Assembly (NCBI GenBank): GCA_049512815.1
Contig: JBEKWS010000012.1
Coordinates: 58,702-122,701, forward strand
Source: Bacteroidales bacterium
Lineage (GTDB): Bacteria; Bacteroidota; Bacteroidia; Bacteroidales; VadinHA17
Direction: 5' to 3'
Length of the DNA stretch: 64,000 bases
Position numbers and translations under genes: made by a program
Shown here: positions 1 through 64,000 of the stretch, in pieces
Layout of the letters: every line of letters begins with the position of its first letter
Position numbering within the stretch: the first letter of the stretch is position 1
The notes under the pieces: model-generated
Databases searched by the model: none
The model's input: the letters and a program-made list of their open reading frames with translations, nothing else
Told to the model about the DNA's origin: nothing

Positions 1-759
1 GCAGCAGCAGGGTATCTTGAAAAGGCCGAAAATGGTACGACTGATATGCGTAGGCCTGAATTCCGTAGAATGGCTATTGACACGGCTATAGTAATAGGCT
101 TGGGTCGGTTTTTTGCCGCCAAAATACGTTCAGGCGTGTTATTCGGGATTTACCAGCAGAGCGGCGATAAATCAGCACTTGGAGAATCGCTCAGCCTTTA
201 TAGGAAAGCACGCGATTTCTGGGCTGATCTGTCAGAACGGGCAAGAGTTATTTATAAGCCTGATATTACGATTGGTGAGAATCCTGTAATTCGAGGGCAT
301 TGGCTTGACAGGCTGCCGACTATTGACAAGGATATTGATTTTATGGCAGGATTACTTGAAAATGTTCCTTCCGAATCCGGCTCAGGGAAAGAAGCGGTAA
401 AAGTTGCTGTCGGGGAAGCAATCGGAAGGCCTGTCAGAACCAAAATATCCGTGAAACATCCCAGACCTGTAGGATATAAACCAGGGAATCCCATAAACAT
501 TGAAATATCTCTGGACATGAAACCTTCAACTGTACTGATGCATTATCGTCATGTTAATCATGCCGAGAGATTCATAACCTCAAAGATGACATTGATTGGC
601 AGCTCATACAAGGCAACAATCCCGGTTGATTATACAAGGTCAGATTACCCGTTACAATATTATTTTGAATTTAAAGATGAGCATGGGAAAGCGTGGCTTT
701 ATCCGGGGTTCAGTGAAAATCTGGATAATCAACCTTACTTTATTTTGCGAAATGTATAA
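1..759 (+). CDS. C-terminal fragment of a larger protein of unknown function (5' end lies outside the window)
   Basis: Frame 1 is open from nt 1 (AAAGYLEKAENGTTDMRRPEF...) to the TAA at 757-759, so the listed ATG at 46 is internal. No family motif recognised. It lies 15 nt upstream of, and co-oriented with, a glycoside hydrolase gene. Confidence 0.5.
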   Translation, partial: AAAGYLEKAENGTTDMRRPEFRRMAIDTAIVIGLGRFFAAKIRSGVLFGIYQQSGDKSALGESLSLYRKARDFWADLSERARVIYKPDITIGENPVIRGHWLDRLPTIDKDIDFMAGLLENVPSESGSGKEAVKVAVGEAIGRPVRTKISVKHPRPVGYKPGNPINIEISLDMKPSTVLMHYRHVNHAERFITSKMTLIGSSYKATIPVDYTRSDYPLQYYFEFKDEHGKAWLYPGFSENLDNQPYFILRNV

Positions 760-774
760 TTCAGAAATGGGAAA

Positions 775-2493
775 ATGATTAAAAAACCAATATACCAGGA
801 TATTGCTGTCAGATTATGTATAGGGCTGATAATAATAGGGAGTAGTATCAGAGCATTTGCGCAGACAACCTGGAATCAGTCCAATCCGTATACCGTAGTT
901 TTAAAAGTTGATCTGACTGTTGAGACTGGCAAGATGAATCCTGCATGGGCCTGGTTCGGATATGATGAACCTAATTACACCTATATGAAAGACGGTAAAA
1001 AACTTCTTTCTGAAATTGCAGGGTTTAGTCCGGTTCCTGTTTATGTCCGGACACACTACCTCCTAACAACAGGTGATGGCTCAGCATCATTGAAATGGGG
1101 ATCTACAAATGTCTATACAGAGGATAAGAATGGCAATCCGGTTTATGAATGGACAATAATTGATAAAATTTTTGATACATTTATTGAAAGAGGCATGAAA
1201 CCTCTTGTTGAACTTGGTTTTATGCCTGAAGCATTGTCTACCAATCCTATCCCCTACAGGCATTCCTGGCCTGAAACATTCTCCACTGGCTGGGCATATC
1301 CTCCAAAGGATTATGATAAATGGGCAGAACTGGTATCTCAGCTTACAATTCATTGTATATCGAGGTATGGACTAAACGAGGTTGAAAGTTGGTATTGGGA
1401 AGTTTGGAATGAACCAAACATCAATTATTGGAATGGTTCAATGGAGGAATATTTTAAAATGTACGACTTTGCCTCCTGGGCGGTAAAAAAAGCATGCCCT
1501 AATGCCAAAATCGGAGGCCCTCATACTACAAGTCCAAGAGATAACAATGCTGCCAGTTGGCTGAAAAGTTTTATCGATCACTGTATAAATGGTAAAAACT
1601 TTAAAACAGGACAAAAAGGGTCTCCTCTCAATTATATAGGTTTTCATGCGAAAGGATCACCCAAAATTGTTGACGGACATGTTCAGATGAATATTAATCT
1701 TCAGTTGCAGGATATATCCAAAGGATTTGAAATTGTTTCATCATTTCCGGAAATCAGGGATCTTCCTGTAATAATAGGTGAGTCCGATCCGGAAGGATGT
1801 GCAGCCTGCTCTATGACCAGAAATCCCTCAAACAGCTATAGAAACGGGACCCTTTATTCAAGCTATGAAGCAGCTGTATTTGCCAGAGAGTATGCTCTTG
1901 CTGATTTTTTTAAGGTAAATTTCATAGGTGCAGTTACCTGGGCATTTGAGTTTGAAGATCAACGATGGTTTGACGGATTCCGTGATTTAGCTACCAACGG
2001 TGTTGATAAACCTGTTTTAAATATTTTTCGGATGTTTGGCATGATGAGTGGAACCAGGGTGGCCGTTTTAGGTGGAGTCTACGATCCCTTTATGATACGT
2101 GATTCGGGAGTGAAAGCCATTTCTCCGGATATTAATGCACTGGCATCCAAAGATAAAAACGGAGTATCCATTATGGTATGGAATTATCACGATGACGACC
2201 TGCCTGCAAAGGCATCACAGGTCAGAATAGATATTTCGGGTTTGCCTTCTTCAAAAGTCCTGGTTCATGAATACCGAATTGATAAGGAAACCAGTAATTC
2301 CTATGAAGTATGGAAAAATATGGGTTCACCTCAAAATCCGACCTCTGAACAGTATGAAACTCTAGCAGATGCAGGCGCTCTTAAATTGTTTACGTCTCCT
2401 TTCCTGATAGATCCGGAGAACGGAGCGATAAATCTGTCACTGAATCTTCCCAGACAGGGGGTATCTCTTTTCAGGCTTATTCTGCAAAAGTGA
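775..2493 (+). CDS. Secreted clan GH-A glycoside hydrolase, GH39-like
   Basis: ATG start. Signal-like N-terminus (LCIGLIIIGSSIRAFAQ). Acid/base-type motif WYWEVWNEPN, later IIGESDPEG. The family assignment is from memory of GH39-type enzymes only. Confidence 0.6.
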   Translation: MIKKPIYQDIAVRLCIGLIIIGSSIRAFAQTTWNQSNPYTVVLKVDLTVETGKMNPAWAWFGYDEPNYTYMKDGKKLLSEIAGFSPVPVYVRTHYLLTTGDGSASLKWGSTNVYTEDKNGNPVYEWTIIDKIFDTFIERGMKPLVELGFMPEALSTNPIPYRHSWPETFSTGWAYPPKDYDKWAELVSQLTIHCISRYGLNEVESWYWEVWNEPNINYWNGSMEEYFKMYDFASWAVKKACPNAKIGGPHTTSPRDNNAASWLKSFIDHCINGKNFKTGQKGSPLNYIGFHAKGSPKIVDGHVQMNINLQLQDISKGFEIVSSFPEIRDLPVIIGESDPEGCAACSMTRNPSNSYRNGTLYSSYEAAVFAREYALADFFKVNFIGAVTWAFEFEDQRWFDGFRDLATNGVDKPVLNIFRMFGMMSGTRVAVLGGVYDPFMIRDSGVKAISPDINALASKDKNGVSIMVWNYHDDDLPAKASQVRIDISGLPSSKVLVHEYRIDKETSNSYEVWKNMGSPQNPTSEQYETLADAGALKLFTSPFLIDPENGAINLSLNLPRQGVSLFRLILQK

Positions 2494-2607
2494 TTATCTG
2501 ATGATTATTTTTAATGCTATATTATTTTCACTTTTCAGGTATATTAATCAGCACAGTATATTTCTAACTTTAAAAGCTGTTCTTCATCAAATTCCAAACA
2601 TAAACCA

Positions 2608-4776
2608 ATGAAAAAGGCTATAATTTATCTTTCAATGTTTTTGGTGATGGGCTTGATTTTTTATGGCTGTGCTCCAAAAGTCAAATTTGATGATGCCGCA
2701 GCTACTATTCAAATCGATGCTGCGAAAGTTGTTTCTGATGTTGGTCCACTGATGTACGGGCTTATGACAGAGGAGATCAACTACTCTTACGACGGAGGGC
2801 TCTATGCGGAATTGATTCGTAACCGAACGTTCCAATCGCCTGCTCCCGTGGCACGGGGGTTTCAGAGGCCGCGGCTGCAACCAGCAGCCCCTCATGATGT
2901 TCAGTCACAACAGCATGTAAAGCCTGTTTCCGGACAGCAGGTTCTTCCTGCCATTCCCGACCGGGTTCCCAGGGGCAACCCTCAGCAAGAACAACGCCCG
3001 CAATTTCCTCCTCAACAGCTGAACCCTAGCGCAGTTATAACAGACACGGCTGTAAAATATGTAAAGGGCCTTTATTACTGGAACCTGATTGCCGAAGGTG
3101 ACGCAAAGGTATCAATTGCTCAGGATAGTATTCCACAGGAAGGTACAGCCCTGACTAAATGTCTTCGTCTTGATGTAACAGCTGTTAATAACTCAAACCG
3201 TGCCGGTTTCTCCAATGAAGGATATTGGGGGATCCCTGTTAAACCAAATACTAGGTACAAAGCCTCCTTCTATGCAAAATCAGCTCCTGGATTCAACAGC
3301 CCTGTTTACGTGACAATAGAGAGCAACGATCGCAAAACCATTTATGCAAATGGAACAGTGGAAAGCATCTCCGGCGAATGGAAAAAATATACTCTTTCCC
3401 TTAATACAGCGGATTTAAAGGCGACTTCAGATGCCTGTTTATCAATAACAACTAAATCACCAGGTACCATATGGTTCAGTCTGGTTTCGCTCTTCCCTCC
3501 ATCATACAAAGACCGTCCCAACGGAAACCGTGCAGACATGATGACGCTTATGAGCCAGATGAAACCTGCTTTTCTGCGGTTCCCTGGGGGAAATTACCTG
3601 GAAGGCAATTCCCCCGATACGCGTTTCAACTGGGAAAAGATGATAGGTCCGGTTGAGGCACGTCCAACCCACTACAACGCTTCGTGGGGATATCATTCCG
3701 ACGATGGCATGGGTCTTCTGGAATTTATGTACTGGTGCGAGGATTTGGGAATGGAGCCGGTAGTAGTTGTTTTCGCAGGTCTCTATCTGGGTGGCAAATA
3801 TGAACCAGTAACTGGCGAACCGCTTCAGGTGTTAATAAAGGAAGCTCTTGAAGAGGTTGAATATCTCACCGGCAGACCTGACACCGAATGGGGTGCAAAA
3901 CGTATTGCTGACGGACGCAGGGAACCATTCAAACTTAAATATATTGAAATAGGCAATGAGGACTGGTTTGATGTCATGTCATACAATAATCGTTACACTG
4001 CATTTTACAAGGCCTTCAAAGAGAAATATCCCGGGCTTATTCTTATAGCTTCGGCAACCACGGTTAAATCAGTTATTCCCGACATGGTCGACCTTCATCA
4101 GTATATGAATGTAAGAAATTGTCTTGCGGAAGCTCATCGTTACGATGAATATGATCGCAAAATGCCGCCTGTAATAATCGGAGAGTATGCAACCAGAGAA
4201 GTTTCGCCAACTTCCAACTTTTATGGTGGTATCTGCGACGCTGCTTATCTGACCGGACTGGAACGTAATGCCGATGTTATCAAGATGACATGCTACGCTC
4301 CTAAATTCGTTAATGTCAACCCGGGCGGGATGCAGTGGACATCTGACCTGATGGGATACAACGGACTCAACTGCTACGGATCGCCTTCATTTTATGTTCA
4401 GGCTATGTTTTCAAAGAACATTGGAAACAAGCTCGTCAGCTCATCGATCACCAATGTTCCTATCGGAAAAGAAAACGGATTTGAAGAAATATTTTACAGT
4501 GTGACCAAAGAGAGTACCACAGGTAAACTCTACCTGAAAGTTGTAAATGTTTCGGGTGAACCGAAACTGCTACAGGTAGCTATTGACGGTATGAAGAAGA
4601 TAGCCTCGACAGCAAATATCACTCGTCTGTCAGCTGCAAAACTTACCGAAACCAACTCAATAGACAAGCCTGAGAAGATAATCCCGGTATTCTTTGTTGA
4701 AAAGGGATTCGGCAACAAATTCGTCTATAATCTACCTGCATATTCAGTTAACGTATTTGAACTTAAGGGAGAATAA
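2608..4776 (+). CDS. GH51 alpha-L-arabinofuranosidase (lipoprotein) with a P/Q-rich insertion
   Basis: Lipobox-like signal (LIFYGC). GH51 hallmarks GGLYAELIRNRTFQ, LRFPGGNYLEGN, acid/base YIEIGNEDW and nucleophile region VIIGEYA. Confidence 0.8.
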   Translation: MKKAIIYLSMFLVMGLIFYGCAPKVKFDDAAATIQIDAAKVVSDVGPLMYGLMTEEINYSYDGGLYAELIRNRTFQSPAPVARGFQRPRLQPAAPHDVQSQQHVKPVSGQQVLPAIPDRVPRGNPQQEQRPQFPPQQLNPSAVITDTAVKYVKGLYYWNLIAEGDAKVSIAQDSIPQEGTALTKCLRLDVTAVNNSNRAGFSNEGYWGIPVKPNTRYKASFYAKSAPGFNSPVYVTIESNDRKTIYANGTVESISGEWKKYTLSLNTADLKATSDACLSITTKSPGTIWFSLVSLFPPSYKDRPNGNRADMMTLMSQMKPAFLRFPGGNYLEGNSPDTRFNWEKMIGPVEARPTHYNASWGYHSDDGMGLLEFMYWCEDLGMEPVVVVFAGLYLGGKYEPVTGEPLQVLIKEALEEVEYLTGRPDTEWGAKRIADGRREPFKLKYIEIGNEDWFDVMSYNNRYTAFYKAFKEKYPGLILIASATTVKSVIPDMVDLHQYMNVRNCLAEAHRYDEYDRKMPPVIIGEYATREVSPTSNFYGGICDAAYLTGLERNADVIKMTCYAPKFVNVNPGGMQWTSDLMGYNGLNCYGSPSFYVQAMFSKNIGNKLVSSSITNVPIGKENGFEEIFYSVTKESTTGKLYLKVVNVSGEPKLLQVAIDGMKKIASTANITRLSAAKLTETNSIDKPEKIIPVFFVEKGFGNKFVYNLPAYSVNVFELKGE

Positions 4777-4837
4777 TTTTGATAAGAAAATATTAAGTCT
4801 TGTAAATACAACTAGTAACTAATTATATCAGTCTAAT

Positions 4838-7339
4838 ATGAAAAAAATATTTCTATTTGTTGTGGCAGTAATAGTTTGTGGTATGATTTCCGGACAGGAA
4901 GCCCAGAAAGTAAAAATAAACATCAAGTCGGGGGCACCTTCAGGAATAATTGATTCCAAGATTTACGGCCAGCTTTTTGAGCATATCTATTTCTCAGCCG
5001 ACGGTGGATTGTGGGGTGAAATGATAGCCGAACGCTCGTTTGAGCCAGAGCAGTATCCGGGAATCTCCCCGCGCGAAGGATTTTTCGATGGATGGTATGA
5101 AGATGACGAAAATGTACTTCATTCCCCAACCCTAATGGAGCAGCCTATGCCCTTGGTGACGACTGAAAGTGACAACTTTGTATTAAGTACAGATATAAAA
5201 TGGCGAGGATACAAACTCGCCCGGCATATGTGGAGTGGTGGTTATGCAGATATGAGGGTGTTTTTCAGAAAGGAATCAAATGGTATAAATTATCGCTTCC
5301 GGCTGCACGACCCACAGTATGAATCTGCAAATCCTTTTAGTCAGCAGCAATTGCCTAAGATAGCCTCATTTGCTATAGAGAAGGATACATTGACTGAACG
5401 CCGTGGCCGGGATGGAAAAACCACAACAATTACCATCTGGAAACCCGTTAAGAGTGTAGATGTGAAACCAGGTCAGATTGATGTGGCTGAGCAGTGGCAT
5501 AATCTGCGAATTGATTGCAAGGGTAAAACTGTAATAGTTTTCTGGGATAACAAACAGGTCTTAAAATACAGTGATCTGGGCAGCAGTGAACCAAAGAATA
5601 ATTTGGCATTCGGTGTAAATTATACAGCCGCTCAATATAAAAATATCAAAATTGCTTCTGATGACGGTAAGAATATATATCTGGATGGCATACCGGAGGT
5701 GGTAAAAAATCCACCAGTGGCTCCACAGTGGAAATCTTTTGGTAATGGTAAATTTGAAATGGTGAAAGGTGATGCTGTTAATATGAAATATTCCCAGAAG
5801 ATAACAGCTGGAACAGAATTATCAGGTGTTTTGCAGGGACCTTTTTCAATAAGGAAAGGTGAAGTTTATTCAGGTTCGTTATGGGCTAAGGGAGATGGTA
5901 ATGCTGAATTGACAATAGGTTTTATATCAGGAGTTAAAAATGTTGCAGCACAAGTGATGGGTAAACCCGGTACCGGGTGGAAGAAATATGAATTTTCACT
6001 CGAAGCGATAGGTTATGAAGGTGATGCTGATTTAGCCATCGGTGTAAAAGGTGGGAGCCTTCAGGTTGACCAGGTCAGTATGATGTCGCATTCTGCAATC
6101 AGTCTCGGCGGTTTCAGACCTGATATCTATAAAGCTGTAAAACAACTTGGTCCGACCAATCTCCGCTGGCCCGGAGGAGGTTATGCCGCACAGTATAGCT
6201 GGAAGTGGGGTGTTGGTCCTCAGGAAGAACGTACTCGCTGGCCTCACTATATGTGGATGGATTACGATCAGAATGAATTCGGAACTGATGAATTTATTCA
6301 ACTCTGCCGTCTGATTAATTCCACCCCGGTAATTGTTGTACGTATCGGTTTTGACAGACCTGATTCGGAACATGCAATGATACTGCAGGAAGCCGTTGAC
6401 TGGGTGGCCTATTGTAATGAGCCTGCCACCGGTAAATGGGGCAATAAAAGGGCAGCAAACGGACACCAGGAACCATATAACGTTAAGTATTGGGAGATAG
6501 ACAATGAGATGTGGGAATATGGAATTGAAAAATATGAGGCCGCTGTCCGAGAGTTTTCCACAGCCATGCGGAAAGTAGATCCAAATATTAAAATCATTGT
6601 TTGCGGAGCGTTTGGGAATACCACGGACAAGGAGTTCATTAATCGTTCAGGAAATTATTTTGATTATATAAGCCTTCATCATTATGAGGGTGAAAACGGA
6701 TATGCGACAGGTCCGGCAAGACTCGCCGCACAGTATGATCAGTATGCCGAAATGATTGCTAATGGCCCCAATCCAAATATTAAACTCTATATATCAGAAT
6801 GGAATCTTAATAGTATCGACTGGCGTACAGGATTGTTTGCCGGCGGATTTTTGAACATATGTGAGCATCGTCCAGTGGTTGAAATGGGGGCTGCAGCACT
6901 GTTTATCCGTCGTACTGACGCTCCCGCATGGAACAATGCTTTTATCAATTTTGATTATAAAGGACTTTTCGTAGCGCCAAATTACATTGTTACCAAACTA
7001 TGGCACGATAATTTCTCGAAATACCGTCTGTCCTATACAGGTGAAACAGGCGGCTTGAGTATCATGACCACTCTCTCCGAAAACGGTAAAAATGTCATTG
7101 TTAAAATTGTTAACCCAACTGAGAATGCTTACGACCTGACAATCGGCGGAGACTGGAAATCGTTAACCTGTGCCGGATACGAATTTATTGCTCCTGGTTC
7201 GCTGAAAGCAGCAAATTCTATGGAATCGCCACATGCAGTGTCAGTTGAAGAGAAGGAAATAACTCCTGCCCAGAATGAAGTAATAATGAATGTTGTACCC
7301 TATTCAGCCGGAGTCATAACTCTGACAAAAGGATTTTAA
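4838..7339 (+). CDS. GH51-like arabinofuranosidase with N-terminal lectin/DUF1080-like and CBM-like modules
   Basis: Signal peptide. Catalytic module motifs LRWPGGGYA, YWEIDNEMW and LYISEWN. The N-terminal ~420 aa include WHNLRIDCKGKTVIVFWDNKQV, typical of DUF1080/concanavalin-like domains. Confidence 0.65.
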   Translation: MKKIFLFVVAVIVCGMISGQEAQKVKINIKSGAPSGIIDSKIYGQLFEHIYFSADGGLWGEMIAERSFEPEQYPGISPREGFFDGWYEDDENVLHSPTLMEQPMPLVTTESDNFVLSTDIKWRGYKLARHMWSGGYADMRVFFRKESNGINYRFRLHDPQYESANPFSQQQLPKIASFAIEKDTLTERRGRDGKTTTITIWKPVKSVDVKPGQIDVAEQWHNLRIDCKGKTVIVFWDNKQVLKYSDLGSSEPKNNLAFGVNYTAAQYKNIKIASDDGKNIYLDGIPEVVKNPPVAPQWKSFGNGKFEMVKGDAVNMKYSQKITAGTELSGVLQGPFSIRKGEVYSGSLWAKGDGNAELTIGFISGVKNVAAQVMGKPGTGWKKYEFSLEAIGYEGDADLAIGVKGGSLQVDQVSMMSHSAISLGGFRPDIYKAVKQLGPTNLRWPGGGYAAQYSWKWGVGPQEERTRWPHYMWMDYDQNEFGTDEFIQLCRLINSTPVIVVRIGFDRPDSEHAMILQEAVDWVAYCNEPATGKWGNKRAANGHQEPYNVKYWEIDNEMWEYGIEKYEAAVREFSTAMRKVDPNIKIIVCGAFGNTTDKEFINRSGNYFDYISLHHYEGENGYATGPARLAAQYDQYAEMIANGPNPNIKLYISEWNLNSIDWRTGLFAGGFLNICEHRPVVEMGAAALFIRRTDAPAWNNAFINFDYKGLFVAPNYIVTKLWHDNFSKYRLSYTGETGGLSIMTTLSENGKNVIVKIVNPTENAYDLTIGGDWKSLTCAGYEFIAPGSLKAANSMESPHAVSVEEKEITPAQNEVIMNVVPYSAGVITLTKGF

Positions 7340-7397
7340 GAGAGGGCAAATTCTTCTTATATAGTTTATACCCTACGTGGCGGGTAAAACAACAAAT

Positions 7398-7428
7398 CCG
7401 TGACGCTTAGCGCTATGGCTTTTTCTTT
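7398..7428 (+). terminator. Possible intrinsic terminator after the GH51-like gene
   Basis: Imperfect hairpin CCGTGACGC-TTA-GCGCTATGG (two G:U pairs, one mismatch) followed by CTTTTTCTTT, ~60 nt after the stop codon. Confidence 0.3.
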
Positions 7429-7517
7429 AATGACAACAGGTTTGAAATATCTGATCGGCCTCTTTTTACCGATATTGGAAGCATTAATTATCTTTTGGAC
7501 ATTATCTCAATAATAAA

Positions 7518-8126
7518 ATGATGATGCACAAAGACTTGACTGAAATTGGGAAAAGAAGTAAATTTGGGATTATGGTAAAAGGTCTGGACTCCGGATTTTT
7601 TTTGCTTCTTGTTTTTTCAGGCTTTATGTTTTGTACTTGTGAAAAACAAGGAAGATATGATTTATTCCCACTTAAAGTAGGGAATGAATTTTATTATAAA
7701 TATAGCAAGTCTCGTTATACTGGAATTTATGCTTATACAAATGGGACTGAAACATGGAAGGTAGTATCTGAATCATTACGAGGGAATTCAAATATTTACC
7801 TCATTGAACGCAAATTGAATGCAACACTTAAAGTTGCTGGCCAGACATTCACCATAACAGATAGTTTACAATACTTTGAGATAAGTGAAGATAAATCTTC
7901 ATCATTGATATCAACTTCCTCAATGATATTATTCCTGAATATTAGTTTTAAAAGATATGATAATGATCTTCAGATAGAAATAAAACAAGAAAGTCATTCA
8001 AATACAGAGGGTTGGAGTTATTTGTTTAAGGCAGACAGCGGTCTGACTAAATATACTTATTATCATCCGCCGAATCAGATTACTAACGAATCATTGACTT
8101 TGGACAGTCTAAAGTTAATTCTTTAA
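7518..8126 (+). CDS. Hypothetical lipoprotein
   Basis: ORF with an internal Met at 7572 followed by a signal/lipobox-like segment (FFLLLVFSGFMFCTC). No recognisable domain. Confidence 0.45.
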   Translation: MMMHKDLTEIGKRSKFGIMVKGLDSGFFLLLVFSGFMFCTCEKQGRYDLFPLKVGNEFYYKYSKSRYTGIYAYTNGTETWKVVSESLRGNSNIYLIERKLNATLKVAGQTFTITDSLQYFEISEDKSSSLISTSSMILFLNISFKRYDNDLQIEIKQESHSNTEGWSYLFKADSGLTKYTYYHPPNQITNESLTLDSLKLIL

Positions 8127-8293
8127 AGTATGAAATACCTGGCATCTTTTACCTATCTTTAAATATGGTAAAATCAATCTTCAGTGACCAGATGCTTTAG
8201 AGTGAGAATAGATTGCAGGCTCCCTTCAGGTAGATGGCTTGTTGTCCCAACTCTGATCATAACTTAATAATAACTACATAACAGTCTGACAAT

Positions 8294-9895
8294 ATGAAAG
8301 TAAGATCATTGCATTTTCGGCCGCTTTTCACCTTGCTTCTTGTTTTTATATTTGTAATAGGATCTTCCCAATCCATTAATTATCACAATACGTATGAGGA
8401 CGAATTACCACGAAGTACTCCTGAGGAACAGGGCGTTCCTTCTGAGACCATCGCCCGGTTCTTTAAAATGATTGAAGAGAAAGGCTATGATGTGCACGGG
8501 TTGATGATGATCCGTCATGGAAAGGTTATCACGGAACACTGGTGGGCGCCATATGCTCCTCAATACCAGCATGCCATGTATTCGGCCACGAAGACCTTTA
8601 CAGGTGTTGCTGTCGGCTTTGCCGTCAGAGAAGGCCTGCTGAATATCGAAGACAAGGTAATCTCCTTTTTCCCCGATCTACTTCCCGATACGATTTCACC
8701 TCAACTGGCCAGACTCTCGGTCAGGCATCTGCTGACTATGTCGGTCGGTCATGCCTCAACCTCATATGCCGGTTCGGGCAACAGTCAGGTCCGTTCATTC
8801 CTGGCAGCACGTTTCGCGCATGAGCCCGGTACCTCTTTCGCTTATGACATTACTGCTTCTCACATGCTGTCGCACATCATCACCAAGGTTAGCGGCGTAT
8901 CGCTTTATGAGTACCTGAAACCGCGTCTTCTTGATCCGCTGGGAATTGAGGATGTTATCTGGGAAATGGATAACGATGGCTATAACATGGGTAACGGGGG
9001 TACTCATATGAAGACTTCGGATCTTGCCAAGATGGGTCTGTTCCTGATTAATAAAGGAAAATGGAACGGACAGCAACTTTTGGATCAGGCCTGGATCGAG
9101 GCAGCCACAACACCGCATATCTATCAGCATCGTGAAAGGACTCCGGAGGAGAATGAGAAGGCTGCTGACGATGGCTCGCAGGGATATGGCTATCAGATCT
9201 GGATGGGACGTCACCACTCTTACAGGGCCATTGGAGGACAGAACCAGCTGATTATGGTAATTCCTGAATACGATTTTATCCTGGTTTGCCACAGCAGCAT
9301 CGGGGATGAAGCCGGTTTCAATAAGCTGATTTACGATATGCTGCCAGCTATGAGCGATAAGAAACTCAAAGCTGACAAGTCGTTCAACCTGAAAGCTGCG
9401 ATTGCGGGATACGAAATCAAACGTCCGTTTGAAGGGCCCGGTACCAGCAAGGTTACAATGAGTACCCGGCGATATCGTTTGGAGGATAATGCCGCGGGCA
9501 TTCGTTCACTCCTTTTCCGCTTCGATGCCTCCGGGAACTGTTATCTTACTTTTATTACAGCCAGTGCCATCCATAATATTCCGTTTGGCCTCAACAGCTG
9601 GTTGTACGGGATGACTGACCGTACGCTCTCCATTGCCCGTACGGTTTATTCGAATACGATGGGAGTCACCCCGGTCCATACTGCAGGTATCTGCACCTGG
9701 ACAGCCGATAATCAGCTTTCAGCCTACTATCTTTCGATGTTTAATCCCGGCTCAGACGAGAATTTCCGGTTTACCTTCGATGGTGATCATCTGAAGATAG
9801 AGATCATTGCGCCATCCCGGCGCAGTCTGGGTCCTCCGGGTATGCAGCAGCCTGAACCGGTTAACCTTATCTTTACAGGAACGAAAATGGATTAG
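8294..9895 (+). CDS. Serine hydrolase of the beta-lactamase/esterase (class C-like) family with extra C-terminal domain
   Basis: Signal peptide. S-x-x-K motif in MYSATKTFTG. Overall length and order are typical of beta-lactamase-related esterases. Confidence 0.7.
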   Translation: MKVRSLHFRPLFTLLLVFIFVIGSSQSINYHNTYEDELPRSTPEEQGVPSETIARFFKMIEEKGYDVHGLMMIRHGKVITEHWWAPYAPQYQHAMYSATKTFTGVAVGFAVREGLLNIEDKVISFFPDLLPDTISPQLARLSVRHLLTMSVGHASTSYAGSGNSQVRSFLAARFAHEPGTSFAYDITASHMLSHIITKVSGVSLYEYLKPRLLDPLGIEDVIWEMDNDGYNMGNGGTHMKTSDLAKMGLFLINKGKWNGQQLLDQAWIEAATTPHIYQHRERTPEENEKAADDGSQGYGYQIWMGRHHSYRAIGGQNQLIMVIPEYDFILVCHSSIGDEAGFNKLIYDMLPAMSDKKLKADKSFNLKAAIAGYEIKRPFEGPGTSKVTMSTRRYRLEDNAAGIRSLLFRFDASGNCYLTFITASAIHNIPFGLNSWLYGMTDRTLSIARTVYSNTMGVTPVHTAGICTWTADNQLSAYYLSMFNPGSDENFRFTFDGDHLKIEIIAPSRRSLGPPGMQQPEPVNLIFTGTKMD

Positions 9896-10060
9896 TTAGG
9901 TTTCAGCGAAAGTAAATATCAATCTTTATTTATAAAGGTTGAAGTTACCCTGTTAACAAATAACTTTTATTCCGCTCCACCAGATTAGCCGGTTCTTATT
10001 AATACAATACATGGTTATTCCTGCATTTAATGTTGATGAAGCGGAGTGCGGATAATTTTA

Positions 10061-10140
10061 TGATCCTCTTTTTGGGGGGCATAACAAAGAAAATCCAAGC
10101 AATTCTGTCGCTTTTTTGGCAGGGCTTTTTCTTTGTATAC
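10061..10140. repeat. Copy of a short intergenic repeat family (TGATCC-T-run-GGGGGG / ACAAAGAAAA / hairpin / T-run)
   Basis: TGATCCTCTTTTTGGGGGGCATAACAAAGAAAATCC (10061-10096) resembles 22480-22514. The minus-strand reading of 10118-10136, ACAAAGAAAAAGCCCTGCC, is 18/19 identical to 22501-22519 and 17/19 to the minus-strand reading of 22613-22631. Confidence 0.45.
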
Positions 10141-10347
10141 AAGAGGTTTGGAATTATCCCATTTCTGATTATATTTGAATAACATTATACAGCAATTACG
10201 ATATTTTGTCTTTCCGGGAAAGAAATAATGTCTGTTACAGATGATGAATAAGATGTACTATTTTTAATAGAAATATTTATTTGTTTAAACTGTTGCCTAT
10301 CTTATAATTTATACAATTTCTAAACAATCAAAAACCTTAATGCTCCT

Positions 10348-11766
10348 ATGAAAAAATTATCTTTTTTTGTTGTGATATTCACGTCGCTGGCACTAGCCTC
10401 ATGCAGTGATTCGAATCCGGTATTGACTATTGAAGGTGGCAAAGTAATTGGTGTGCAGACCCCTACTAAGGGGATTATTGCATATAAGGGTATTCCTTTT
10501 GCAGCTCCTCCCGTTGGCAATCTGCGTTGGAAAGAGCCACAGCCCGTTGTGCCCTGGGAAGGTGTGAAGAAAGCAGACACTTATGGCGCTGCCGCCGAGC
10601 AAATAACATGGGATCCTCAAAGTTTTTACGGCAGGGAATGGCGGGCCAGTGGCTCTGTTCCGTTCAGAGAGGATTGCCTCTATCTGAATGTCTGGACTCC
10701 CGCAGCAGGTAAAACGGATCAGAAACTACCTGTCGCCATGTGGATCCACGGTGGCGGCTATCGCGAAGGCTTTGCCTTTGAACCAGAAATGGATGGTGGC
10801 GAAGACTGGGCATCGCGCGGTGTTATTTTAGTATCGGTAACTTACCGTCTCGGCGTATTAGGGTTTTTCTCACACCCGCTTTTATCTGCTGAAAGCTCCC
10901 ATGGTGTATCGGGAAATTATGGTTTATTCGACCAGGTTGCAGCACTTAATTGGATTAAAAATAATATCGGACAGTTTAGTGGCGACCCCAACAACATAAC
11001 CATCTTTGGTCAAAGCGCCGGTGCCGGAAGTGTGCAGTCATTATGCGCTTCACCACTGTCAAAAAACCTGATCAGCCATGCAATAAGCATGAGTGGAGGC
11101 GGTCTGAGCGACATGCGACCAGGTACCCCCCTCGATACAGCACAACTGGCCAACAAGAAGTTGATGGATTATTATAAAAAGACTACATTAAAAGATATGC
11201 GTGCTCTTTCGTTCGAGGAACTAATTAAAATGTCGAAAGAATACACAGATACCACTAAAAAGCTTTTTATGTGGGGTCCTGTTAATGACAATTATCTCTT
11301 AAAAGGCACTTTCACTGATGTAGCACGCGCTAATGATATTCCCGATATTCCTTATATGTTTGGATACACTGCAAACGATATGGGTGACGCAACCCAGGCC
11401 ATAAAAGATTTCTGTGCCCTTCGCGCAGAAAAGAGCACTAAGCCTGCTTTTGCTTATTTATTCGCACGCCAACTTCCTGGTGACGATAATGGAGCCTGGC
11501 ACTCTTCGGATTTGTGGTATGTGTTCCATTCTTTAAGGCACAGCTGGAGGCCTTTCACTAAGGGCGATGAGGCATTGAGCATTCAAATGGTAGACTACTA
11601 TACTAATTTCTCCAGGTTCGGAAATCCGAACGGCAAAGAAAACGGTCTTTGGACCCCTTACACTACCACGGCTCCTAAATTTATGGTATTCAATGTAGAT
11701 GGTGAAAAAGCAGCCTGCACAATGACAGACTCTCCCGAATTCAAAGGCCCGTCTCCCAGAAAGTAA
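10348..11766 (+). CDS. Type-B carboxylesterase/lipase family (para-nitrobenzyl esterase-like), lipoprotein
   Basis: Lipobox (LALASC). Oxyanion-hole HGGGY. Nucleophile elbow FGQSAGAGS. Confidence 0.85.
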   Translation: MKKLSFFVVIFTSLALASCSDSNPVLTIEGGKVIGVQTPTKGIIAYKGIPFAAPPVGNLRWKEPQPVVPWEGVKKADTYGAAAEQITWDPQSFYGREWRASGSVPFREDCLYLNVWTPAAGKTDQKLPVAMWIHGGGYREGFAFEPEMDGGEDWASRGVILVSVTYRLGVLGFFSHPLLSAESSHGVSGNYGLFDQVAALNWIKNNIGQFSGDPNNITIFGQSAGAGSVQSLCASPLSKNLISHAISMSGGGLSDMRPGTPLDTAQLANKKLMDYYKKTTLKDMRALSFEELIKMSKEYTDTTKKLFMWGPVNDNYLLKGTFTDVARANDIPDIPYMFGYTANDMGDATQAIKDFCALRAEKSTKPAFAYLFARQLPGDDNGAWHSSDLWYVFHSLRHSWRPFTKGDEALSIQMVDYYTNFSRFGNPNGKENGLWTPYTTTAPKFMVFNVDGEKAACTMTDSPEFKGPSPRK

Positions 11767-11893
11767 AAGGTGGCTAGGCAGAAGACGAATGATTTGGAAT
11801 GGTATTGGGGTTGCTGGTAGAAATATCTCCTAAATGAGGTTCATTCTATCCTTTGTGGTACCCCCGGAGCATTGGCATCGATACTGCATTCAT

Positions 11894-12607
11894 CTAAATT
11901 CCCATTCTAAAATCTTGAATGCTGCTTTGGGTCAATGAACATTCTTCAAAAGTTGCACTTGTTCCATTACCTAAAGGTGATTGAGTACTTACTCCTGCCC
12001 ATAATTCAGCAGGGTAATCGTTACGAAACAAGCGTACCAACTGCCAGAGTTCTTTATCAAGTGAATAATAGAAACCAATTGTCTTTGTGTCGGATGAAAT
12101 TTTCATGTATATACTTGTGTTATTAACTATATCGTGATTATTATCATCAGACGTTTCAATAGTCCGGACAGTTACAACACGAGTACGCATGCGTTCATCT
12201 CTTTCGAAAGCAAATTTAAACCACCACTTTTTGTTTAAATAGATATACATGGTTCCGGCATCATATGTGTCGATAAACGTGGGAGAAACTTTAGCGGTAA
12301 AAGTAAACGGTTTTGTATTGTCTATTTTTGTTAGTAAAACAGGAGCTGTGCTGTTAGACAGTTTCCCATCCGGGTCGTTAAAATTATCACACTTTGCATT
12401 GCTTTTAAGCACTAATTTACCATCTTCAACAGTTGCAGTGGCTTTTGCGTTATTAAGCGATTTGGTAAACTCAACCCCTGAAACTTTTACAGAACACTCT
12501 TCTCCTTTTTCAATCAGAGGAGTGTTATTACTACTTCCAGTCGGAGTGTTTTTACAACTACTCATTACTGCCAATACAATTAACATGTTTAACCATAATT
12601 TTTTCAT
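11894..12607 (-). CDS. Lipoprotein with concanavalin-like / DUF1349-like fold (tentative)
   Basis: Lipobox (LAVMSSC). Beta-rich sequence with MYIYLNKKWWFKFAFERDE, reminiscent of DUF1349. Weak call. Confidence 0.4.
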   Translation of the reverse strand: MKKLWLNMLIVLAVMSSCKNTPTGSSNNTPLIEKGEECSVKVSGVEFTKSLNNAKATATVEDGKLVLKSNAKCDNFNDPDGKLSNSTAPVLLTKIDNTKPFTFTAKVSPTFIDTYDAGTMYIYLNKKWWFKFAFERDERMRTRVVTVRTIETSDDNNHDIVNNTSIYMKISSDTKTIGFYYSLDKELWQLVRLFRNDYPAELWAGVSTQSPLGNGTSATFEECSLTQSSIQDFRMGI

Positions 12608-12664
12608 AACTAACTGATTTATTTTGATTTATCATATATCCTGTTTTTACTAACTCTTTACTTA

Positions 12665-14176
12665 CTATTTGATTACCAATGTATTAAATGAGTTAGGAGA
12701 CAATTTTGGTGAATAAACCTTATCATTTATTTTAATGTTCACCGACTTTTCGGTTTGTTCCTGATTTGCTAACACAACGACAATACTTTTATCTGGATTC
12801 AAAAATGCCAGTAAGTCTTTGTATTCACCGGTTGTATCCAGTTTTTTTGCTCCAGGCTGTACAAAATGGCTCACATGTTTCAATGAGTAATATTCGTTCG
12901 AATAATTGTAAGTCTTTGCATCGGGATCAACTACTAACAAAGAGTTTTGTGCCCAGCCCCAGCGGCTGATTCCTCCTTTGAGCAACGAAGTATTCCAATA
13001 TTCATAGACAGAAACGCCATTATTTAAGTAGTGTTTCATCAAATCCCACGAGTGTAGAACACCTTTCCAGTCATTCTTACCATCACCGCATTCTTGTTCC
13101 GACTGGTAAAATTTAAGGTTGGGGTATCTTTTATTAATCCCAGGCAGGGCATCTTTCCCGGCCCACTGAAAACCAACTCCTTTCACGTATTTACTGCTTT
13201 TTGGGTCAGTCAGGATGGTATCAACGAGGGCTTCTTTAGGTCTTTCCATTGTTCCGAATAATATTTCGACCCCTTTAGCTTCCATGGCTGGTCCCAAATA
13301 GGCGCCGATAAAATTTGCCAATCCGGCGGCAGTCCAGCAACAGCTAGGAAATGTTTGGGCAGAATTAAATTCATTCTGGGGCATTACCGCGGCAATTTTA
13401 ATTCCTTCGTTTTTGTATGCATCAATAAATTTGGAAAAATAAAGTGCGTATGCTTTCAGGTATTTTTCTTCCTGAACAAACATATTGGTACCTTCTTTTC
13501 CCTCCTTGTCGGCTGGCAGATCATTTTGATAATTAGGATTCATCATTAAACTTAAACGGTCGTTTCCTGAAGACTTCGGTCTGTTCGGATCATCCTTTAC
13601 GCTTTGCATCCTCTTTTCTAACATTTCGCGCATTTTGATCGATGAGCGGCTGGCATAATGTTTATTGTATTTCATCCACGATGGAGGGCTCCATGGAGAT
13701 GCCCAGATTTCCAATCCAGGCAAATAATGTTTGGCATTTTTGATAAACGGAATTAACGTGTTTTTATCATTTTCGATAGAAAATTTAGTCATATCGAAAT
13801 CGCCATCCGTTTCGTCATACGAATACCAGTTTATTGAGAAGTCATTGGCCCCAACAGGCATGCGGCAAACGGTAAAATTAGCGCCAACTCCGGGTGCAAA
13901 AAGCTCTTTCATTATGGCTTCTCTATCTCCTGAATTTAATGTATTCAGTGAAGTCCAGCCTAATTCATTGAAGCATGTGCCAAAGCCTTGAATTGTCTGT
14001 TGTGTTTTTGTCAGATCGATAATTACATCTGCTGTTGTGGAGATATTTGAAGGCATGATTTCAGCTTGTCGATCCCAGGCTTTCTTTTCGGTCGTTGTAA
14101 CCATTTTTGCTGTTTTCGTCTGGGCACTGGTAATCCCAAATATTCCAAGACAAATAATCAATAAAATGTTCTTCAT
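12665..14176 (-). CDS. GH30 glycoside hydrolase (glucosylceramidase-like)
   Basis: Signal peptide. IQGFGTCFNELGW, WASPWSPPSWMK, acid/base MPQNEFN and nucleophile region FYQSEQECG. Confidence 0.8.
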   Translation of the reverse strand: MKNILLIICLGIFGITSAQTKTAKMVTTTEKKAWDRQAEIMPSNISTTADVIIDLTKTQQTIQGFGTCFNELGWTSLNTLNSGDREAIMKELFAPGVGANFTVCRMPVGANDFSINWYSYDETDGDFDMTKFSIENDKNTLIPFIKNAKHYLPGLEIWASPWSPPSWMKYNKHYASRSSIKMREMLEKRMQSVKDDPNRPKSSGNDRLSLMMNPNYQNDLPADKEGKEGTNMFVQEEKYLKAYALYFSKFIDAYKNEGIKIAAVMPQNEFNSAQTFPSCCWTAAGLANFIGAYLGPAMEAKGVEILFGTMERPKEALVDTILTDPKSSKYVKGVGFQWAGKDALPGINKRYPNLKFYQSEQECGDGKNDWKGVLHSWDLMKHYLNNGVSVYEYWNTSLLKGGISRWGWAQNSLLVVDPDAKTYNYSNEYYSLKHVSHFVQPGAKKLDTTGEYKDLLAFLNPDKSIVVVLANQEQTEKSVNIKINDKVYSPKLSPNSFNTLVIK

Positions 14177-14464
14177 AAGTTTAGTATTAAATTAATATTA
14201 TTCTACTTAATAACTAGACGAAAAAGAAAAATTGGAGATCATTGTTGTCCATTCCTTTATGTTTTCAACAAAGAATTTTATCATAAAGCATTGGATGAAG
14301 GTCTTATTTTAACACTACAATCAACAATAGTAGCAAAAATTATCCCTTATGCAAAATAATCTGTATTTTAACAGTTTACCTGAAATTTATTGGACAAGAG
14401 TGCTTCTGAGTATCTCTTTTCAGATAAAGCTAAAAATGTTCAAATTCGAGTAAATATTTATATT

Positions 14465-16360
14465 ATGAATGATAACCTTCACAACAAGCTTCTTATATCA
14501 TTTTTTTGTATTTTTTCAGTTACATGTATATCCTGCCTCAGAAATACCGGCAATGAGAAAAAACTGCATACCTGGGAGATGTTTGAGATAACACTTCTGG
14601 CAGAGAAGGAATATAATAACTACTACATCGACGTAACCTGCTGGGTGGAGTTAGAAGGTTCCGGTTTTTCGAAACGTATATACGGCTTCTGGGATGGAGG
14701 CAATCTTTTTAGGGTAAGAGTTGTTGCAACAAAACCTGGTAAATGGCACTGGCAAAGTTCTTCAAATCAACCTGATGATAATGGACTGAACAATAAACAG
14801 GGTGAGTTTGACGCTATCGGATGGACTAAAAAAGAGCTGGAAAATAATCCTAATCATCACGGTTTTATAAGACCGTCAAAAATGGGCCATTCACTTCAGT
14901 ATGCTGACGGGACTCCGTTTTTTATGATCGGCGACACCTGGCTTGCAGGCACTACATGGCGATTACCATTCAGGAATGCAGTCTCACCGGCTAACTATGA
15001 ACCTGGTCCCGGTATTGGCTTTGAAGATGCTGTGACCTACAGGAAAAATCAGGGATTTAATTCTGTAAGTATGATTGCCTGTTTCCCAAACTGGGAAGCA
15101 GACGAAAATGCAAATACCTATGCCGACTCAAACGGAATATTTTTAAGGAATGCCTGGGAAAAATTCGGTTATTTCGTCAAAAACGGACAGATGACTTCCA
15201 AGGATATGCGGGATGAAAGCTCTAACAAACCTTTCGAGATGTCTCAACTGCACAAAGGAGTGGCAAATTTTGACAGAATAATCCCGGGATATTTTCAAAG
15301 TCTTGATAAAAAAATGAAATATCTCGCTGAACAGGGATTTGTACCATTGCTTGAGAGTGTTAGACGTGATAATTGTCCTGCCTGGAAAGCATACTTTGAT
15401 TTTAATGAATCATACTCAAGGTTTATTCAATATCTTATTTCGAGATATGGAGCTTATAATATTCTTTTCAGCGGTATTCATCTCGACTGGATTCCAAAAG
15501 AATACAGCCTTACAGCAGATGAATTCAATGAAGCCCTGACATATCACTTAAAGAAGTTTGGGCCGATGCCTTTTGGACAACCATTCACTACATTGATAAA
15601 CAACTCAACTTACAGGCAATTCGGTCACGGTCAGGATTGTCCATGGCTTACAATGCACAGCGTGGGCAATAATCCTCGTGATCATCGTATTTCAGCCATG
15701 CTTGATACTTTGTTTAAGCTTATTCCGGCTTATCCTGCCATTAATTTTGAACCTTATTATACCGGATGGGACCATTCCCTTAACAAACCACATGGAGAGC
15801 ATCCTGTCCCTAATTCTGCTCGAGACAATTACTTCACCAGGGCAATGATGTATTTATCCGTCCTCTCAGGCGGATTATCGGGACATGTTCATGGAACAGC
15901 AGGCTATGATATGACAACTACTGGTGAACCGGCAGGCTTAAGGCCATATATATGGGATGCCATGAAATATAAATCGGCTGACTACATGAGACATTTAGGT
16001 AAATTTATTTTGTCAGAAGGCGAAAAGTACCAGACTCTTGAGCCAGTTCAGGAGGACCTTCTGCCAAGGAAAGCCGCCGGCAGTTTTGACGATGGGCTGG
16101 ACGGGTGGTCATATATGATGAGAAATCGAGAAAAAGATTTTGCTTTATTATATTTTGAAAACGGTTCGGTTAAACCAACGCTAAAAGGATTCCTGCCTGA
16201 CAGACCCTATTCTCTGATATGGTATGATCCTCGAACAGGGGGGTGGGAAAAACCACTGACTGTAAGGACTGATTATCAGGGATTATTAATTATTCCTTCT
16301 TTCCCTGACTCTAAAAATTCTTCCGATACTGACTGGGCATTGAAAATAAAGAAAGAGTAA
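14465..16360 (+). CDS. DUF5060/DUF4038 (GH140 apiosidase-like) protein
   Basis: The listed ORF starts at a TTG (14390). The ATG at 14465 is followed directly by a signal-like segment (LLISFFCIFSVTCISC), so it is preferred. FMIGDTWLAG and the overall length resemble the DUF4038 family. Call is from memory. Confidence 0.55.
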   Translation: MNDNLHNKLLISFFCIFSVTCISCLRNTGNEKKLHTWEMFEITLLAEKEYNNYYIDVTCWVELEGSGFSKRIYGFWDGGNLFRVRVVATKPGKWHWQSSSNQPDDNGLNNKQGEFDAIGWTKKELENNPNHHGFIRPSKMGHSLQYADGTPFFMIGDTWLAGTTWRLPFRNAVSPANYEPGPGIGFEDAVTYRKNQGFNSVSMIACFPNWEADENANTYADSNGIFLRNAWEKFGYFVKNGQMTSKDMRDESSNKPFEMSQLHKGVANFDRIIPGYFQSLDKKMKYLAEQGFVPLLESVRRDNCPAWKAYFDFNESYSRFIQYLISRYGAYNILFSGIHLDWIPKEYSLTADEFNEALTYHLKKFGPMPFGQPFTTLINNSTYRQFGHGQDCPWLTMHSVGNNPRDHRISAMLDTLFKLIPAYPAINFEPYYTGWDHSLNKPHGEHPVPNSARDNYFTRAMMYLSVLSGGLSGHVHGTAGYDMTTTGEPAGLRPYIWDAMKYKSADYMRHLGKFILSEGEKYQTLEPVQEDLLPRKAAGSFDDGLDGWSYMMRNREKDFALLYFENGSVKPTLKGFLPDRPYSLIWYDPRTGGWEKPLTVRTDYQGLLIIPSFPDSKNSSDTDWALKIKKE

Positions 16361-16378
16361 CTGACGGTATTCTCTATG

Positions 16379-16567
16379 ATATTGATTTTTAAATGGAATT
16401 GATGCAGGATCTCCTGCTCCGGGTTTAAGGTATATCGACTGGATATCAGGATCCCCGTCTTTCTGGAAATATTCCAGCCTAACCGGATAGAACCCCTTCT
16501 CAAGAGGGACAATATATGAATTTGTTACCTTTGACGAATGGATACCTTCCTCATTGAGTACTTTGGA
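16379..16567 (-). pseudogene. Orphan PA14-domain-like C-terminal fragment (no start codon)
   Basis: A minus-strand frame open for ~100 codons without an ATG/GTG/TTG start reads ...SKVTNSYIVPLEKGFYPVRLEYFQKDGDPDIQSIYLKPGAGDPASIPFKNQY. This matches the C-terminal half of the PA14 consensus (aG.YPi.l.Y....G...l.l.w..pg....IP). Confidence 0.3.
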
Positions 16568-16580
16568 AAAGCAAACCCCT

Positions 16581-17963
16581 TTATTTAAGACTCAACACTA
16601 ATGTAACAATTGATTGTGTTGGAAGTACAACTTCCGGGCTGTTTAAAATACCAGTATTTAAACAATCATCAACTTTAGATGTCCTGTATGCAGATGCTTT
16701 GTCAATTGTATGACCAGCAATGGAAATTTTTACCGAACACTGATCTTTAGAGGAACGGTTAATTAATACAATTGATGCAGAGTCATTGGCAGAATTGATA
16801 AATGCGAGAGATGCCACCAGATTATCTTTAGATGTGCCAATTCTTTTCCATCCGGAATGGATAAATGCTGAGAACTGCTTGAAAACGTAGAAATCTTTTG
16901 TTTTTGAGTATCCTTTTGAATTACTCCAGCGACTTTGATCCCATGGATTATCCAAACTGACCAGTCCGGATCCATCCCAGATCAGCTCCCAGTATAAGTA
17001 GGCAACTGCATCTTCATCATTTAAAGATTTATAAATCAATCCAGCCAGGGAAAACCAGCCACCCAGACTGTATTCTGTCTGAAAATGAGGAATTTCAGGA
17101 TGGAAAGCTCCCACTTTGGAAATATCTGTACTACTCCATGGATCATCTTTATTCACTCCATGATAAAGATGATGTGCTATTCCATACAGATAAGATGTAT
17201 TTAAAGCATTTATGTAATTTTCTACAACATTGAATCCAATTCCTGCAGATTCAGGACCTAGCAACTTAGGTTTTGCAGTTCTTCCCTCTACCATGTTATA
17301 TACAGCCTCCAGAGCCTTGTCATATCCCGCAATTGTGTCAGTGCCGGTTATTTTCTCAATAGGATCAAATCGGCAGGATTCATAACTGGCTGAAAAATCC
17401 GGCTCATTCTGAATACCGATATAAGTCGGATTAATCCCATGACTATTGTAGTCATTTAGAGCTCCTTCCCACCAGTCTGCAAATCCGGAATAATCAAATT
17501 GAACATTTGAATTTGATATGCTATACTTAAGGGTGCCTCCATTTGAACGATCGTGGTTGTTTTTTAAATAAGCCGGAGGACCCCAGGAGGTTGATAAAAC
17601 TTTTATGGGCTTACCTTTAACGGCTTCAGCCTCACTTACAAATTCACTTACCCTGTCAATCATTCCAGCATCATAACCATAAGCATTTCTGACTCGAAGA
17701 ATTTCAAGGTTTAACTCACCAAAAATTGCATCATAGATTTCTTTCTTATTTGGGTGCGCTGTTAGCCAGTCTTCATAGTAGGCTAATGAAGCTCCGAATC
17801 CTTCTACCATTTGAAACTGAGTCTCCGGATCTATATTCAAATCATATTCTTTAGTTATTACTGGATCAGTCTCTTTTTTGCAACGATCAGAAAACACTAA
17901 TATAAATCCAATCATCACTACTAATATAGATCTTTCACGGATTCTCATAATTTTCCACTTCAT
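16581..17963 (-). CDS. GH30-family glycoside hydrolase
   Basis: VEGFGASLAYY, STSWGPPAYLK, acid/base IGIQNEPDF, nucleophile region HFQTEYS, and a C-terminal beta-sandwich ending SIVTLVLSLK. Confidence 0.65.
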   Translation of the reverse strand: MKWKIMRIRERSILVVMIGFILVFSDRCKKETDPVITKEYDLNIDPETQFQMVEGFGASLAYYEDWLTAHPNKKEIYDAIFGELNLEILRVRNAYGYDAGMIDRVSEFVSEAEAVKGKPIKVLSTSWGPPAYLKNNHDRSNGGTLKYSISNSNVQFDYSGFADWWEGALNDYNSHGINPTYIGIQNEPDFSASYESCRFDPIEKITGTDTIAGYDKALEAVYNMVEGRTAKPKLLGPESAGIGFNVVENYINALNTSYLYGIAHHLYHGVNKDDPWSSTDISKVGAFHPEIPHFQTEYSLGGWFSLAGLIYKSLNDEDAVAYLYWELIWDGSGLVSLDNPWDQSRWSNSKGYSKTKDFYVFKQFSAFIHSGWKRIGTSKDNLVASLAFINSANDSASIVLINRSSKDQCSVKISIAGHTIDKASAYRTSKVDDCLNTGILNSPEVVLPTQSIVTLVLSLK

Positions 17964-18043
17964 AAATGAAGATAATCGAAATTAGATCTTGATTAGTTCA
18001 AAGTTAAATATGTTTTTACGATCTAGTTTGAATTGCCAGATAA

Positions 18044-18073
18044 ATAAAAACCCCGGCGGTCTTGTGCCAGGGC
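18044..18073 (-). terminator. Intrinsic terminator of the GH43 gene
   Basis: Minus strand reads CCCTGGC-acaagacc-GCCGGGG followed by TTTTTATTT. The T:G wobble exists only on the minus strand, which supports the orientation. Confidence 0.55.
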
Positions 18074-18126
18074 TTTTATTGTGAAGTTTACAACAAAATG
18101 ATTTTTTCTATCGGGTATTTAACGCG

Positions 18127-20244
18127 CTACTTTTTATTATAGTTAAGTATCACAACAAATTTTCCGCTTTCCTTTCCGGGGATAACCTTCATCTCCATTT
18201 GTCCGGTAACTTTTGTTCCTACTCCGAGAGCGGAGAGAGTATCTGTTACTGTTGCCTTATCCCCAGCACCTATCAATTCGGCTTTGGTCAACTCACCTTT
18301 CCACAAAACAGGACCGAAGGTATGTCTGAATGTGTATTGTCCGGGTACAATATTTTCAAAAACATACTCATCCTGCCCTTCTTTAATCATTTTTCGTTCA
18401 ACCATTTCTCTATCCTTCATAAGTTCAATTTCTGCACCTCTACCCATCGTTTGTTCTGTTCTTTCCCTGTAATAATCTGTTCCACTGTCAAATGCCTCAA
18501 CCTTAAAGTAATATTCCGGATCTCTGTTGAGACTGTGGATTGTCAGGGTATACTTATCATAGACCATGTAGTTGTTGTAAAGTTTATTAAGTTCAATACC
18601 ATAACGAACAACATAACCATCGGCTCCTTCAACAGGTTTCCAGGTAAGGGTTGCGTCGCGACGATCTTCCGGGTCGCGGACAACCATTACATCTCTGACC
18701 TCTGTAAATTTAGCCTTATCAGGGTTTCCGAAAACCCGTAAATCCTTTACAGCAAATTTTCCACTATCAGGAGTGAATACATTGGTTAATTTTACATACC
18801 TGGCTTTTAGAGGTTCTGAAAGCTCGGTATAATCATGTCTGTTATCCACAGTATTATTGCTTTTGTCAATTAGCATCGACCAGTTCTTATTGTCGTTTGA
18901 AACCTGGACTGTAAATGACTCATAACGACTAAGACCACTAACCATGCCAAAGCCCCTGCCAAATTGTACCTTTGCATCTTGCTGGTCAAAATTGACCTGC
19001 AAAGCATATATTTTACATTCCTTGCCAAGATCTACTGTCATAAATTCTCCGGGATTCCCCGTTTGGGCACTCCAGTGGGTCATGAAATTTTCATCAACAG
19101 CATTTTTAACATTAAATCCTTCGAGGGTGGAAGATGCTTCTAGGTATTTTTTATTGGATAAAAGCATCCAGTCCGTAAAGTTATTATCAACTGCATCTTT
19201 CTTGATCCCGGGATAAAATTGCGGGTAATCTCCAAAAGCAGTATTGGAGTGCATTACACCTTCAGCATCAACAGCTGTGGGGAATAAAGCGAGTTCACTT
19301 CCACCTCTCCCACCATAAAATGAAGGGATCATACAAATAGTCCATAAATCCCCGTTTTTGTCGTGGAAAGTGCAACCATGACCTGCCCCGGGAGCAAATC
19401 CGGTTGTTTTGAATGTAAGCGGATTATGTTGGGAATATTTAAATGGCCCAAGGGGACTATCAGACACATAAACCCCGTGAGAGTAGGACAAAAATTCGAG
19501 GCCGATTGCAGCATATTGCAGATAATATTTCCCATTGCGTTTTATCATCCATGGCCCTTCTATCCATGGCGATTCTTCAGGGAAATAGGGCCTGTGTGTG
19601 AAGAAAGGAAATATTACATCTTCACTTCTCCTTCGTTCAAAACCATGTTCGACATAGTTTCCAAAGAAACAGACGACAGGCTTACCTTTCTCCCTGAAGC
19701 TGTTTTTGGGGTCCAGTTCAACAACCTGGAATGGTAAAATCTGCGACCACCCCCAATACATATAAAACCGGCCGTCGTCGTCGATAAACATATCGGCATC
19801 GCCGTAATCCCTATCCAAAGTACCAACCTTTGTCCAAACTCCCTGCTTAGGATCAGTACTTGTGAATACATCCCTTGCATTCATTGAACATGCATATAAA
19901 GTCTCACCATCAGTTAAAACCGATAGGCAGCCCCCTGGAAATTTCGGAACATTAACATAGGTCCAATCCCTCATATTGCTGGAATACCAATATCCTCTGC
20001 CACCGGTAATAAAAAGATAATAATCATTCTTATAAAGGACTACAACAGGCTCTCCGGCCCTGCGTGCTCTTTCAGAACCTACACTCAGGTTGAGAGGATT
20101 ACAGAATGTCATCGGCTTGTCTGTTATCCTGACAAAAAAAGTCCCCGATTTACCTGCATTGTCTGATGCCTGCTTGAATGAAGTACCAGCAATCAAAGTT
20201 ACTATTGCCAGCAGAATAACTGTTTTTAATTTCAATTTGCACAT
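18127..20244 (-). CDS. GH43 glycoside hydrolase with F5/8 type C (CBM32-like) and Fn3-like C-terminal modules
   Basis: Signal peptide. GH43 beta-propeller motifs (GEPVVVLYKNDYYLFITGG, WIEGPWMIKRNGKYYLQYAA). Discoidin-like segment (AVDENFMTHWSAQTGNPGEFMTVDLG). Fn3-like segment (TLTWKPVEGADGYVVRYG). Confidence 0.8.
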   Translation of the reverse strand: MCKLKLKTVILLAIVTLIAGTSFKQASDNAGKSGTFFVRITDKPMTFCNPLNLSVGSERARRAGEPVVVLYKNDYYLFITGGRGYWYSSNMRDWTYVNVPKFPGGCLSVLTDGETLYACSMNARDVFTSTDPKQGVWTKVGTLDRDYGDADMFIDDDGRFYMYWGWSQILPFQVVELDPKNSFREKGKPVVCFFGNYVEHGFERRRSEDVIFPFFTHRPYFPEESPWIEGPWMIKRNGKYYLQYAAIGLEFLSYSHGVYVSDSPLGPFKYSQHNPLTFKTTGFAPGAGHGCTFHDKNGDLWTICMIPSFYGGRGGSELALFPTAVDAEGVMHSNTAFGDYPQFYPGIKKDAVDNNFTDWMLLSNKKYLEASSTLEGFNVKNAVDENFMTHWSAQTGNPGEFMTVDLGKECKIYALQVNFDQQDAKVQFGRGFGMVSGLSRYESFTVQVSNDNKNWSMLIDKSNNTVDNRHDYTELSEPLKARYVKLTNVFTPDSGKFAVKDLRVFGNPDKAKFTEVRDVMVVRDPEDRRDATLTWKPVEGADGYVVRYGIELNKLYNNYMVYDKYTLTIHSLNRDPEYYFKVEAFDSGTDYYRERTEQTMGRGAEIELMKDREMVERKMIKEGQDEYVFENIVPGQYTFRHTFGPVLWKGELTKAELIGAGDKATVTDTLSALGVGTKVTGQMEMKVIPGKESGKFVVILNYNKK

Positions 20245-20521
20245 GATTTGTTTGGATCTAATTTTTGATTGATAATCGATTTTATTCCTGGAAGAAGTAT
20301 TTGTAAAAATAATTTATTATTTGTGGAAAAGAATGGCAAAACAATAATAAAACAAGTAATTAACGATATTTAAGAAATAAGGAAAACCAAGTTCCACTTT
20401 ATTTCACTATACGATTGGTGAATAGAATATTGAAAACATTATGTAATAATAAGATGATTTTTAAAGTTGACAGGTTCTCACCCGGCCTTTCGGCAGATCA
20501 TATTTGTCCAGTGGATATTAT

Positions 20522-20671
20522 CAAAGAAAAACCCTGTAGCACTGACCCTCCTTCCCTTATTGTTTAAGGAGAGGAGTAGGAGGAGGGATTAAGAAAAACA
20601 GTAAAGGATTGCTCGCTTCGCTCGCGATTCTCTGCGGTGTAGCTTAACGAAGAAATAGCCTTGCAGTGCTG
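20522..20671. repeat. GC-rich hairpin-bearing intergenic block (REP-like)
   Basis: It starts with CAAAGAAAAACCCTGTAGC (family motif). CCCTCCT (20546-20552) pairs with AGGAGGG (20581-20587). CTCCTT...AAGGAG is an internal hairpin. AGCACTG (20538-20544) is inverted to CAGTGCT (20664-20670). A second motif copy, GAAGAAATAGCCTTGCAGTGCTG, lies at 20649-20671. Confidence 0.35.
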
Positions 20672-20740
20672 TTATATATAGAACTTTATTGTCTCAGAAC
20701 GAAGTCAATTATAATAGTGGATTTAAGCCCCTCTTGGGGG

Positions 20741-20750
20741 GGGTTGGGGG
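20741..20750. repeat. Target-site duplication (left) of the IS4-family element
   Basis: GGGTTGGGGG directly abuts the left TIR and is identical to 22397-22406. Confidence 0.8.
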
Positions 20751-22396
20751 CATAGCCGTCAACCTAAGAGGTAAAAATATTTTGTATCTCTCAGATTATA
20801 AATGGCATGACTATTTTTTTGCCCATTCCTTTGGAGAACAGGGTTGATTGGTTTAAATTTGCTCATATCAAAGAACTTTTTTAATTTATTAACGGGATGC
20901 ATTCTATTGGGGTGTGTCCCGTTTCCTTTATTAAATATACACATATTTATTTGATTTATAACATAATAAACAAAATATATATTCTAATCCCATTGATTTA
21001 TTTTTCCTTTCTAACCAATGATTTTCATCCAGTATCTTCTCTACCCAACGGATATATTTTTAAATACATCTTGGTCCGTGTTTAAGAGCATCTCTTAATC
21101 TATGGATATTATCAAACAAAGTTTTAAAACACTTATTAAGGCTTAATAATCTTCCTTCCCGTTTAAAAAGAAGATTTCGTTTTACCATGATGATATTCCA
21201 ATTTGTTATCATCAGCAGCAATTTGAAGTGTAACAGGCACAGCCATCGCATGTACTTCATTCTTCTGGTATGATGAATGCCTATTACTGACTTCCATATT
21301 TTGAAGATCAGTTCAATCTGCCAGCGTATCCTGTAAAGTACTGGGACAACCTTATTGGGTATGATTGACTTAGGAACGTTAGTAATGAAGAGGTTGAACC
21401 TGGCTAAAAACATATATTCTTCACTGGTTTGATATCCCTTTTTCTTATGAAGCTTACGGGTTTTTCTCATGCGTTTTTCATAGATGGCTTCCGGTATGAG
21501 CTCAATCACCAACCGGACAGGTATCTTGGCCATGGTTCCAATAAATACATCCTTATAGACCCAAGATATTTTATGCCGTTTCATCTGATAATACAGTGCT
21601 TTAAAATCAAGTTTATGGAGCTTCTCTTTTTTCATCTCGTAGACATTGGTTTTTGAGCCAAGTCTTGAAATAAAGAAGGCCCCTTTGCTTGAGATATTGG
21701 AAAACGAAGAAAAGGCATAATATCCAAGATCCCTGATTACCAAATCATTCTTTTCAACACTGTCAAATGACTCTACTGCATCTTTTGCATCAGGCCTGTT
21801 AGCTGGAGTAAGGCTCAGATCGATCACATGACCGCTTTTTAAATCAAACTCAAATTGCAGACAGGCTCCTGCTTCTGAAGCACTGCCCCCAGAGCCTGGA
21901 AGATACTCTTTATACTCCTGTGGCAGTTTAAATCGTGTCCCGTCTTTAATTGTAACACGGTTAAATGAGCTAAGCCATCCCGCTTCAATTTGCTGATCCA
22001 GCTCCATTGACAGTTGCTTTTCTATTAAATATTTCAGGAAAGAGAGAGTGTTGTTATTGAACTTCTTGTCCATTCCCTGCTTGGTAATGCCAATGTCATG
22101 CTCTGACCTGGCTTCAATAGCGAGCTGGTTCAGACTTCTTGTCTTTCCTGAACTGGCATCATACATCATTAAATCAAAGAACACTGAAGGTTTAACCTTC
22201 GACTTCCTTTTTAAAAATCCAGCCTCTCTGGCTGTTGAGATCAATTCTTCCTCTGTAAAAACATCTTCAAGAGATCTTTTTACAATTATAGGCATGGTAT
22301 CATATACCCCCCTATATTATATGCACTTACTAAACTATTTCTTTATATTAATAACTATATTTATCATCCAATTTAATCCTTAGGTTGACGGCTATG
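20751..22396 (-). mobile_element. Intact IS4-family insertion sequence (1646 bp)
   Basis: Perfect 18-bp terminal inverted repeats CATAGCCGTCAACCTAAG (20751-20768) and CTTAGGTTGACGGCTATG (22379-22396). Flanking 10-bp direct repeats. A single transposase ORF. Confidence 0.85.
21060..22295 (-). CDS. IS4-family DDE transposase
   Basis: 411-aa ORF with ATG start. The C-terminal IS4 signature Y-x2-R-x3-E-x6-K is present as YRIRWQIELIFKIWKS. Confidence 0.9.
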   Translation of the reverse strand: MPIIVKRSLEDVFTEEELISTAREAGFLKRKSKVKPSVFFDLMMYDASSGKTRSLNQLAIEARSEHDIGITKQGMDKKFNNNTLSFLKYLIEKQLSMELDQQIEAGWLSSFNRVTIKDGTRFKLPQEYKEYLPGSGGSASEAGACLQFEFDLKSGHVIDLSLTPANRPDAKDAVESFDSVEKNDLVIRDLGYYAFSSFSNISSKGAFFISRLGSKTNVYEMKKEKLHKLDFKALYYQMKRHKISWVYKDVFIGTMAKIPVRLVIELIPEAIYEKRMRKTRKLHKKKGYQTSEEYMFLARFNLFITNVPKSIIPNKVVPVLYRIRWQIELIFKIWKSVIGIHHTRRMKYMRWLCLLHFKLLLMITNWNIIMVKRNLLFKREGRLLSLNKCFKTLFDNIHRLRDALKHGPRCI

Positions 22397-22406
22397 GGGT
22401 TGGGGG
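22397..22406. repeat. Target-site duplication (right) of the IS4-family element
   Basis: GGGTTGGGGG directly abuts the right TIR and is identical to 20741-20750. Confidence 0.8.
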
Positions 22407-22479
22407 TAGATAGCAGGAGCAAGATAGGGTTGTGTTCGTGAAGAGGATTAAGCCTCTCCGCCTACCAGCGGATCGGCTT

Positions 22480-22550
22480 GATCCTTTTGGGGGGTGCTTC
22501 ACAAAGAAAAAGCCTTGCCACGCTGGCGCGTGGCTACGGTCTTTATTATT
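22480..22550. repeat. Copy of the TGATCC/ACAAAGAAAA/hairpin intergenic repeat family
   Basis: TGATCCTTTTGGGGGGTGCTTCACAAAGAAAAAGCC, then hairpin GCCACGC-TGGC-GCGTGGC (22517-22534), then TACGGTCTTTATTATTT. Compare 10061-10140. Confidence 0.45.
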
Positions 22551-22585
22551 TCCATCCCTTACAAAAGCAAGCTTTTGACGGTCTG

Positions 22586-22620
22586 AAAATAATAAAACCC
22601 TGCCGCTTTCGCGACAGGGC
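22586..22620 (-). terminator. Intrinsic terminator of tRNA-fMet
   Basis: Minus strand reads CCCTGTCGC-GAAA-GCGGCAGGG (9-bp stem, GNRA loop) followed by TTTTATTATTTT, starting 11 nt after the tRNA 3' end. Confidence 0.65.
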
Positions 22621-22630
22621 TTTTCCTTTG

Positions 22631-22702
<72 letters not shown>

Positions 22703-22713
22703 ATATCGAGCTG

Positions 22714-22744
22714 CAAATGTAGTATTTAAGAGGCAATTACCAAA
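22714..22744 (-). promoter_or_regulatory. Bacteroidota-type promoter of tRNA-fMet
   Basis: Minus strand reads TTTG (22741-22744), a 19-nt spacer, then TACATTTG (22714-22721). This matches the TTTG / TAnnTTTG consensus and ends 11 nt before the tRNA 5' end. Confidence 0.55.
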
Positions 22745-22783
22745 ACAATTTTGAATTTATTTTGATTTATCAGACATAAGATC

Positions 22784-22838
22784 GAAGTCAGAAGACCGAA
22801 GATTAAAATATGACTTCCGATTTCAGACTTCCATCTTC
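22784..22838. promoter_or_regulatory. Heptamer-phased GAAG / CTTC repeat array upstream of the superoxide reductase gene
   Basis: GAAG at 22784, 22791 and 22798 (7-bp period; units cGAAGTC, aGAAGAC, cGAAGAT). Inverted CTTC at 22814, 22828 and 22835 (units GACTTCC, GACTTCC, ATCTTCC). Confidence 0.35.
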
Positions 22839-22868
22839 CGACTCTATTAAAATTTAAAATTTAATTAT

Positions 22869-22876
22869 TATGTTTG
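22869..22876 (+). promoter_or_regulatory. Candidate -7 box for the superoxide reductase gene
   Basis: TATGTTTG matches TAnnTTTG and lies 67 nt upstream of the ATG at 22943. No good -33 TTTG at canonical spacing. Confidence 0.35.
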
Positions 22877-22942
22877 TTGAAATTTATCATGTTGGTGCCA
22901 TTCAGGATGATAAGTTATCTCATTAATATAAAATTAATTACT

Positions 22943-23326
22943 ATGCCAAGGGTTTTTAAAGCTTCGGAGATAGAAAAGGAAGATAAAGAGATAAAACGCG
23001 ATTATCTCGACAGACATATGCCACATATATTCTGTCCTGACACAGTTAAAAGAGGAGAAAAATTTGAGGTTAAGGTAAAACTTGGTGAAGAGTATCCCCA
23101 TCCTGATGAACACGACCATTTTATAAGCGTAATCCAGCTTTGGAACAGGGAAACACTGCTTGCTGAAGCCCGTTATACAGCAGGTGTTTATGGCAATGTG
23201 CCTTCTCATTTTGAGATCGATTTTTATATTGTAGCTCCTGAAGTATCAATGAACCTTTCTGCAATGTCAGTTTGTACAAAGCATGGTCTCTGGCAGAGTG
23301 AAGACAAGCAGGTTAAAGTGGTATAA
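22943..23326 (+). CDS. sor: Superoxide reductase (neelaredoxin/desulfoferrodoxin-family, single-domain)
   Basis: The listed ORF begins at a TTG (22874). The ATG at 22943 gives a ~127-aa product. Iron-ligand motifs DRHMPHI (E/D-K/R-H-x-P) and CTKHGLW (C-x-x-H), plus internal His residues (HPDEHDHF). Confidence 0.7.
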   Translation: MPRVFKASEIEKEDKEIKRDYLDRHMPHIFCPDTVKRGEKFEVKVKLGEEYPHPDEHDHFISVIQLWNRETLLAEARYTAGVYGNVPSHFEIDFYIVAPEVSMNLSAMSVCTKHGLWQSEDKQVKVV

Positions 23327-23410
23327 CAGGGTAATAATCCCATTTTTAGTTCCATTAACTCATTTGATGAGGCAGGATTATTATCTTTGAGACCGATTAT
23401 TAACTAGAAA

Positions 23411-24274
23411 ATGGCTAAAGACGAAAAGAAAAAAAATAACTGGCGCGATAAATACAGATTTTCTGTAATAAACGATCATACCTTAGAGGAGGTTTGGAGA
23501 ATAATACTAACCAGATATAACGCATTCCTTCTGATTACTTTTCTGGTCGTTTTCATTATAGGTGCCACCAGCTTGCTGATCTCATTCACAAACTTGAGAG
23601 AATTTATCCCGGGATATCCCGACGTTACTATGCGACGTAACTTACTTATGAGTGCTATCCGACTTGATTCTCTCGATCGTGAACTGGCTTTAAGAGATAG
23701 ATATTTCAAGAATCTGAATGCAATAATATCAGGTAATCAACCGGTTGACATCTCTGTTCAACACGATACTACAAAAGATTATAAAGATATAAAATTCAAT
23801 GTCTCGCCCGCAGATTCTACTTTAAGAGCACGGATTGAAAATGAAGAAAGGTATAATCTTACACTTGGTCCATCTACACCAGAATCAGTTTCAGGACTTG
23901 CCAGTCTTCATTTTTTCCCTCCTGTAAAAGGAATTATTTCAGGGAAGTATGATGTCAGAACAAAACATTTTGGTACCGACATCGTTACAAAACCTAAAGC
24001 TCTTGTCTCCGCTGCTCTGGACGGAACTGTTATTTTCACTGGATGGACAATGGAAACCGGATTTGTAATTGAGGTTCAACATACGAATAATATTGTTTCA
24101 ATTTACAAACATAATGCCAGCCTCCTCAAAGAGACAGGAGATCTTGTTCGAGCCGGCGATGCAATTTCTGTTGTTGGTGACTCAGGTGAACTATATACAT
24201 CTGGTCCTCATCTTCATTTTGAGATCTGGTACAAAGGGAGCCCTCTCGATCCCGAGAAACATATTTTATTCTAA
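23411..24274 (+). CDS. M23 family (LytM-domain) metallopeptidase, membrane-anchored
   Basis: N-terminal TM segment (FLLITFLVVFIIGATSLLISF). C-terminal LytM motifs HFGTDI and GPHLHFEIW. A TATCTTTG box lies at 23382-23389. Confidence 0.8.
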   Translation: MAKDEKKKNNWRDKYRFSVINDHTLEEVWRIILTRYNAFLLITFLVVFIIGATSLLISFTNLREFIPGYPDVTMRRNLLMSAIRLDSLDRELALRDRYFKNLNAIISGNQPVDISVQHDTTKDYKDIKFNVSPADSTLRARIENEERYNLTLGPSTPESVSGLASLHFFPPVKGIISGKYDVRTKHFGTDIVTKPKALVSAALDGTVIFTGWTMETGFVIEVQHTNNIVSIYKHNASLLKETGDLVRAGDAISVVGDSGELYTSGPHLHFEIWYKGSPLDPEKHILF

Positions 24275-24291
24275 TAGCCAGGACACCGGAT

Positions 24292-25461
24292 ATGCCAGAA
24301 AGAATTGCTTTGTTGGGATCAACTGGGTCTATCGGTACTCAGGCTCTGGATATCATTTCAAAGTTTCCTGAAAAGTTTTTTGTTGAGGTTCTAATTGCCG
24401 GCAATAATATTGATCTACTTACAGAACAGGCGCATAAGTATCAGCCTGATGCGGTCGTAATTGGAAATTCTGATCTATACACCCAATTAAAAGAAAATCT
24501 AAAGGATACAAATATAAAAGCATATGCAGGCGATGAAGCTATAGAACAGGTAGTCACCTCATCTACTGTGGATGTAGTAATTGCTTCCTTCGTAGGCTAT
24601 TCAGGAGTGAGACCTACCGTTGCAGCAATAAAAGCCGGAAAAAAAATTGCCCTCGCCAACAAAGAGACTCTCGTTGTGGCAGGTGAAATAATAGGAAGAT
24701 TGGTCAGCGAATCGGGAAGCATTATAATCCCTGTCGATTCAGAACATTCGGCAATTTTTCAATGTCTCGTCGGTGAATCGGGAAACCCGGTTGAAAAAGT
24801 TACACTTACAGCTTCAGGGGGGCCGTTTCTAAACTTCTCCGAAGAGATGTTGAAAAAAGTCAAGCCATGTGATGCTCTGAAAAATCCCAACTGGAATATG
24901 GGCTGTAAGGTCACTATCGACTCTGCTTCACTCATGAATAAAGGACTGGAAGTGATTGAAGCAAAATGGCTTTTTAATCTTACTCCGGAGCAGATTTCGG
25001 TAATAATTCATCCCCAGTCAATAATTCATTCATTTGTCCACTTTGCAGATGGGTCAATTAAGGCTCAACTTAGCGTCCCCGATATGAGGGTTCCGATCCT
25101 TTATGCCCTGACCTATCCTGACCGGCTGCATTCCGACCTTCCACGTCTTGAACTTAAGGACTGTAAAACTCTTACATTCATTGATCCTGACATGAAAAAA
25201 TTCAGGAATCTTCCACTTGCATTTTATGCACTTAATAAGGGTGGAAATATGCCATGTATATTGAATGCGGCTAATGAAATGGCAGTCAAAGCTTTTCTTG
25301 ACGAAAAGATTGGATTTACACAAATGCCTGATGTTGTGGAACATACAATGGAAAATAGTTTGTACTCCCTCTCTCCTGATCTGGATTCCCTTGAAGTTAC
25401 TGATGCCAACGCAAGGGGAACAGCTATCAACTTTATTAATAAACTTCATAAAACAAGATGA
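24292..25461 (+). CDS. dxr: 1-deoxy-D-xylulose 5-phosphate reductoisomerase
   Basis: N-terminal NADPH motif LGSTGSIGTQALD. PVDSEHSAIFQC, NWNMGCKVTIDSASLMNKGLEVIEA. Typical 389-aa length. Confidence 0.95.
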   Translation: MPERIALLGSTGSIGTQALDIISKFPEKFFVEVLIAGNNIDLLTEQAHKYQPDAVVIGNSDLYTQLKENLKDTNIKAYAGDEAIEQVVTSSTVDVVIASFVGYSGVRPTVAAIKAGKKIALANKETLVVAGEIIGRLVSESGSIIIPVDSEHSAIFQCLVGESGNPVEKVTLTASGGPFLNFSEEMLKKVKPCDALKNPNWNMGCKVTIDSASLMNKGLEVIEAKWLFNLTPEQISVIIHPQSIIHSFVHFADGSIKAQLSVPDMRVPILYALTYPDRLHSDLPRLELKDCKTLTFIDPDMKKFRNLPLAFYALNKGGNMPCILNAANEMAVKAFLDEKIGFTQMPDVVEHTMENSLYSLSPDLDSLEVTDANARGTAINFINKLHKTR

Positions 25462-26789
25462 CAATACTAATTAAAATCCTGCAGTTTGTTATGAGTCTTT
25501 CAATTCTTGTATTAATACATGAATTAGGACATTTTACACTTGCTAAATTTTTCAAAACAAGAGTCGAAAAATTTTATCTCTTCTTCGATCCGTGGTTTGC
25601 ACTTTTTAAACATAAGAAGGGCGAAACAGAATATGGTATCGGATGGCTCCCTCTTGGAGGTTATGTTAAGATTTCAGGGATGATCGATGAATCGATGGAC
25701 AAAGAACAAATGAAACAACCTCCTAAACCCTGGGAATTCAGGTCAAAGACATCAGGGCAACGGCTTTTAATTATGACAGGTGGTGTGGTTTTCAATTTTG
25801 TCTTTGCGATGCTGGTCTATATTCTTGTCTTGTTTGCCTGGGGCGAAACATACCTGCCAACAGCTAACGCTAAATATGGAATTGTTACTGACTCGGTCGG
25901 GTATGCAATAGGTCTCAGGAACGGCGATAAGATTCTTACAGTTGACAATAAGCATATTGAGAACTTTCTTGAGATAACTACCGATATAGTCCTGAACAAT
26001 CGCAAAACTATTCAGGTGGAACGCGACGGTGCAGTTCTAAATATTGAAATACCTAAGGAATATATCCCTAAAATGCTTAAAGGGAAAGGTCAGGTTGAAC
26101 CAAGAACCCCTTTCGGACCATTTGTAGTTGCAGCCTTTGGAAAAGAGTCTCCCGGAAAGATCGCAGGAGTTCTCCTGGGAGATGAACTTATTGGTCTCGA
26201 TGACAAAAAATTCACCTATTTTGATGAATTTCAAAAGTATCTGAATGTTAACAAAGATCACTCTCTGGTTGTAAATCTTTTACGTAAAGGAGAAAATATA
26301 AAAATCTCTGTAAAACCTACTTCTTCAGGATTACTAGGGATCAACAGGACTGGTTCTCTCGACCAGATATTTGAACTGAAAACCATAAAATATGGATTTC
26401 TGCAATCCTTTCCTGCCGGTATAGATAAAGGATTTAGAACAGTTCGTAACTATCTGAAACAGTTTAAACTCATTTTTTCAAAACACACAAAAGGATATGA
26501 ATCACTTGGTGGCTTTATTACTATTGGTAGCATCTTCCCCGGAGTATGGGACTGGCAATCATTCTGGAACCTGACTGCATTTCTTTCAATAATACTTGCA
26601 GTTATGAATATTCTGCCAATACCTGCTCTTGACGGAGGTCATGTTATCTTTTTATTATTTGAGGTAATCACAGGAAGAAAGCCAAGTGATAAGTTCCTTG
26701 AATATGCACAGATTGCCGGAATGATTTTATTATTGGCACTATTGATTTATGCAAATGGTAATGATGTGCTGAGATTGATCAGAAAATAG
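25458..26789 (+). CDS. rseP: RIP metalloprotease RseP (site-2 protease)
   Basis: HELGHF zinc motif in TM1. Central PDZ-like region. C-terminal NILPIPALDGGH motif. The start overlaps the dxr stop (ATGA). Confidence 0.9.
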   Translation: MTILIKILQFVMSLSILVLIHELGHFTLAKFFKTRVEKFYLFFDPWFALFKHKKGETEYGIGWLPLGGYVKISGMIDESMDKEQMKQPPKPWEFRSKTSGQRLLIMTGGVVFNFVFAMLVYILVLFAWGETYLPTANAKYGIVTDSVGYAIGLRNGDKILTVDNKHIENFLEITTDIVLNNRKTIQVERDGAVLNIEIPKEYIPKMLKGKGQVEPRTPFGPFVVAAFGKESPGKIAGVLLGDELIGLDDKKFTYFDEFQKYLNVNKDHSLVVNLLRKGENIKISVKPTSSGLLGINRTGSLDQIFELKTIKYGFLQSFPAGIDKGFRTVRNYLKQFKLIFSKHTKGYESLGGFITIGSIFPGVWDWQSFWNLTAFLSIILAVMNILPIPALDGGHVIFLLFEVITGRKPSDKFLEYAQIAGMILLLALLIYANGNDVLRLIRK

Positions 26790-26860
26790 ATTTACATTAA
26801 TAATAGCTTGTAAATAAACAAAGAATTCTTAACTTTGTATAAATTTTAAAACCAGGAGAT

Positions 26861-27043
26861 ATGCAAAGAATAGGTTTAACAGAGATATTACTCATATTAG
26901 TTGTAGTAGTTTTACTTTTTGGTGGTCGTAAGATTCCGGAACTTATGAAAGGAATCGGCCAGGGACTGAAAGAATTTAAAAAGGCGTCAAGCTATGATCC
27001 GGCTGAGGATGAAAAAGAAGCCACCCCTAAGAAGGAAAAATAA
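26861..27043 (+). CDS. tatA: Twin-arginine translocase subunit TatA/E
   Basis: 60 aa: TM helix followed by the hinge/amphipathic helix [25 protein letters not shown]. Confidence 0.85.
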
Positions 27044-27064
27044 TGATTCTATAATATTCACAGG

Positions 27065-27093
27065 AAACCTGCATTTAAATGCAGGTTTTTTTG
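27065..27093 (+). terminator. Intrinsic terminator of tatA
   Basis: Perfect 24-nt palindrome AAACCTGCATTTAAATGCAGGTTT followed by additional Ts. Confidence 0.7.
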
Positions 27094-27114
27094 TATAATT
27101 TGGTTTAAAAACCC

Positions 27115-27153
27115 AACACCTCCCCCTGACCGAAGTGTCATGACGGGGTGGTT
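27115..27153. repeat. Short copy of an inverted-repeat-bounded intergenic element (AACCTCCCC...GGGGTGGTT)
   Basis: AACACCTCCCCC TGA CCGAAGTGTCATGACGGGGTGGTT. The right 24 nt are 22/24 identical to 46231-46254. Confidence 0.45.
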
Positions 27154-27175
27154 GAAAACACCTTTGATTATCCTT

Positions 27176-28279
27176 TTAGGGGGTAAGGGGCTGATATATC
27201 AATTCATATTTCTGGTTTCTTCTCCCGGGTATAAATCCTGCTTCTTTTATTATTGATTGCATTTCATTCGCATTATAACGGTTGGTTGCCCCGGCTGCAC
27301 TGACCACATTCTCTTCAATCATAATGGACCCAAGATCGTTCGCTCCGGAATGGAGGGTCAACATTCCGATTTCCTTACCCACAGTGAGTATAGAAGCTTG
27401 TATATTTCTTATATTATTTAATATGATACGGCTTATTGCAATCAATCTAATATAATCCGGACCATTGTAACTGCTTTTAATTCCATGTTTCTTTAAAAGA
27501 ACGGTTCCTTCATCCTGAAATGGCCAGGGAATAAAAGTTATAAATCCAAAATGGTTTTCCTGTTTTTCAGACTGTAAATCCCTTATGCAGATGAGGTGTT
27601 CAATCCTCTCCCGGGTTGTTTCTATATGACCAAACATCATAGTTGCCGAAGTAGGCAGGTTCAATCTGTGTGCTTCTCTCATTACATCAAGCCACTCTTC
27701 AGAAGTAGCTTTTGCCGGAGAAACAATTCTCCTTACCCGGTCGGAAAGAATCTCCGCCCCGGCTCCGGGAAGACTGTCAAGCCCTGCTTCAATCAGATGA
27801 GAAAGAACCGCGGAATAAGAAAGGCGTTCCTTTTTTGCAAGGTAAACTATCTCCGGAGGTCCGAGAGCATGCAATTTTAATGTGGGGTATAATCTCTTTA
27901 GGTTTCTGAAAAGATCAATATAAAAGCTGATATCAAGGTCCGGATTCATCCCTCCCTGCAAAAGAAGTTGATCTCCTCCCAGGGAATACAATTCATCAAT
28001 TTTTGATATATAGTCACTTACAGATGTAATATACGCCTCGGGTGATCCTTTTTTCCTGCAAAAGTTACAAAAGGAACATTGGGAAAAGCAGATATTTGTA
28101 ATATTCACATTTCTATCGATCATCCATCCCACAATATTCCCCGGATTATGTAATTGCCTGAGTTTATTAGCAACAAACATCAGCTCTTCGACCGGAGCCC
28201 GGGAATAAAGGGCAACTCCTTCCTCAACATTCAATGGGACAAGTTCAAGCGCTTTCTCATATAATTTTTCTAAAACCAT
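27176..28279 (-). CDS. Radical SAM enzyme of the CofH/MqnC/MqnE family (futalosine-pathway type)
   Basis: The listed start at 28291 is a TTG. The ATG at 28279 (MVLEKLYEKAL) is preferred. CxxxCxxC cluster in NICFSQCSFCNF, and family-typical GGMNPD, SLPGAGAEIL and MMFGHIET. A TACCTTTG box lies on the minus strand at 28350-28357. Confidence 0.6.
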   Translation of the reverse strand: MVLEKLYEKALELVPLNVEEGVALYSRAPVEELMFVANKLRQLHNPGNIVGWMIDRNVNITNICFSQCSFCNFCRKKGSPEAYITSVSDYISKIDELYSLGGDQLLLQGGMNPDLDISFYIDLFRNLKRLYPTLKLHALGPPEIVYLAKKERLSYSAVLSHLIEAGLDSLPGAGAEILSDRVRRIVSPAKATSEEWLDVMREAHRLNLPTSATMMFGHIETTRERIEHLICIRDLQSEKQENHFGFITFIPWPFQDEGTVLLKKHGIKSSYNGPDYIRLIAISRIILNNIRNIQASILTVGKEIGMLTLHSGANDLGSIMIEENVVSAAGATNRYNANEMQSIIKEAGFIPGRRNQKYELIYQPLTP

Positions 28280-28425
28280 ATTTATAAACAAGTTATCATA
28301 ATCAAAGTAAGCAATAAATCACTTTTTTGATTACAGGAATTAAACAGGGCAAAGGTAACTCTTTGTAAACGAAACAATCAATATTTTAATTAACTTTACA
28401 TCTTCAAAAAACGCTGGATAATAAT

Positions 28426-29883
28426 ATGAAATCTGAAATTCTAAGAATAGCACAAATATCACCTGACCAATCTGTTATATGCATATTAGGGAGTGATCAT
28501 ATACCTGAAAAGTTAAAGCTTGGTAAATCAGAAAATGACTTCGCTCACGCACAAATACAGGTTAAGAAAGAATACATTATCATCAATTCTTATAATAAAT
28601 ACATTTACCTGATCAGATTAAAGGAGGGAATCAGTCATTATAAAGTAAGGGAAGCGCTTCGTAAGACAGCCTATAATCTAAGAAAACTTATAAAAGGAAA
28701 CAACCATTCTGAGCTTGTTATAACATCTGATAAGGCTTATAAAGGAGCTATTGAAGATTTTGCAGAAGGACTTATCCTAAGTTTTTATTCTTTCGAAAAA
28801 TACAAGACAATAGAAGAGGAGGGTGAGAAAAATAATTATCCTGCAAGACTACTTTTGCATGGTAAAATCGCTGATTCAGAGATTAAATGGCTCGTTGATC
28901 TTACTGATGCGGTCTATTTTACCCGGGATCTTATAAAAGAACCGGTTAACCAGCTCAATGCAACCTCTCTGGCAGAGGAGATAAAAAAATTAGGTGATGC
29001 TGCCGGTTTCAAGGTTGAAATATTAGCAAAGGGTAAGATTGAAGCGCTTAAGATGGGAGGCCTTCTCGCTGTTAATAAGGGAAGTGTTGATCCTCCCGTT
29101 TTTTGTATATTGGATTGGCATCCTGCAAACTGTCTCAACAAGAAACCATTTGTTTTGGTTGGAAAGGGAATTGTTTATGATACAGGAGGTCTGAATATTA
29201 AAACCGGTGAATTTATGGCCGGAATGAACGGAGACATGGCTGGCGCTGCGATAGTGACCGGTGTCATTCATACTGCTGCAAAAACTGGTATTCCCCTTCA
29301 TATCATAGGATTGATCCCTTCAACGGATAATCGTCCCGGAGGAAATGCTTATACCCAGGGTGATATTATTACAATGTATAATAAAATGACTGTTGAAATC
29401 GGAAATACTGATGCTGAGGGCAGGCTCATCCTTGCCGATGCTATAAGCTATGCTTCAAAATATTCTCCAGAACTTATAATCGATATAGCAACCCTTACGG
29501 GCTCAGCAGCAATGACTTTTGGAAACCAGGCAATTGCTGTGATGACAAACGCCGACAGAAAATATATCGATCTGCTTGAACAATGTGGTAATGAGGTATA
29601 TGAAAGAATTGCAGAATTACCTTTATGGGAAGAATACGGAGAATTGCTGAAGTCTGATATTGCAGATCTTAAAAGTATCGGAGGCCGTGAAGCTGGTGCT
29701 ATTATCGCCGGTAAATTCATTGAACGGTTTGCAGAATACCCTTTAATGCACATGGATATTGCCGGAACAGAAATACTGAAAAAGGATGATTTTTACAGAA
29801 TTAAAAACGGACCCGCATCAGGGTTAAGGCTATTATCAACATTCCTGAGAAGAATTGCAGCCAGCTATTCAGAAAAGAAATAA
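28426..29883 (+). CDS. pepA: Leucyl aminopeptidase (M17)
   Basis: M17 signature NTDAEGRLILADA. VGKGIVYDTGGLNIK, and GDMAGAA metal-ligand region. Confidence 0.85.
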   Translation: MKSEILRIAQISPDQSVICILGSDHIPEKLKLGKSENDFAHAQIQVKKEYIIINSYNKYIYLIRLKEGISHYKVREALRKTAYNLRKLIKGNNHSELVITSDKAYKGAIEDFAEGLILSFYSFEKYKTIEEEGEKNNYPARLLLHGKIADSEIKWLVDLTDAVYFTRDLIKEPVNQLNATSLAEEIKKLGDAAGFKVEILAKGKIEALKMGGLLAVNKGSVDPPVFCILDWHPANCLNKKPFVLVGKGIVYDTGGLNIKTGEFMAGMNGDMAGAAIVTGVIHTAAKTGIPLHIIGLIPSTDNRPGGNAYTQGDIITMYNKMTVEIGNTDAEGRLILADAISYASKYSPELIIDIATLTGSAAMTFGNQAIAVMTNADRKYIDLLEQCGNEVYERIAELPLWEEYGELLKSDIADLKSIGGREAGAIIAGKFIERFAEYPLMHMDIAGTEILKKDDFYRIKNGPASGLRLLSTFLRRIAASYSEKK

Positions 29884-29946
29884 CCTGATTAATAAGTACT
29901 CTAGCACTTCAAACTCTAGGCACTGATAAGGTATTAATAACAGTAT

Positions 29947-31047
29947 ATGGAAAAGAAATCAATAATTGCCGGTATCTCACATGGAGATATTAATGGCATC
30001 GGATATGAGGTTATTATAAAAGCTCTTTCCGATCCGATGATAAATGACATTTGTACACCTGTGGTTTATGGTTCCCCTAAAGTAGCAGCCTATCATCGTA
30101 AAGCATTGAATGTTAATAACTTTAGTTTTAACAATATCAGGACAGCTGAAGAAGCTCATTCGAAAAAGGCAAACATGATTAATTGTCTTGATGATAATAT
30201 CAGGGTCGAACTTGGTAAATCAACTCAACAGGGAGGGGAAGCTGCTCTTATTTCTCTCGAAAAAGCAGTAGAAGATCTAAAAAATGGCAAGATTGATGTT
30301 CTGATTACAGCGCCAATAGATAAACAAAATATTCAATCGGAAAATTTTCATTTTAAAGGGCATACTGATTATCTGAAATCAGTAGCAGGTGTAGAAGAAG
30401 CGCTTATGTTTATGATAGGTGAGAGTATGAGAATTGGTATCGCAACTGATCATGTTCCTCTAGGCAAAGTTTCAGGATTGATAACTGTGGATACCATCAT
30501 TCGCAAAATAAGACTGATGAATCAATCGCTCATCCTCGACTTCGGAATCCGAAAACCCAGGATAGCGGTCCTTGGGCTAAATCCTCATGCAGGTGACAAC
30601 TCATTATTAGGAACAGAAGAAGTTGAAATAATCAGCCCTGCAATTCAACAGGCTCAAAATGAAGGGATATTGACCTTTGGACCATTCCCGGCTGATGGAT
30701 TTTTTGGTGCAGGTTCATTTACAAAATTTGATGGGATCCTTGCAATGTACCATGATCAGGGGCTTACTCCATTTAAAGCACTATCATTTGATTCCGGAGT
30801 TAATTTCACTGCAGGATTACCTTTTGTCAGAACATCGCCCGTTCATGGAACAGCTTTTGCTATTGCCGGTAAAGGTGAAGCCTCAGAAAATTCATTCCGT
30901 CAGGCAATTTATCTTGCCTGCGACATTTTTAGAAACAGACAGATTTATGCCGAAATATCCCGGAATCCCCTGAAACACCAGGATATTGAAATTCATAGTG
31001 ACCGTATTGATGAACTCCCCCCGGATATTTTTAATCATGAACCATAA
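29947..31047 (+). CDS. pdxA: 4-hydroxythreonine-4-phosphate dehydrogenase
   Basis: GDINGIGYEVIIKAL, FKGHTDYL, LNPHAGDN and SPVHGTAFAIAGKG. Confidence 0.9.
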   Translation: MEKKSIIAGISHGDINGIGYEVIIKALSDPMINDICTPVVYGSPKVAAYHRKALNVNNFSFNNIRTAEEAHSKKANMINCLDDNIRVELGKSTQQGGEAALISLEKAVEDLKNGKIDVLITAPIDKQNIQSENFHFKGHTDYLKSVAGVEEALMFMIGESMRIGIATDHVPLGKVSGLITVDTIIRKIRLMNQSLILDFGIRKPRIAVLGLNPHAGDNSLLGTEEVEIISPAIQQAQNEGILTFGPFPADGFFGAGSFTKFDGILAMYHDQGLTPFKALSFDSGVNFTAGLPFVRTSPVHGTAFAIAGKGEASENSFRQAIYLACDIFRNRQIYAEISRNPLKHQDIEIHSDRIDELPPDIFNHEP

Positions 31048-31049
31048 TT

Positions 31050-31631
31050 ATGATAGATTATATTAAAGGAGATATTACCCGGATCACTCCGACATTCCTG
31101 ATAATGGAAACTGGTGGAATCGGCTATTTAATCAATATCTCGGTATCTACTTTTACGAAACTTGAAGCTAAAAAGGAATTCAAGGTCCTTGTTCATGAAG
31201 TCATAAGAGAAGACAGCCACCAGCTCTTCGGATTTGCTGATGGTGAGGAACGGGATATTTTCAGGTTACTGATTTCTGTTACTGGTGTTGGAGCGAATAC
31301 TGCAAGGATGATGCTTTCTTCACTTAGTCCGGGGGAGATAGAAAAGGCAATTTTAGGCTCCGATGCAGATATTCTGAAAAGTGTTAAAGGTATTGGATTA
31401 AAAACGGCCCAAAGGATCATAGTTGACCTGAAAGATAAGCTTGGCAAACACGCCGGAGGTGGTGAAATATTTGCCTTTACAGACAATACAAAGCGTGAAG
31501 AAGCGTTATCAGCATTAGTAATGCTTGGATTTGCCAAAAGCTCCGTCTTAAAAGTCCTTGAGAAGATAGCCAGAGAAGAAAAAAACCTGACAGTTGAGGA
31601 TTTGATAAGGAGAGCGCTTAAAAACTTGTAA
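31050..31631 (+). CDS. ruvA: Holliday junction DNA helicase subunit RuvA
   Basis: MIDYIKGDI...GGIGY N-terminal OB domain. Two HhH motifs (VTGVGANTARMML, VKGIGLKTAQRII). 193 aa. Confidence 0.9.
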   Translation: MIDYIKGDITRITPTFLIMETGGIGYLINISVSTFTKLEAKKEFKVLVHEVIREDSHQLFGFADGEERDIFRLLISVTGVGANTARMMLSSLSPGEIEKAILGSDADILKSVKGIGLKTAQRIIVDLKDKLGKHAGGGEIFAFTDNTKREEALSALVMLGFAKSSVLKVLEKIAREEKNLTVEDLIRRALKNL

Positions 31632-31649
31632 TTCTGAATATAAGCCGGA

Positions 31650-34600
31650 TTGGGATCAGGGATATCATATAAAAATATTCTGATATTTTCGTATCTTGCA
31701 CTATTCGCTTCTTTTCTGATAAAGTCCACAGAAGCAAGCAGTCAGACTGCTTTGCTAACAGGTGGGAAAGCTGATACAACCCGCAAATCAATTCTAAAAT
31801 TAAAAGATGATTCCGGAAATCCCTGGGAATCAAAACAGAAGGCTCCTCTTTTCCTGGATAAACCATCAAATTTAAAGTCCTCCGTAATTTATGATCCGGT
31901 TAAAAATGAATATATCCTTTATGAGAAAATAGGAACTTTTGACTATCGTACACCAGTGCATATGAGTCCGGAAGAATTCCGGAAATATGAATATGCCAAA
32001 GCGATGCGCGACTACTGGGAAGCGAGGATTTCAGGAACCCAGGCCGGATACAGATCAAACCTGATTCCGCAAATAGAAATCGGAGGTGCTGCATTTGATA
32101 AAATATTCGGCAGCAACACTATCAATATTATTCCTCAGGGGTCTGCAGAACTTATTTTCGGGATTAATATTTCAAAAACCGAAAACCCGACACTATCTGA
32201 AAAACTCAGAACAATTCCGACATTCGATTTCAAGGAAAAGATTCAGATGAATGTCACAGGCACAATTGGTGACAAAATGAAACTTGGTGTGAATTACAAC
32301 ACTGATGCAATGTTTGAATTTGAAAACAAGACTAAACTTCAATATGCCGGGAAGGAAGATGAAATAATTAAAAAAGTTGAAGCCGGAGATGTTACTCTTC
32401 CTCTGACCGGAACTCTTATCACAGGAAGCTATAGCCTGTTCGGACTTAAAACAGAAATGCAATTTGGAAAGCTTACAGTCACAACAGTTCTTTCGCAACA
32501 AAAGGGACAATCATCTGTAATTGAGGCCAAGGGAGGCGCTCAATCGACAGATTATGAAATGTATGCCGATAGCTATGAGGCAAACAAACATTTTTTTATT
32601 TCACAATACTTCAGAGATACTTATGATGAAGCACTGAAGAACCTGCCAATTGTCAGTTCAGGAATAAACATTGACCGGATCGAAGTATGGGTAACCAACA
32701 AGACAAGTAGTTTTGTAGATGCCAGCAACAGGAACATAGTTGCTTTTGTAGACCTTGGTGAGAGCAGAAATCATATTTTCAATAAAGTACCGGCTTTTCA
32801 GGCGATTCCAGGTGCTTTGATATACCCTGACAATAATGCCAATAAAATGTATGAACAACTCACTACGTCATATAGAGTAATCCGAAACGTTGACCAGGTT
32901 ACAAATGCATTTGGTCCATTATATCCGGGATTTCAGATCGGACGCGATTTTGAAAAGATTGAGAATGCCAGAAAACTTGATGAAAGGGAGTATTATTTTA
33001 ACAGACAACTGGGTTATATTTCGCTTAACACGGCTTTAAATACAGATGAGGTTCTGGCTGTTGCCTATGAATATACGATTGCAGGTCAGGTGTTTAAAGT
33101 AGGTGAGTTTTCGACAGATGGAATCACAGCCCCGCAGACTCTGGTACTTAAGCTGCTAAAAGGTACTTCTCTGAGTCCAAAATTGCCTACCTGGAAACTG
33201 ATGATGAAGAACATTTATTCTCTCGGATCAGGGAAACTGGATAAAAAAGACTTTGTGCTAAATGTACTTTACCAGGATGATAAAACAGGTAATTCAATCA
33301 ACTACATCCCTGAAGGTAATCTGGCTGATAAGATACTCCTGCAGGTTATGGGTCTCGACAATCTGAATTCCCAGCTTGACAGGCAACCAGACGGGTTTTT
33401 CGATTTTATAGATGGTGTTACTGTTATAGCTGACAGAGGTAGAATTATTTTCCCCTTTATTGAGCCTTTCGGAAGCCATCTCAGGAAGATGATTGTCGAT
33501 CCTACACTGGCTGGCAAATATGTTTTCCAGGAGTTATACGATTCAACCCAGACAGTTGCCCGCCAGATGGCCGAAAAAGACAAATTCAAGCTAAAAGGAC
33601 ATTACTCATCTGAATCCGGATCTGAAATCAGACTAAATGCGACGAGTATACCACAAGGCTCAGTTAAGGTTACTGCCGGTGGAGTACCTCTTACTGAAAA
33701 CACTGATTATATAGTTGATTATAATATGGGCACTGTGAGAATAATTAACAGTGCACTTATTGAATCGCAAACACCTATTCAGGTTTCACTGGAGAACAAT
33801 CAGTTTTTTGGATTCCAGACCAAAACGCTTGTTGGCACACATCTCGATTACAAAGTTTCGGATAAATTCGATATCGGTGGAACAGTACTTCACCTTACAG
33901 AAAGACCATATACCCAAAAAGTAAATTATGGAGAGGAACCGATTTCAAATACAATCTGGGGTTTAAATGCTTCATATAAAACAGAATCACAACTACTTAC
34001 AAAGATTATCGACAAGATTCCGCTTCTCAACACAAAAACTCCTTCATCATTCTCCTTTTTCGGTGAGTTTGCTAACCTGATTCCGGGTCATTCAAAGGCA
34101 ATATCCAGCGCAGGCAATTCATATATCGATGATTTTGAAGCCAGTGAAATTCCTCTGGACCTTAAAGCATTTAATGCATGGACGATTGCAAGTGTCCCAC
34201 AGGGACAGGACCAGCTTTTTCCTGAAGCAAAGTTCAATAACAATCTTGTAAGCGGATTTAACCGGGCTAAATTAGCCTGGTATGTGATAGACCCACTCTT
34301 TTTACGTAACGGATCATCAACACCGGAGTACATAAGGCAGAATCCTGATGAACAATCGAGTCATTTTGTCAGAGAGATATATGAAAATGAAATCTTTCCT
34401 TACAAAGAAAGTGCCAGCGGAATTCCTGCCACTATAACCGTTTTAAACCTTGCATATTATCCTAACGAAAAGGGCCCCTATAACTATGATACTGACCCTG
34501 GTTCTTATTCTCAGGGAATGAATTCCGGCGGTAAACTTAACGACCCTAAATCAAGATGGGGCGGAATAATGAGAGAAGTGCTCACCCCCGATTTCGAAGC

Positions 34601-37600
34601 TGCTAACATTCAATATGTTAAGTTCTGGGTAATGGATCCATTTGTTGATAATCCGGAACAGGAAGGGGGAGATCTTTATATAAACCTTGGAGATATTTCA
34701 GAAGATATTTTGCGGGATTCAAGAAAAAGTTTTGAGAATGGACTACCGGGTTCTCCGGTTGTAAAAAATGTTGATACCACAGCTTGGGGTCGGGTACCGA
34801 CCATTCAGGCGGTGGTTAATGCCTTTGACAACGCTCCGGAATCGAGGTTATATCAGGATGTCGGACTTGATGGACTCGGGGACCAGGACGAACAGTCCTT
34901 TTTTAAGAATTACCTTCAAAAATCATTGCTTATCACAAGTCCTGAGGCCTACCAGGAGATTCTGAAGGATCCGTCAGGAGATGATTTTCATTATTACAGG
35001 GGATCGGATTATGATGCTCAGCAACTGGGTATTCTCAACAGGTATAAAAAGTATAATGGAGAGGAAGGAAACTCACCTACATCCGAGATGTCGAAGGAAT
35101 CTTATCCGACTGCAGGGTCAACATTGCCGGATATGGAAGACATCAATCGCGATAATACATTAAGCGAAACGGAAAGTTATTATCAATACAAGGTCAGTGT
35201 TCGTCCGGGAGATATAAAGGTTGGTTCAAATTACGTTGTTGATGAGATTGAATACGAAGCTACTTTTGCCAACGGTAAAAAATCGAAGGTAAAATGGTAT
35301 CAGTTTCAGATTCCAATAACTGATTATCAGAAGGTCATTGGTCCAATTCAAGACTTTAAATCAATCCGCTTTATGAGAATGTTTCTCAAAGGTTTCAAAG
35401 AACCTGTTATTATGCGGTTTGCTTCGCTGGACCTTGTGCGTGCAGAATGGAGGAAATACAATATTTCATTTATGGAAGGAAGTGAAAGGGTTACAACGCC
35501 TGAGGCTACGGATGGGACATTTGAAATAAGTTCTGTCAGTATCGAGGAGAATTCGGGTAAAGTACCTGTTAATTATGTTTTACCTCCGGGATTTGACAGA
35601 GTTACTGACCCGCAAAATCCCCAATTGAGACTGCTTAATGAACAATCAATGGTACTTAAGGTTCAGAATCTTGAAGATGGAGATGCTCGTGCTGCATTCA
35701 AAGATGTAAATCTCGATATAAGGCAATACCGCAAACTGCGGATGGAAGTTCACGCTGAAGCCATGATAGGACAACCATTGAAGGACGATGACCTGACAGC
35801 ATTTATCAGAATAGGTTCGGATTATAAAGGGAATTTTTATGAATATGAACTTCCTTTAAAACTTACTCCGCCAGGTCATTACGATAATAATTCAGATGAT
35901 CAAAGGGCAAAGGTGTGGCCCACAGAAAACAGTTTTGACATAGATCTGTCTTTGTTACAGGATGCTAAACAGGAACGCAACCGCCAAATGCAACTACCCG
36001 GTTCCTCTTTAAGCATCTCAGATGTCTTTGTATATACAAATGGAACAGCCCGGATTTCAGTTTCCGGGAACCCTAACATGAGTAATGTGAAGGTCATCAT
36101 GATAGGGGTGAGGAATCCTATTAAAACTAGGAACAAGGCAACTGATGACGGAAATCCAAAATATGGCGAAGTGTGGTTTGATGAACTACGCCTGAACGAT
36201 TTTATTGAAAACGGAGGATATGCTGCAAATACACATATTCAAGCTCGTCTTGCCGATCTCGGTACTGTTGATATGGTTGGTCAGTTTAGTACTCCCGGAT
36301 GGGGAAGTATCGACAAAAAAGTGAATGACAGAAGCAAGGATCAGACATTGAAGTATGACATTTCATCCAACATTGAACTTGGGAAATTTTTTCCTGAAAA
36401 GTTAGGAGTAAGGCTTCCTGTTTATATCGGTTATTCCGAAACCAGGATCAAACCCCAATATGATCCTCTTGATCCCGATATTCTATTAAAAGATGCCTTA
36501 AAAGCAGCAAAAAACCAAGCCACCAGAGATTCAATATTATCTATTTCAGAAGATTTTTCAAGAAGGAAGACAATTACAATAAGCAATGCGGGTATAACAA
36601 AACGAGGTAAAAAGCCGCATGCATGGGACCCTGCGAACTTAAGTGTGAACTATACTTACAACGAAATCTTCAGTAGTAATACCAATACTGAAATTAACCT
36701 TGAGAAAGACTGGAGGGGAGGGATTAATTATGATTTTCAGGCACAACCTGCCAATATCATGCCTTTTAAGAATGTAAGATTTCTGAATTCCCCTGTTTTC
36801 AAAATTATTAAAGACTTTAACTTTTATACTTTTCCAAAAAACCTTTCATTCAGGACCGATCTGAGTCGATCTTATAATGAATTAATAACAAGAGATATAA
36901 ACGATCCTTACCTGAAAATTACTCCTTCTTTCAAAAAGGATTTTGAATGGACCAGGATTTATGATATTAAATATGATATAACACGTCAGTTGAAATTTGA
37001 TTTTACAGCTACTAACCTTGCACGAATAGATGAACCCCCCGGAGGTGTTGGCAAAAATAGGTATAGCAGCAGTTACAGGGCCTGGCGCGATTCGGTATTG
37101 GTTAACCTAAGGAATGGTGGCAGAACAACTAACTATAATCATTTTATTAATGTTACTTATACAATTCCTGTAAATAAGCTTCCTCTGCTTTCGTGGATAA
37201 ATGCCAATGCTCGGTATAGTGCAGATTATACCTGGCTAGCCGGCCCTCTTTTCCCCGATAGTTTGAAGATCAATCTGGGGAATTCGATTAAAAATCATAA
37301 TGAGATGACATTTACAACAATGGCAAACCTGTCTTCACTCTATAGTAAATTGAAGTTTCTTAAAAGCATTGAAAATAATACACAACCCGGGGCAGCTCAA
37401 AAAATGAAGGCTGAATTAAAAACAGTTACTTATTCGAAGGAAAATGTAAACTTCAAAGCAAATGTTGTCAAATCTATTTATCATAATCTTAAAACAAAAG
37501 ATGTAAAAGTTAAGGTTGTCAGGAAAAATGGTGAAGAGGTTAAAGGCAAAATGGAAATTGTCAATGAGAACAAGGTTAATTTCACAGCGGCTCAACAGGT

Positions 37601-39089
37601 TGATGGTGCAAGCGTAATAATTGAAGGAAAGGTTAAGAAAAGCAGGAATCCGCTTACTGTTACAGGTGAATATCTGATAAGAGCGATAATGGGAGTAAGA
37701 TCGGTAAGTTTGACTTATACATCCTCTCAGGGACAATATCTTCCAGGTTATATTCCTGAAACAAAATACCTTGGGATGTCAAGTTTTAACAATAAACTTG
37801 CCCCTGGATTGCCATTTATTCTGGGATATAGTGATAAAAACTTCTTTGATAAAGCAGTTTCAAACGGGTGGCTTTCAAAAGACACCTTGCTCAATACTCC
37901 TGCAACATACAATAATAGTTACACCCTCTCCTTACGAAGCCTTATTGAACCTTTTCCCGGATTGAGAATTGATCTGAATGCCGACAGAAGATATCAGGAG
38001 GCTGTAAGTTCATATTATATTGCTGATTATAATGGTAACTTTCCCGACAGCACACGCAACCGCATGATATCAGGAAACTTCTCCATCTCTATTATTTCAT
38101 GGGGAACCGCTTTTGAAAAGATCTCAAAGAATAATGATTATGTATCTCCTACTTTTGAAGCTTTTAAGAAGAATACGGTTATTATTTCCGAAAGGAGAGC
38201 CGCAGAAAGACAAAAGATAGATCCGGGTTATAACCCTGATATTGATCCTGCAACCGGCGCTCCCATTTCAGGTCCATATAAGAGCGGATACGGACAGACA
38301 TCAGGTGAGGTTTTGATACCCGCATTCATTGCAGCTTATACCAAATCAAGCCCCAATACCGTGGGTCTTGAAACATTCCCTTCTGCCTTAAGAATGATGC
38401 CAAACTGGAGAATTACTTTTGACGGATTGTCGAAATTTGATTTTGTGCAAAGTATATTCAGATCTATAAGCTTAACGCATCAGTACAGAAGTACGTATCA
38501 AATCGGTTCATTTACCACAAATATGAATTATAAGATCGATGACAGCGGTATAAACAGTATCAGGGACCTTCAGAATAACTTTATTCAGCAATATGAAATA
38601 AATGTTGTGACAATCAATGAACAATTCAGTCCTCTGATTAATGTAGATATGAACTGGAAAAACAGCCTGACAACCCGGTTTGAATGGAAAAAATCACGCA
38701 CTGTTACTCTTAATATGATCAGCAACGAGGTTGCTGATGCACGAATTAATGAACTGGTATTCGGTGCGGGATACCGATTCGATAACGTTAAGATAATTCT
38801 TAAAACAGGTGGTGTACAAAGGTCCCTGAAAAGCGATCTGAATTTACGTTTCGATCTTTCGATTCGCGATGATAAAACACTTGCAAGGAAACTGGTAGAG
38901 GATGTTAATCAACCTGTTGTAGGACAGAGAGTATTTACTTTAGGAACGACTGCTGATTATGTTTTAAGTGACAGATTTAATCTCCAGATCTTCGTTGATC
39001 GTACCATGAATAATCCGTTTGTTGCCACAACATTTCCAACTTCAAATACTAACTTCGGTTTCAGTCTCAAATTTACACTTGCTCAATAG
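31650..39089 (+). CDS. sprA: T9SS/gliding cell-surface protein SprA (Sov-like translocon)
   Basis: 2479 aa. Signal-like N-terminus (ILIFSYLALFASFLIKSTEASSQ). Conserved early segment GDVTLPLTGTLITGSYSLFGLKTEMQFGKLTVTTVLSQQKGQ. Beta-rich throughout. The only in-frame start near the signal peptide is the TTG at 31650, 18 nt after the ruvA stop. Confidence 0.85.
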   Translation: MGSGISYKNILIFSYLALFASFLIKSTEASSQTALLTGGKADTTRKSILKLKDDSGNPWESKQKAPLFLDKPSNLKSSVIYDPVKNEYILYEKIGTFDYRTPVHMSPEEFRKYEYAKAMRDYWEARISGTQAGYRSNLIPQIEIGGAAFDKIFGSNTINIIPQGSAELIFGINISKTENPTLSEKLRTIPTFDFKEKIQMNVTGTIGDKMKLGVNYNTDAMFEFENKTKLQYAGKEDEIIKKVEAGDVTLPLTGTLITGSYSLFGLKTEMQFGKLTVTTVLSQQKGQSSVIEAKGGAQSTDYEMYADSYEANKHFFISQYFRDTYDEALKNLPIVSSGINIDRIEVWVTNKTSSFVDASNRNIVAFVDLGESRNHIFNKVPAFQAIPGALIYPDNNANKMYEQLTTSYRVIRNVDQVTNAFGPLYPGFQIGRDFEKIENARKLDEREYYFNRQLGYISLNTALNTDEVLAVAYEYTIAGQVFKVGEFSTDGITAPQTLVLKLLKGTSLSPKLPTWKLMMKNIYSLGSGKLDKKDFVLNVLYQDDKTGNSINYIPEGNLADKILLQVMGLDNLNSQLDRQPDGFFDFIDGVTVIADRGRIIFPFIEPFGSHLRKMIVDPTLAGKYVFQELYDSTQTVARQMAEKDKFKLKGHYSSESGSEIRLNATSIPQGSVKVTAGGVPLTENTDYIVDYNMGTVRIINSALIESQTPIQVSLENNQFFGFQTKTLVGTHLDYKVSDKFDIGGTVLHLTERPYTQKVNYGEEPISNTIWGLNASYKTESQLLTKIIDKIPLLNTKTPSSFSFFGEFANLIPGHSKAISSAGNSYIDDFEASEIPLDLKAFNAWTIASVPQGQDQLFPEAKFNNNLVSGFNRAKLAWYVIDPLFLRNGSSTPEYIRQNPDEQSSHFVREIYENEIFPYKESASGIPATITVLNLAYYPNEKGPYNYDTDPGSYSQGMNSGGKLNDPKSRWGGIMREVLTPDFEAANIQYVKFWVMDPFVDNPEQEGGDLYINLGDISEDILRDSRKSFENGLPGSPVVKNVDTTAWGRVPTIQAVVNAFDNAPESRLYQDVGLDGLGDQDEQSFFKNYLQKSLLITSPEAYQEILKDPSGDDFHYYRGSDYDAQQLGILNRYKKYNGEEGNSPTSEMSKESYPTAGSTLPDMEDINRDNTLSETESYYQYKVSVRPGDIKVGSNYVVDEIEYEATFANGKKSKVKWYQFQIPITDYQKVIGPIQDFKSIRFMRMFLKGFKEPVIMRFASLDLVRAEWRKYNISFMEGSERVTTPEATDGTFEISSVSIEENSGKVPVNYVLPPGFDRVTDPQNPQLRLLNEQSMVLKVQNLEDGDARAAFKDVNLDIRQYRKLRMEVHAEAMIGQPLKDDDLTAFIRIGSDYKGNFYEYELPLKLTPPGHYDNNSDDQRAKVWPTENSFDIDLSLLQDAKQERNRQMQLPGSSLSISDVFVYTNGTARISVSGNPNMSNVKVIMIGVRNPIKTRNKATDDGNPKYGEVWFDELRLNDFIENGGYAANTHIQARLADLGTVDMVGQFSTPGWGSIDKKVNDRSKDQTLKYDISSNIELGKFFPEKLGVRLPVYIGYSETRIKPQYDPLDPDILLKDALKAAKNQATRDSILSISEDFSRRKTITISNAGITKRGKKPHAWDPANLSVNYTYNEIFSSNTNTEINLEKDWRGGINYDFQAQPANIMPFKNVRFLNSPVFKIIKDFNFYTFPKNLSFRTDLSRSYNELITRDINDPYLKITPSFKKDFEWTRIYDIKYDITRQLKFDFTATNLARIDEPPGGVGKNRYSSSYRAWRDSVLVNLRNGGRTTNYNHFINVTYTIPVNKLPLLSWINANARYSADYTWLAGPLFPDSLKINLGNSIKNHNEMTFTTMANLSSLYSKLKFLKSIENNTQPGAAQKMKAELKTVTYSKENVNFKANVVKSIYHNLKTKDVKVKVVRKNGEEVKGKMEIVNENKVNFTAAQQVDGASVIIEGKVKKSRNPLTVTGEYLIRAIMGVRSVSLTYTSSQGQYLPGYIPETKYLGMSSFNNKLAPGLPFILGYSDKNFFDKAVSNGWLSKDTLLNTPATYNNSYTLSLRSLIEPFPGLRIDLNADRRYQEAVSSYYIADYNGNFPDSTRNRMISGNFSISIISWGTAFEKISKNNDYVSPTFEAFKKNTVIISERRAAERQKIDPGYNPDIDPATGAPISGPYKSGYGQTSGEVLIPAFIAAYTKSSPNTVGLETFPSALRMMPNWRITFDGLSKFDFVQSIFRSISLTHQYRSTYQIGSFTTNMNYKIDDSGINSIRDLQNNFIQQYEINVVTINEQFSPLINVDMNWKNSLTTRFEWKKSRTVTLNMISNEVADARINELVFGAGYRFDNVKIILKTGGVQRSLKSDLNLRFDLSIRDDKTLARKLVEDVNQPVVGQRVFTLGTTADYVLSDRFNLQIFVDRTMNNPFVATTFPTSNTNFGFSLKFTLAQ

Positions 39090-39243
39090 TAATAACCTGG
39101 CTGGAGCATTAATTTTTTTCTTTTTCAGAAATCGAATGAAACATAGCCAATCGGGTCTTTCTGCCTGAAAATCAGTAAATCCACGTTAAAATAAATGATA
39201 TATAACTAGCATTTATCGAACCATTTTTTCTATTTTTGGATAG

Positions 39244-39264
39244 AAACAATAGATTTTATTGTTT
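39244..39264. promoter_or_regulatory. 8-bp inverted repeat upstream of the maltose operon (candidate operator)
   Basis: AAACAATA-gattt-TATTGTTT, ending 26 nt before the MFS ATG. Confidence 0.3.
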
Positions 39265-39290
39265 TCATTCTTAAAATTTGATCACGATAT

Positions 39291-40814
39291 ATGAAAAGAT
39301 CAAAACCACGTTTGACATTCTGGAAGATATGGAACATGAGTTTTGGATTTCTTGGAATCCAGTTTGGTTTTGCTCTTCAAAATGCAAACGTCAGCAGGAT
39401 TTTTGAAACACTTGGAGCTAAGGTTGATAATATACCGATTTTGTGGATTGCCGCTCCTGTCACCGGACTCATTATTCAGCCTATAATCGGACATATGAGT
39501 GATAACACATGGAACAGGTTAGGGCGCCGGCGTCCATATTTTCTTACGGGAGCTGTCCTGGCATCTCTCGCGCTGATTTTTATGCCAAACTCACCTGTTT
39601 TATGGATAGCTGCCGGAATGCTTTGGATCATGGACGCATCGATAAATATATCAATGGAGCCGTTCAGAGCTTTTGTAGGTGATATGCTGCCTTCAGAACA
39701 ACGAACAACGGGTTTTGCAACACAGAGCTTCTTTATAGGCACCGGAGCTGTTATTGCTTCATTATTGCCGTACGTTCTTACAAACTGGTTCAATGTCCAG
39801 AATACAGCTCCGGCGGGTCAGATACCATTATCCGTTAAACTATCATTTTATATCGGCGGAGCCGTATTTATTTCTGCCGTATTATTAACAGTGCTCAGTA
39901 CCAAGGAATACTCTCCGGAAGAACTGAATGATTTTTCTGAAGTGGAAAGCAAGGCAGATAATACAGAGATGGAGGATGTTATATCTTTGGGTAGTGGTTC
40001 ATTTTTAAAAAGAGGACTATACTGGATCGGAGCAGGAGTGGTAACAAGCCTGTTAATTTATTTTTATGCTTTGGGAAAGGAACTATATATCCTTACAGTG
40101 GGTGCCGGAATATTCGGGCTGGTACAGATAATTACAGGATTACTTATCTCAAGGGGGAATACAAACAGTGGGATGGTTATAGTTTTAAGAGATCTCTTTA
40201 CCATGCCAAAAACTATGGGACAACTGGCTGTAGTACAGTTTTTTTCCTGGTTCGCTCTTTTTTCTATGTGGATATATACAACTTCAGCAGTGACAAGTCA
40301 CATTTATGGAACAAAAGACCCGACAAGTGATCTTTATAATCAGGGTGCCAACTGGGTAGGTTTACTCTTTGCTGTTTATAACGGATTTGCTGCACTTGTT
40401 GCATTCCTTCTTCCTGTCCTGGCAAGATGGACAAACAGACGAATAACTCATTCAGTTAGTCTGGTTGCAGGAGGTTTTGGCCTGATATCAATAATCCTGT
40501 TTCACAGCCCTGAAATGTTGATACTTTCAATGCTTGGGATCGGCCTTGCCTGGGCAAGTATCCTGGCAATGCCATATGCGATATTGACCGGATCATTGCC
40601 TGTAAATAAGATGGGGACCTATATGGGCATTTTTAACTTCTTCATTGTTATTCCACAGATACTGGCAGCAAGCATTCTCGGGTTCCTTGTAAGAGATCTG
40701 TTTAAAGGTGAGAGCATTTATGCCCTGGCAACAGGAGGTATTTCCATGTTCATTGCTGCAATCCTTATTCTGTTTGTGAATGACGTGGATGAAAAAAAAT
40801 CAAAAAAATTGTGA
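39291..40814 (+). CDS. MFS/GPH-type sugar:cation symporter (maltose/maltodextrin transporter candidate)
   Basis: ~12 hydrophobic segments. GPH/SLC45-type loop motif NRLGRRRPYF. First gene of an operon with pgmB and GH65. Confidence 0.8.
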   Translation: MKRSKPRLTFWKIWNMSFGFLGIQFGFALQNANVSRIFETLGAKVDNIPILWIAAPVTGLIIQPIIGHMSDNTWNRLGRRRPYFLTGAVLASLALIFMPNSPVLWIAAGMLWIMDASINISMEPFRAFVGDMLPSEQRTTGFATQSFFIGTGAVIASLLPYVLTNWFNVQNTAPAGQIPLSVKLSFYIGGAVFISAVLLTVLSTKEYSPEELNDFSEVESKADNTEMEDVISLGSGSFLKRGLYWIGAGVVTSLLIYFYALGKELYILTVGAGIFGLVQIITGLLISRGNTNSGMVIVLRDLFTMPKTMGQLAVVQFFSWFALFSMWIYTTSAVTSHIYGTKDPTSDLYNQGANWVGLLFAVYNGFAALVAFLLPVLARWTNRRITHSVSLVAGGFGLISIILFHSPEMLILSMLGIGLAWASILAMPYAILTGSLPVNKMGTYMGIFNFFIVIPQILAASILGFLVRDLFKGESIYALATGGISMFIAAILILFVNDVDEKKSKKL

Positions 40815-41479
40815 TGCTAACAGGTGCATGTATTTTTGATCTTGACGGAGTAATTGTTGATACAGCCAGATACCATTATCTGGCATGGAAAAGGCTGACA
40901 GATCAACTTGGTATTCATTTTACAGAAGCAGATAATGAACGACTTAAAGGAGTCAGCCGGATGGCCTCACTTGAGATAATCCTCGAAATTGGGAACAGGA
41001 AACTTAACAACAGGCAGAAACAGGAATATGCTGCACTTAAGAATAACTGGTATATGGATTATATAAGCAAAATGACTCCGGATGAGATCCTCCCTGGGTG
41101 TATCGAGTTTATTAATGAACTCAGAAATGCAAATATCCGTGTAGCAATCGGATCGGCGAGTAAAAATACTCCAATGATCCTTAGCAGGGTTGGAATCCTG
41201 GATATGTTTGATGCAGTGGCAGACGGGAACATTATAACTAATGCAAAACCTGACCCGGAAGTTTTAATAAAAGCTGCCAACATGGTAGGAGTTGAACCCG
41301 GAAATTGTGTTGTATTTGAAGATGCAGTTGCAGGTGTACAGGCTGCACTCAATGCCGGAATGATGTGTATCGGTGTTGGTTCCGCTAAGGGTTTAACAAA
41401 GGCTCATTTTGTTGTTTCAGGATTAAAAGAGATGAATCTTGCAAAATTGCAAACTATAGAAAAAGATATCAGGTTATGA
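40811..41479 (+). CDS. pgmB: Beta-phosphoglucomutase (HAD family)
   Basis: HAD motif I FDLDGVIVDT, GSASKN, and VVFEDAVAGVQAA. Either the GTG at 40811 or the ATG at 40814 could be the start. Both overlap the MFS stop codon. Confidence 0.85.
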   Translation: MMLTGACIFDLDGVIVDTARYHYLAWKRLTDQLGIHFTEADNERLKGVSRMASLEIILEIGNRKLNNRQKQEYAALKNNWYMDYISKMTPDEILPGCIEFINELRNANIRVAIGSASKNTPMILSRVGILDMFDAVADGNIITNAKPDPEVLIKAANMVGVEPGNCVVFEDAVAGVQAALNAGMMCIGVGSAKGLTKAHFVVSGLKEMNLAKLQTIEKDIRL

Positions 41480-43803
41480 ATAACTTTTATAAAAAGGATG
41501 AGTGGCTGATTATTGAAGATGGATTCCACCCCGAAATGAACAGGGAGTCGGAAAGTATCTTTTCGATAGGGAATGGTTATATGGGACAGAGAGCCAATTT
41601 TGAGGAGCAATATTCAGGTGATAGTTTGCAGGGAAGTTATGTTGCAGGCGTATATTACCCTGATAAAACGAGGGTGGGTTGGTGGAAAAACGGTTATCCT
41701 GAATATTTTGCGAAAGTCCTTAATGCACCAAATTGGATCGGCATAGATATCGCAGTGAATGGGAAGGCTGTTGACCTGGCAACAGCTAATATCATATCAT
41801 TTTCGAGGATTCTTAACATGAAAGAAGGTTATCTTGAAAGATCCTTCAAAGTAACTGTTTCAAGAAACAAAACAATTGAAATCAATAGCAGAAGATTCCT
41901 CAGCATGGCAGAACCTGATCTTGGAATTATAAGATATGCAGTCAGATCATTAGATTTTGAAGGGACGCTTACTTATAATGTTTATATTAATGGTGATGTA
42001 AGGAATAAAGATGCTAATTATGGTAAGAAATTCTGGGTAGAGGTTAGCAGAGACATTAATGAAAACTTTGGAGTTATTACAACCAGAACTTTGAAAACAG
42101 ATTTCCATATCGCAACCGGAATGTGTTTTGAGTTTCTGAGGAATAATGGGATCATTGCTGTAAAACCCGATATTATTAATAGAGCAAAATATATTGCATA
42201 CATCATCTCCTTTAGGATTAAGAAAGGTGAGGAAATAGTTCTGAACAAGTATGTTTCGGTTCTTTCTTCATTGAATATCATAAAAGAAGGTTTAGCAGAC
42301 GAAATTAAAATTCGTCTGAAAGGAGTAAAAGCTAAAGGGTATAAAGAACTTTTTCTTAACCATAAAAATGAATGGAAGAAGATATGGGCTACTTCGGATG
42401 TGGTCATTGAAGGCGATATATCAGCTCAGCAGGCAATACGCTTTAATATTTTCCATCTTAACCAGACTTATACCGGGAAAGATGAGCGTCTCAATATTGG
42501 TCCAAAAGGATTTACCGGTGAGAAGTATGGCGGAAGCACATATTGGGATACGGAAGCATTTGGTCTGCCATTTTTTTTAAAAACAGCAGATCAGAAAGTT
42601 GGAAGGAATTTATTGCTATACCGGTATAAACATCTTGAAAAAAGTATTTCCAACGCTGAAAAGCTTGGTTTTAAGAACGGTGCTGCACTTTACCCTATGG
42701 TAACAATGAATGGGGAAGAGTGTCATAATGAGTGGGAAATAACCTTTGAAGAGATCCACAGGAACGGGGCAATTGCTTATGCTATTTACAATTATATCAG
42801 GCATACAGGGGACCAGGACTATATGGCAGATTATGGATTGGAAGTGCTCATAGGTATTTCAAGATTCTGGAGCCAGAGAACAACTTTTTCTGAAAATCTT
42901 AAGAAATATGTGATATTGGGGGTGACAGGTCCAAATGAGTATGAGAACAATGTTAATAACAACTGGTATACTAATTTATTAGCTGTATGGACATTATCCT
43001 ATGCACTAACAAACATTGGTATCCTGGAAAAGGAAAATCCGGATAAACTCTTGGTCCTATATAGAAAAACAAATTTTAACTTTTCTGAGGAAACAACTAG
43101 GTGGAAAGATCTAATTAAAGACATGTACTTTCCTGTTGATAATACGCGTAAAATATTTCTTCAGCAGGATGGATTTCTTGACAAAGAATTGTTGCCGGCC
43201 AGTAGTATTCCATCTGCTGAAAGACCAATCAATCAGCATTGGTCGTGGGACAGGATACTGAGATCCTGCTTTATTAAACAGGCAGATGTTCTGCAGGGAT
43301 TATACTTCTTTGAAGATCAGTTTGATACTGAGACAATAAAACGTAATTTTGATTTTTATGAACCAATGACTGTTCATGAATCGTCATTGTCAGCATGCAT
43401 TCATTCAATAATCGCCTCAAGGATAGGAAATATCGAAAGAGCTTACGAGCTTTACCTTCGCACTGCAAGGTTGGATCTTGATGACTACAATAATGAAGTC
43501 TCTGATGGGTTGCATATTACAAGCATGGCAGGTGCATGGCTCGCTATCGTTGAAGGATTTGGCGGGATGAGGATTCTTGATGGAAAGATACTGCTTAATC
43601 CCCTTATTCCTGGAAACTGGCGATCATATTCATTTCATGCACGCTTTCGTGGCTCACTATTCGAGGTCACAGTGACTAAAGATTGTGTGAGTGTAAATAA
43701 TATTTCAGGAAAACCATTAAAGCTGGATATATCCGGTAAGGAATATCAGATTAAAGCGTCAGGGAAACTTGTTCTTAATTTGACAGTAAACATTTTTTCT
43801 TAA
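41476..43803 (+). CDS. GH65 maltose (or related alpha-glucoside) phosphorylase
   Basis: 775 aa. N-terminal EWLIIEDGF...SIFSIGNGYMGQRANFEE. Catalytic-domain GEKYGGSTYWDTEAF. Start overlaps the pgmB stop (ATGA). Confidence 0.9.
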   Translation: MNNFYKKDEWLIIEDGFHPEMNRESESIFSIGNGYMGQRANFEEQYSGDSLQGSYVAGVYYPDKTRVGWWKNGYPEYFAKVLNAPNWIGIDIAVNGKAVDLATANIISFSRILNMKEGYLERSFKVTVSRNKTIEINSRRFLSMAEPDLGIIRYAVRSLDFEGTLTYNVYINGDVRNKDANYGKKFWVEVSRDINENFGVITTRTLKTDFHIATGMCFEFLRNNGIIAVKPDIINRAKYIAYIISFRIKKGEEIVLNKYVSVLSSLNIIKEGLADEIKIRLKGVKAKGYKELFLNHKNEWKKIWATSDVVIEGDISAQQAIRFNIFHLNQTYTGKDERLNIGPKGFTGEKYGGSTYWDTEAFGLPFFLKTADQKVGRNLLLYRYKHLEKSISNAEKLGFKNGAALYPMVTMNGEECHNEWEITFEEIHRNGAIAYAIYNYIRHTGDQDYMADYGLEVLIGISRFWSQRTTFSENLKKYVILGVTGPNEYENNVNNNWYTNLLAVWTLSYALTNIGILEKENPDKLLVLYRKTNFNFSEETTRWKDLIKDMYFPVDNTRKIFLQQDGFLDKELLPASSIPSAERPINQHWSWDRILRSCFIKQADVLQGLYFFEDQFDTETIKRNFDFYEPMTVHESSLSACIHSIIASRIGNIERAYELYLRTARLDLDDYNNEVSDGLHITSMAGAWLAIVEGFGGMRILDGKILLNPLIPGNWRSYSFHARFRGSLFEVTVTKDCVSVNNISGKPLKLDISGKEYQIKASGKLVLNLTVNIFS

Positions 43804-43856
43804 GCTATTATTAATCAGAAACATATTTATAAAAGAATAACTTAATTATTCAGATT

Positions 43857-45230
43857 ATGGAAAAACTACCTGTAGGTCTGGTAACACTGTTACTGGCAAT
43901 AGTATTAACAGTAGCAGGATGTTCGATTTTCAAAGGTAAAAAGGAAGTCAAACCTTTTGTTTCAGATGTTGTACACCCTGAATGGTCAAAGAATTCTGTA
44001 CTATATGAAGTCAATATAAGGCAGTACACTGACGAAGGGACGTTTAATGCTTTTGCGAAGCATCTTCCACGGTTGAAAGCGCTTGGTGTTGACGTATTAT
44101 GGTTTATGCCAACCTTCCCGATAGGCGTTCTTAACAGGAAAGGCCAACTTGGCAGTTATTATTCAGTGAAAGATTTTATGGATGTCAATCCTGAATTCGG
44201 AACTATTGATGATTTTAAAGCAGTTATCAATAATGCCCATGACTTAGGTATGCACGTAATGCTCGACTGGGTTCCAAATCATACTTCATGGGATAATGTA
44301 CTTGCTACCAAGCACCCTGACTGGTACAAAAAAGACTCTCTGGTGAAATTCATTGCACCTTACGACTGGACTGATGTTATCCAACTCGACTGGTCAAAAA
44401 AGGAACTTCAGGATTATATGATAGAAGCTATGAAATTCTGGGTGAATATGGGGGTTGATGGTTTCCGTGTCGACCACCCGCATAATACCCCAAAAGAATT
44501 CTGGGAAAGAGCCAGGACTGAACTTTATAAAATAAAGCCTGTACTGTTACTTGCTGAAAATGAGGATCAGACAGGATTCCTTGAGAAAGGATTTGATATG
44601 AACTATGCCTGGGAATTGCACCATGTGATGAACCGGATAGCCCAGAGGAAAGATAGTGTGAAGAGTCTCAGAAAGTATTACATAAAAGAGAGATCCATAT
44701 TTCCGTCCAATGTCTACAGAATGGTTTTTATGGATAACCATGATGAAAATTCATGGAATGGCACAATCAATTCAAGAATGGGAGAGGCTCAGAATGCCTT
44801 CGCTGTCTTTATCTTTACGACACAGGGAGTTCCTCTTCTGTACAGTGGGCAGGAGGTCTGCCTCAATAAAAGCCTTAAATTCTTTGTAAGAGATACAATT
44901 AAATGGGATACCTGCAAAATGACCCGGTTCTATACCAGACTAATAAAAATGAAAAAGGAAAACAGGGCCCTATGGAACGGAGATTTTGGTGGTAAAATGG
45001 ATTCTATAAAAACCAATAAAGAAAATAAGATATTTGCGTTTTACAGGGAGAAAGAAGAAAACCGGGTTGTTGTGTTCCTTAATCTGAGCAAAAAGAATGT
45101 GGCATTCAAACCTGAAGTCGAAAATCTTGGTGGTGAATACAAGGATTATTTTTCAGGACAAAAGAACACGCTTCCGTTTGCGGATTCGCTTAGGCTTGAG
45201 CCATGGGGGTATAAGGTTTTAGTAAAATAA
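43857..45230 (+). CDS. GH13 alpha-amylase family lipoprotein
   Basis: Lipobox (LTVAGCS). GH13 regions DWVPNH, GVDGFRVDH, LLAENED and FMDNHD. Confidence 0.85.
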   Translation: MEKLPVGLVTLLLAIVLTVAGCSIFKGKKEVKPFVSDVVHPEWSKNSVLYEVNIRQYTDEGTFNAFAKHLPRLKALGVDVLWFMPTFPIGVLNRKGQLGSYYSVKDFMDVNPEFGTIDDFKAVINNAHDLGMHVMLDWVPNHTSWDNVLATKHPDWYKKDSLVKFIAPYDWTDVIQLDWSKKELQDYMIEAMKFWVNMGVDGFRVDHPHNTPKEFWERARTELYKIKPVLLLAENEDQTGFLEKGFDMNYAWELHHVMNRIAQRKDSVKSLRKYYIKERSIFPSNVYRMVFMDNHDENSWNGTINSRMGEAQNAFAVFIFTTQGVPLLYSGQEVCLNKSLKFFVRDTIKWDTCKMTRFYTRLIKMKKENRALWNGDFGGKMDSIKTNKENKIFAFYREKEENRVVVFLNLSKKNVAFKPEVENLGGEYKDYFSGQKNTLPFADSLRLEPWGYKVLVK

Positions 45231-45265
45231 AACTCACCACCCAAGAAACACGAAACATTGAGACA

Positions 45266-45517
45266 ATGAAATCGTTCAAATTCATATTATCCATCATTTT
45301 TGTAAGTTGCTTATTTAGAGTTGGGTGCAAGGATATTGTCCATTTGTCGGGACCTCAGAATCTACAAATAGGGATAAACAGAAAAGATGGTTATATAATA
45401 GGAGGAGAAGCGGTAAAGCTACTTACTGACCGTCTCGAAAAAATATATAATCTTCCTTACCAAACAATAGTCATTAAGACAGAGATGGTTATCAAGGGAT
45501 CTTCAAAGAATGTTTAA
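45266..45517 (+). CDS. Small hypothetical ORF. Its C-terminal half resembles the tail of a LacI-family regulator
   Basis: 83 aa. The N-terminus is signal-like. GGEAVKLLTDRLEKIYNLPYQTIVIKTEMVIKGSS resembles the LacI/PurR C-terminal pattern G..A...L..ri......q.i.l...li.R.S. Weak. Confidence 0.3.
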   Translation: MKSFKFILSIIFVSCLFRVGCKDIVHLSGPQNLQIGINRKDGYIIGGEAVKLLTDRLEKIYNLPYQTIVIKTEMVIKGSSKNV

Positions 45518-45666
45518 AAATAGTTAATAATCTTGATGTGAGGTGGGAAAATCCATATCCAAAAAAAGAGGTTTATCACCTTGGATAAACAAAAAAATCT
45601 TTATTTTTGGCTGACCGGACAGAAGGTTGAATTGAATTCAAATAATTATTTAAAACTATCTCAAAT

Positions 45667-46041
45667 ATGAACGTTCCTGTTGATTTATTGTATACTAAGG
45701 ACCATGAGTGGCTTCGCGTAGAAGGAAACATGGGTTATGTCGGAGTTACTGATTTTGCGCAGGGTGAGTTAGGAGATATCGTTTTCATTGAGATCGAAAC
45801 AGTCGGTGAAACACTTAAAACCCAAGAGGTGTTTGGTACTATCGAAGCTGTTAAAACTGTTTCAGATATGTTTATGCCGGTGAGTGGAGAAATCCTTGAA
45901 GTGAATCCTGCAATTGAGGAGTCACCGGCAGTTGTAAATAAGGATCCTTATGGCAATGGATGGATGATTAAAATCTTAATCAGTAATCCTTCAGAGATTA
46001 ATGACCTTCTATCGCCGGAAAAATATAAGGCAATGTTGTAA
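45667..46041 (+). CDS. gcvH: Glycine cleavage system H protein
   Basis: 124 aa. YTKDHEWL, GVTDFAQGELGDIVF, and lipoyl-lysine motif IEAVKTVSD. Confidence 0.95.
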   Translation: MNVPVDLLYTKDHEWLRVEGNMGYVGVTDFAQGELGDIVFIEIETVGETLKTQEVFGTIEAVKTVSDMFMPVSGEILEVNPAIEESPAVVNKDPYGNGWMIKILISNPSEINDLLSPEKYKAML

Positions 46042-46050
46042 ATCCTTTTC

Positions 46051-46254
46051 AACAACCTCCCCCCTTCGGGGTACTCCCCGCTAAAGCGGGGCAGGCTCTC
46101 CTTGTCAAGGAGGAGAAAGTTATAATATCATATATAATAGTTTTCCCTCCTTTTGAAAGGGGGCCGAACGTTTAAAAATAGCCCGGTGGGATATTTTAGT
46201 GAAGGAGCCAGGTTGCGCGTAGGCTCATACCCGAAGGGTAATGACGGGGTGGTT
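46051..46254. repeat. Long copy of the inverted-repeat-bounded intergenic element (MITE/REP-like)
   Basis: Left end AACAACCTCCCCCC and right end GGGGTGGTT are imperfect inverted repeats. Sub-terminal CCTTCGGGGTA is inverted to TACCCGAAGG. Internal hairpins at 46076-46091 (CCCCGC-TAAA-GCGGGG) and 46098-46112 (CTCCTTG-T-CAAGGAG). The right 24 nt are 22/24 identical to 27130-27153. Confidence 0.45.
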
Positions 46255-46268
46255 AAATATTTAAAGTA

Positions 46269-49200
46269 TTAAAGTGTTTTCTTGACTTCGAATTCCTGAT
46301 AACCTTCAACTATATCACCCACTTTTATATCGTTGAAATTGTGGATATTAAGTCCACATTCATATCCGCCAACTACTTCTTTTACGTCATCTTTAAAGCG
46401 TTTGAGTGATCCTAGTTCACCGGTATAAATTACAATACCATCGCGAATTATCCTGATTTTGGTATTCCTGGTAATTTTACCCTCTTTAACATAACATCCT
46501 GCAACTGTTCCAACTTTTGTGACCTTGAATATATCACGTATTTCAAGAGTTGCGACAATCTCTTCTCTGACTTCAGGCATTAGCATACCTTCCATTGCGG
46601 ATCTGATTTCCTCAATTGCATTATAGATAATTGAATAGAGACGTACATCAATCTCCTCTTTTTCAGCAAGTTTTCTGGCACTTAAGGATGGCCTTACCTG
46701 AAACCCGACTATAATGGCGTTCGAAGCTGCAGCCAGGAGAACATCTGATTCAGAAATCTGTCCGACAGCTTTATGAATGATGTTAAGCTGGATCTCAGGG
46801 GTTGAGAGTTTAATTAGTGAGTCACTCAAAGCCTCTACTGAACCATCGACATCACCTTTTACTATAATATTAAGTTCCTGGAAATTACCGATAGCAATTC
46901 TTCGGCCTATTTCATCAAGTGTAATGTGTTTCTGAGTACGCAGACCCTGTTCCCTCTGGAGTTGTGCCCTTTTTGTTGCAATATCTTTTGCCTCACGATC
47001 GCTCTCCATAACATTAAATTTGTCGCCAGCCTGTGGTGCACCATTTAATCCCAGGATTAGGGTAGGAGTGGCCGGACCGACTACATCAACCTTATTTCCT
47101 CTTTCGTTGTACATGGCTTTAATATGTCCAAAGCAGCTTCCCGCCAGCATAATATCTCCAATTCTGAGCGTTCCGGCTTTGACCAGTACAGTTGCTGTAA
47201 ATCCCCTGCCCTTATCGAGAGAAGATTCAATAACTGTTCCGATAGCCGGTTTGTCGGGATTGGCTTTTAGCTCTAGCATCTCTGCTTCAAGAAGAATTTT
47301 ATCGAGAAGAAGATCAATATTGAGTCCGCTTTTAGCCGAAATTTCCTGTGATTGATACTTGCCTCCCCAATCTTCAACCAGGTAATTCATATTTGCAAGA
47401 GACTCTTTGATCTTATCAGGATTTGAAGTCGGCTTATCAATTTTATTGATTGCGAATATTATAGGGACTCCTGCTGCTGAAGCATGATTGATTGCTTCTT
47501 TAGTTTGAGGCATAACTCCATCGTCAGCAGCAACTACAATAATTGCAATGTCAGTTATTTGTGCACCACGGGCACGCATTGCAGTAAACGCTTCATGACC
47601 CGGAGTATCGAGGAATGTTATCTGGCGTCCGTCCTCGAGTATGACTCCATATGCACCGATATGCTGGGTAATACCTCCGGCTTCACCCGCAATCACATTG
47701 GTATTCCGGATATAATCAAGCAACTTTGTTTTGCCATGGTCAACATGACCCATCACGGTAACGATAGGAGGTCTTGGTTTGAGATCTACTGCTTCATCAG
47801 CCTCTTCACGTACTGCTTCCTGCAATTCTGCACTGACAAATTCAACTTTGAAACCAAATTCATCCGCAAGAAGAGCCATCGTTTCAGCATCCAGGCGCTG
47901 GTTAATGGAGACAAAAAGCCCAAGGTTCATACATGTAGAAATGATATCCGTTACAGGGATACTCATCATTGATGCAAGCTCATTGACTGAAACAAACTCC
48001 GTAACCTTCAGAATATTCTTATCGAGTTCCTGCTGGTCAACAACCTCCTGGTGCTTTTGACTAATAGCCTCCCTTTTTTCCCGGCGGTATCTTGAACCCT
48101 TTGATTTACCTTTTGTCGTTAGCCTTGCCAGGGTCTCTTTTATCTGCTTTTGAACCTCTTCTTCATTTACTTCAGCCCTGACAGGTCTTTTTTTCACGAC
48201 CTTCTTAGCGCTTGTTTTTTCTTTTTTATCAGTTGCAAATGGTTTAACTACAGGTGTTCCCTCTTTTTCTTTCAATATTCTCTTCCTACGCTTCTTCCTT
48301 CTGAAATCGGAATCGCTGCTGACTCTGACTGGCTGAAATGGAGTAGCTTTCTTTTTTTCTTCCGCTGGCAGGTCTATTTTCCCGACAACCCTTGGTCCCA
48401 CCAGTTTTTTAAAATCAGTTTTATATAGAGAAATAATATCCTCTTCGGGTTCTGGAATTATAACTTCCTCTATAATGTCTTCGATTAAAAACTCTTCAAT
48501 TGGTGGCTCAGGGGTCTTCTCCTCTATAGTTTCAGTTTCTTTCCGTCCGCTAGCTTTAATCGCTCCCTGTTTAAGAATATCCTTTTCTTTGCTTTTCTCT
48601 TTCGCTGAGACTTTTGGCTTCTCTTTCTGTTCCTCTTTTTTTACTGGTTTAATATCTTTAGCAATTGTATCGAGATCGATTTTCCCGACAATATGAAGAT
48701 CAATATTTGATTTAGATTTATTTTCTTCAGCAAGATCCGGAGTAACATGTGTTTCCTTTTCTATCAGGGTTTTGTTCTTTTCAGTCTTTTCAGTTTCAAC
48801 CGGACTTGGAGCAGGTTTTTGTACCGGTTCCTCTTTGGGTGCTGCAATTTTTTCATCCTTTGGCTTTACTGACTTTTCAAGATCAATTTTACCTACAAGT
48901 TTTATATCAGGTTTTTTGATTTCAGTTTTAACGTCTACAGCTTTCTTAACTCCTGAAGAATCTTTGACAAGAACCTCATCATCCCTTTCAGAATCTTCAA
49001 TCTCAATCTTTTCTGAAAAATCACCAATAGAAACAGATTCCTTCTTTCTGTGGAGATCTTTAAGGATGAGTTTTTCAGACTCCTTTTTTACACTGATATC
49101 TGTACTGTATTCTTTTACAAGCAAAATATAAGCTTCATGCGGAAGTTTAGTATTTGGGTTGGGATCAAGATCAAACCCTTTTTTGTGAAGGAATTCCACA

Positions 49201-49271
49201 ATTGTGGATATTCCCACGTTAAATTCGCGGGCAGCTTTACTTAATCTGGTAACCTTAATATCTTCTGTCAT
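46269..49271 (-). CDS. infB: Translation initiation factor IF-2
   Basis: 1000 aa. K/E-rich N-terminal region. G-domain VTVMGHVDHGKTKLLD, DTPGHEAF, NKID. C-terminal beta-barrel domains. Confidence 0.97.
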   Translation of the reverse strand: MTEDIKVTRLSKAAREFNVGISTIVEFLHKKGFDLDPNPNTKLPHEAYILLVKEYSTDISVKKESEKLILKDLHRKKESVSIGDFSEKIEIEDSERDDEVLVKDSSGVKKAVDVKTEIKKPDIKLVGKIDLEKSVKPKDEKIAAPKEEPVQKPAPSPVETEKTEKNKTLIEKETHVTPDLAEENKSKSNIDLHIVGKIDLDTIAKDIKPVKKEEQKEKPKVSAKEKSKEKDILKQGAIKASGRKETETIEEKTPEPPIEEFLIEDIIEEVIIPEPEEDIISLYKTDFKKLVGPRVVGKIDLPAEEKKKATPFQPVRVSSDSDFRRKKRRKRILKEKEGTPVVKPFATDKKEKTSAKKVVKKRPVRAEVNEEEVQKQIKETLARLTTKGKSKGSRYRREKREAISQKHQEVVDQQELDKNILKVTEFVSVNELASMMSIPVTDIISTCMNLGLFVSINQRLDAETMALLADEFGFKVEFVSAELQEAVREEADEAVDLKPRPPIVTVMGHVDHGKTKLLDYIRNTNVIAGEAGGITQHIGAYGVILEDGRQITFLDTPGHEAFTAMRARGAQITDIAIIVVAADDGVMPQTKEAINHASAAGVPIIFAINKIDKPTSNPDKIKESLANMNYLVEDWGGKYQSQEISAKSGLNIDLLLDKILLEAEMLELKANPDKPAIGTVIESSLDKGRGFTATVLVKAGTLRIGDIMLAGSCFGHIKAMYNERGNKVDVVGPATPTLILGLNGAPQAGDKFNVMESDREAKDIATKRAQLQREQGLRTQKHITLDEIGRRIAIGNFQELNIIVKGDVDGSVEALSDSLIKLSTPEIQLNIIHKAVGQISESDVLLAAASNAIIVGFQVRPSLSARKLAEKEEIDVRLYSIIYNAIEEIRSAMEGMLMPEVREEIVATLEIRDIFKVTKVGTVAGCYVKEGKITRNTKIRIIRDGIVIYTGELGSLKRFKDDVKEVVGGYECGLNIHNFNDIKVGDIVEGYQEFEVKKTL

Positions 49272-49334
49272 AAATATAACTTGCCTTTATTAAAACTTCA
49301 AAAAAACTGATTGTGAGTAGTTTATATTTGTATT

Positions 49335-50573
49335 TTATTCAAATTCTGCCCTGAGAATATTAACAACCTCTTTAACAGTTTCCTCTTCAAGATCAGTTCT
49401 CTTAACAAGGTCGCTGATTGAAAGGTTCAGAACGCTTCTTGCAGTATCGCAACCAATTGCTTTGAGCTCTTCTATGATCCAGTCTTCAATTTCATCTTCA
49501 AATTCCTCAAGATTAACATCTTCCTCATCTTCTCCACCTGGTTCCCTGTAAACATCAATTTCATACCCGGTAAGCTGACTTGCCAGTTTAATATTCAGGC
49601 CACCTTTACCAATTGCAAGAGATACTTCATTAGGTTTCAGATATATTTCTGCCCGCTTTGTCTCTTCAACCAGTTTGATAGAGGTAATCTTTGCAGGACT
49701 CAGTGCTCTCTGTATAAAGAGCTGATTGTTAGAAGTATAATTGATAACATCTATGTTTTCGTTGCGTAATTCCCTGACTATACCATGTATCCTTGATCCT
49801 TTCATACCAACGCATGCTCCAACCGGATCAATTCTCTCATCGTAGGATTCAACAGCTACTTTGGCGCGTTCCCCTGGTACCCTTACAATGTTTTTAATAG
49901 TAATCAGACCATCAAATATTTCAGGAACTTCAAGTTCAAATAATCTTTCCAGGAATACCGGTGAGGTACGGCTTATGATGATAAAAGGTGTATTGTTTCT
50001 CATTTCAACCTTTATAACTACAGCCCTTATTGAATCTCCTTTACGGAAATGGTCAGAAGGAATCTGTTCGCTTTTAGGCAGAATAAGTTCATTCCCATCA
50101 TCATCAAGAACAAGTATTTCTCTCTTCCATACCTGGTAAACTTCTCCGGTAACTATTTCACCGATCCTGTCTTTGTATTTGATATAGATGTTATTTTTCT
50201 CCAGATCGAGAATTCGTGCAGTAAGGTTTTGTCTTAGAGATAAAATAGCTCTTCTTCCAAAGTCAAGAAACTTGACCTCATCAGAAACTTCTTCTCCGAC
50301 TTCATAATCTTCATCAATCTCTTTGGCCTTTGAAAGAGGTATCTGCATAACAGGATCTGTCAACTCCTTGTCTTCTACCACAACCCTGTTCCTCCATATT
50401 TCAAAGTCACCTTTATCGATATTGACAATAATGTCGAAATTATCTGCTGAACCGTATTTCTTTGCAAGCATACTTCTGAAGACATCTTCAAGAACGCTCA
50501 TCATTGTAGGACGGTCAATATTTTTCAGCTCCTTGAATTCCGAAAAAGTGTCGATTAAATTAACATTTTCCAT
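49335..50573 (-). CDS. nusA: Transcription termination/antitermination factor NusA
   Basis: 412 aa with N-terminal domain, S1 domain (GEIVTGEVYQV) and KH domains (ACVGMKGSRI, LAIGKGGLNIKLASQLTG). Sits between rimP and infB. Confidence 0.95.
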   Translation of the reverse strand: MENVNLIDTFSEFKELKNIDRPTMMSVLEDVFRSMLAKKYGSADNFDIIVNIDKGDFEIWRNRVVVEDKELTDPVMQIPLSKAKEIDEDYEVGEEVSDEVKFLDFGRRAILSLRQNLTARILDLEKNNIYIKYKDRIGEIVTGEVYQVWKREILVLDDDGNELILPKSEQIPSDHFRKGDSIRAVVIKVEMRNNTPFIIISRTSPVFLERLFELEVPEIFDGLITIKNIVRVPGERAKVAVESYDERIDPVGACVGMKGSRIHGIVRELRNENIDVINYTSNNQLFIQRALSPAKITSIKLVEETKRAEIYLKPNEVSLAIGKGGLNIKLASQLTGYEIDVYREPGGEDEEDVNLEEFEDEIEDWIIEELKAIGCDTARSVLNLSISDLVKRTDLEEETVKEVVNILRAEFE

Positions 50574-50593
50574 CTGGTGTAAACCTCTTATTA

Positions 50594-51046
50594 TTATTTA
50601 ATTGTCAAAATAACTCTAGTAGATTTTATCTGTTCAAAATTGAAAGAAACATCCTTCAATTCTTTTGTTCTTCCCTTAACTTTTATTTCAGCCTCAAGTT
50701 CAAATCCCCCAGCCGTAACATTCTTAAGTTTCCCTGCAAATTTTGATCCTTCATTGTCAACAACCTCAACTTTTTTTCCTTCATTTTTGAAATATTGTTC
50801 AATAACTCCAAAAGAAGCATCCAGCCCAGGTGAGGATACCTGCAATTCAAAATCCTCTTTATCACGGTCGAGACCTTTATCAATATGCCGGTGTATTGCA
50901 GCACACTCATCTATTGTTATACCTTCATTTTTATCGGCAAGTACAGTGATCCGGTTCGAACTGCTTACTTTTACAGCAACCAGAAAAAGTCCGGTTCCAT
51001 TTATGAACTCTTCGACTAATCCCTGTATTTTATGTTTTTCAATCAT
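50594..51046 (-). CDS. rimP: Ribosome maturation factor RimP
   Basis: 150 aa. LEVSSPGLD-type motif present as LQVSSPGLD. Conserved position upstream of nusA. Confidence 0.9.
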   Translation of the reverse strand: MIEKHKIQGLVEEFINGTGLFLVAVKVSSSNRITVLADKNEGITIDECAAIHRHIDKGLDRDKEDFELQVSSPGLDASFGVIEQYFKNEGKKVEVVDNEGSKFAGKLKNVTAGGFELEAEIKVKGRTKELKDVSFNFEQIKSTRVILTIK

Positions 51047-51069
51047 TTTCCAAAAACCGATAACAAAAT

Positions 51070-51087
51070 AGGGGACTCTGGTCCCCT
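51070..51087 (-). promoter_or_regulatory. Terminator-like hairpin in the rimP-nusA-infB leader
   Basis: Minus strand reads AGGGGAC-CAGA-GTCCCCT followed by ATTTTGTTATCGGTTTTT. The hairpin ends 23 nt before the rimP ATG and lies downstream of the predicted promoter. Confidence 0.45.
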
Positions 51088-51115
51088 AGGTCTCAAACAC
51101 CCCTCAATTCTGTGG

Positions 51116-51146
51116 CAAAGGTATATATTTATATTAAATCACCAAA
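51116..51146 (-). promoter_or_regulatory. Bacteroidota-type promoter of rimP-nusA-infB
   Basis: Minus strand reads TTTG (51143-51146), a 19-nt spacer, then TACCTTTG (51116-51123). Confidence 0.55.
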
Positions 51147-51172
51147 ATAATCGACATTAATATTGAAGTATT

Positions 51173-52222
51173 ATGCTTGTGGTTCAAATACGTAGCTTGA
51201 AAATCAGGAAACATTTCGATCTTTGCATACGGCTTAAAACTAACCGGGAACAGATCTATTTTTCAGTGAGCACTGTGAAACAAGCGGATATATATGACAG
51301 AAATGGCAGGTTAATTCTTGAGAATTGTACGTTATGTCCAAGGGAGTGCCGGGTAAACAGGTTTGAAGGGGGAACCGGATATTGCAGAACGGATGCAGGT
51401 TTGAATATTGCATCTATCTGTATCCACAGGGGCGAAGAGCCTGTCATAAGCGGGACAAATGGTATTTGTAATATCTTTTTTACAGGATGTAATCTTCATT
51501 GTATTTATTGTCAGAATCATGAAATCAGCCAACCCGGATCGGTAATCCGAAGTACTGAAATGGAACTGGAACCAGTCCTGGATCAAATAGTGCAAATACT
51601 ATCGAAAGGCATACCGGCTGTTGGTTTTGTTTCTCCTTCTCATGTAGTACCACAGGTAAAGGCAATAATAAAAGGGCTTAACAGCCGGGGCCTCAGGCCA
51701 ATAACAGTATACAATACAAATAGTTATGATAAACCTGAAACCATCCGCAGTCTTTCCGGATTGATTGATGTATATCTGCCCGATTATAAATATGTTACCC
51801 GGGAAATTGCATCAGAGTATTCAGATGCTTCAGATTACCCGGTATTAGCACAGAAAGCAATTAAAGAAATGTACTATCAAAAAGGGTCAACTCTCTCGAT
51901 AAATGATAACGATTTGGCAGAAAATGGCCTTCTTGTAAGACATCTTGTTTTACCAGGTCATGTCCAGGAAAGCATAAGTGTTTTACGTTCATTAGCTGAA
52001 GAATTGTCGCCGGGTGTTCATCTTTCAATCATGTCACAATACCATCCTACAACACAGGTTAGAAATCATTCAGTGCTTAACCGTCCGATTTACAAAGCAG
52101 AATATGAGGCTGTTATTGAGGCTATGGAAGATCTGGGCTTCAGAAATGGATGGGTTCAGGATATTGAGAGCAATCTGAGCTACAGACCTGATTTCAGTAA
52201 GGAAAATCCATTTGAATATTAG
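51173..52222 (+). CDS. Radical SAM protein, PflX-like (putative activating enzyme, COG1313-type)
   Basis: N-terminal Cys cluster CTLCPRECRVNR...GYC. Radical SAM cluster CNLHCIYCQN. The true start may be downstream of 51173 (a GTG at ~51266 precedes the conserved region). Confidence 0.65.
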   Translation: MLVVQIRSLKIRKHFDLCIRLKTNREQIYFSVSTVKQADIYDRNGRLILENCTLCPRECRVNRFEGGTGYCRTDAGLNIASICIHRGEEPVISGTNGICNIFFTGCNLHCIYCQNHEISQPGSVIRSTEMELEPVLDQIVQILSKGIPAVGFVSPSHVVPQVKAIIKGLNSRGLRPITVYNTNSYDKPETIRSLSGLIDVYLPDYKYVTREIASEYSDASDYPVLAQKAIKEMYYQKGSTLSINDNDLAENGLLVRHLVLPGHVQESISVLRSLAEELSPGVHLSIMSQYHPTTQVRNHSVLNRPIYKAEYEAVIEAMEDLGFRNGWVQDIESNLSYRPDFSKENPFEY

Positions 52223-52229
52223 CAAAAAA

Positions 52230-52245
52230 TTGGGCTAAAGCCCAA
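52230..52245 (-). terminator. Intrinsic terminator closing the efflux operon
   Basis: Minus strand reads TTGGGC-TTTA-GCCCAA followed by TTTTTTGCT. No T-run on the plus-strand side. Confidence 0.5.
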
Positions 52246-52269
52246 ATCCGGAAAGAAGTCTGAATGAAA

Positions 52270-52986
52270 TTACATAAATTTTTCCCGCTTCTGAAGATTG
52301 TAAAGAGCCACAAGTAAAAAAATGATAGATCCGGTAATCAGGACTATACGGTTTTTAAAAATAATAATTGCCCATGTTGTCTCATTTATATCAAGTGGCA
52401 TGTTAAATGGATTAAGGAACACGTTCCATTGGCTTTTATTCAATGACTCACTTAGAATCAGAAATATCAGCCCGAATGCTATCATGACAACAGCTGTTCC
52501 ATTTCCATTTCTGATAATAGTAGAAAGCATAAAAGCCATTACTCCAAGAAAAATAACAGGCAACATTACCTGCAATGTCATATTTGCAATACGGAATTTA
52601 ACAATAAAAAAAGAAGATAATAATGTAAAAACAAGCATGATGAGGGAAGCAATAATAAATATGAGTACAATTCTTACGAGCCAGACTTTGTACCTGTAGT
52701 TAGGTATTCCAAATAATATTTCAATAGTTCGGGCATCCTGATCATTCTGAATTCCAAAAACAGAAGGATAAAAGACTAAAAGGACCCCTGAGAAAAGAAA
52801 AATTCCATACAGATCCCCCATTTTTGAAACGTCATTTGAGAACACATAAATTATTGAAAGTCCGATATAGAACAAAACTGATCCGGCAAGAAACCAGATG
52901 AACTTATTTGCAAAGATGATCCGTAAATTATAGATGATCATTTTATAAATAAGGATGTAATTATTATATAATCTTGTGCCTTTCAT
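52270..52986 (-). CDS. ABC-2-type transporter permease (six hydrophobic segments)
   Basis: 238 aa and highly hydrophobic, with ~6 predicted helices. Begins 24 nt after the stop of the gene carrying the ABC ATPase domain. An alternative Met lies 15 codons in. Confidence 0.55.
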   Translation of the reverse strand: MKGTRLYNNYILIYKMIIYNLRIIFANKFIWFLAGSVLFYIGLSIIYVFSNDVSKMGDLYGIFLFSGVLLVFYPSVFGIQNDQDARTIEILFGIPNYRYKVWLVRIVLIFIIASLIMLVFTLLSSFFIVKFRIANMTLQVMLPVIFLGVMAFMLSTIIRNGNGTAVVMIAFGLIFLILSESLNKSQWNVFLNPFNMPLDINETTWAIIIFKNRIVLITGSIIFLLVALYNLQKREKFM

Positions 52987-53010
52987 TATATTGATATTAA
53001 CCTGTTTATT

Positions 53011-56000
53011 CTAAGAGGTTGTTCTGTCTTTTTTTCTGAGAAGCCACAAATAAGCGTCCTCAAGATTTGGAGTCACACTAATTGCATCCTGATGGGGCTT
53101 ATCTTCAGAAATACATCTTACTCTGACTTTTTCTCCTTCGGACATATGATGTACAACCAGTTGACTCTCAATAAAACCAGCAAAGTCCTGGGTAGGAATA
53201 TTGAATTGCCATACATGTCCTTCCGCTTCTTTTGTCATATCAATAGGTTTACCCAGATACATCAGAAGCCCCTTATTAAGCACAGCAACCTGGTAGCAGG
53301 AGCTCGAAACATCTTCAATAATGTGGGTAGAGAATATAACCACCCTGTCACGACTAAGTTCTACAAGAAGATTTCTGAACCTGATCCTTTCTCTGGGATC
53401 GAGACCGGCTGTTGGTTCATCAACAACCAGTATACGAGGCAGGTGAAGCAATATTTGTGCTATTCCCATTCTTTGCTTCATTCCACCTGAATATGAACTT
53501 ATTTTTTCATGTCTGCGGTCTTCCAGATGAACAGCTTTAAGGACATAGGTGACTCTATCCTCCCGTGTCTTAACATCAATAATATTCTTAAGCATAGCCT
53601 GGTAGTGAAGATATTCATGGGCTGTCATGTTCTCATAACTTCCAAACTCCTGGGGAAGGTATCCGATGAGTCCCTGCAGCTCTTCTCTCTTGTTTTGAGT
53701 ATCCATTCCATTTATCCAGACTTTACCGTAACTCTGCTCAAGGATACCGCATATAATTCGCATAAGGGTCGTTTTGCCTGCACCGTTTGGTCCAAGAAGG
53801 CCGAACATGCCGTTACCGATATTCAATGAGACACAACTTAAAGCTTTGAAAGGCTTCTTCTTTCTGCCTATCAATGGTATTGCGGCAACTATCTTATAGA
53901 AATTCTTACGGATATTTTTAAACCTGCCTGCGAGGCGATAGATGTCTATATTCTCAGAACTCATTTTAATTCCTGTCTTGTAAATTATAAGGCCGGAAAA
54001 CCAGAGGACTCCCAGTATAAGCACAATTACTATATTATGCCACCTTATCTGAAAGAGATAAATATTGCCCAATGGTATGAGCCAGAATATCAGTCCATCA
54101 AGAATTTTCAGGATCCTGGTATATATTTTCTTTCTTCCTGATGATGCAAAATTTGTCAGTAATTTTTTGAAAGGGATCCAGATACCAAGAAGAGAAAACC
54201 AGATACATATACTGAAGACAAAAATCCAGAAGCCGCTTTTCAGATAAAAATATGTAAAATAGATAACAAACCCTATTAATGGAAGTTGCCAGGTCAGATG
54301 GTTCATATCACTCCATGATGTGTAGTTTTTTGCAAGACCCAGCCTTTCCCTGATTTTAGCACCACCATTCCATTCTCTCAGAAGATGGCTGTCCCTATCA
54401 TATATTTTAACAAGACTCTGAACATAAATATTTATAGGTTCATCAGGAGATATTACAGTCTCTCTTGCCTTCCTCAGGGTATTGATAAAGAACCAGGTAC
54501 CTGCAGGTACAAGGATTAAGGAGAGTATTGTTGTGATTAATTTCCAGAGAAATTGATCAATAAAACTATATATCAAAAGTATAAGTAAAGCAAATATTGT
54601 GATTTGGATAATCTTTGTTTTCCAATTGAGTGAGTAGATCCATTGAAGAGAATTTTCGAGACCAGAATAAAAGGTCGGAATAAATATGAGTGTTAGCATT
54701 GTACTCAGAGTCAGGCCTCCGATGACAGTAATTGCAAATGCAGCACCGATGGAAGCGACAAATTCAGACTTTCCCAAAGCCAGTGGGAAAAGGGCTATTA
54801 CAGTTGTTGATGCAGTGATCAGAATAGGTCTGACCCGTGCAATGCCAGCAGTCATTAAAGCGCGTGAGCGTCTGTAGCCTCTCTTCCTTAAAATATTGGT
54901 GTAATCGATAAGGAGAATCCCATTGTTTACAACCACACCGAGAAGTATAAGGAATCCGATAAGTGTATTGGCATTAAGGAGAGAATTGTTTGTAAGAATA
55001 AGTGCAATAAGCGAGCCCAATGCTGCAAGTGGTATACTGAACATCAGAACCACCGGGGTTGAAAGTGATTCAAAAACCGATGCAAGGATCATATAAATAA
55101 GAAGGAATGCCATTCCGATAAGCCAATAGAAATCTTTTAACGGGTCCTCTTCATGAACGACTTCCACAGCTATTCCTGAAGGTATATTGATACCTGAAAC
55201 TATTGCTTCAATTTCGGCTCTTGCACCTTCCAGCAGATCTTTTGAGCTTATTATATCTGAATTGAAGCTATATGTGACTGTAATCTTTTTTTCCCGGTTT
55301 TCCCTGTGGATGTTACCCATACCGGATGAGAATACAATATTTGATAACTCCTGTATTTCCATTAAATTGGAATTGCTTCCTGTCACCTCGAGGTTTTTAA
55401 GATCATCAATTGTCTTGTCCGTGTTTACCTTGACCTTCCCAGATTCATCAGCATATTTCAGTGTTATATCGTATGTTTCGGTCCCCTGTAAAAAAGTTGC
55501 ACCTGAAGAATATTCTTTCCCAAAGGTGGAAAGCGCTGAAGATATATTGTCCAGAGTGAAATTATTACGTCCAATATAATCCATATCAAACTTTAAATGT
55601 ACTTCAGGGGTATTGTCCTGAACATTAACATTCACACTGCTAATTGTTGACAGATTTTGAATGGCTGCCTTAATGTCATCTGAAATGTTTTTCATCTGGT
55701 CGAAATTCTGCCCTTTTATAATGACACTTTCGGTGGTTGTTCCAATACCCAGAAGGTTCATAAAGTTTGCACCGGGATTTACCGCTCCGGCTCCTCCGGC
55801 TGCTCCGGTATAGCCCCCACCGGAAGAAATCTCATCCATTTCGATTTCTCCTGTCCTAAGGTTTCTGACTTTTTCAAGAATATCATTTTTAATTTCCGGA
55901 AGGGACCTTTTGCTTATCTTATCCCATTTTTCAGCAAGGTTTATAGTCATTGTTGCATCAGTTTCCTCCACCCTGCTTACTATATCTCCTTTTTCCGGTA

Positions 56001-57756
56001 TTCCGCTAAGAGCATGTTCAATTTCGGTAACAAAGGCGTCTGTCTTTTCAAGCGTTGATCCGGAAGGCATTGTAACAGAAAGTCTGAAACTTGAAGTCTC
56101 AACTTCCTTTGTTGAAGATACACTTAAACTAAGACTGATAAGAAGTGCAGCAAAGAACACTACGAGTGTTCCTATTATAGTACCTGCCGGATTCCTCATA
56201 CTGGCTTTTAGGGTGAGATAATACCCCTGAATGAGCCGGTTATGTATTGAAAGCTTTTTAAATATTCCCAAATCCGATACCTTCGCCAATTTAAGAATAA
56301 AATGTGCTGCCATCGGGATAAGAAGCAGAGCAACGGATAATGAAATGATCAGGGTTGAGACAATTGAAACACCTATATTCTTGCCGATAATTTTGATCAT
56401 GAAGTTGTCGGAGAAAAGAAAGGGAAGGAAAACGGTTATAGTCGTTAAAGTTGCCGCAACGATTGATCTCCATACCTCACTCGTTCCCTGCTTAACAGCT
56501 GTATCTATATCCACACCCTGGCTGACAAGACGGTAAATATTCTCCAGGACAACCACCGAATTATCCACAAGCATACCAATGGCAAGAGCCATTCCAACAA
56601 GTGTCAGACTGTTTATTGAGATATTATATGCATAAAAAAAGTTAAAAGCTGCATAAACCGAGATAGGAATTGAAAGTGCAATTATAAAAACCAGGCGGAT
56701 ATTACGTAAAAAGAACCATAATATAAGTACCGCGAGTAAACCTCCGATGACAGCCAGATGAATTATCTGGTTTAAGTTGTTCTCCATAATTTCGGCATTA
56801 TTGTTCTGAACAACTATTTCAACACCTTCGGATTTCAGATTATCATTCAGCGTCTTAACCACATCAAGTGTTTTGTGTGAAAGATCGATCAAGTTGACCT
56901 GATTATCGTTTACCAGAGTAATTGTCACTGCATCAAGCCCATCGACCCTGCTGTATGAGGTCTGCTCTTTAACCCCAAAAATAATGTCGGCAATGTCTTT
57001 CAGGGTTACGGAACCGTTTGGTTTCACAATAATATTCCCGATGTCTTTAACATCAGTATATTCAGATGTCACATTTACAAAAAATTTATTGGTTCCCTCT
57101 TTCACCGATCCGACAAAAGTTTTATCCTTGCCATTATTGTTCAGAAGGTTCGTGACCTGTGCCATGGTTATCCCGTAAGCTTTGCATGCTTTTTCATTTA
57201 GCCTGACCTCAATAGATTTTTGCTGACCTCCATAAATCTGAACACCCGCTATACCAGTAATATTCTGAAGTTCAGGTGATATTTCTTTATCCGTTATGTT
57301 GCGGATCCTGTCTATTCCTCCTTCACCTCTGATCTGTAATTCCATGAACTGGCTGGTAATCTGTGTGAGATCAATTTTTACCACGGTAATTTTGAACACA
57401 ACCGGCAGAGTTGCCTTAACTGAATTTATCTTTTCCTGTAGTTTCAGGTTGGCATATTTCATATTGGCTCTCTGATTGTAATAAAGGATTATCGTCCCGG
57501 AGCGGGAATTAATGTTTGATTCAATCTTTTCAATGCCTTCAAGAGTACCAATTGCACCTTCTAGTGGAACTATTGCCTTGCTTTCAATATAATTCGGATC
57601 CAGCTCAAGAGATGTCGTAACCTGAACAATGAGAGTAGGAAGCTGAGAATTAGGAAAAAGTTCTATCGGGAGTCTCTTATAGGAAACATAGCCAAGCAAT
57701 GTAAGCCCGATAAAGAACATACAAATCAGCACTTTTCTCTTAATAATGAAATTCAT
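53011..57756 (-). CDS. RND efflux permease fused to six extra TM helices and a C-terminal ABC ATP-binding domain
   Basis: Uninterrupted 1581-codon ORF. aa 1-~1040 are RND (GMLVDNSVVVLENI, GVVVNNGILLIDY, 12 TM layout). aa ~1041-1300 carry six hydrophobic segments. aa ~1300-1581 are an ABC NBD (Walker A GPNGAGKT at 53770-53793, Q-loop YLPQE, signature YSGGMKQR, Walker B ILVVDEPTAGLD, H-loop FSTHII). Confidence 0.85.
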   Translation of the reverse strand: MNFIIKRKVLICMFFIGLTLLGYVSYKRLPIELFPNSQLPTLIVQVTTSLELDPNYIESKAIVPLEGAIGTLEGIEKIESNINSRSGTIILYYNQRANMKYANLKLQEKINSVKATLPVVFKITVVKIDLTQITSQFMELQIRGEGGIDRIRNITDKEISPELQNITGIAGVQIYGGQQKSIEVRLNEKACKAYGITMAQVTNLLNNNGKDKTFVGSVKEGTNKFFVNVTSEYTDVKDIGNIIVKPNGSVTLKDIADIIFGVKEQTSYSRVDGLDAVTITLVNDNQVNLIDLSHKTLDVVKTLNDNLKSEGVEIVVQNNNAEIMENNLNQIIHLAVIGGLLAVLILWFFLRNIRLVFIIALSIPISVYAAFNFFYAYNISINSLTLVGMALAIGMLVDNSVVVLENIYRLVSQGVDIDTAVKQGTSEVWRSIVAATLTTITVFLPFLFSDNFMIKIIGKNIGVSIVSTLIISLSVALLLIPMAAHFILKLAKVSDLGIFKKLSIHNRLIQGYYLTLKASMRNPAGTIIGTLVVFFAALLISLSLSVSSTKEVETSSFRLSVTMPSGSTLEKTDAFVTEIEHALSGIPEKGDIVSRVEETDATMTINLAEKWDKISKRSLPEIKNDILEKVRNLRTGEIEMDEISSGGGYTGAAGGAGAVNPGANFMNLLGIGTTTESVIIKGQNFDQMKNISDDIKAAIQNLSTISSVNVNVQDNTPEVHLKFDMDYIGRNNFTLDNISSALSTFGKEYSSGATFLQGTETYDITLKYADESGKVKVNTDKTIDDLKNLEVTGSNSNLMEIQELSNIVFSSGMGNIHRENREKKITVTYSFNSDIISSKDLLEGARAEIEAIVSGINIPSGIAVEVVHEEDPLKDFYWLIGMAFLLIYMILASVFESLSTPVVLMFSIPLAALGSLIALILTNNSLLNANTLIGFLILLGVVVNNGILLIDYTNILRKRGYRRSRALMTAGIARVRPILITASTTVIALFPLALGKSEFVASIGAAFAITVIGGLTLSTMLTLIFIPTFYSGLENSLQWIYSLNWKTKIIQITIFALLILLIYSFIDQFLWKLITTILSLILVPAGTWFFINTLRKARETVISPDEPINIYVQSLVKIYDRDSHLLREWNGGAKIRERLGLAKNYTSWSDMNHLTWQLPLIGFVIYFTYFYLKSGFWIFVFSICIWFSLLGIWIPFKKLLTNFASSGRKKIYTRILKILDGLIFWLIPLGNIYLFQIRWHNIVIVLILGVLWFSGLIIYKTGIKMSSENIDIYRLAGRFKNIRKNFYKIVAAIPLIGRKKKPFKALSCVSLNIGNGMFGLLGPNGAGKTTLMRIICGILEQSYGKVWINGMDTQNKREELQGLIGYLPQEFGSYENMTAHEYLHYQAMLKNIIDVKTREDRVTYVLKAVHLEDRRHEKISSYSGGMKQRMGIAQILLHLPRILVVDEPTAGLDPRERIRFRNLLVELSRDRVVIFSTHIIEDVSSSCYQVAVLNKGLLMYLGKPIDMTKEAEGHVWQFNIPTQDFAGFIESQLVVHHMSEGEKVRVRCISEDKPHQDAISVTPNLEDAYLWLLRKKDRTTS

Positions 57757-57792
57757 TTTATTTACCGGTCTTTGTCATCATAAATAAACTAT

Positions 57793-60700
57793 TCATTCAC
57801 TGGTTTTTTTTCTTGTGATTAAATCAGTGAAGGAATCAAAAACCCAATATACACAGGGTATCACTATCAGAGTGAGGATAGTTGATGTAACCAGTCCGCC
57901 AATCACTGCAAGCGCCATTGGAGATCTGAGTGATGCACTTTCTCCGATACCGATTGTAAGTGGTAGAAGCGCAAATATTGTTGTGAGACTTGTCATTAAG
58001 ATAGGTCTGATTCTCTGCGATCCTGCTGTTATTATTGAGTCTTTTTTGTTTAATCCGGTCTGACGCAGCTGATTAATGCGGTCAATAAGAATAATTGCAT
58101 TACTTACAGCAATTCCTCCAAGCATTATAATGCCTATATATGCCATCATATTGAGGCTTTTTCCCAGCACGAAGAATGTCAGAATAGTACCGACAGCAGC
58201 AAGTGGTATTGTCAATAAAATAACAAAAGGTTGAATTATTGACTCAAATTCAGCTGCCAGTACCATAAATACCAAAATAATTGACAGAATCAAAGCGAAT
58301 GTCAGATTAGACATTGATTCTTTTCTCATCAATTCCTCACCTGTTATTTGAATTCTATAGTTAGCCGGTAATGGAACTGAACTCAACATTTCTCTGGCAT
58401 CTTTAATGACCTTATCAAAAGGCTTTGATTTATTAACCATGGCGTATATATAGCTTGTCCTGCTCTGATCCTGCCGGGTAATTTCTCTGGGAGATATAAC
58501 TTTTTTAATTGTGGCTAATGAACTCAATGGTACTTTTACTGATCCTGCAGTTATAAGGAGATCTTCAAGCTGATGCAGGGAAAGATCTCCGAGCTTAATA
58601 ACAATATCTTTCTCTTCGCCTTCCTTTTCCATCGTGCCTGCAGAAGCTCCGGAGAGATAACTTTGTATCTGGCTTATTACACTGGTTACAGAAACATTAT
58701 AATAACTGGTCTTAAACCTGTCAACCGCTACCTCTATTTCGGGGGTTCCCTCATCAAGGGAAGTTGTAATATTATATAGACCTCTGTTATTCTGAAGCAC
58801 CGTTTTTGATTCATTAATTATCTTTTCGATTTCTGTATAGTCTTGCCCTTTTACTTCAACAACAAATGGGGCTTCGCTGGTACCCAAAGTAGTCTGCAGT
58901 TCTGATTCTTCCTGGGAAAAGCTTATCTCAAGATCAGGAATGGTTTTAAGGTATTTCTCAACTGTTCTGATAGCTTCTTCCGTCACAGATGAATATTCAT
59001 TTTTAAGAAATATTTTAATATTTGCAACATTCTCATTTGTGGAAGTTGCCGATTGAGTAGTTGTTGTATTTATATCCCCGCCTGCCTGGCTGTAAATCAT
59101 TCTTATTTTGTTACCAAGAAGTTCATTGACAGTTCCTTCTATTTCCTTGATTGTGCTTTGAGTACGTTCAAGATTTGTCCCTTCCGGAAGTTTCAATCCA
59201 ATAGTAAATTCGGATGAAGCTGATTTTGGCATATATTCACTTCCAAGTTTTGGTATGAGAAGTACTGCTAATCCCATAAACAGAATGGAAAGGATGATTA
59301 CAATCAATCTCTTTTCGATGATTTTTGAAAGAAACTTTGGATACCATCTGAATTGCATCGGGCTGCTTAGCTGAACATTCTGGCTTTTCTTTTCACGAAA
59401 AAGGGTGTTTACCAGCATTGGGATGACGAGCATTGCAACAAATAAAGATGAGATCAGGGCAAAAGCCACCGTCCAGGCCTGGTCCTTGAACATTTCACCG
59501 GAAGCTCCCCTGAGATAAACAATTGGCAGGAAGACAACTATAGTCGTTATTGTAGAAGCTGTGATGGCTCCTCCGACCTGTCCGGTACCAACGATTGCCG
59601 CCTCGCGTAATGACATTCCTTCATCTCTGTTTCTGGTAATATTTTCGAGTACGACAATCGCATCATCGACCAGCCTGCCGGCCCCGAGTGCCAGCCCTCC
59701 CAAAGTCATAATATTTAATGTCAGGTGATTAAAATACATAAGGTTGAAGGTTGCTATTATAGAAATAGGTATGGCAACACTGACCACCATCGTTGTTCCT
59801 ATCCTTCGAAGAAAAACATACAGAACAATCATTGCAAGGGAAATGCCGATAAGCCCGGAATTTTTTACCTCTTTGATGGCATTGTCAATGTATTTTCCCT
59901 GATCCTTTACAACTATGAATTCATATCCGGGAAGAGCTTTTGCAAGAGTGCCAAAAGCATTATTAAGGTTCTTAACGGCTTCAACGGTGTTAAATTTGGG
60001 TTCTTTGTAAATTGACAGACCTATACAGCGTTCTCCATTAAGAGTGATAATATTTTGAGGATCTTTGTTTTCATATTTTATGGTTGCGACATCGCGAAGA
60101 TATACAGGAACTTTATCTGTTGAAGAAGTTGCGGTTGTGCTTCCGGTTGTTGTTACTGTCTGGGAGGAAGCCTGTTTGAAACCGATTACTATGTTCTCAA
60201 GATCTGTTAAATTACTCATTACACTTACCCCTTTGACTACATATTTAAGCCCCAGGTCAACTATAGAACCTCCGGATACATTCTTGTTATAATTTGCTAT
60301 CTGTACTGCAATTGCGTCTGAGGTCAATCCAAAAGATTCAAGTATATATTTATTGGTTTCAATTACAACCTGGCTCTCTTCCTGGCCAGTAAGTTTTACA
60401 TCTGCTATGCCTTCAATTCTGATAAGTTCGTTCCGGATATAGTTTTCTGCAATTTTCCTTAATTCATCCATGTCAGTAATTGCCTTATTCTTTAATCCCA
60501 CGATCATTACAGGTGAAGCATTAGGATCGTATTGGGAAATATCAAACTCTGTGAGATCTGAATTCTGGCTGAATGAGTTTAGTGCCTTCTGCAAGTCGAG
60601 AAAGGCCTCGTCCATATCTTTGTTCCAGTTATATTCAACCGTTATTTCTGCTGTACCAACCTGAGATACAGACGATACCTTGATGACATCACTCTGTCTC

Positions 60701-60918
60701 ATGCAGAGCGATTCTATCTGTTCAACATAGTTTTTTTCGATTTCTTCCGGTGGTTTTTCTCCGGCCGTGAGCTGAATATATATCTTCGGATTGTTCAGGT
60801 TTGGGAAGAGATCAGTTCCCAGTTTTCCAAGAGATATCACCCCAAGGAGGACTATACCGAGTACAAGCATTAAAACAGTAACCGGGTATTTTACAGCAAA
60901 TTGGGCAATCCTGTTCAT
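57793..60918 (-). CDS. RND efflux permease (AcrB/MdtB/C-like)
   Basis: 1041 aa. TM1 plus large periplasmic loops. TM4 GRLVDDAIVVLENITR. Second-half GIAVSNAIILIDRIN. Stop lies 36 nt before the next RND gene. Confidence 0.9.
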   Translation of the reverse strand: MNRIAQFAVKYPVTVLMLVLGIVLLGVISLGKLGTDLFPNLNNPKIYIQLTAGEKPPEEIEKNYVEQIESLCMRQSDVIKVSSVSQVGTAEITVEYNWNKDMDEAFLDLQKALNSFSQNSDLTEFDISQYDPNASPVMIVGLKNKAITDMDELRKIAENYIRNELIRIEGIADVKLTGQEESQVVIETNKYILESFGLTSDAIAVQIANYNKNVSGGSIVDLGLKYVVKGVSVMSNLTDLENIVIGFKQASSQTVTTTGSTTATSSTDKVPVYLRDVATIKYENKDPQNIITLNGERCIGLSIYKEPKFNTVEAVKNLNNAFGTLAKALPGYEFIVVKDQGKYIDNAIKEVKNSGLIGISLAMIVLYVFLRRIGTTMVVSVAIPISIIATFNLMYFNHLTLNIMTLGGLALGAGRLVDDAIVVLENITRNRDEGMSLREAAIVGTGQVGGAITASTITTIVVFLPIVYLRGASGEMFKDQAWTVAFALISSLFVAMLVIPMLVNTLFREKKSQNVQLSSPMQFRWYPKFLSKIIEKRLIVIILSILFMGLAVLLIPKLGSEYMPKSASSEFTIGLKLPEGTNLERTQSTIKEIEGTVNELLGNKIRMIYSQAGGDINTTTTQSATSTNENVANIKIFLKNEYSSVTEEAIRTVEKYLKTIPDLEISFSQEESELQTTLGTSEAPFVVEVKGQDYTEIEKIINESKTVLQNNRGLYNITTSLDEGTPEIEVAVDRFKTSYYNVSVTSVISQIQSYLSGASAGTMEKEGEEKDIVIKLGDLSLHQLEDLLITAGSVKVPLSSLATIKKVISPREITRQDQSRTSYIYAMVNKSKPFDKVIKDAREMLSSVPLPANYRIQITGEELMRKESMSNLTFALILSIILVFMVLAAEFESIIQPFVILLTIPLAAVGTILTFFVLGKSLNMMAYIGIIMLGGIAVSNAIILIDRINQLRQTGLNKKDSIITAGSQRIRPILMTSLTTIFALLPLTIGIGESASLRSPMALAVIGGLVTSTILTLIVIPCVYWVFDSFTDLITRKKTSE

Positions 60919-60923
60919 GATTT

Positions 60924-61979
60924 TTATTTAACTATTTTAACCTTTGACCTGGTGCTCAGCGTTTCAAAACCAACGGTTACAAAGCGTTCGTTCTTTGACA
61001 GACCTCCGGTTACTTCAACATCAGTCAGGTTCTCAATACCGGTCTTAATTATCCGTTCAGAAGCTAATCCCCCACGATCGATAACGAAGATAGTTTTACC
61101 TCTCTGCCGTGCCAGAATTATACTTTTAGGTATTACAATAACGGAGTCTTTATGGGTTATTACAATATCTGCTTTGACGAACATCCCCGGCAATAGTTGA
61201 TATTTTGGATTATGTATCAGTATTGTTCCGGGGAAAGTTCTTGTATCGGCATTTATCGCAGGTGATAGTTGGGTTACATTCCCGATTAAGGTGTCCTTTG
61301 GAATAGTATAATTTGTCAACTTGACTACCTCATCAGGTTTTATTACTGAGACATATTTCTCAGGTAACTGTACATTCATATACATCATCTGGTAATCCAT
61401 TATTTCGACCATATCTGAACCCGTATTAACCCTGGTCCCCTGAGTGTAATATGGTAACTCAACTATTACGCCGTCTATAGGAGCAATAATCCTGGTTTTT
61501 GCCATCGAAAGATTTGCACTTACCAGTGCCGACTTGGCATTCGCCCTATTGATTCCTGCTGTTTTAAGATCAAAAAGCGTAACACCTCCCTTTTCATATA
61601 ATGATTCCTGTTTTTTGAGCTCGCTCTCCGTGAGTTCGAGATTAAGCTGGGTGGTTTCAAGTTTTATATCATTGATATATTGCTGATCCTCCAATCTGGC
61701 AATCAGATCACCGGTTTTGACTTTATCATTTAACTGCCATGCTTTTCCTGTTCGTGGATTTTTTTCAAGAAAATAGTTTGCTGTGATTTCCGATTTTACC
61801 AGAATCTGACCTATCGGAAAAGCTGTTCCCGATGTATTAACATATTCTTCAATTGATTTTAGAGTGGCATCCTGTACAGAAACAGGAATTTCAACATCGG
61901 CATTAAGATTCTGATTCTTGTTATTGCAGCTGATAGCCGCAAAAGCCATAGCTATTATTATGAATAAACTTTTTTTCAT
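60924..61979 (-). CDS. Efflux periplasmic adaptor (membrane fusion protein, HlyD/RND-MFP family), lipoprotein
   Basis: Lipobox (FAAISC). Lipoyl/hairpin/beta-barrel order, with IIAPIDGVIVEL and LLPGMFVKADI motifs. 5-nt gap to the RND gene. Confidence 0.85.
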   Translation of the reverse strand: MKKSLFIIIAMAFAAISCNNKNQNLNADVEIPVSVQDATLKSIEEYVNTSGTAFPIGQILVKSEITANYFLEKNPRTGKAWQLNDKVKTGDLIARLEDQQYINDIKLETTQLNLELTESELKKQESLYEKGGVTLFDLKTAGINRANAKSALVSANLSMAKTRIIAPIDGVIVELPYYTQGTRVNTGSDMVEIMDYQMMYMNVQLPEKYVSVIKPDEVVKLTNYTIPKDTLIGNVTQLSPAINADTRTFPGTILIHNPKYQLLPGMFVKADIVITHKDSVIVIPKSIILARQRGKTIFVIDRGGLASERIIKTGIENLTDVEVTGGLSKNERFVTVGFETLSTRSKVKIVK

Positions 61980-61992
61980 ATGTTATTTATTT

Positions 61993-63486
61993 TTAATATT
62001 TTAATGTCTTCACAGGGATAACAGGTTGTTTCTTCTCAAAATCGTAAAGTGTCAGTATTTTTAAATTCAGTAGTTCGAGTTTATATGATATTAAAGAATT
62101 TGTGTAATTGAGCTTGTTTTGAGAGAGCTGGTTCTCATAAATACTCAGATCCATTCCCGTCAGGTCCCCGTTTTTATACTTTTCAAGGTTTAAGTCGTAA
62201 GTTAGTTGCGCATTATTGACCGACTGACGTGCGATTACTATCTGATTTATGAGATTTTTAAGATTTCTGTAACTCTGTCTTATAGCTAAGATTATACTGT
62301 TCTGTTCTACCCCGAGATCAATTTTATTTGACTCAATAGTTGCTTCACTTGCCTTTATTCTAGCTTTTTCTTCTCCCCAATCCCAGACAGGAATCTGAAA
62401 CGACAATGACACATTTTCATTATTTTTTGGGTCATTATAAATATCTTTTAAATATTTATTATTTCCATTATATCCAAATGAAAGGGCAAGGTTTCCATGG
62501 AATTCATTAAGTGCCTTAGTCTGAATAAGATTAAGCTGTGATGTTTCAATGTTTATCTGACTTTCTCTGATTTCCATCCTTGTCGCGAGCCCCTGATCAA
62601 TGGCAAATGCTATATCGATTTTAACAGTAGTATCAACCGTGATGTTTGGTATTACAATAATATCATCATACAGGCTCATACCTATCAGGTTTTTAAAAGC
62701 ATCCTTGGAATTTTCAAAAGCAACCTGCTTGTTTTCATAATCTGACCTGGTTGTTGCAAGGTTCAACTCTGCCTGAAATTTTTCTGACTGGGCTGAAATT
62801 CCGGCATCAGCTTTATTCTTTGTTATTTCATAACTTTTCATCATGTCCTGATAAGCCTGGTTTGAAATATCCATGCTTTGCTGCGCCTGATAAACCGCAT
62901 AAAATGCCTGGGAAACGCTTTGTTCCATTGTCAGATGTTGTATTGCATAGTTAAGCTGGGCAGTCTCAAGTTGCAACTGGAGCGTTTTAAGATTGAGCTT
63001 GGTATGGTTGTAAGTGAATAAAGGCTGATTTAACTGAATTGAAAGATCATTATTATAAGCTACCCCGGCAGTTGGGAATTTTGCATTATAGATGTTATTG
63101 GTATAACTAAAATTGTCACTCAGCGTAATAGTAGCATCAGTAGGTAAAAAAGGCTGGACAACTGTAAATGAACCGGAACTCTGCACATCCTTCGTAGTGT
63201 TAAAATCAGAAAAACTGCTATTGAACGCCCTATCCTGTGAATAAGTTAAAGGATTTACTGACAAAGCAAATTTTGATTTTAGTGCATCATTCTGGGCATT
63301 AAGGTTTTCCTGACTCCTGATAAGGCTAAGCCTTGTCTTTAATATAGTCGGACTATTTGATTCAGCTGTAGAGAGAGCCTGTTCCAGAGTAACTCCGGTC
63401 TGTGAGAATCCTTTGAATATCAATAGATTCATCAGTACGACTATTAAAAGGATAATTCGGTTTTTCCTGTTGAATTGTTTTTCCAT
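61993..63486 (-). CDS. TolC-family outer membrane efflux protein
   Basis: 497 aa. Signal peptide. Two repeated halves rich in coiled-coil heptads (LEQAL...AESNSPTIL, LNLATTRSDYENK...), typical of OMF proteins. 13-nt gap to the MFP gene. Confidence 0.85.
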   Translation of the reverse strand: MEKQFNRKNRIILLIVVLMNLLIFKGFSQTGVTLEQALSTAESNSPTILKTRLSLIRSQENLNAQNDALKSKFALSVNPLTYSQDRAFNSSFSDFNTTKDVQSSGSFTVVQPFLPTDATITLSDNFSYTNNIYNAKFPTAGVAYNNDLSIQLNQPLFTYNHTKLNLKTLQLQLETAQLNYAIQHLTMEQSVSQAFYAVYQAQQSMDISNQAYQDMMKSYEITKNKADAGISAQSEKFQAELNLATTRSDYENKQVAFENSKDAFKNLIGMSLYDDIIVIPNITVDTTVKIDIAFAIDQGLATRMEIRESQINIETSQLNLIQTKALNEFHGNLALSFGYNGNNKYLKDIYNDPKNNENVSLSFQIPVWDWGEEKARIKASEATIESNKIDLGVEQNSIILAIRQSYRNLKNLINQIVIARQSVNNAQLTYDLNLEKYKNGDLTGMDLSIYENQLSQNKLNYTNSLISYKLELLNLKILTLYDFEKKQPVIPVKTLKY

Positions 63487-63543
63487 TCTATTCTTATTTA
63501 AATCCTGATTTTACTATCAACTTTTTACTTTTGTTTGAACAAT

Positions 63544-63563
63544 GGACATGCCATGGCATGTCC
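63544..63563. promoter_or_regulatory. Perfect 20-bp palindrome upstream of the efflux operon (operator or terminator hairpin)
   Basis: GGACATGCCATGGCATGTCC equals its own reverse complement. It lies 58 nt upstream of the TolC-like ATG and 68 nt downstream of the preceding gene's stop. Confidence 0.4.
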
Positions 63564-63603
63564 CTACTTTTGTCTTTTATCTTAAACCTTCTGGCCTTTC
63601 GCC

Positions 63604-63631
63604 TTTTTACTTTTTACTTTTTACTTTTAAC
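63604..63631. repeat. Heptamer tandem repeat (TTTTTAC)x3 plus one degenerate unit
   Basis: TTTTTAC TTTTTAC TTTTTAC TTTTAAC directly abuts the stop codon (63632-63634) of the upstream minus-strand gene. Confidence 0.6.
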
Positions 63632-64000
63632 TTACTTCTGTCTTATCCATTTTATGGCATCTCCAATAACGGCCCTTCCGGTTGAGAGATTTGAAAGAAC
63701 AACTTTCGCGGTGTCGGCTTTGAGGTAATAAGTGCCTAGTTTGTTCCATCCGTTCTCAGCATTTTCATATTCAAGAGATATCTCCTCACTTCCTCCATCA
63801 TGATAAATCCGATAGTGGAATTCTTTATATGGCTGGGAAGGCGGTCCGCCTCCTTCTCTTCCCTGGCCTCCGGCCCCACCTGGTCCCTGTGCTCCACCCG
63901 TTCTTGCACCTCCTCCGAAACCTCCTGCTCTGATCATCATCCGATCAGCAGTTTTACCTATAAAACAGAAAATATCGTAATAACCTGGTTTGTCGATAGA
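63632..64000 (-). CDS. C-terminal part of a larger protein. It ends in a golvesin-C-terminal-like domain (5' end outside the window)
   Basis: The minus-strand frame is open from nt 64000 (SIDKPGYYDIFCFIGKTADRMM...). The tail HYRIYHDGGSEEISLEYENAENGWNKLGTYYLKADTAKVVLSNLSTGRAVIGDAIKWI matches the pattern Y.i.h.gG....v.q....g.W..LG.y.f......V.LSN...G.V.aDAi.f. Confidence 0.45.
   Translation of the reverse strand, partial: SIDKPGYYDIFCFIGKTADRMMIRAGGFGGGARTGGAQGPGGAGGQGREGGGPPSQPYKEFHYRIYHDGGSEEISLEYENAENGWNKLGTYYLKADTAKVVLSNLSTGRAVIGDAIKWIRQK

Follow-up and report, generated by a model that had tools for sequence, protein, structure and literature searches.

Tandem RND paralogues are known from MdtABC-TolC of E. 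coli, in which they form an MdtB2C heterotrimer with one adaptor, and YbhGFSR is an ABC-2 system that has an adaptor and two different permeases. It is also established that single-component inner-membrane pumps can cooperate with RND tripartite pumps while making no physical contact. We found no published description in the literature of an RND protein fused to an ABC ATPase. Here we describe an operon in a 64,000-nucleotide stretch of DNA from a Bacteroidales bacterium (the window), in which the second of two RND paralogues carries an ABC-2-type NBD, covalently attached via six extra membrane helices.

Gene content and extent of the operon

Five co-oriented genes on the minus strand of the window encode an OMF, an MFP adaptor, RND-1, an RND-2::NBD fusion, and PERM, with intergenic gaps of 13, 5, 36, and 24 nt (Table 1). 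These coordinates and spacings, first given by the sequence-only reading, were reproduced, as was the hairpin and T-run that it placed on the same strand at 52230-52245 (TTGGGC-TTTA-GCCCAA, then TTTTTT), directly after the last stop codon. Its family labels agreed with matches to OEP (OMF), RND_mfp (adaptor), full-length ACR_tran (both RND proteins), and ACR_tran plus ABC_tran (fusion). It had counted five genes and one ATPase/permease pair, however, and neither number held. The ORF at the window edge belongs to a sixth gene, BIG, whose 3' end it forms, and a seventh lies further upstream. On the source contig (L085), the full BIG gene (6340-9855) encodes a 1171-aa ABC-2-like permease, and a free ABC ATPase of 297 aa (NBD-A; 5429-6322) is encoded 17 nt upstream of it. 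Counting these two upstream genes, the operon has seven genes and encodes two NBDs together with two membrane subunits of ABC-2 type. The five genes of the window are therefore the distal five-sevenths of a conserved operon with the order free ABC ATPase (NBD-A), BIG, OMF, MFP, RND1, RND2::6TM::NBD-B, and PERM.

Table 1. Features of the operon and of the fusion protein (window coordinates)
Feature	Position	Strand	Description
BIG 3' end	63632-64000	-	Last ~122 codons, Golvesin_C domain; frame open up to window edge
BIG-OMF spacer	63487-63631	-	145 nt; A-rich, 7-nt repeat, 20-nt perfect palindrome
OMF	61993-63486	-	497 aa
MFP	60924-61979	-	351 aa
RND-1	57793-60918	-	1041 aa
RND-2::NBD fusion	53011-57756	-	1581 aa
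RND-2 core	54652-57756	-	Residues 1-1035; ACR_tran 2-1031, E = 6.5e-160
TM13 and TM14	54463-54624	-	Residues ~1045-1098, directly after RND TM12; AF2 model, hydropathy peaks
Displaced first β-strand and A-loop of NBD	54379-54432	-	NIYVQSLVKIYDRDSHLL, residues 1109-1126; A-loop Tyr1119 invariant
Membrane insertion within NBD	53956-54315	-	Four helices, residues ~1148-1267; AF2, alignment conservation
Rest of NBD and C-terminal regulatory-type domain	53011-53862	-	ABC_tran, E = 1.5e-28
PERM	52270-52986	-	238 aa
Intrinsic-terminator-like hairpin and T-run, operon end	52224-52245	-	6-bp stem (4 G-C), 4-nt loop

The palindrome in the BIG-OMF spacer is not followed by a T-run on the operon strand, and the same strand of the spacer contains no exact Bacteroidota -7 motif (TAnnTTTG). 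Since a consensus promoter was not found, it is from gene spacing alone that we infer a single transcript. No conserved genes lie beyond PERM in the loci compared.

The OMF is TolC-like, with an N-terminal signal peptide and a PF02321 OEP match (E = 4.9e-41); its 105 bits against TIGR01844 fall under the cut-off of that model. The MFP scores 170.8 bits against TIGR01730 RND_mfp (cut-off, 94.9) and has a lipoprotein-type N-terminus (…AAISC). RND-1 is a full-length 12-TM RND permease (ACR_tran 4-1027, E = 1e-211).

PERM is a small membrane protein with six TM helices. The ABC-2 permease label given to it earlier is weak: the protein of the window had no Pfam match, and only 3 of 26 orthologues matched ABC2_membrane_3, _4, or _2 (best, ABC2_membrane_3, E = 4.9e-6). 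Some members are named NosY-type permease by JGI. The structure model is of low quality (pLDDT, 55) and does not reveal the fold. PERM may be a divergent ABC-2/NosY-like permease. By hhalign, no homology was detectable among PERM, the N-terminal part of BIG, and the linker helices of the fusion.

BIG begins with about seven ABC-2-like TM helices. A large region resembling M1 peptidases follows in the periplasm, and the protein ends in a Golvesin_C domain, which we read as carbohydrate-binding-like. Its orthologues match ABC2_membrane_2, Golvesin_C and, weakly, Peptidase_M1 in Pfam, and HExxH or GxMEN catalytic motifs were present in none of 53. The best NCBIfam match of the free ATPase is DrrA (189 bits), followed by GldA (186 bits). 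NBD-A and NBD-B share 42% identity, and judging by their canonical catalytic motifs both look active.

Architecture of the RND-2::NBD fusion

The fusion is a single uninterrupted ORF of 1581 aa in which ACR_tran and ABC_tran are matched within one frame. The nearest solved chain to its RND-2 core is MdtB 9lyq_B. TM13 and TM14 correspond to helices 15-35 and 39-68 of a 551-aa AF2 model (pLDDT, 85-91) and are conserved in homologues. They are followed by a β-strand. In a sliding profile comparison, this segment matched the N-terminus of the free ATPase better than any other did (z = 5.3, versus 3.6 for the runner-up). AF2 places this strand at model residues 80-88 with low pLDDT, which averages 76 over residues 71-80 and 58 over residues 81-90 and drops below 50 at residues 87-91. 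K87 and Y89 (model numbering) are invariant in 81 sequences, and in short-linker relatives the same strand is contiguous with the NBD. The fused NBD is thus split: a four-helix insertion of ~180 aa parts the first β-strand and A-loop Tyr from Walker A. The insertion helices lie at model residues 118-141, 145-175, 179-209, and 212-237 (pLDDT, 80-88). The loop between helices 2 and 3 is strongly basic and therefore probably cytoplasmic, and because the added helices are even in number (2 + 4), the NBD stays on the cytoplasmic side.

Downstream of the insertion, the NBD has canonical motifs, namely Walker A (1322-1329), the Q-loop (Q1369), the signature YSGGMKQR (1422-1429), Walker B (D1446-E1447), and the H-loop (H1478). 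Its top NCBIfam matches, GldA and DrrA, are both below cut-off; Foldseek retrieved TM_1403, ABCA1/4/7 (R-domain), and NosF, and LptB is also a near relative. The NBD type points to ABC-2, both by its DrrA/GldA-like families and by the NosF, TM_1403, and ABCA structures.

Conservation and distribution

Intact copies of the fusion occur in about 30 genomes, which belong to several lineages of the FCB group. Among 36 species loci, which span Bacteroidales, Marinilabiliales, Cytophagales, Calditrichota, and Latescibacterota, it is intact, at 1562-1616 aa, in all well-assembled genomes and breaks only in assemblies whose neighboring genes are also fragmented. In a protein library clustered at 50% identity, about 45 of the 150 best representatives were RND::NBD fusions of at least 1340 aa. 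The fusion is real and ancient.

The synteny comparison proposed with the sequence-only reading bore out the linkage: the complete order was found in 25 of the 36 genome loci, and the order was consistent in all 80 metagenome contigs, 28 of which were complete from the ATPase through RND2. Ten of the remaining 11 genome loci showed only contig-end truncation or an extra unrelated downstream NBD match; the Latescibacterota locus L038 had no detectable OMF and no Golvesin_C domain. This conservation of order far exceeds chance. PERM directly follows the fusion in all FCB-type loci that extend that far. A distant lineage (L169/L170) has the same seven components in a different order and with a short linker, and there (L169) PERM lies upstream, after the free ATPase.

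There is strong support for the earlier proposal that the RND and ABC-2 modules work as one system with a single adaptor and a single outer-membrane channel: the fusion is intact in the well-assembled genomes, the set is conserved across distant lineages, and all seven components recur in reshuffled form (L169). We consider it unlikely that an RND tripartite pump and one or two ABC-2 transporters handling related substrates are merely co-expressed and co-localized, with the fusion serving only stoichiometry or targeting and with no mechanical or substrate hand-off. Contact-free pump cooperation has precedent, and each NBD gene adjoins its own permease gene (ATPase-BIG and NBD-PERM), as fits two homodimeric half-systems. 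Co-expression alone, however, hardly explains a widely kept fusion, a conserved 265-aa membrane linker, and a split NBD; NBD homodimers on a trimeric RND would create a 3-fold/2-fold mismatch, and the seven-component set stays together despite reshuffled gene order.

Proton-relay residues of the RND paralogues

The D408/K940 pair of AcrB is absent from both RND paralogues. RND-1 has, in AcrB numbering, D407, D408, S940, R971, and T978; RND-2 has, in its own numbering, D398 (=D407), N399 (=D408), N944 (=K940), R974 (=R971), and T981 (=T978). At position 408, 27 of 30 RND2 and 60 of 65 RND1 orthologues have N. At position 940, N is found in all 30 RND2 and in 60 of 65 RND1 orthologues, and the other five RND1 have S. 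The equivalents of D407, R971, and T978 are invariant in both paralogues.

The absence of a pair that AcrB, MdtB, and MdtC possess would fit an ATP-driven or ATP-gated RND, in which an NBD-A/NBD-B dimer acts directly on RND2 via the six linker helices, proton coupling is partly or wholly replaced, and BIG and PERM are accessory or stator subunits that form no separate translocation path. The same D-N / N-N signature recurs in fused RNDs of the representative library that have a readable motif (TM4, 31 of 32; TM10, 21 of 23), and conservation of the linker helices is high, many of their Trp and Pro residues being invariant. Four fusions with a short linker stand alone, with neither an ABC-2 permease nor a free ATPase nearby, so the fused NBD may not always need partners, unless these are encoded elsewhere. 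We nevertheless regard direct action on the RND as rather unlikely. The invariant D407, R971, and T978 equivalents weigh against it, as in SecDF a single Asp-Arg pair is enough for proton coupling, and operons of the type studied here always have two ABC-2-type membrane subunits, which is what a complete ABC transporter needs.

Genomic setting and substrate

The operon occupies a core chromosomal site between lpxA/lpxC-fabZ/lpxD and rimP-nusA-infB, and in the stretches examined it is single copy and without signs of mobile elements. This setting would suit an envelope-biogenesis machine that exports or inserts a lipid, glycolipid, or lipopeptide which the cell makes for its outer membrane or surface, as opposed to a drug or toxin efflux system. 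The nearest structural relatives of the NBD include lipid-handling ABCA proteins and LptB, and BIG combines a catalytically dead M1-like domain with Golvesin_C. The lpx linkage, however, is confined to the closer clade and absent from the more distant loci L157-L166, and no biosynthetic genes are conserved beside the operon. We rate this possibility as quite improbable; it concerns the substrate and is compatible with, not exclusive of, the composite exporter proposed below.

A proposed composite exporter

The candidate mechanisms are that the two modules may share a conduit, that the ABC module may feed the RND part, or that the ATPase may act on the RND itself. The explanation we favor, at roughly even chances, is a single composite exporter that spans the envelope and has its ABC-2 module tethered to an RND–MFP–OMF conduit. 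Three fused NBDs on a trimeric RND cannot pair symmetrically, so NBD-B would dimerize with the always co-encoded free NBD-A, a heterodimer argued from symmetry and co-occurrence. BIG and PERM would provide the two ABC-2 membrane domains. The resulting ATP-driven, type V-like module would extract or flip a substrate, amphipathic or linked to a lipid, from the cytoplasmic side, the periplasmic domain of BIG would hold it, and the tethered RND (RND1/RND2, probably as mixed trimers) would expel it via the single MFP-OMF duct. The physical coupling itself is seen in the sequence: the fusion hard-wires a proton-driven transporter to an ATP-driven one.

Comparison with known systems

The locus resembles MdtABC-TolC in its tandem RND genes with a single MFP, in the best-scoring solved relative of RND2 (MdtB 9lyq_B), and in the MdtB/MdtC NCBIfam models among the matches of both paralogues. 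The analogy with MdtB/MdtC drawn by the sequence-only reading thus stands at the gene level, but RND1 and RND2 are only 27% identical versus 50% for MdtB/MdtC, and they score 257-359 bits against family cut-offs of 1584-1774. RND2 is also extended by six TM helices and an NBD, the operon includes the OMF gene, and the D408/K940 relay pair is missing.

As in MacAB-TolC, DevBCA-HgdD, and YbhGFSR, the ABC ATPase is encoded together with both an MFP and an OMF. Those systems have no RND component, however; MacB and DevC belong to the FtsX-type permeases, with four TM helices and a periplasmic domain, and not to the ABC-2 type, and unlike in ABC-type tripartite pumps the MFP here is of the RND_mfp type.

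GldAFG, the gliding-motility ABC-2 transporter, belongs to the same phylum, Bacteroidota. GldA is the best NCBIfam match of the fused NBD (173 bits) and second after DrrA for the free ATPase, but both GldA scores are far under the cut-off of 402.6, equivalents of GldF and GldG are absent here, and the genomic context is different.

In structure, TM_1403, NosF, and ABCA1/4/7 come closest to the NBD with its C-terminal regulatory domain. PERM and BIG are named NosY-type permeases by JGI, as in NosDFY(L), and BIG shares a large extracytoplasmic domain with ABCA proteins (type V / ABC-2). Neither Nos genes nor a copper-enzyme context occurs here, however, and the periplasmic part of BIG is M1-peptidase-like with Golvesin_C, unlike the NosD β-helix or the ABCA extracellular domain. 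In contrast to both systems, one of the two NBDs here is interrupted by inserted membrane helices and forms a single protein with an RND.

Extent and conservation of the operon

The sequence-only reading described five co-oriented genes encoding an outer-membrane channel (OMF), an adaptor (MFP), two RND permeases (RND1 and RND2, the second fused to an ABC ATPase domain, here NBD-B), and an ABC-2 permease (PERM). ORF listing returned the five minus-strand ORFs with gaps of 13, 5, 36, and 24 nt, exactly as described, and the proposed terminal hairpin (TTGGGC-TTTA-GCCCAA, then TTTTTT) sits immediately past the last stop codon. Pfam and NCBIfam bore out the family labels of OMF, MFP, RND1, and RND2::NBD; the ABC-2 label of the 238-aa product found no profile match in the window protein. 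The five ORFs are thus correct, but the window edge cuts a longer operon, leaving a frame open to that edge. An exact match to the OMF sequence identified the source contig, 148.8 kb long and from a Bacteroidales MAG. There, the gene upstream of OMF encodes a giant ABC-2-like permease (BIG), and 17 nt before it lies a gene for a free 297-aa ABC ATPase (NBD-A). The proposal that proton-driven and ATP-driven modules work together through one adaptor and channel was right in spirit, with a parts list that lacked NBD-A and BIG.

Coordinates of the operon genes and neighboring features
Feature	Location	Strand	Profile evidence
OMF, OEP/TolC-like, 497 aa	window 61993-63486	minus	OEP, E = 4.9e-41
MFP, 351 aa	window 60924-61979	minus	TIGR01730 RND_mfp, above curated cut-off
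RND1, 1041 aa	window 57793-60918	minus	ACR_tran, E = 1e-211, protein 4-1027 vs profile 1-1020
RND2::NBD, 1581 aa	window 53011-57756	minus	ACR_tran 2-1031, E = 6.5e-160; ABC_tran 1311-1450, E = 1.5e-28
PERM, 238 aa	window 52270-52986	minus	none (Pfam, NCBIfam)
Frame open to window edge	window 63632-64000		
BIG, 1171 aa	source contig (L085) 6340-9855		
BIG-OMF spacer	window 63487-63631 = L085 9856-10000		
HD-domain protein, lpxD, lpxC-fabZ fusion, lpxA	L085 625-5228	divergent	
BIG-OMF spacer of a relative	L005 501-887		
SprA gene, 2479 aa	window 31650-39089	plus	
rimP-nusA-infB operon	window 46269-51046	minus	

Gene order across related genomes, which had been proposed as a check, was conserved. 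The series BIG, OMF, MFP, RND1, fusion, and PERM was complete at 25 of the 36 genome loci that encode the fusion, and in 10 of the 11 incomplete loci the only departures were truncation at a contig end or an additional, unrelated NBD match downstream. At one Latescibacterota locus (L038), BLAST detected neither an OMF nor a Golvesin_C domain. Searching metagenomes with the C-terminal region of BIG yielded 80 contigs, all with an order consistent with ATPase, BIG, OMF, MFP, RND1, and RND2::NBD; the span from ATPase to RND2::NBD was complete in 28. The seven components are a conserved set.

Beyond the ATPase gene, the source contig carries divergent lpx genes. Among the metagenome contigs, this linkage persists in the closer clade but is missing from the distant ones, and it was therefore dropped as a clue to function. 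A radical-SAM gene followed by rimP-nusA-infB flanks the other side of the cluster, which places the operon at a core chromosomal location. That housekeeping operon and the gene for SprA, the type IX secretion translocon, are consistent with a Bacteroidota chromosome. No conserved accessory, regulatory, or biosynthetic genes were found downstream of PERM, past which nothing is conserved.

Neither intergenic region searched holds an exact Bacteroidota -7 motif on the operon strand, and sigma-70-like matches (68) were only moderately above the mean of shuffled sequences (50.0, sd 7.4). The BIG-OMF spacer is repeat-prone and varies between genomes: the window copy combines 4.4 repeats of a 7-nt unit with the perfect 20-nt palindrome GGACATGCCATGGCATGTCC, and that of a relative contains 24 copies of the 16-nt unit GAAATGGAGAGGGGGA. 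In still other genomes, no spacer separates BIG from OMF, which abut or overlap.

RND2 and an ABC ATPase form one polypeptide

RND2 and an ABC-2-type NBD are encoded as a single polypeptide. Homologues of its C-terminal 551 residues are numerous (54-90% identity) and carry both PF00873 and PF00005. The first protein database consulted listed no protein longer than ~1000 aa, and full-length fusions were gathered by genome scans and from a representative library. When one genome was scanned for each species, the complete linker and NBD occurred at 36 loci, and the ORF was intact, at 1562-1616 aa, in every well-assembled genome of this set. Split ORFs were confined to assemblies whose neighboring genes are also fragmented, which rules out an assembly or frameshift artifact as the source of the fusion. 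When the representative library (1.84 billion sequences at 50% identity) was searched, ~45 of the top 150 matches were RND::NBD fusions of at least 1340 aa. No PDB chain combined RND and ABC parts.

Carriers include Bacteroidales, Rikenellaceae, Marinilabiliaceae, and Cyclobacteriaceae, the Prolixibacteraceae Draconibacterium mangrovi, Prolixibacter bellariivorans, and Maribellus maritimus, and also Parabacteroides massiliensis, Bacteroides sp. 224, Proteiniphilum, Marivirga tractuosa, and M. sericea. Further carriers are one Calditrichaceae MAG and two Latescibacterota MAGs. In NCBI, BIG and PERM are each listed as "hypothetical protein" and the fusion simply as "efflux RND transporter permease subunit"; JGI uses "AcrB/ABC-type … ATPase subunit" for the fusion and annotates some PERM members as a NosY-type permease. 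Databases thus already display the composite domain content of the fusion.

A 678-aa protein (P0075, on a 2.7-kb ENA contig) has an N-terminal part of ~130 residues corresponding to the N-terminal half of PERM, joined to the linker and NBD exactly at the RND/linker boundary. It reflects either a chimeric assembly or a rearrangement of the architecture.

The linker and the fused ATPase domain

Two added helices follow RND TM12 (residues ~1045-1098). In a sliding profile comparison, the segment beyond them, NIYVQSLVKIYDRDSHLL (1109-1126), was the only one to match the N-terminal β1/A-loop of NBD-A well (z = 5.3 versus 3.6 for the next best). Two of its residues, K1117 and Y1119, do not vary across 81 sequences. 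An AlphaFold2 model of the linker and NBD, built from an alignment of 81 sequences (mean pLDDT of 75.8), has a β-strand at 1109-1126, where local confidence is low (block means of 76 and 58; pLDDT below 50 at model residues 87-91). Past the strand it places an amphipathic helix and four long helices (pLDDT of 80-88), which are followed by the remainder of the NBD and then by a C-terminal domain. The insertion point of the four-helix segment is fixed by the short-linker relatives P0278, P0295, and P0322, in which the strand (…IEIRNLCKIYP…) is nearly contiguous with the rest of the NBD, only ~25 residues away. We know of no description of an ABC protein whose NBD is split by a four-helix membrane insertion. 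Since the added helices come as two plus four, NBD-B would stay cytoplasmic, given the established topology of RND permeases.

The catalytic motifs of NBD-B are canonical (K1328, Q1369, YSGGMKQR, D1446-E1447, and H1478), and many motif positions are invariant in 81 homologues. Its best NCBIfam families were GldA and DrrA, both below cut-off. In Foldseek, NBD-B with its C-terminal domain came closest to TM_1403, ABCA7/4/1, and NosF; the query was the linker and NBD model, whose NBD dominated the matches, and the membrane part yielded nothing informative.

Proton-relay residues of RND1 and RND2

Both RND proteins match ACR_tran end to end and are 12-TM permeases with two large periplasmic loops. 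Against NCBIfam RND_permease_2, RND1 and RND2 scored 553 and 440 bits, respectively, versus a cut-off of 1250. Relay residues were read from an alignment to AcrB, MdtB, and MdtC.

Residues at AcrB relay positions in 30 RND2 and 65 RND1 orthologues
AcrB residue	RND2	RND1
D407	D 30/30	D 65/65
D408	N 27, S 2, T 1	N 60, D 5
K940	N 30/30	N 60, S 5
R971	R 30/30	R 65/65
T978	T 30/30	T 65/65

The full relay D407/D408/K940/R971/T978 is not kept in either paralogue. The same D-N / N-N signature appeared in the fused RND proteins of the representative library, at 31 of 32 TM4 motifs and 21 of 23 TM10 motifs when only readable motifs are counted. As judged from these alignments, the relay of RND1 and RND2 departs from the one that defines characterized HAE-1 pumps, with one Asp and the Arg retained. 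Positions 408 and 940 of RND1 covary among the orthologues (from loci L005-L166), being N/N in 60 of 65 and D/S in the other five, which include the window protein.

The free ATPase and the putative ABC-2-type subunits

NBD-A and NBD-B share 42% identity over 277 residues. The Walker A, Q-loop, signature, Walker B Asp-Glu, and H-loop of NBD-A are all canonical, and its closest NCBIfam families are likewise GldA/DrrA, below cut-off. In a neighbor-joining tree of NBD cores, fused NBDs clustered apart from free ones, which, as the tree carries no support values, is a hint only. Two NBDs and two membrane domains are present at the gene level only, counting both genes upstream of the window.

PERM has 5919 homologue clusters, and three of 26 orthologues match ABC2_membrane_3 (4.9e-6), _4, or _2. 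Its AlphaFold2 model reached a pLDDT of 55, too low to be usable, because the homologues supplied were all at least 79% identical. BIG has ~7 N-terminal TM helices; one orthologue scored above cut-off against ABC2_membrane_2 (31.9 versus 27.2 bits), and others matched weakly. No operon protein matched FtsX or MacB_PCD. By hhalign, the linker helices showed no significant homology to PERM or to the N-terminal part of BIG, nor did these two to each other (E = 0.06-0.19), which gives no support to reading the linker as a degenerate ABC-2 domain.

The orthologues of BIG have a clear match to Golvesin_C, which we take to be a carbohydrate-binding-like domain, and weak matches to the C-terminal part of Peptidase_M1 (PF01433, E from 1e-4 to 0.08). 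The HExxH…E zinc site and the GxMEN exopeptidase motif are missing from all 53 orthologues; this rules out an active M1 peptidase and marks the M1-like domain as catalytically dead. Poorly conserved, glycine-rich low-complexity stretches (residues ~848-875 and ~1075-1100) flank the region before Golvesin_C, and a search of the PDB with the BIG sequence returned only Gly-rich linker noise (spurious scFv linker matches).

Relatives with a shorter linker

The fusions fall into two linker classes, as measured to Walker A from the R973-equivalent arginine, two residues past R971: ~330-358 residues with the four-TM insertion and ~150-258 residues without it. One short-linker fusion (P0285, at L169/L170) belongs to a reshuffled set in the order MFP, ATPase, ABC-2 permease, RND, 902-aa BIG-like protein, RND::NBD, and OMF. 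Its parts match the window proteins one for one except for the ABC-2 permease, which has no BLAST match to PERM and was equated with it through weak ABC2_membrane Pfam matches. Identity is 44% between its ATPase and NBD-A, 35% between its RND and RND1, and 44% between its fused NBD and NBD-B, and the 902-aa protein weakly matches the middle region of BIG.

Short-linker RND::NBD genes of 1425-1487 aa also occur alone, at L167, L168, L171, and L172 (P0295, P0278, P0317, and P0308, respectively), with no MFP, OMF, free ATPase, or ABC-2 permease visibly linked to them. An unrelated ABC ATPase/ABC-2 permease pair lies on the opposite strand ~8 kb from the L168 gene, which has a partial ORF just upstream. 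The neighbors at L172 (PSCyt/PSD1/DUF1501 and N_methyl genes) lead us to guess at a PVC-group genome.

A possible mechanism and comparison with known systems

We regard the system as tripartite efflux with a composite RND and ABC-2 engine. A trimeric RND cannot pair its fused NBDs symmetrically and NBD-A is always co-encoded, which would make the free NBD-A the natural dimer partner of NBD-B. NBD-B would then dimerize with NBD-A, and with BIG and PERM as its two membrane domains the resulting ABC-2 transporter would be tethered to RND2. ATP hydrolysis would extract or flip the substrate at the inner membrane, and the RND/MFP/OMF duct would then expel it. Such hard-wired two-step export appears to be the most economical mechanism. 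The type V-like NBD, the dead peptidase domain of BIG, and Golvesin_C loosely suggest an amphipathic lipid, glycolipid, or lipopeptide as substrate.

The main rival explanation is that ATP directly powers or gates the RND permease, an idea that stays alive because the relay is reduced and some fusions are solitary. In a dual-energized machine, hydrolysis by NBD-A and NBD-B would be passed mechanically through the six linker helices into an RND with a reduced proton relay, so that ATP and proton-motive force drive or gate one cycle. We consider this unlikely, and a genuinely new class of that kind has a minority chance. Tripartite efflux systems are classed by their inner-membrane engine as RND (proton-driven), ABC (ATP-driven), or MFS; a dual-energized machine, if real, would be a fourth class, and the free paralogous NBD would solve the mismatch between 3-fold and 2-fold symmetry.

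With either mechanism, proton-driven and ATP-driven engines are welded into one polypeptide, always accompanied by a second NBD and two putative ABC-2 subunits, in a lineage that is conserved and, to go by the PERM clusters alone, environmentally abundant. Public annotation hides the architecture of the fusion, BIG, and PERM. The operon is a genetically fixed natural test case for the hand-over of substrate from inner-membrane pumps to RND pumps, for whether an RND cycle can be coupled to ATP hydrolysis, and for the fit of a dimeric ATPase onto a trimeric transporter. Cultured carriers (M. tractuosa, P. bellariivorans, D. mangrovi, M. maritimus, and P. massiliensis) allow experiments.

Full-text searches of open-access papers turned up no description of an RND-ABC fusion, of this operon, or of a permease/M1 architecture like that of BIG. 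A 2021 review in Chem Rev on tripartite systems makes no mention of an RND-ABC fusion in the portion consulted.

Among known systems, MdtABC shares with the operon the tandem RND paralogues and single adaptor that are conserved in all loci. It differs in that MdtABC has no fusion; the operon lacks the MdtABC relay, and its RND proteins do not reach the MdtB/MdtC family cut-offs. MacAB, DevBCA, and YbhGFSR have a similar layout of ABC transporter and MFP (with or without OMF) but no RND, and the MacB-type permease (FtsX/MacB 4-TM with a periplasmic domain) is not seen in the operon. The NBD type is one that the operon has in common with NosDFY and the ABCA proteins.

What the first reader, a model, noticed from the sequence alone, without database searches (positions are those of the whole stretch)
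53011..57756. One ORF fuses a complete RND permease to a complete ABC ATPase domain
Seen in sequence: there is a single uninterrupted 1581-codon minus-strand ORF. Residues 1 to ~1040 have the full two-repeat RND layout (TM1, large loop, TM4 motif GMLVDNSVVVLENI, second repeat GVVVNNGILLIDY, last helix ...LIFIPTFYSGL). They are colinear with the stand-alone 1041-aa RND paralogue encoded just upstream. Residues ~1300-1510 carry every ABC NBD motif in the canonical order: Walker A GPNGAGKT (nt 53770-53793), Q-loop YLPQE, signature YSGGMKQR, Walker B/D-loop ILVVDEPTAGLD and H-loop FSTHII. Established knowledge: RND pumps are proton-motive-force antiporters, whereas ABC NBDs are ATP-driven motors. 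I know of no characterised transporter that carries both on one polypeptide. Inference: the product could be an efflux machine with dual energisation, an ATP-gated RND pump, or a scaffold that docks an ABC-2 exporter onto a tripartite RND assembly.
Basis: partly seen in the sequence, partly recalled or inferred. Interest (0 to 1): 0.85.

Follow-up and report, generated by a model that had tools for sequence, protein, structure and literature searches.

The report
RND pump fused to ABC ATPase
A real gene, conserved across many species, joins a proton-driven RND efflux pump subunit to an ATP-driven ABC motor in one 176-kDa membrane protein; it sits in a seven-gene export cluster, no published study of it was found, and it could show how two energy sources are combined in one envelope-spanning machine.

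Summary
Window 53011-57756 (-) is one uninterrupted 1581-codon ORF with a full-length RND match (aa 2-1031) and an intact ABC ATPase. It is not an assembly artefact. The same colinear 1565-1616-aa ORF occurs in 44 other species-level genomes, including six cultured isolates. The exact protein is recovered in several independent assemblies. The junction is not a simple end-to-end join: six extra predicted TM helices follow the RND part. The first beta-strand of the ATPase (aa 1108-1119) is separated from the rest of the ATPase by a four-helix membrane insertion. This linker occurs nowhere else among 1.84 billion representative proteins. The ATPase is NosF/DrrA/ABCA-like (type V, "ABC-2"). The downstream 238-aa protein is most likely its ABC-2 membrane partner. 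The conserved unit is seven genes and extends past the window edge: NBD1, a 1171-aa ABC-2 permease with a large extracytoplasmic part, OMF, MFP, RND-A, RND-B::NBD2, and the 238-aa permease. Best reading: an ABC-2 exporter covalently tethered to a probably heteromeric tripartite RND pump, for coupled two-step export. Substrate and stoichiometry are unknown. No publication describing it was found. Databases name it only automatically.

The parts
63632..64000 (-). 3' end of a gene that runs off the window edge. It is the C-terminus (Golvesin_C domain) of a ~1171-aa protein with an N-terminal ABC-2-type membrane domain and a large extracytoplasmic part ('TMD1/big'). Its partner ATPase gene (NBD1, 297 aa) lies beyond the window.
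   Evidence: The frame is open to position 64000. The sequence is 83% identical to the C-terminus of L081:4858-8463. The source contig shows NBD1 (L085:5429-6322) and the 1171-aa gene (L085:6340-9855) directly upstream of the OMF gene. A homologous C-terminus lies upstream of the OMF (in Latescibacterota, of the MFP) gene in nearly all related loci. The L066 orthologue hits Pfam ABC2_membrane_2 above its cut-off.
61993..63486 (-). Outer-membrane factor (TolC-like), 497 aa
   Evidence: Pfam OEP E 4.9e-41. NCBIfam TolC-family hit E 5.8e-30, below its cut-off. Present in this position in nearly all related loci; no match in the Latescibacterota loci.
60924..61979 (-). Periplasmic adaptor (membrane fusion protein), 351 aa
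   Evidence: NCBIfam RND_mfp 170.8 bits, above its cut-off of 94.9. Pfam HlyD_D23. Conserved position.
57793..60918 (-). RND-A, a stand-alone RND permease of 1041 aa and the ancient paralogue of the fused RND
   Evidence: ACR_tran E 1e-211. 25% identical and colinear with the fusion's RND part. Orthologues are 39-77% identical in the full-length matches, while remaining only 25-29% identical to the fused RND.
53011..57756 (-). RND-B::NBD2 fusion gene, 1581 aa, 176.4 kDa
54652..57756 (-). RND moiety (aa 1-1035): 12 TM helices with two large periplasmic loops. The TM4 Asp is D398.
   Evidence: ACR_tran aa 2-1031. D398 is invariant in 44 orthologues. The best PDB sequence match is MdtB, 9lyq_B.
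54463..54624 (-). TM13-TM14 hairpin (aa 1045-1098), which returns the chain to the cytoplasm
   Evidence: Hydropathy peaks at aa 1049-1067 and 1076-1094. AF2 helices at model residues 46-66 and 70-99, i.e. aa 1045-1065 and 1069-1098.
54394..54435 (-). First beta-strand of the ATPase (aa 1108-1121, INIYVQSLVKIY), separated from the rest of the NBD
   Evidence: AF2 strand at model residues 111-122. The sequence matches the N-terminal strand KIEIQNLNQIY of the stand-alone NBD1. L/V/K/Y/R residues in and just after this strand are invariant in alignment A1.
53956..54288 (-). Four-helix membrane insertion (TM15-18, aa 1157-1267) inside the ATPase's beta1-beta2 hairpin
   Evidence: AF2 helices at model residues 158-172, 176-205, 210-240 and 243-268. 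Hydropathy and the K/R-rich flanking loops are consistent with cytoplasmic ends.
53227..53871 (-). ATPase core (aa 1296-1510) with Walker A K1328, Q-loop, signature, Walker B E1447 and H-loop H1478
   Evidence: Pfam ABC_tran. All motifs are invariant in 18 and in 74 aligned relatives. Coordinates.
53014..53226 (-). C-terminal beta-rich domain of the ATPase (aa 1511-1581), as in TM_1403, NosF and the ABCA R-domains
   Evidence: AF2 strands and helices at model residues 516-575. The best Foldseek hits are 4yer, 7osf/7o0y (NosF) and ABCA7/4/3. It is also shared with NBD1.
52270..52986 (-). 238-aa protein with six hydrophobic segments, the probable ABC-2 (type V) membrane domain partner of NBD2 ('TMD2')
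   Evidence: Six hydrophobic segments. Always immediately downstream of the fusion wherever downstream sequence is available. Weak Pfam ABC2_membrane_2/3/4 hits. All top 50 Foldseek hits of a low-confidence model are type V ABC membrane domains, NosY first. hhalign against the N-terminal membrane domain of the 1171-aa protein gives 83% probability, E 8.5e-6, over 215 columns.
52230..52245 (-). Terminator-like hairpin followed by a T-run, 25 nt after the stop of the 238-aa gene; probable operon end
   Evidence: This is a consensus scan only.

Best explanation
The ORF encodes a genuine, ancient, selectively maintained chimera. One protomer type of a tripartite RND efflux pump (RND-B) is covalently tethered, through six extra transmembrane helices, to the ATPase (NBD2) of an ABC-2/type V ABC transporter. 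The membrane domain of that transporter is the 238-aa protein encoded next.

The chimera is one part of a conserved seven-gene cluster: NBD1, TMD1 (1171 aa, with a large extracytoplasmic region), OMF, MFP, RND-A, RND-B::NBD2, TMD2.

Proposed mechanism (inferred): the ATP-driven ABC module takes a still unknown, probably amphipathic or membrane-associated substrate out of the cytoplasm or inner leaflet and delivers it to the periplasmic side. There the proton-driven RND/MFP/OMF conduit, held next to it by the tether, expels it across the outer membrane. This would be the known functional synergy between inner-membrane exporters and periplasm-capturing RND pumps, hard-wired into one complex.

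The 3-fold (RND) versus 2-fold (ABC) symmetry clash is most simply resolved in one way. The RND trimer would be heteromeric, like MdtB2C, with one RND-B per trimer. NBD2/TMD2 would then pair with the paralogous NBD1/TMD1 as a heterodimeric ABC transporter. This sub-hypothesis is inference only.

What is shown: domain content, intactness and conservation of both motors, the topology pattern, gene-cluster conservation, and the paralogy of the two NBDs and the two TMDs. What is inferred: physical assembly, direction of transport, substrate hand-over and stoichiometry.
For: The gene is real and conserved. 44 other species-level genomes have uninterrupted 1565-1616-aa ORFs colinear over RND, linker and NBD. 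They include the isolates Draconibacterium mangrovi, Parabacteroides massiliensis, Bacteroides sp. 224, Marivirga sericea, Marivirga tractuosa and Maribellus maritimus, plus Calditrichaceae and Latescibacterota MAGs. The exact protein appears in independent assemblies. Apparent split genes in relatives are caused by N-gaps or frameshifts upstream of the junction.

Both motors are intact. The TM4 Asp is invariant. Walker A, Q-loop, signature, Walker B and H-loop are invariant.

The ABC module is type V. The best NCBIfam NBD hits are GldA and DrrA. The best PDB sequence hits are ABCA3/ABCA4. The best structural hits are TM_1403, NosF and ABCA. The 238-aa protein has six hydrophobic segments. It gives Foldseek hits only to type V membrane domains, NosY first. 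It is homologous to the N-terminal membrane domain of the 1171-aa protein, whose orthologue scores above Pfam's ABC2_membrane_2 threshold.

Topology is self-consistent. There are 12+2+4 TM helices, so beta1 and the NBD are both cytoplasmic, and the cytoplasmic loops are K/R-rich.

The linker is found only in this architecture: 97 hits among 1.84 billion representatives, and every hit of 1550-1585 aa that spans the linker carries it at about residues 1027-1295.

The cluster is conserved: OMF-MFP-RND-A-fusion-TMD2 in essentially all loci, the TMD1 C-terminus immediately upstream of the cassette in nearly all loci, and NBD1-TMD1 adjacency in six genomes. NBD1 and NBD2 are 42% identical over 277 aa, including the C-terminal domain.

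Against: No experiment or structure shows that the parts assemble. The AF2 model of the 238-aa protein has low confidence (pLDDT 55.6), its Foldseek E-values are weak (at best 5e-3), and its own sequence matches no Pfam family.

NBD1 is no closer to NBD2 than stand-alone NBDs from Chloroflexi are (43-47% in both cases). NBD1 plus TMD1-like pairs also occur without any RND cassette in Flavobacteriales. NBD1/TMD1 may therefore be a self-sufficient homodimeric transporter, which would leave the symmetry mismatch unsolved.

NosFY, the closest structural relative, is (from my own knowledge) a mechanotransducer rather than a substrate exporter, so a transport role is not guaranteed.

The AcrB-type relay partners D408 and K940 are replaced (N399 and Asn in TM10), although the same holds for the unfused paralogue subfamily. 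The substrate is unknown, and no riboswitch or regulator gives a hint.
Confidence: 0.5

Rival explanations
1. ATP-coupled RND pump (mechanotransmission). ATP binding and hydrolysis by NBD2, dimerised with NBD1 or with another NBD2, is transmitted through the six-helix tether and/or TMD2 into the RND-B transmembrane domain or into periplasmic partners. It would gate or drive the RND conformational cycle, or the periplasmic domain of the 1171-aa protein. The ABC module would then be an engine, not a separate substrate translocator.
For: The NBD is attached through two membrane anchors on either side of its first strand, a rigid-looking arrangement rather than a floppy linker. The closest structural relatives include NosFY, and mechanotransducing ABC systems of other types are well known (MacB, LolCDE, FtsEX; review PMC8277102). 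The RND subfamily lacks the AcrB D408/K940 pair. The linker has invariant Trp, Pro, Phe and Arg residues, which implies specific contacts.
Against: The invariant TM4 Asp, and the same DN/NN pattern in the unfused paralogue, argue that the RND keeps its usual proton coupling. A dedicated ABC-2-like membrane domain is always encoded next to the NBD, as expected for an ordinary ABC transporter. The TM helices of the linker are the least conserved part of the protein (31-37% mean identity against 75% for the NBD).
Confidence: 0.15
2. Co-localisation or co-expression only. Two functionally independent transporters, an ABC-2 exporter and an RND pump, happen to be fused. The fusion would guarantee equal expression or a shared membrane location without substrate hand-over or energetic coupling.
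For: Both modules look self-sufficient, and each has stand-alone relatives. Gene fusions of operon neighbours are common (general knowledge).
Against: The fusion has been kept over very large distances: RND identity falls to 30-33% in Latescibacterota. No natural split at the junction was seen. The family-specific six-helix linker, with the NBD's first strand threaded between two helix bundles, is far more elaborate than a chance read-through fusion.
Confidence: 0.15
3. Regulatory or sensing module. The tethered ABC unit senses substrate flux or envelope stress, as Bce-type ABC transporters do, or controls assembly and disassembly of the tripartite pump, rather than contributing to transport.
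For: ABC-2 relatives include lantibiotic-protection transporters (NCBIfam hit TIGR03740, E 8.8e-41, below cut-off). The C-terminal domain of the NBD resembles the regulatory domains of TM_1403, NosF and ABCA.
Against: No kinase or regulator gene is conserved in the cluster. Catalytic motifs are fully canonical in both NBDs.
Confidence: 0.08
4. Artefact: an assembly chimera, or a missed frameshift or stop that falsely joins an RND gene to an ABC gene.
For: The window comes from a short-read metagenome assembly. Several database relatives are called as split genes.
Against: 44 other genomes, including isolates and a complete chromosome, keep one ORF. There are independent assemblies of the identical protein. 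The split calls trace to N-gaps or indels inside the RND part, not at the junction. Base composition is uniform across the junction.
Confidence: 0.01

Closest known systems
MdtABC / MuxABC-OpmB type tripartite pumps with two RND paralogues (MdtB2C heterotrimer)
   Same: Two tandem, anciently diverged RND genes (25% identity) share one MFP gene and one OMF gene in a single operon. MdtB is the best PDB sequence match for the fused RND. MdtB/MdtC models are among the NCBIfam hits.
   Different: One paralogue carries six extra TM helices and an ABC ATPase. Scores are far below the MdtB/MdtC equivalog cut-offs (257 against 1584 and 1774 bits). TM4 reads 'DN' and TM10 'NN' instead of AcrB-type DD and K. 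Heterotrimer formation is untested.
NosFY(D) and other type V ('ABC-2') ABC systems (DrrAB, GldAFG, ABCA/ABCG)
   Same: The NBD has the same fold, including a C-terminal beta-rich domain. Its partner has six hydrophobic segments, and NosY then ABCG/ABCA are its best structural matches. JGI names some orthologues after the NosY-type COG.
   Different: The NBD is membrane-anchored and covalently joined to an RND permease. Its first strand is separated from the rest by a 4-TM insertion. The cluster has no NosD, NosL or NosZ. All equivalog scores are below threshold.
MacAB-TolC (ABC-driven tripartite efflux pump)
   Same: An ABC ATPase, an MFP and a TolC-like OMF are encoded together, so ATP-powered export through an MFP/OMF duct has a precedent (review PMC8277102).
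   Different: MacB is a type VII ABC transporter with four TM helices and its own periplasmic domain, and it replaces the RND. Here a complete RND pair is present and the ABC module is type V. No FtsX or MacB_PCD domains were detected.
Functional synergy between single-component inner-membrane exporters and RND tripartite pumps
   Same: [quoted passage not shown]
   Different: In known cases the two pumps are separate, unlinked proteins. Here they would be physically fused and co-inherited in a single cluster.
ABC-2 permease / M1-aminopeptidase-like fusion proteins with a partner NBD (Flavobacteriales and others; uncharacterised)
   Same: The cluster's first two genes (NBD1 plus the 1171-aa protein) belong to this kind. 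The N-terminal part is ABC-2-like, a weak Peptidase_M1 signal appears in orthologues, and the length is about 1200 aa.
   Different: In Flavobacteriales the pair stands alone without the RND cassette. Here the protein ends in a Golvesin_C domain and always precedes the OMF-MFP-RND-RND::NBD-TMD cassette.

Membership tests
RND superfamily (Pfam ACR_tran / AcrB-like) | Full-length two-repeat, 12-TM architecture with two large periplasmic loops | tested here: met
   ACR_tran aa 2-1031 covers profile positions 3-1018 of 1021, E 6.5e-160. The hydropathy pattern agrees.
RND superfamily (Pfam ACR_tran / AcrB-like) | Conserved acidic residue in TM4 (AcrB D407 equivalent) for proton coupling | tested here: met
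   D398 is invariant in 44 orthologues.
RND superfamily (Pfam ACR_tran / AcrB-like) | AcrB-type relay partners D408 and K940 | tested here: not met
   N399 and Asn in TM10 (GVVVNNG). Most orthologues of the unfused paralogue show the same pattern, so it is a subfamily trait and not specific to the fusion. R971 and T978 equivalents are present (RVRPILIT).
RND superfamily (Pfam ACR_tran / AcrB-like) | Curated NCBIfam multidrug RND subfamily score (RND_permease_2, cut-off 1250 bits) | tested here: not met
   440 bits. No NCBIfam RND model reaches its cut-off.
Tripartite RND efflux system | Encoded together with a periplasmic adaptor (MFP) and an outer-membrane factor | tested here: met
   The MFP scores above the RND_mfp cut-off, and an OEP/TolC-like gene is directly upstream. 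Both are conserved in related loci.
ABC ATPase (Pfam ABC_tran) | Walker A, Q-loop, ABC signature, Walker B with catalytic Glu, D-loop and H-loop in canonical order | tested here: met
   All are present and invariant in 18 and in 74 aligned relatives. ABC_tran scores 100.5 bits against a cut-off of 25.
ABC ATPase (Pfam ABC_tran) | Forms a nucleotide-sandwich dimer with a second NBD | not testable with these tools
   Candidate partners are a second NBD2 or the paralogous NBD1 (42% identity). No multimer prediction or experiment was available.
Type V / ABC-2 exporters (DrrAB, GldAF, NosFY, ABCA/G) | NBD belongs to the DrrA/GldA/NosF/ABCA sequence-structure group | tested here: met
   The best NCBIfam NBD hits are GldA at 7.8e-51 and DrrA at 1.8e-46, both below their cut-offs. 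PDB sequence hits are ABCA3/ABCA4. Foldseek hits are TM_1403, NosF and ABCA.
Type V / ABC-2 exporters (DrrAB, GldAF, NosFY, ABCA/G) | Partner membrane domain with six TM helices and the ABC-2 fold | tested here: inconclusive
   Six hydrophobic segments. The window protein itself has no Pfam hit. Weak ABC2_membrane hits occur in a few of 18 orthologues. The AF2 model has low confidence (pLDDT 55.6), yet all its top 50 Foldseek hits are type V membrane domains. hhalign gives 83% probability to the membrane domain of the 1171-aa protein, whose orthologue passes Pfam ABC2_membrane_2.
MdtBC/MuxBC heteromultimeric RND | Two RND paralogue genes in one operon with a single MFP | tested here: met
MdtBC/MuxBC heteromultimeric RND | Orthology to MdtB/MdtC (NCBIfam equivalog cut-offs) | tested here: not met
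   257 bits against cut-offs of 1584 and 1774.
MdtBC/MuxBC heteromultimeric RND | The two paralogues assemble into one heterotrimer | not testable with these tools
   This is inference from gene arrangement only.
MacAB-TolC type ABC tripartite pump | MacB/FtsX-type membrane domain (four TM helices plus a periplasmic core domain) fused to the NBD | tested here: not met
   No FtsX or MacB_PCD hits in the fusion, the linker or the 238-aa protein. The linker matches no Pfam family.
NosDFY(L) system | A NosD periplasmic beta-helix partner and the nos gene context | tested here: not met
   No such genes in the window or in the 21-kb source locus.

The most novel reading that the evidence does not exclude
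The chimera is a true hybrid engine. ATP hydrolysis by NBD2, paired with NBD1, would be mechanically transmitted through the family-specific six-helix tether and/or TMD2 into the RND-B protomer of a heteromeric RND trimer. The RND transport cycle would then be gated or driven by ATP in addition to, or instead of, the proton-motive force. That would be the first RND transporter with direct primary-active coupling.
Probability: 0.12. Interest if true: 0.95.

Novelty: new variant of a known kind. Interest (0 to 1): 0.72.

Why it matters
RND pumps (secondary, trimeric, periplasm-capturing) and ABC transporters (primary, dimeric) are textbook alternatives for energising envelope-spanning export. 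A conserved natural protein that welds the two together offers several things. It is a ready-made system for asking how substrates are handed from an inner-membrane exporter to an RND/MFP/OMF duct. It raises the question of how a 3-fold machine accommodates a 2-fold one. It allows a test of whether ATP and proton-motive force can be combined in one pump.

The family is common in environmental and gut-associated Bacteroidota. About 5,900 distinct clusters of the partner 238-aa permease exist in metagenomes. The family also occurs in cultured isolates, yet automated annotation labels it only 'efflux RND transporter permease subunit'. A whole class of export systems is therefore hidden in annotation. 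Its substrate (lipid, antimicrobial peptide, detergent-like compound or envelope component) is unknown and could matter for envelope biology or intrinsic resistance in this phylum.

Tried and rejected
1. Loss of proton coupling in the fused RND. I suspected that D408N and K940N (AcrB numbering) marked a proton-dead protomer driven by ATP. I rejected this as fusion-specific, because most orthologues of the unfused paralogue carry the same DN/NN(ND) pattern and the TM4 Asp is invariant.

2. Natural split versions as evolutionary intermediates. The 489-949-aa database hits and the 'separate' RND and 509/489-aa gene calls all trace to contig ends, N-gaps or frameshifts inside the RND part. None is a stop at the junction.

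3. The six linker helices as a degenerate ABC-2 membrane domain. hhalign of the linker, or of its 4-TM part, against the 238-aa family and against the membrane domain of the 1171-aa protein gave probabilities below 1%. Pfam found nothing.

4. A link to lipid A synthesis. lpxD-lpxC/fabZ-lpxA lie divergently next to the cluster in the source contig, but only close relatives share this.

5. Riboswitch or other RNA clues to the substrate. There are no Rfam hits in the operon or upstream of it.

6. Sigma-70 promoter scan. The count was not above shuffles, and this promoter type is probably not relevant to Bacteroidota.

The shallow alignment gave a low-confidence model.

8. Profile search of the 238-aa family against PDB sequences gave nothing meaningful.

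9. Literature. InterPro, CDART and TCDB could not be queried.


Full report
**1. The observation**

Window 53011-57756 (minus strand) is a single 1581-codon ORF that starts with ATG and has no internal stop. Pfam places ACR_tran on aa 2-1031 (E 6.5e-160, essentially the whole profile) and ABC_tran on aa 1311-1450 (E 1.5e-28). The RND part is colinear with the stand-alone 1041-aa RND gene at 57793-60918, at 25% identity and E 1e-94. Base composition is even across the junction. The calculated mass is 176.4 kDa.

**2. The fusion is real**

A degenerate-pattern scan of one genome per species returned 80 loci. In 44 of them a stop-to-stop ORF of 1565-1616 aa is colinear with the window protein over RND, linker and NBD. 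These loci include:
- cultured isolates: Draconibacterium mangrovi, Parabacteroides massiliensis SN4, Bacteroides sp. 224, Marivirga sericea DSM 4125, a complete Marivirga tractuosa chromosome, and Maribellus maritimus;
- MAGs of Rikenellaceae, Bacteroidaceae, Marinilabiliales, Cytophagales and Calditrichaceae;
- Latescibacterota MAGs, where identity falls to 30-33% in the RND part and 53-59% in the NBD.

The exact 1581-aa sequence is NCBI MGA2406916.1 ("efflux RND transporter permease subunit"). JGI calls cluster members "AcrB/ABC-type multidrug transport system ATPase subunit". The 90%-identity cluster has 120 members with several full-length copies on different contigs. An independent Logan assembly of another run carries the same genes.

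Database hits that look like shorter or split genes have ordinary explanations. Some are contig-end fragments. Some come from long-read MAGs in which both RND genes are shattered by frameshifts. In two close relatives the causes are an N-gap and two indels inside TM11-12. In both of these the reading frame across the TM12-linker junction is continuous. The artefact explanation is therefore rejected.

**3. Anatomy of the junction**

The region between the RND part and the Walker A motif is not a spacer. Hydropathy and an AlphaFold2 model of aa 1000-1581 (mean pLDDT 75) give the following order:
- RND TM12;
- a two-helix hairpin (aa ~1045-1098);
- a beta-strand at aa 1108-1121;
- amphipathic helices;
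- four long helices (aa ~1157-1267);
- the ATPase core;
- a C-terminal beta-rich domain running to aa 1581.

The strand INIYVQSLVKIY matches the N-terminal strand KIEIQNLNQIY of a stand-alone paralogue. The first strand of the ATPase is thus separated from the rest of the ATPase by an insertion of about 170 residues containing four TM helices.

With 12+2+4 helices, both the strand and the ATPase lie in the cytoplasm, and the intervening cytoplasmic loops are K/R-rich. I could not inspect model coordinates, so the pairing of the split strand with the NBD sheet is inferred from sequence and secondary structure.

A search with the linker alone (aa 1036-1300) against 1.84 billion representative proteins found only 97 hits. 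Every hit of 1550-1585 aa that spans the linker carries it at about residues 1027-1295. The linker therefore exists only in this architecture. It matches no Pfam family and shows no profile similarity to ABC-2 membrane domains. It is the least conserved part of the protein (31-45% mean identity, against 53% for the RND part and 75% for the NBD core), but it has invariant Trp, Pro, Phe and Arg positions.

**4. Both motors look functional**

The TM4 Asp (D398, equivalent to AcrB D407) is invariant in all 44 orthologues. AcrB's D408 and K940 are replaced by Asn. Most orthologues of the unfused paralogue show the same replacements, so this is a trait of the RND subfamily and not a sign that the fused protomer has lost proton coupling (the relay residues are as listed in PMC8277102).

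Walker A, the Q-loop, the signature, Walker B with its catalytic Glu, the D-loop and the H-loop are invariant in 18 and in 74 aligned relatives.

**5. What kind of ABC module it is**

- The best NCBIfam NBD matches are GldA and DrrA, both below their cut-offs.
- The best PDB sequence matches for the NBD are ABCA3/ABCA4.
- The best structural matches are TM_1403, NosF and ABCA7/4/3, including the C-terminal domain.

All of these are type V ("ABC-2") systems.

The 238-aa protein encoded 24 nt downstream has six hydrophobic segments. It lies immediately downstream of the fusion in every related locus that extends that far. It has about 5,900 relatives (90%-identity clusters) in the protein collection, some named by JGI after the NosY-type COG.

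The window protein itself has no Pfam match, and a few of 18 orthologues give weak ABC2_membrane hits. Its AF2 model has low confidence (pLDDT 55.6). Nevertheless all top 50 Foldseek hits are type V ABC membrane domains: NosY first (TM-score 0.53-0.57, E 5e-3), then ABCG2/G1/G5/G8/G25, PmtCD and ABCA. I treat the fold assignment as likely but not proven.

**6. The cluster is larger than the window shows**

The ORF upstream of the OMF gene is open to the window edge. It is the C-terminus of a 1171-aa protein. In the source contig the same-strand cluster has seven genes:
1. NBD1 (297 aa);
2. the 1171-aa protein;
3. OMF;
4. MFP;
5. RND-A;
6. RND-B::NBD2;
7. the 238-aa protein.

A terminator-like hairpin follows the last gene.

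The C-terminus of a homologue of the 1171-aa protein lies directly upstream of the OMF (in Latescibacterota, the MFP) gene in nearly all related loci. NBD1 is adjacent to the 1171-aa homologue in six genomes; the other loci do not reach far enough upstream.

An orthologue of the 1171-aa protein scores above Pfam's ABC2_membrane_2 threshold in its N-terminal part. Orthologues also show weak Peptidase_M1 signals and a C-terminal Golvesin_C domain.

NBD1 and NBD2 are 42% identical over 277 residues, including the C-terminal domain, and both have canonical motifs. The 238-aa family aligns with the N-terminal membrane domain of the 1171-aa family over 215 columns (hhalign probability 83%, E 8.5e-6). 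The cluster therefore encodes two paralogous NBD-TMD pairs, one at each end, flanking the OMF-MFP-RND-RND core.

In Flavobacteriales, pairs like NBD1 plus TMD1 occur without any RND cassette.

**7. Most likely mechanism**

*Shown:* a type V ABC module is covalently and conservatively tethered to one of two RND paralogues of a tripartite system, and both motors are intact.

*Inferred:* the ABC module moves an unknown, probably amphipathic substrate from the cytoplasm or inner leaflet to the periplasmic side. The adjacent RND/MFP/OMF duct then expels it. This would be a hard-wired version of the known synergy between inner-membrane exporters and periplasm-capturing RND pumps (PMC8277102).

The trimer-versus-dimer mismatch has one economical solution. 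The RND trimer would be heteromeric as in MdtBC, with a single RND-B. NBD2/TMD2 would pair with NBD1/TMD1 as a heterodimeric ABC transporter. This is only one possibility. The alternatives are homodimeric NBD2/TMD2 built from two RND-B protomers, or from RND-B protomers of different trimers.

I give the tethered two-step export model a confidence of about 0.5.

**8. Rivals**

- Direct ATP coupling of the RND cycle, or of periplasmic partners, by mechanotransmission: 0.15.
- Fusion for co-localisation only: 0.15.
- A sensing or assembly-control module: 0.08.
- Artefact: 0.01.

Evidence for and against each is given in the structured fields.

**9. Comparison with known systems and novelty**

The parts belong to known superfamilies: RND, MFP, OMF, and type V ABC. 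The combination is not covered by any curated model:
- no NCBIfam model reaches its cut-off for the fusion, the 238-aa protein or the 1171-aa protein;
- the linker and the window's own 238-aa and 1171-aa membrane domains match no Pfam family;
- no PDB chain covers both domains;
- seven successful full-text searches and two papers read, including a 2021 comprehensive review of tripartite systems and a transportome survey of seven Bacteroides species, found no mention of an RND-ABC fusion.

The sequences have long been public under automated names, so this is a hidden, uncharacterised family and not a new sequence. I could not query InterPro, CDART or TCDB. I rate it a new variant of a known kind (tripartite efflux systems). 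There is a small chance (about 0.12) that it is a genuinely new energy-coupling principle.

**10. Verdict**

It needs three additions: the threaded six-helix tether, the second ABC pair beyond the window edge, and the likely heteromeric assembly. Interest is 0.72.

Noticed in passing
window 63632-64000 (-); source contig L085:5429-9855: The gene upstream of the OMF gene runs off the window edge. It encodes a 1171-aa protein with an ABC-2-like N-terminal membrane domain, poly-Gly stretches and a C-terminal Golvesin_C domain. A stand-alone ABC ATPase gene (NBD1) precedes it. Both are conserved with the cassette.
   Followed up: yes
window 55753-55827 (-), fusion aa 644-668: A Gly/Ser-rich low-complexity loop (SSGGGYTGAAGGAGAVNPGANFMNL) lies in the periplasmic part of the fused RND. 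Its composition, though not its sequence, is conserved in all 44 orthologues, and it is absent from the paralogue alignment. Its function is unknown.
   Followed up: partly
window 63544-63563: A perfect 20-nt palindrome, GGACATGCCATGGCATGTCC, lies in the 145-nt gap between the 1171-aa gene and the OMF gene. It could be an intercistronic hairpin, a processing site or an attenuation site.
   Followed up: no
window 57793-60918 (-), RND-A TM4 and TM10: The window's RND-A has TM4 'VDD' and TM10 'VSN'. Most orthologues have 'VDN' with 'VNN' or 'VND'. The presumed proton-relay residues therefore vary within one orthologous group.
   Followed up: partly
window 51173-52222 (+): A radical-SAM gene (349 aa; weak matches to glycyl-radical-enzyme activases) converges on the end of the operon. 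It occupies the same position in an independent assembly. No conserved link to the cassette was seen in other loci.
   Followed up: partly
L085:625-5228 (source contig, outside the window); also L071 and L081: lpxA, lpxC-fabZ, lpxD and an HD-domain gene are transcribed divergently from the start of the seven-gene cluster. Only close relatives share this neighbourhood.
   Followed up: yes
L074, L076, L077, L080 (Flavobacteriales and other Bacteroidota loci): A related ABC ATPase is followed by a ~1200-aa ORF (Peptidase_M1 confirmed in L077). The pair stands alone without OMF, MFP or RND genes. It appears to be an uncharacterised module in its own right.
   Followed up: partly
L001, L002, L043; L087, L088: In several public MAGs both RND genes are broken into 2-5 pieces by frameshifts or N-gaps. 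This produces many 'partial' or truncated database proteins of 480-950 aa that hide the full architecture.
   Followed up: yes
window 46269-51046 (-): An ordinary rimP-nusA-infB operon lies just downstream of the convergent radical-SAM gene. There is also a tRNA gene at 22631-22702. Both are housekeeping context, consistent with a chromosomal Bacteroidales origin.
   Followed up: no
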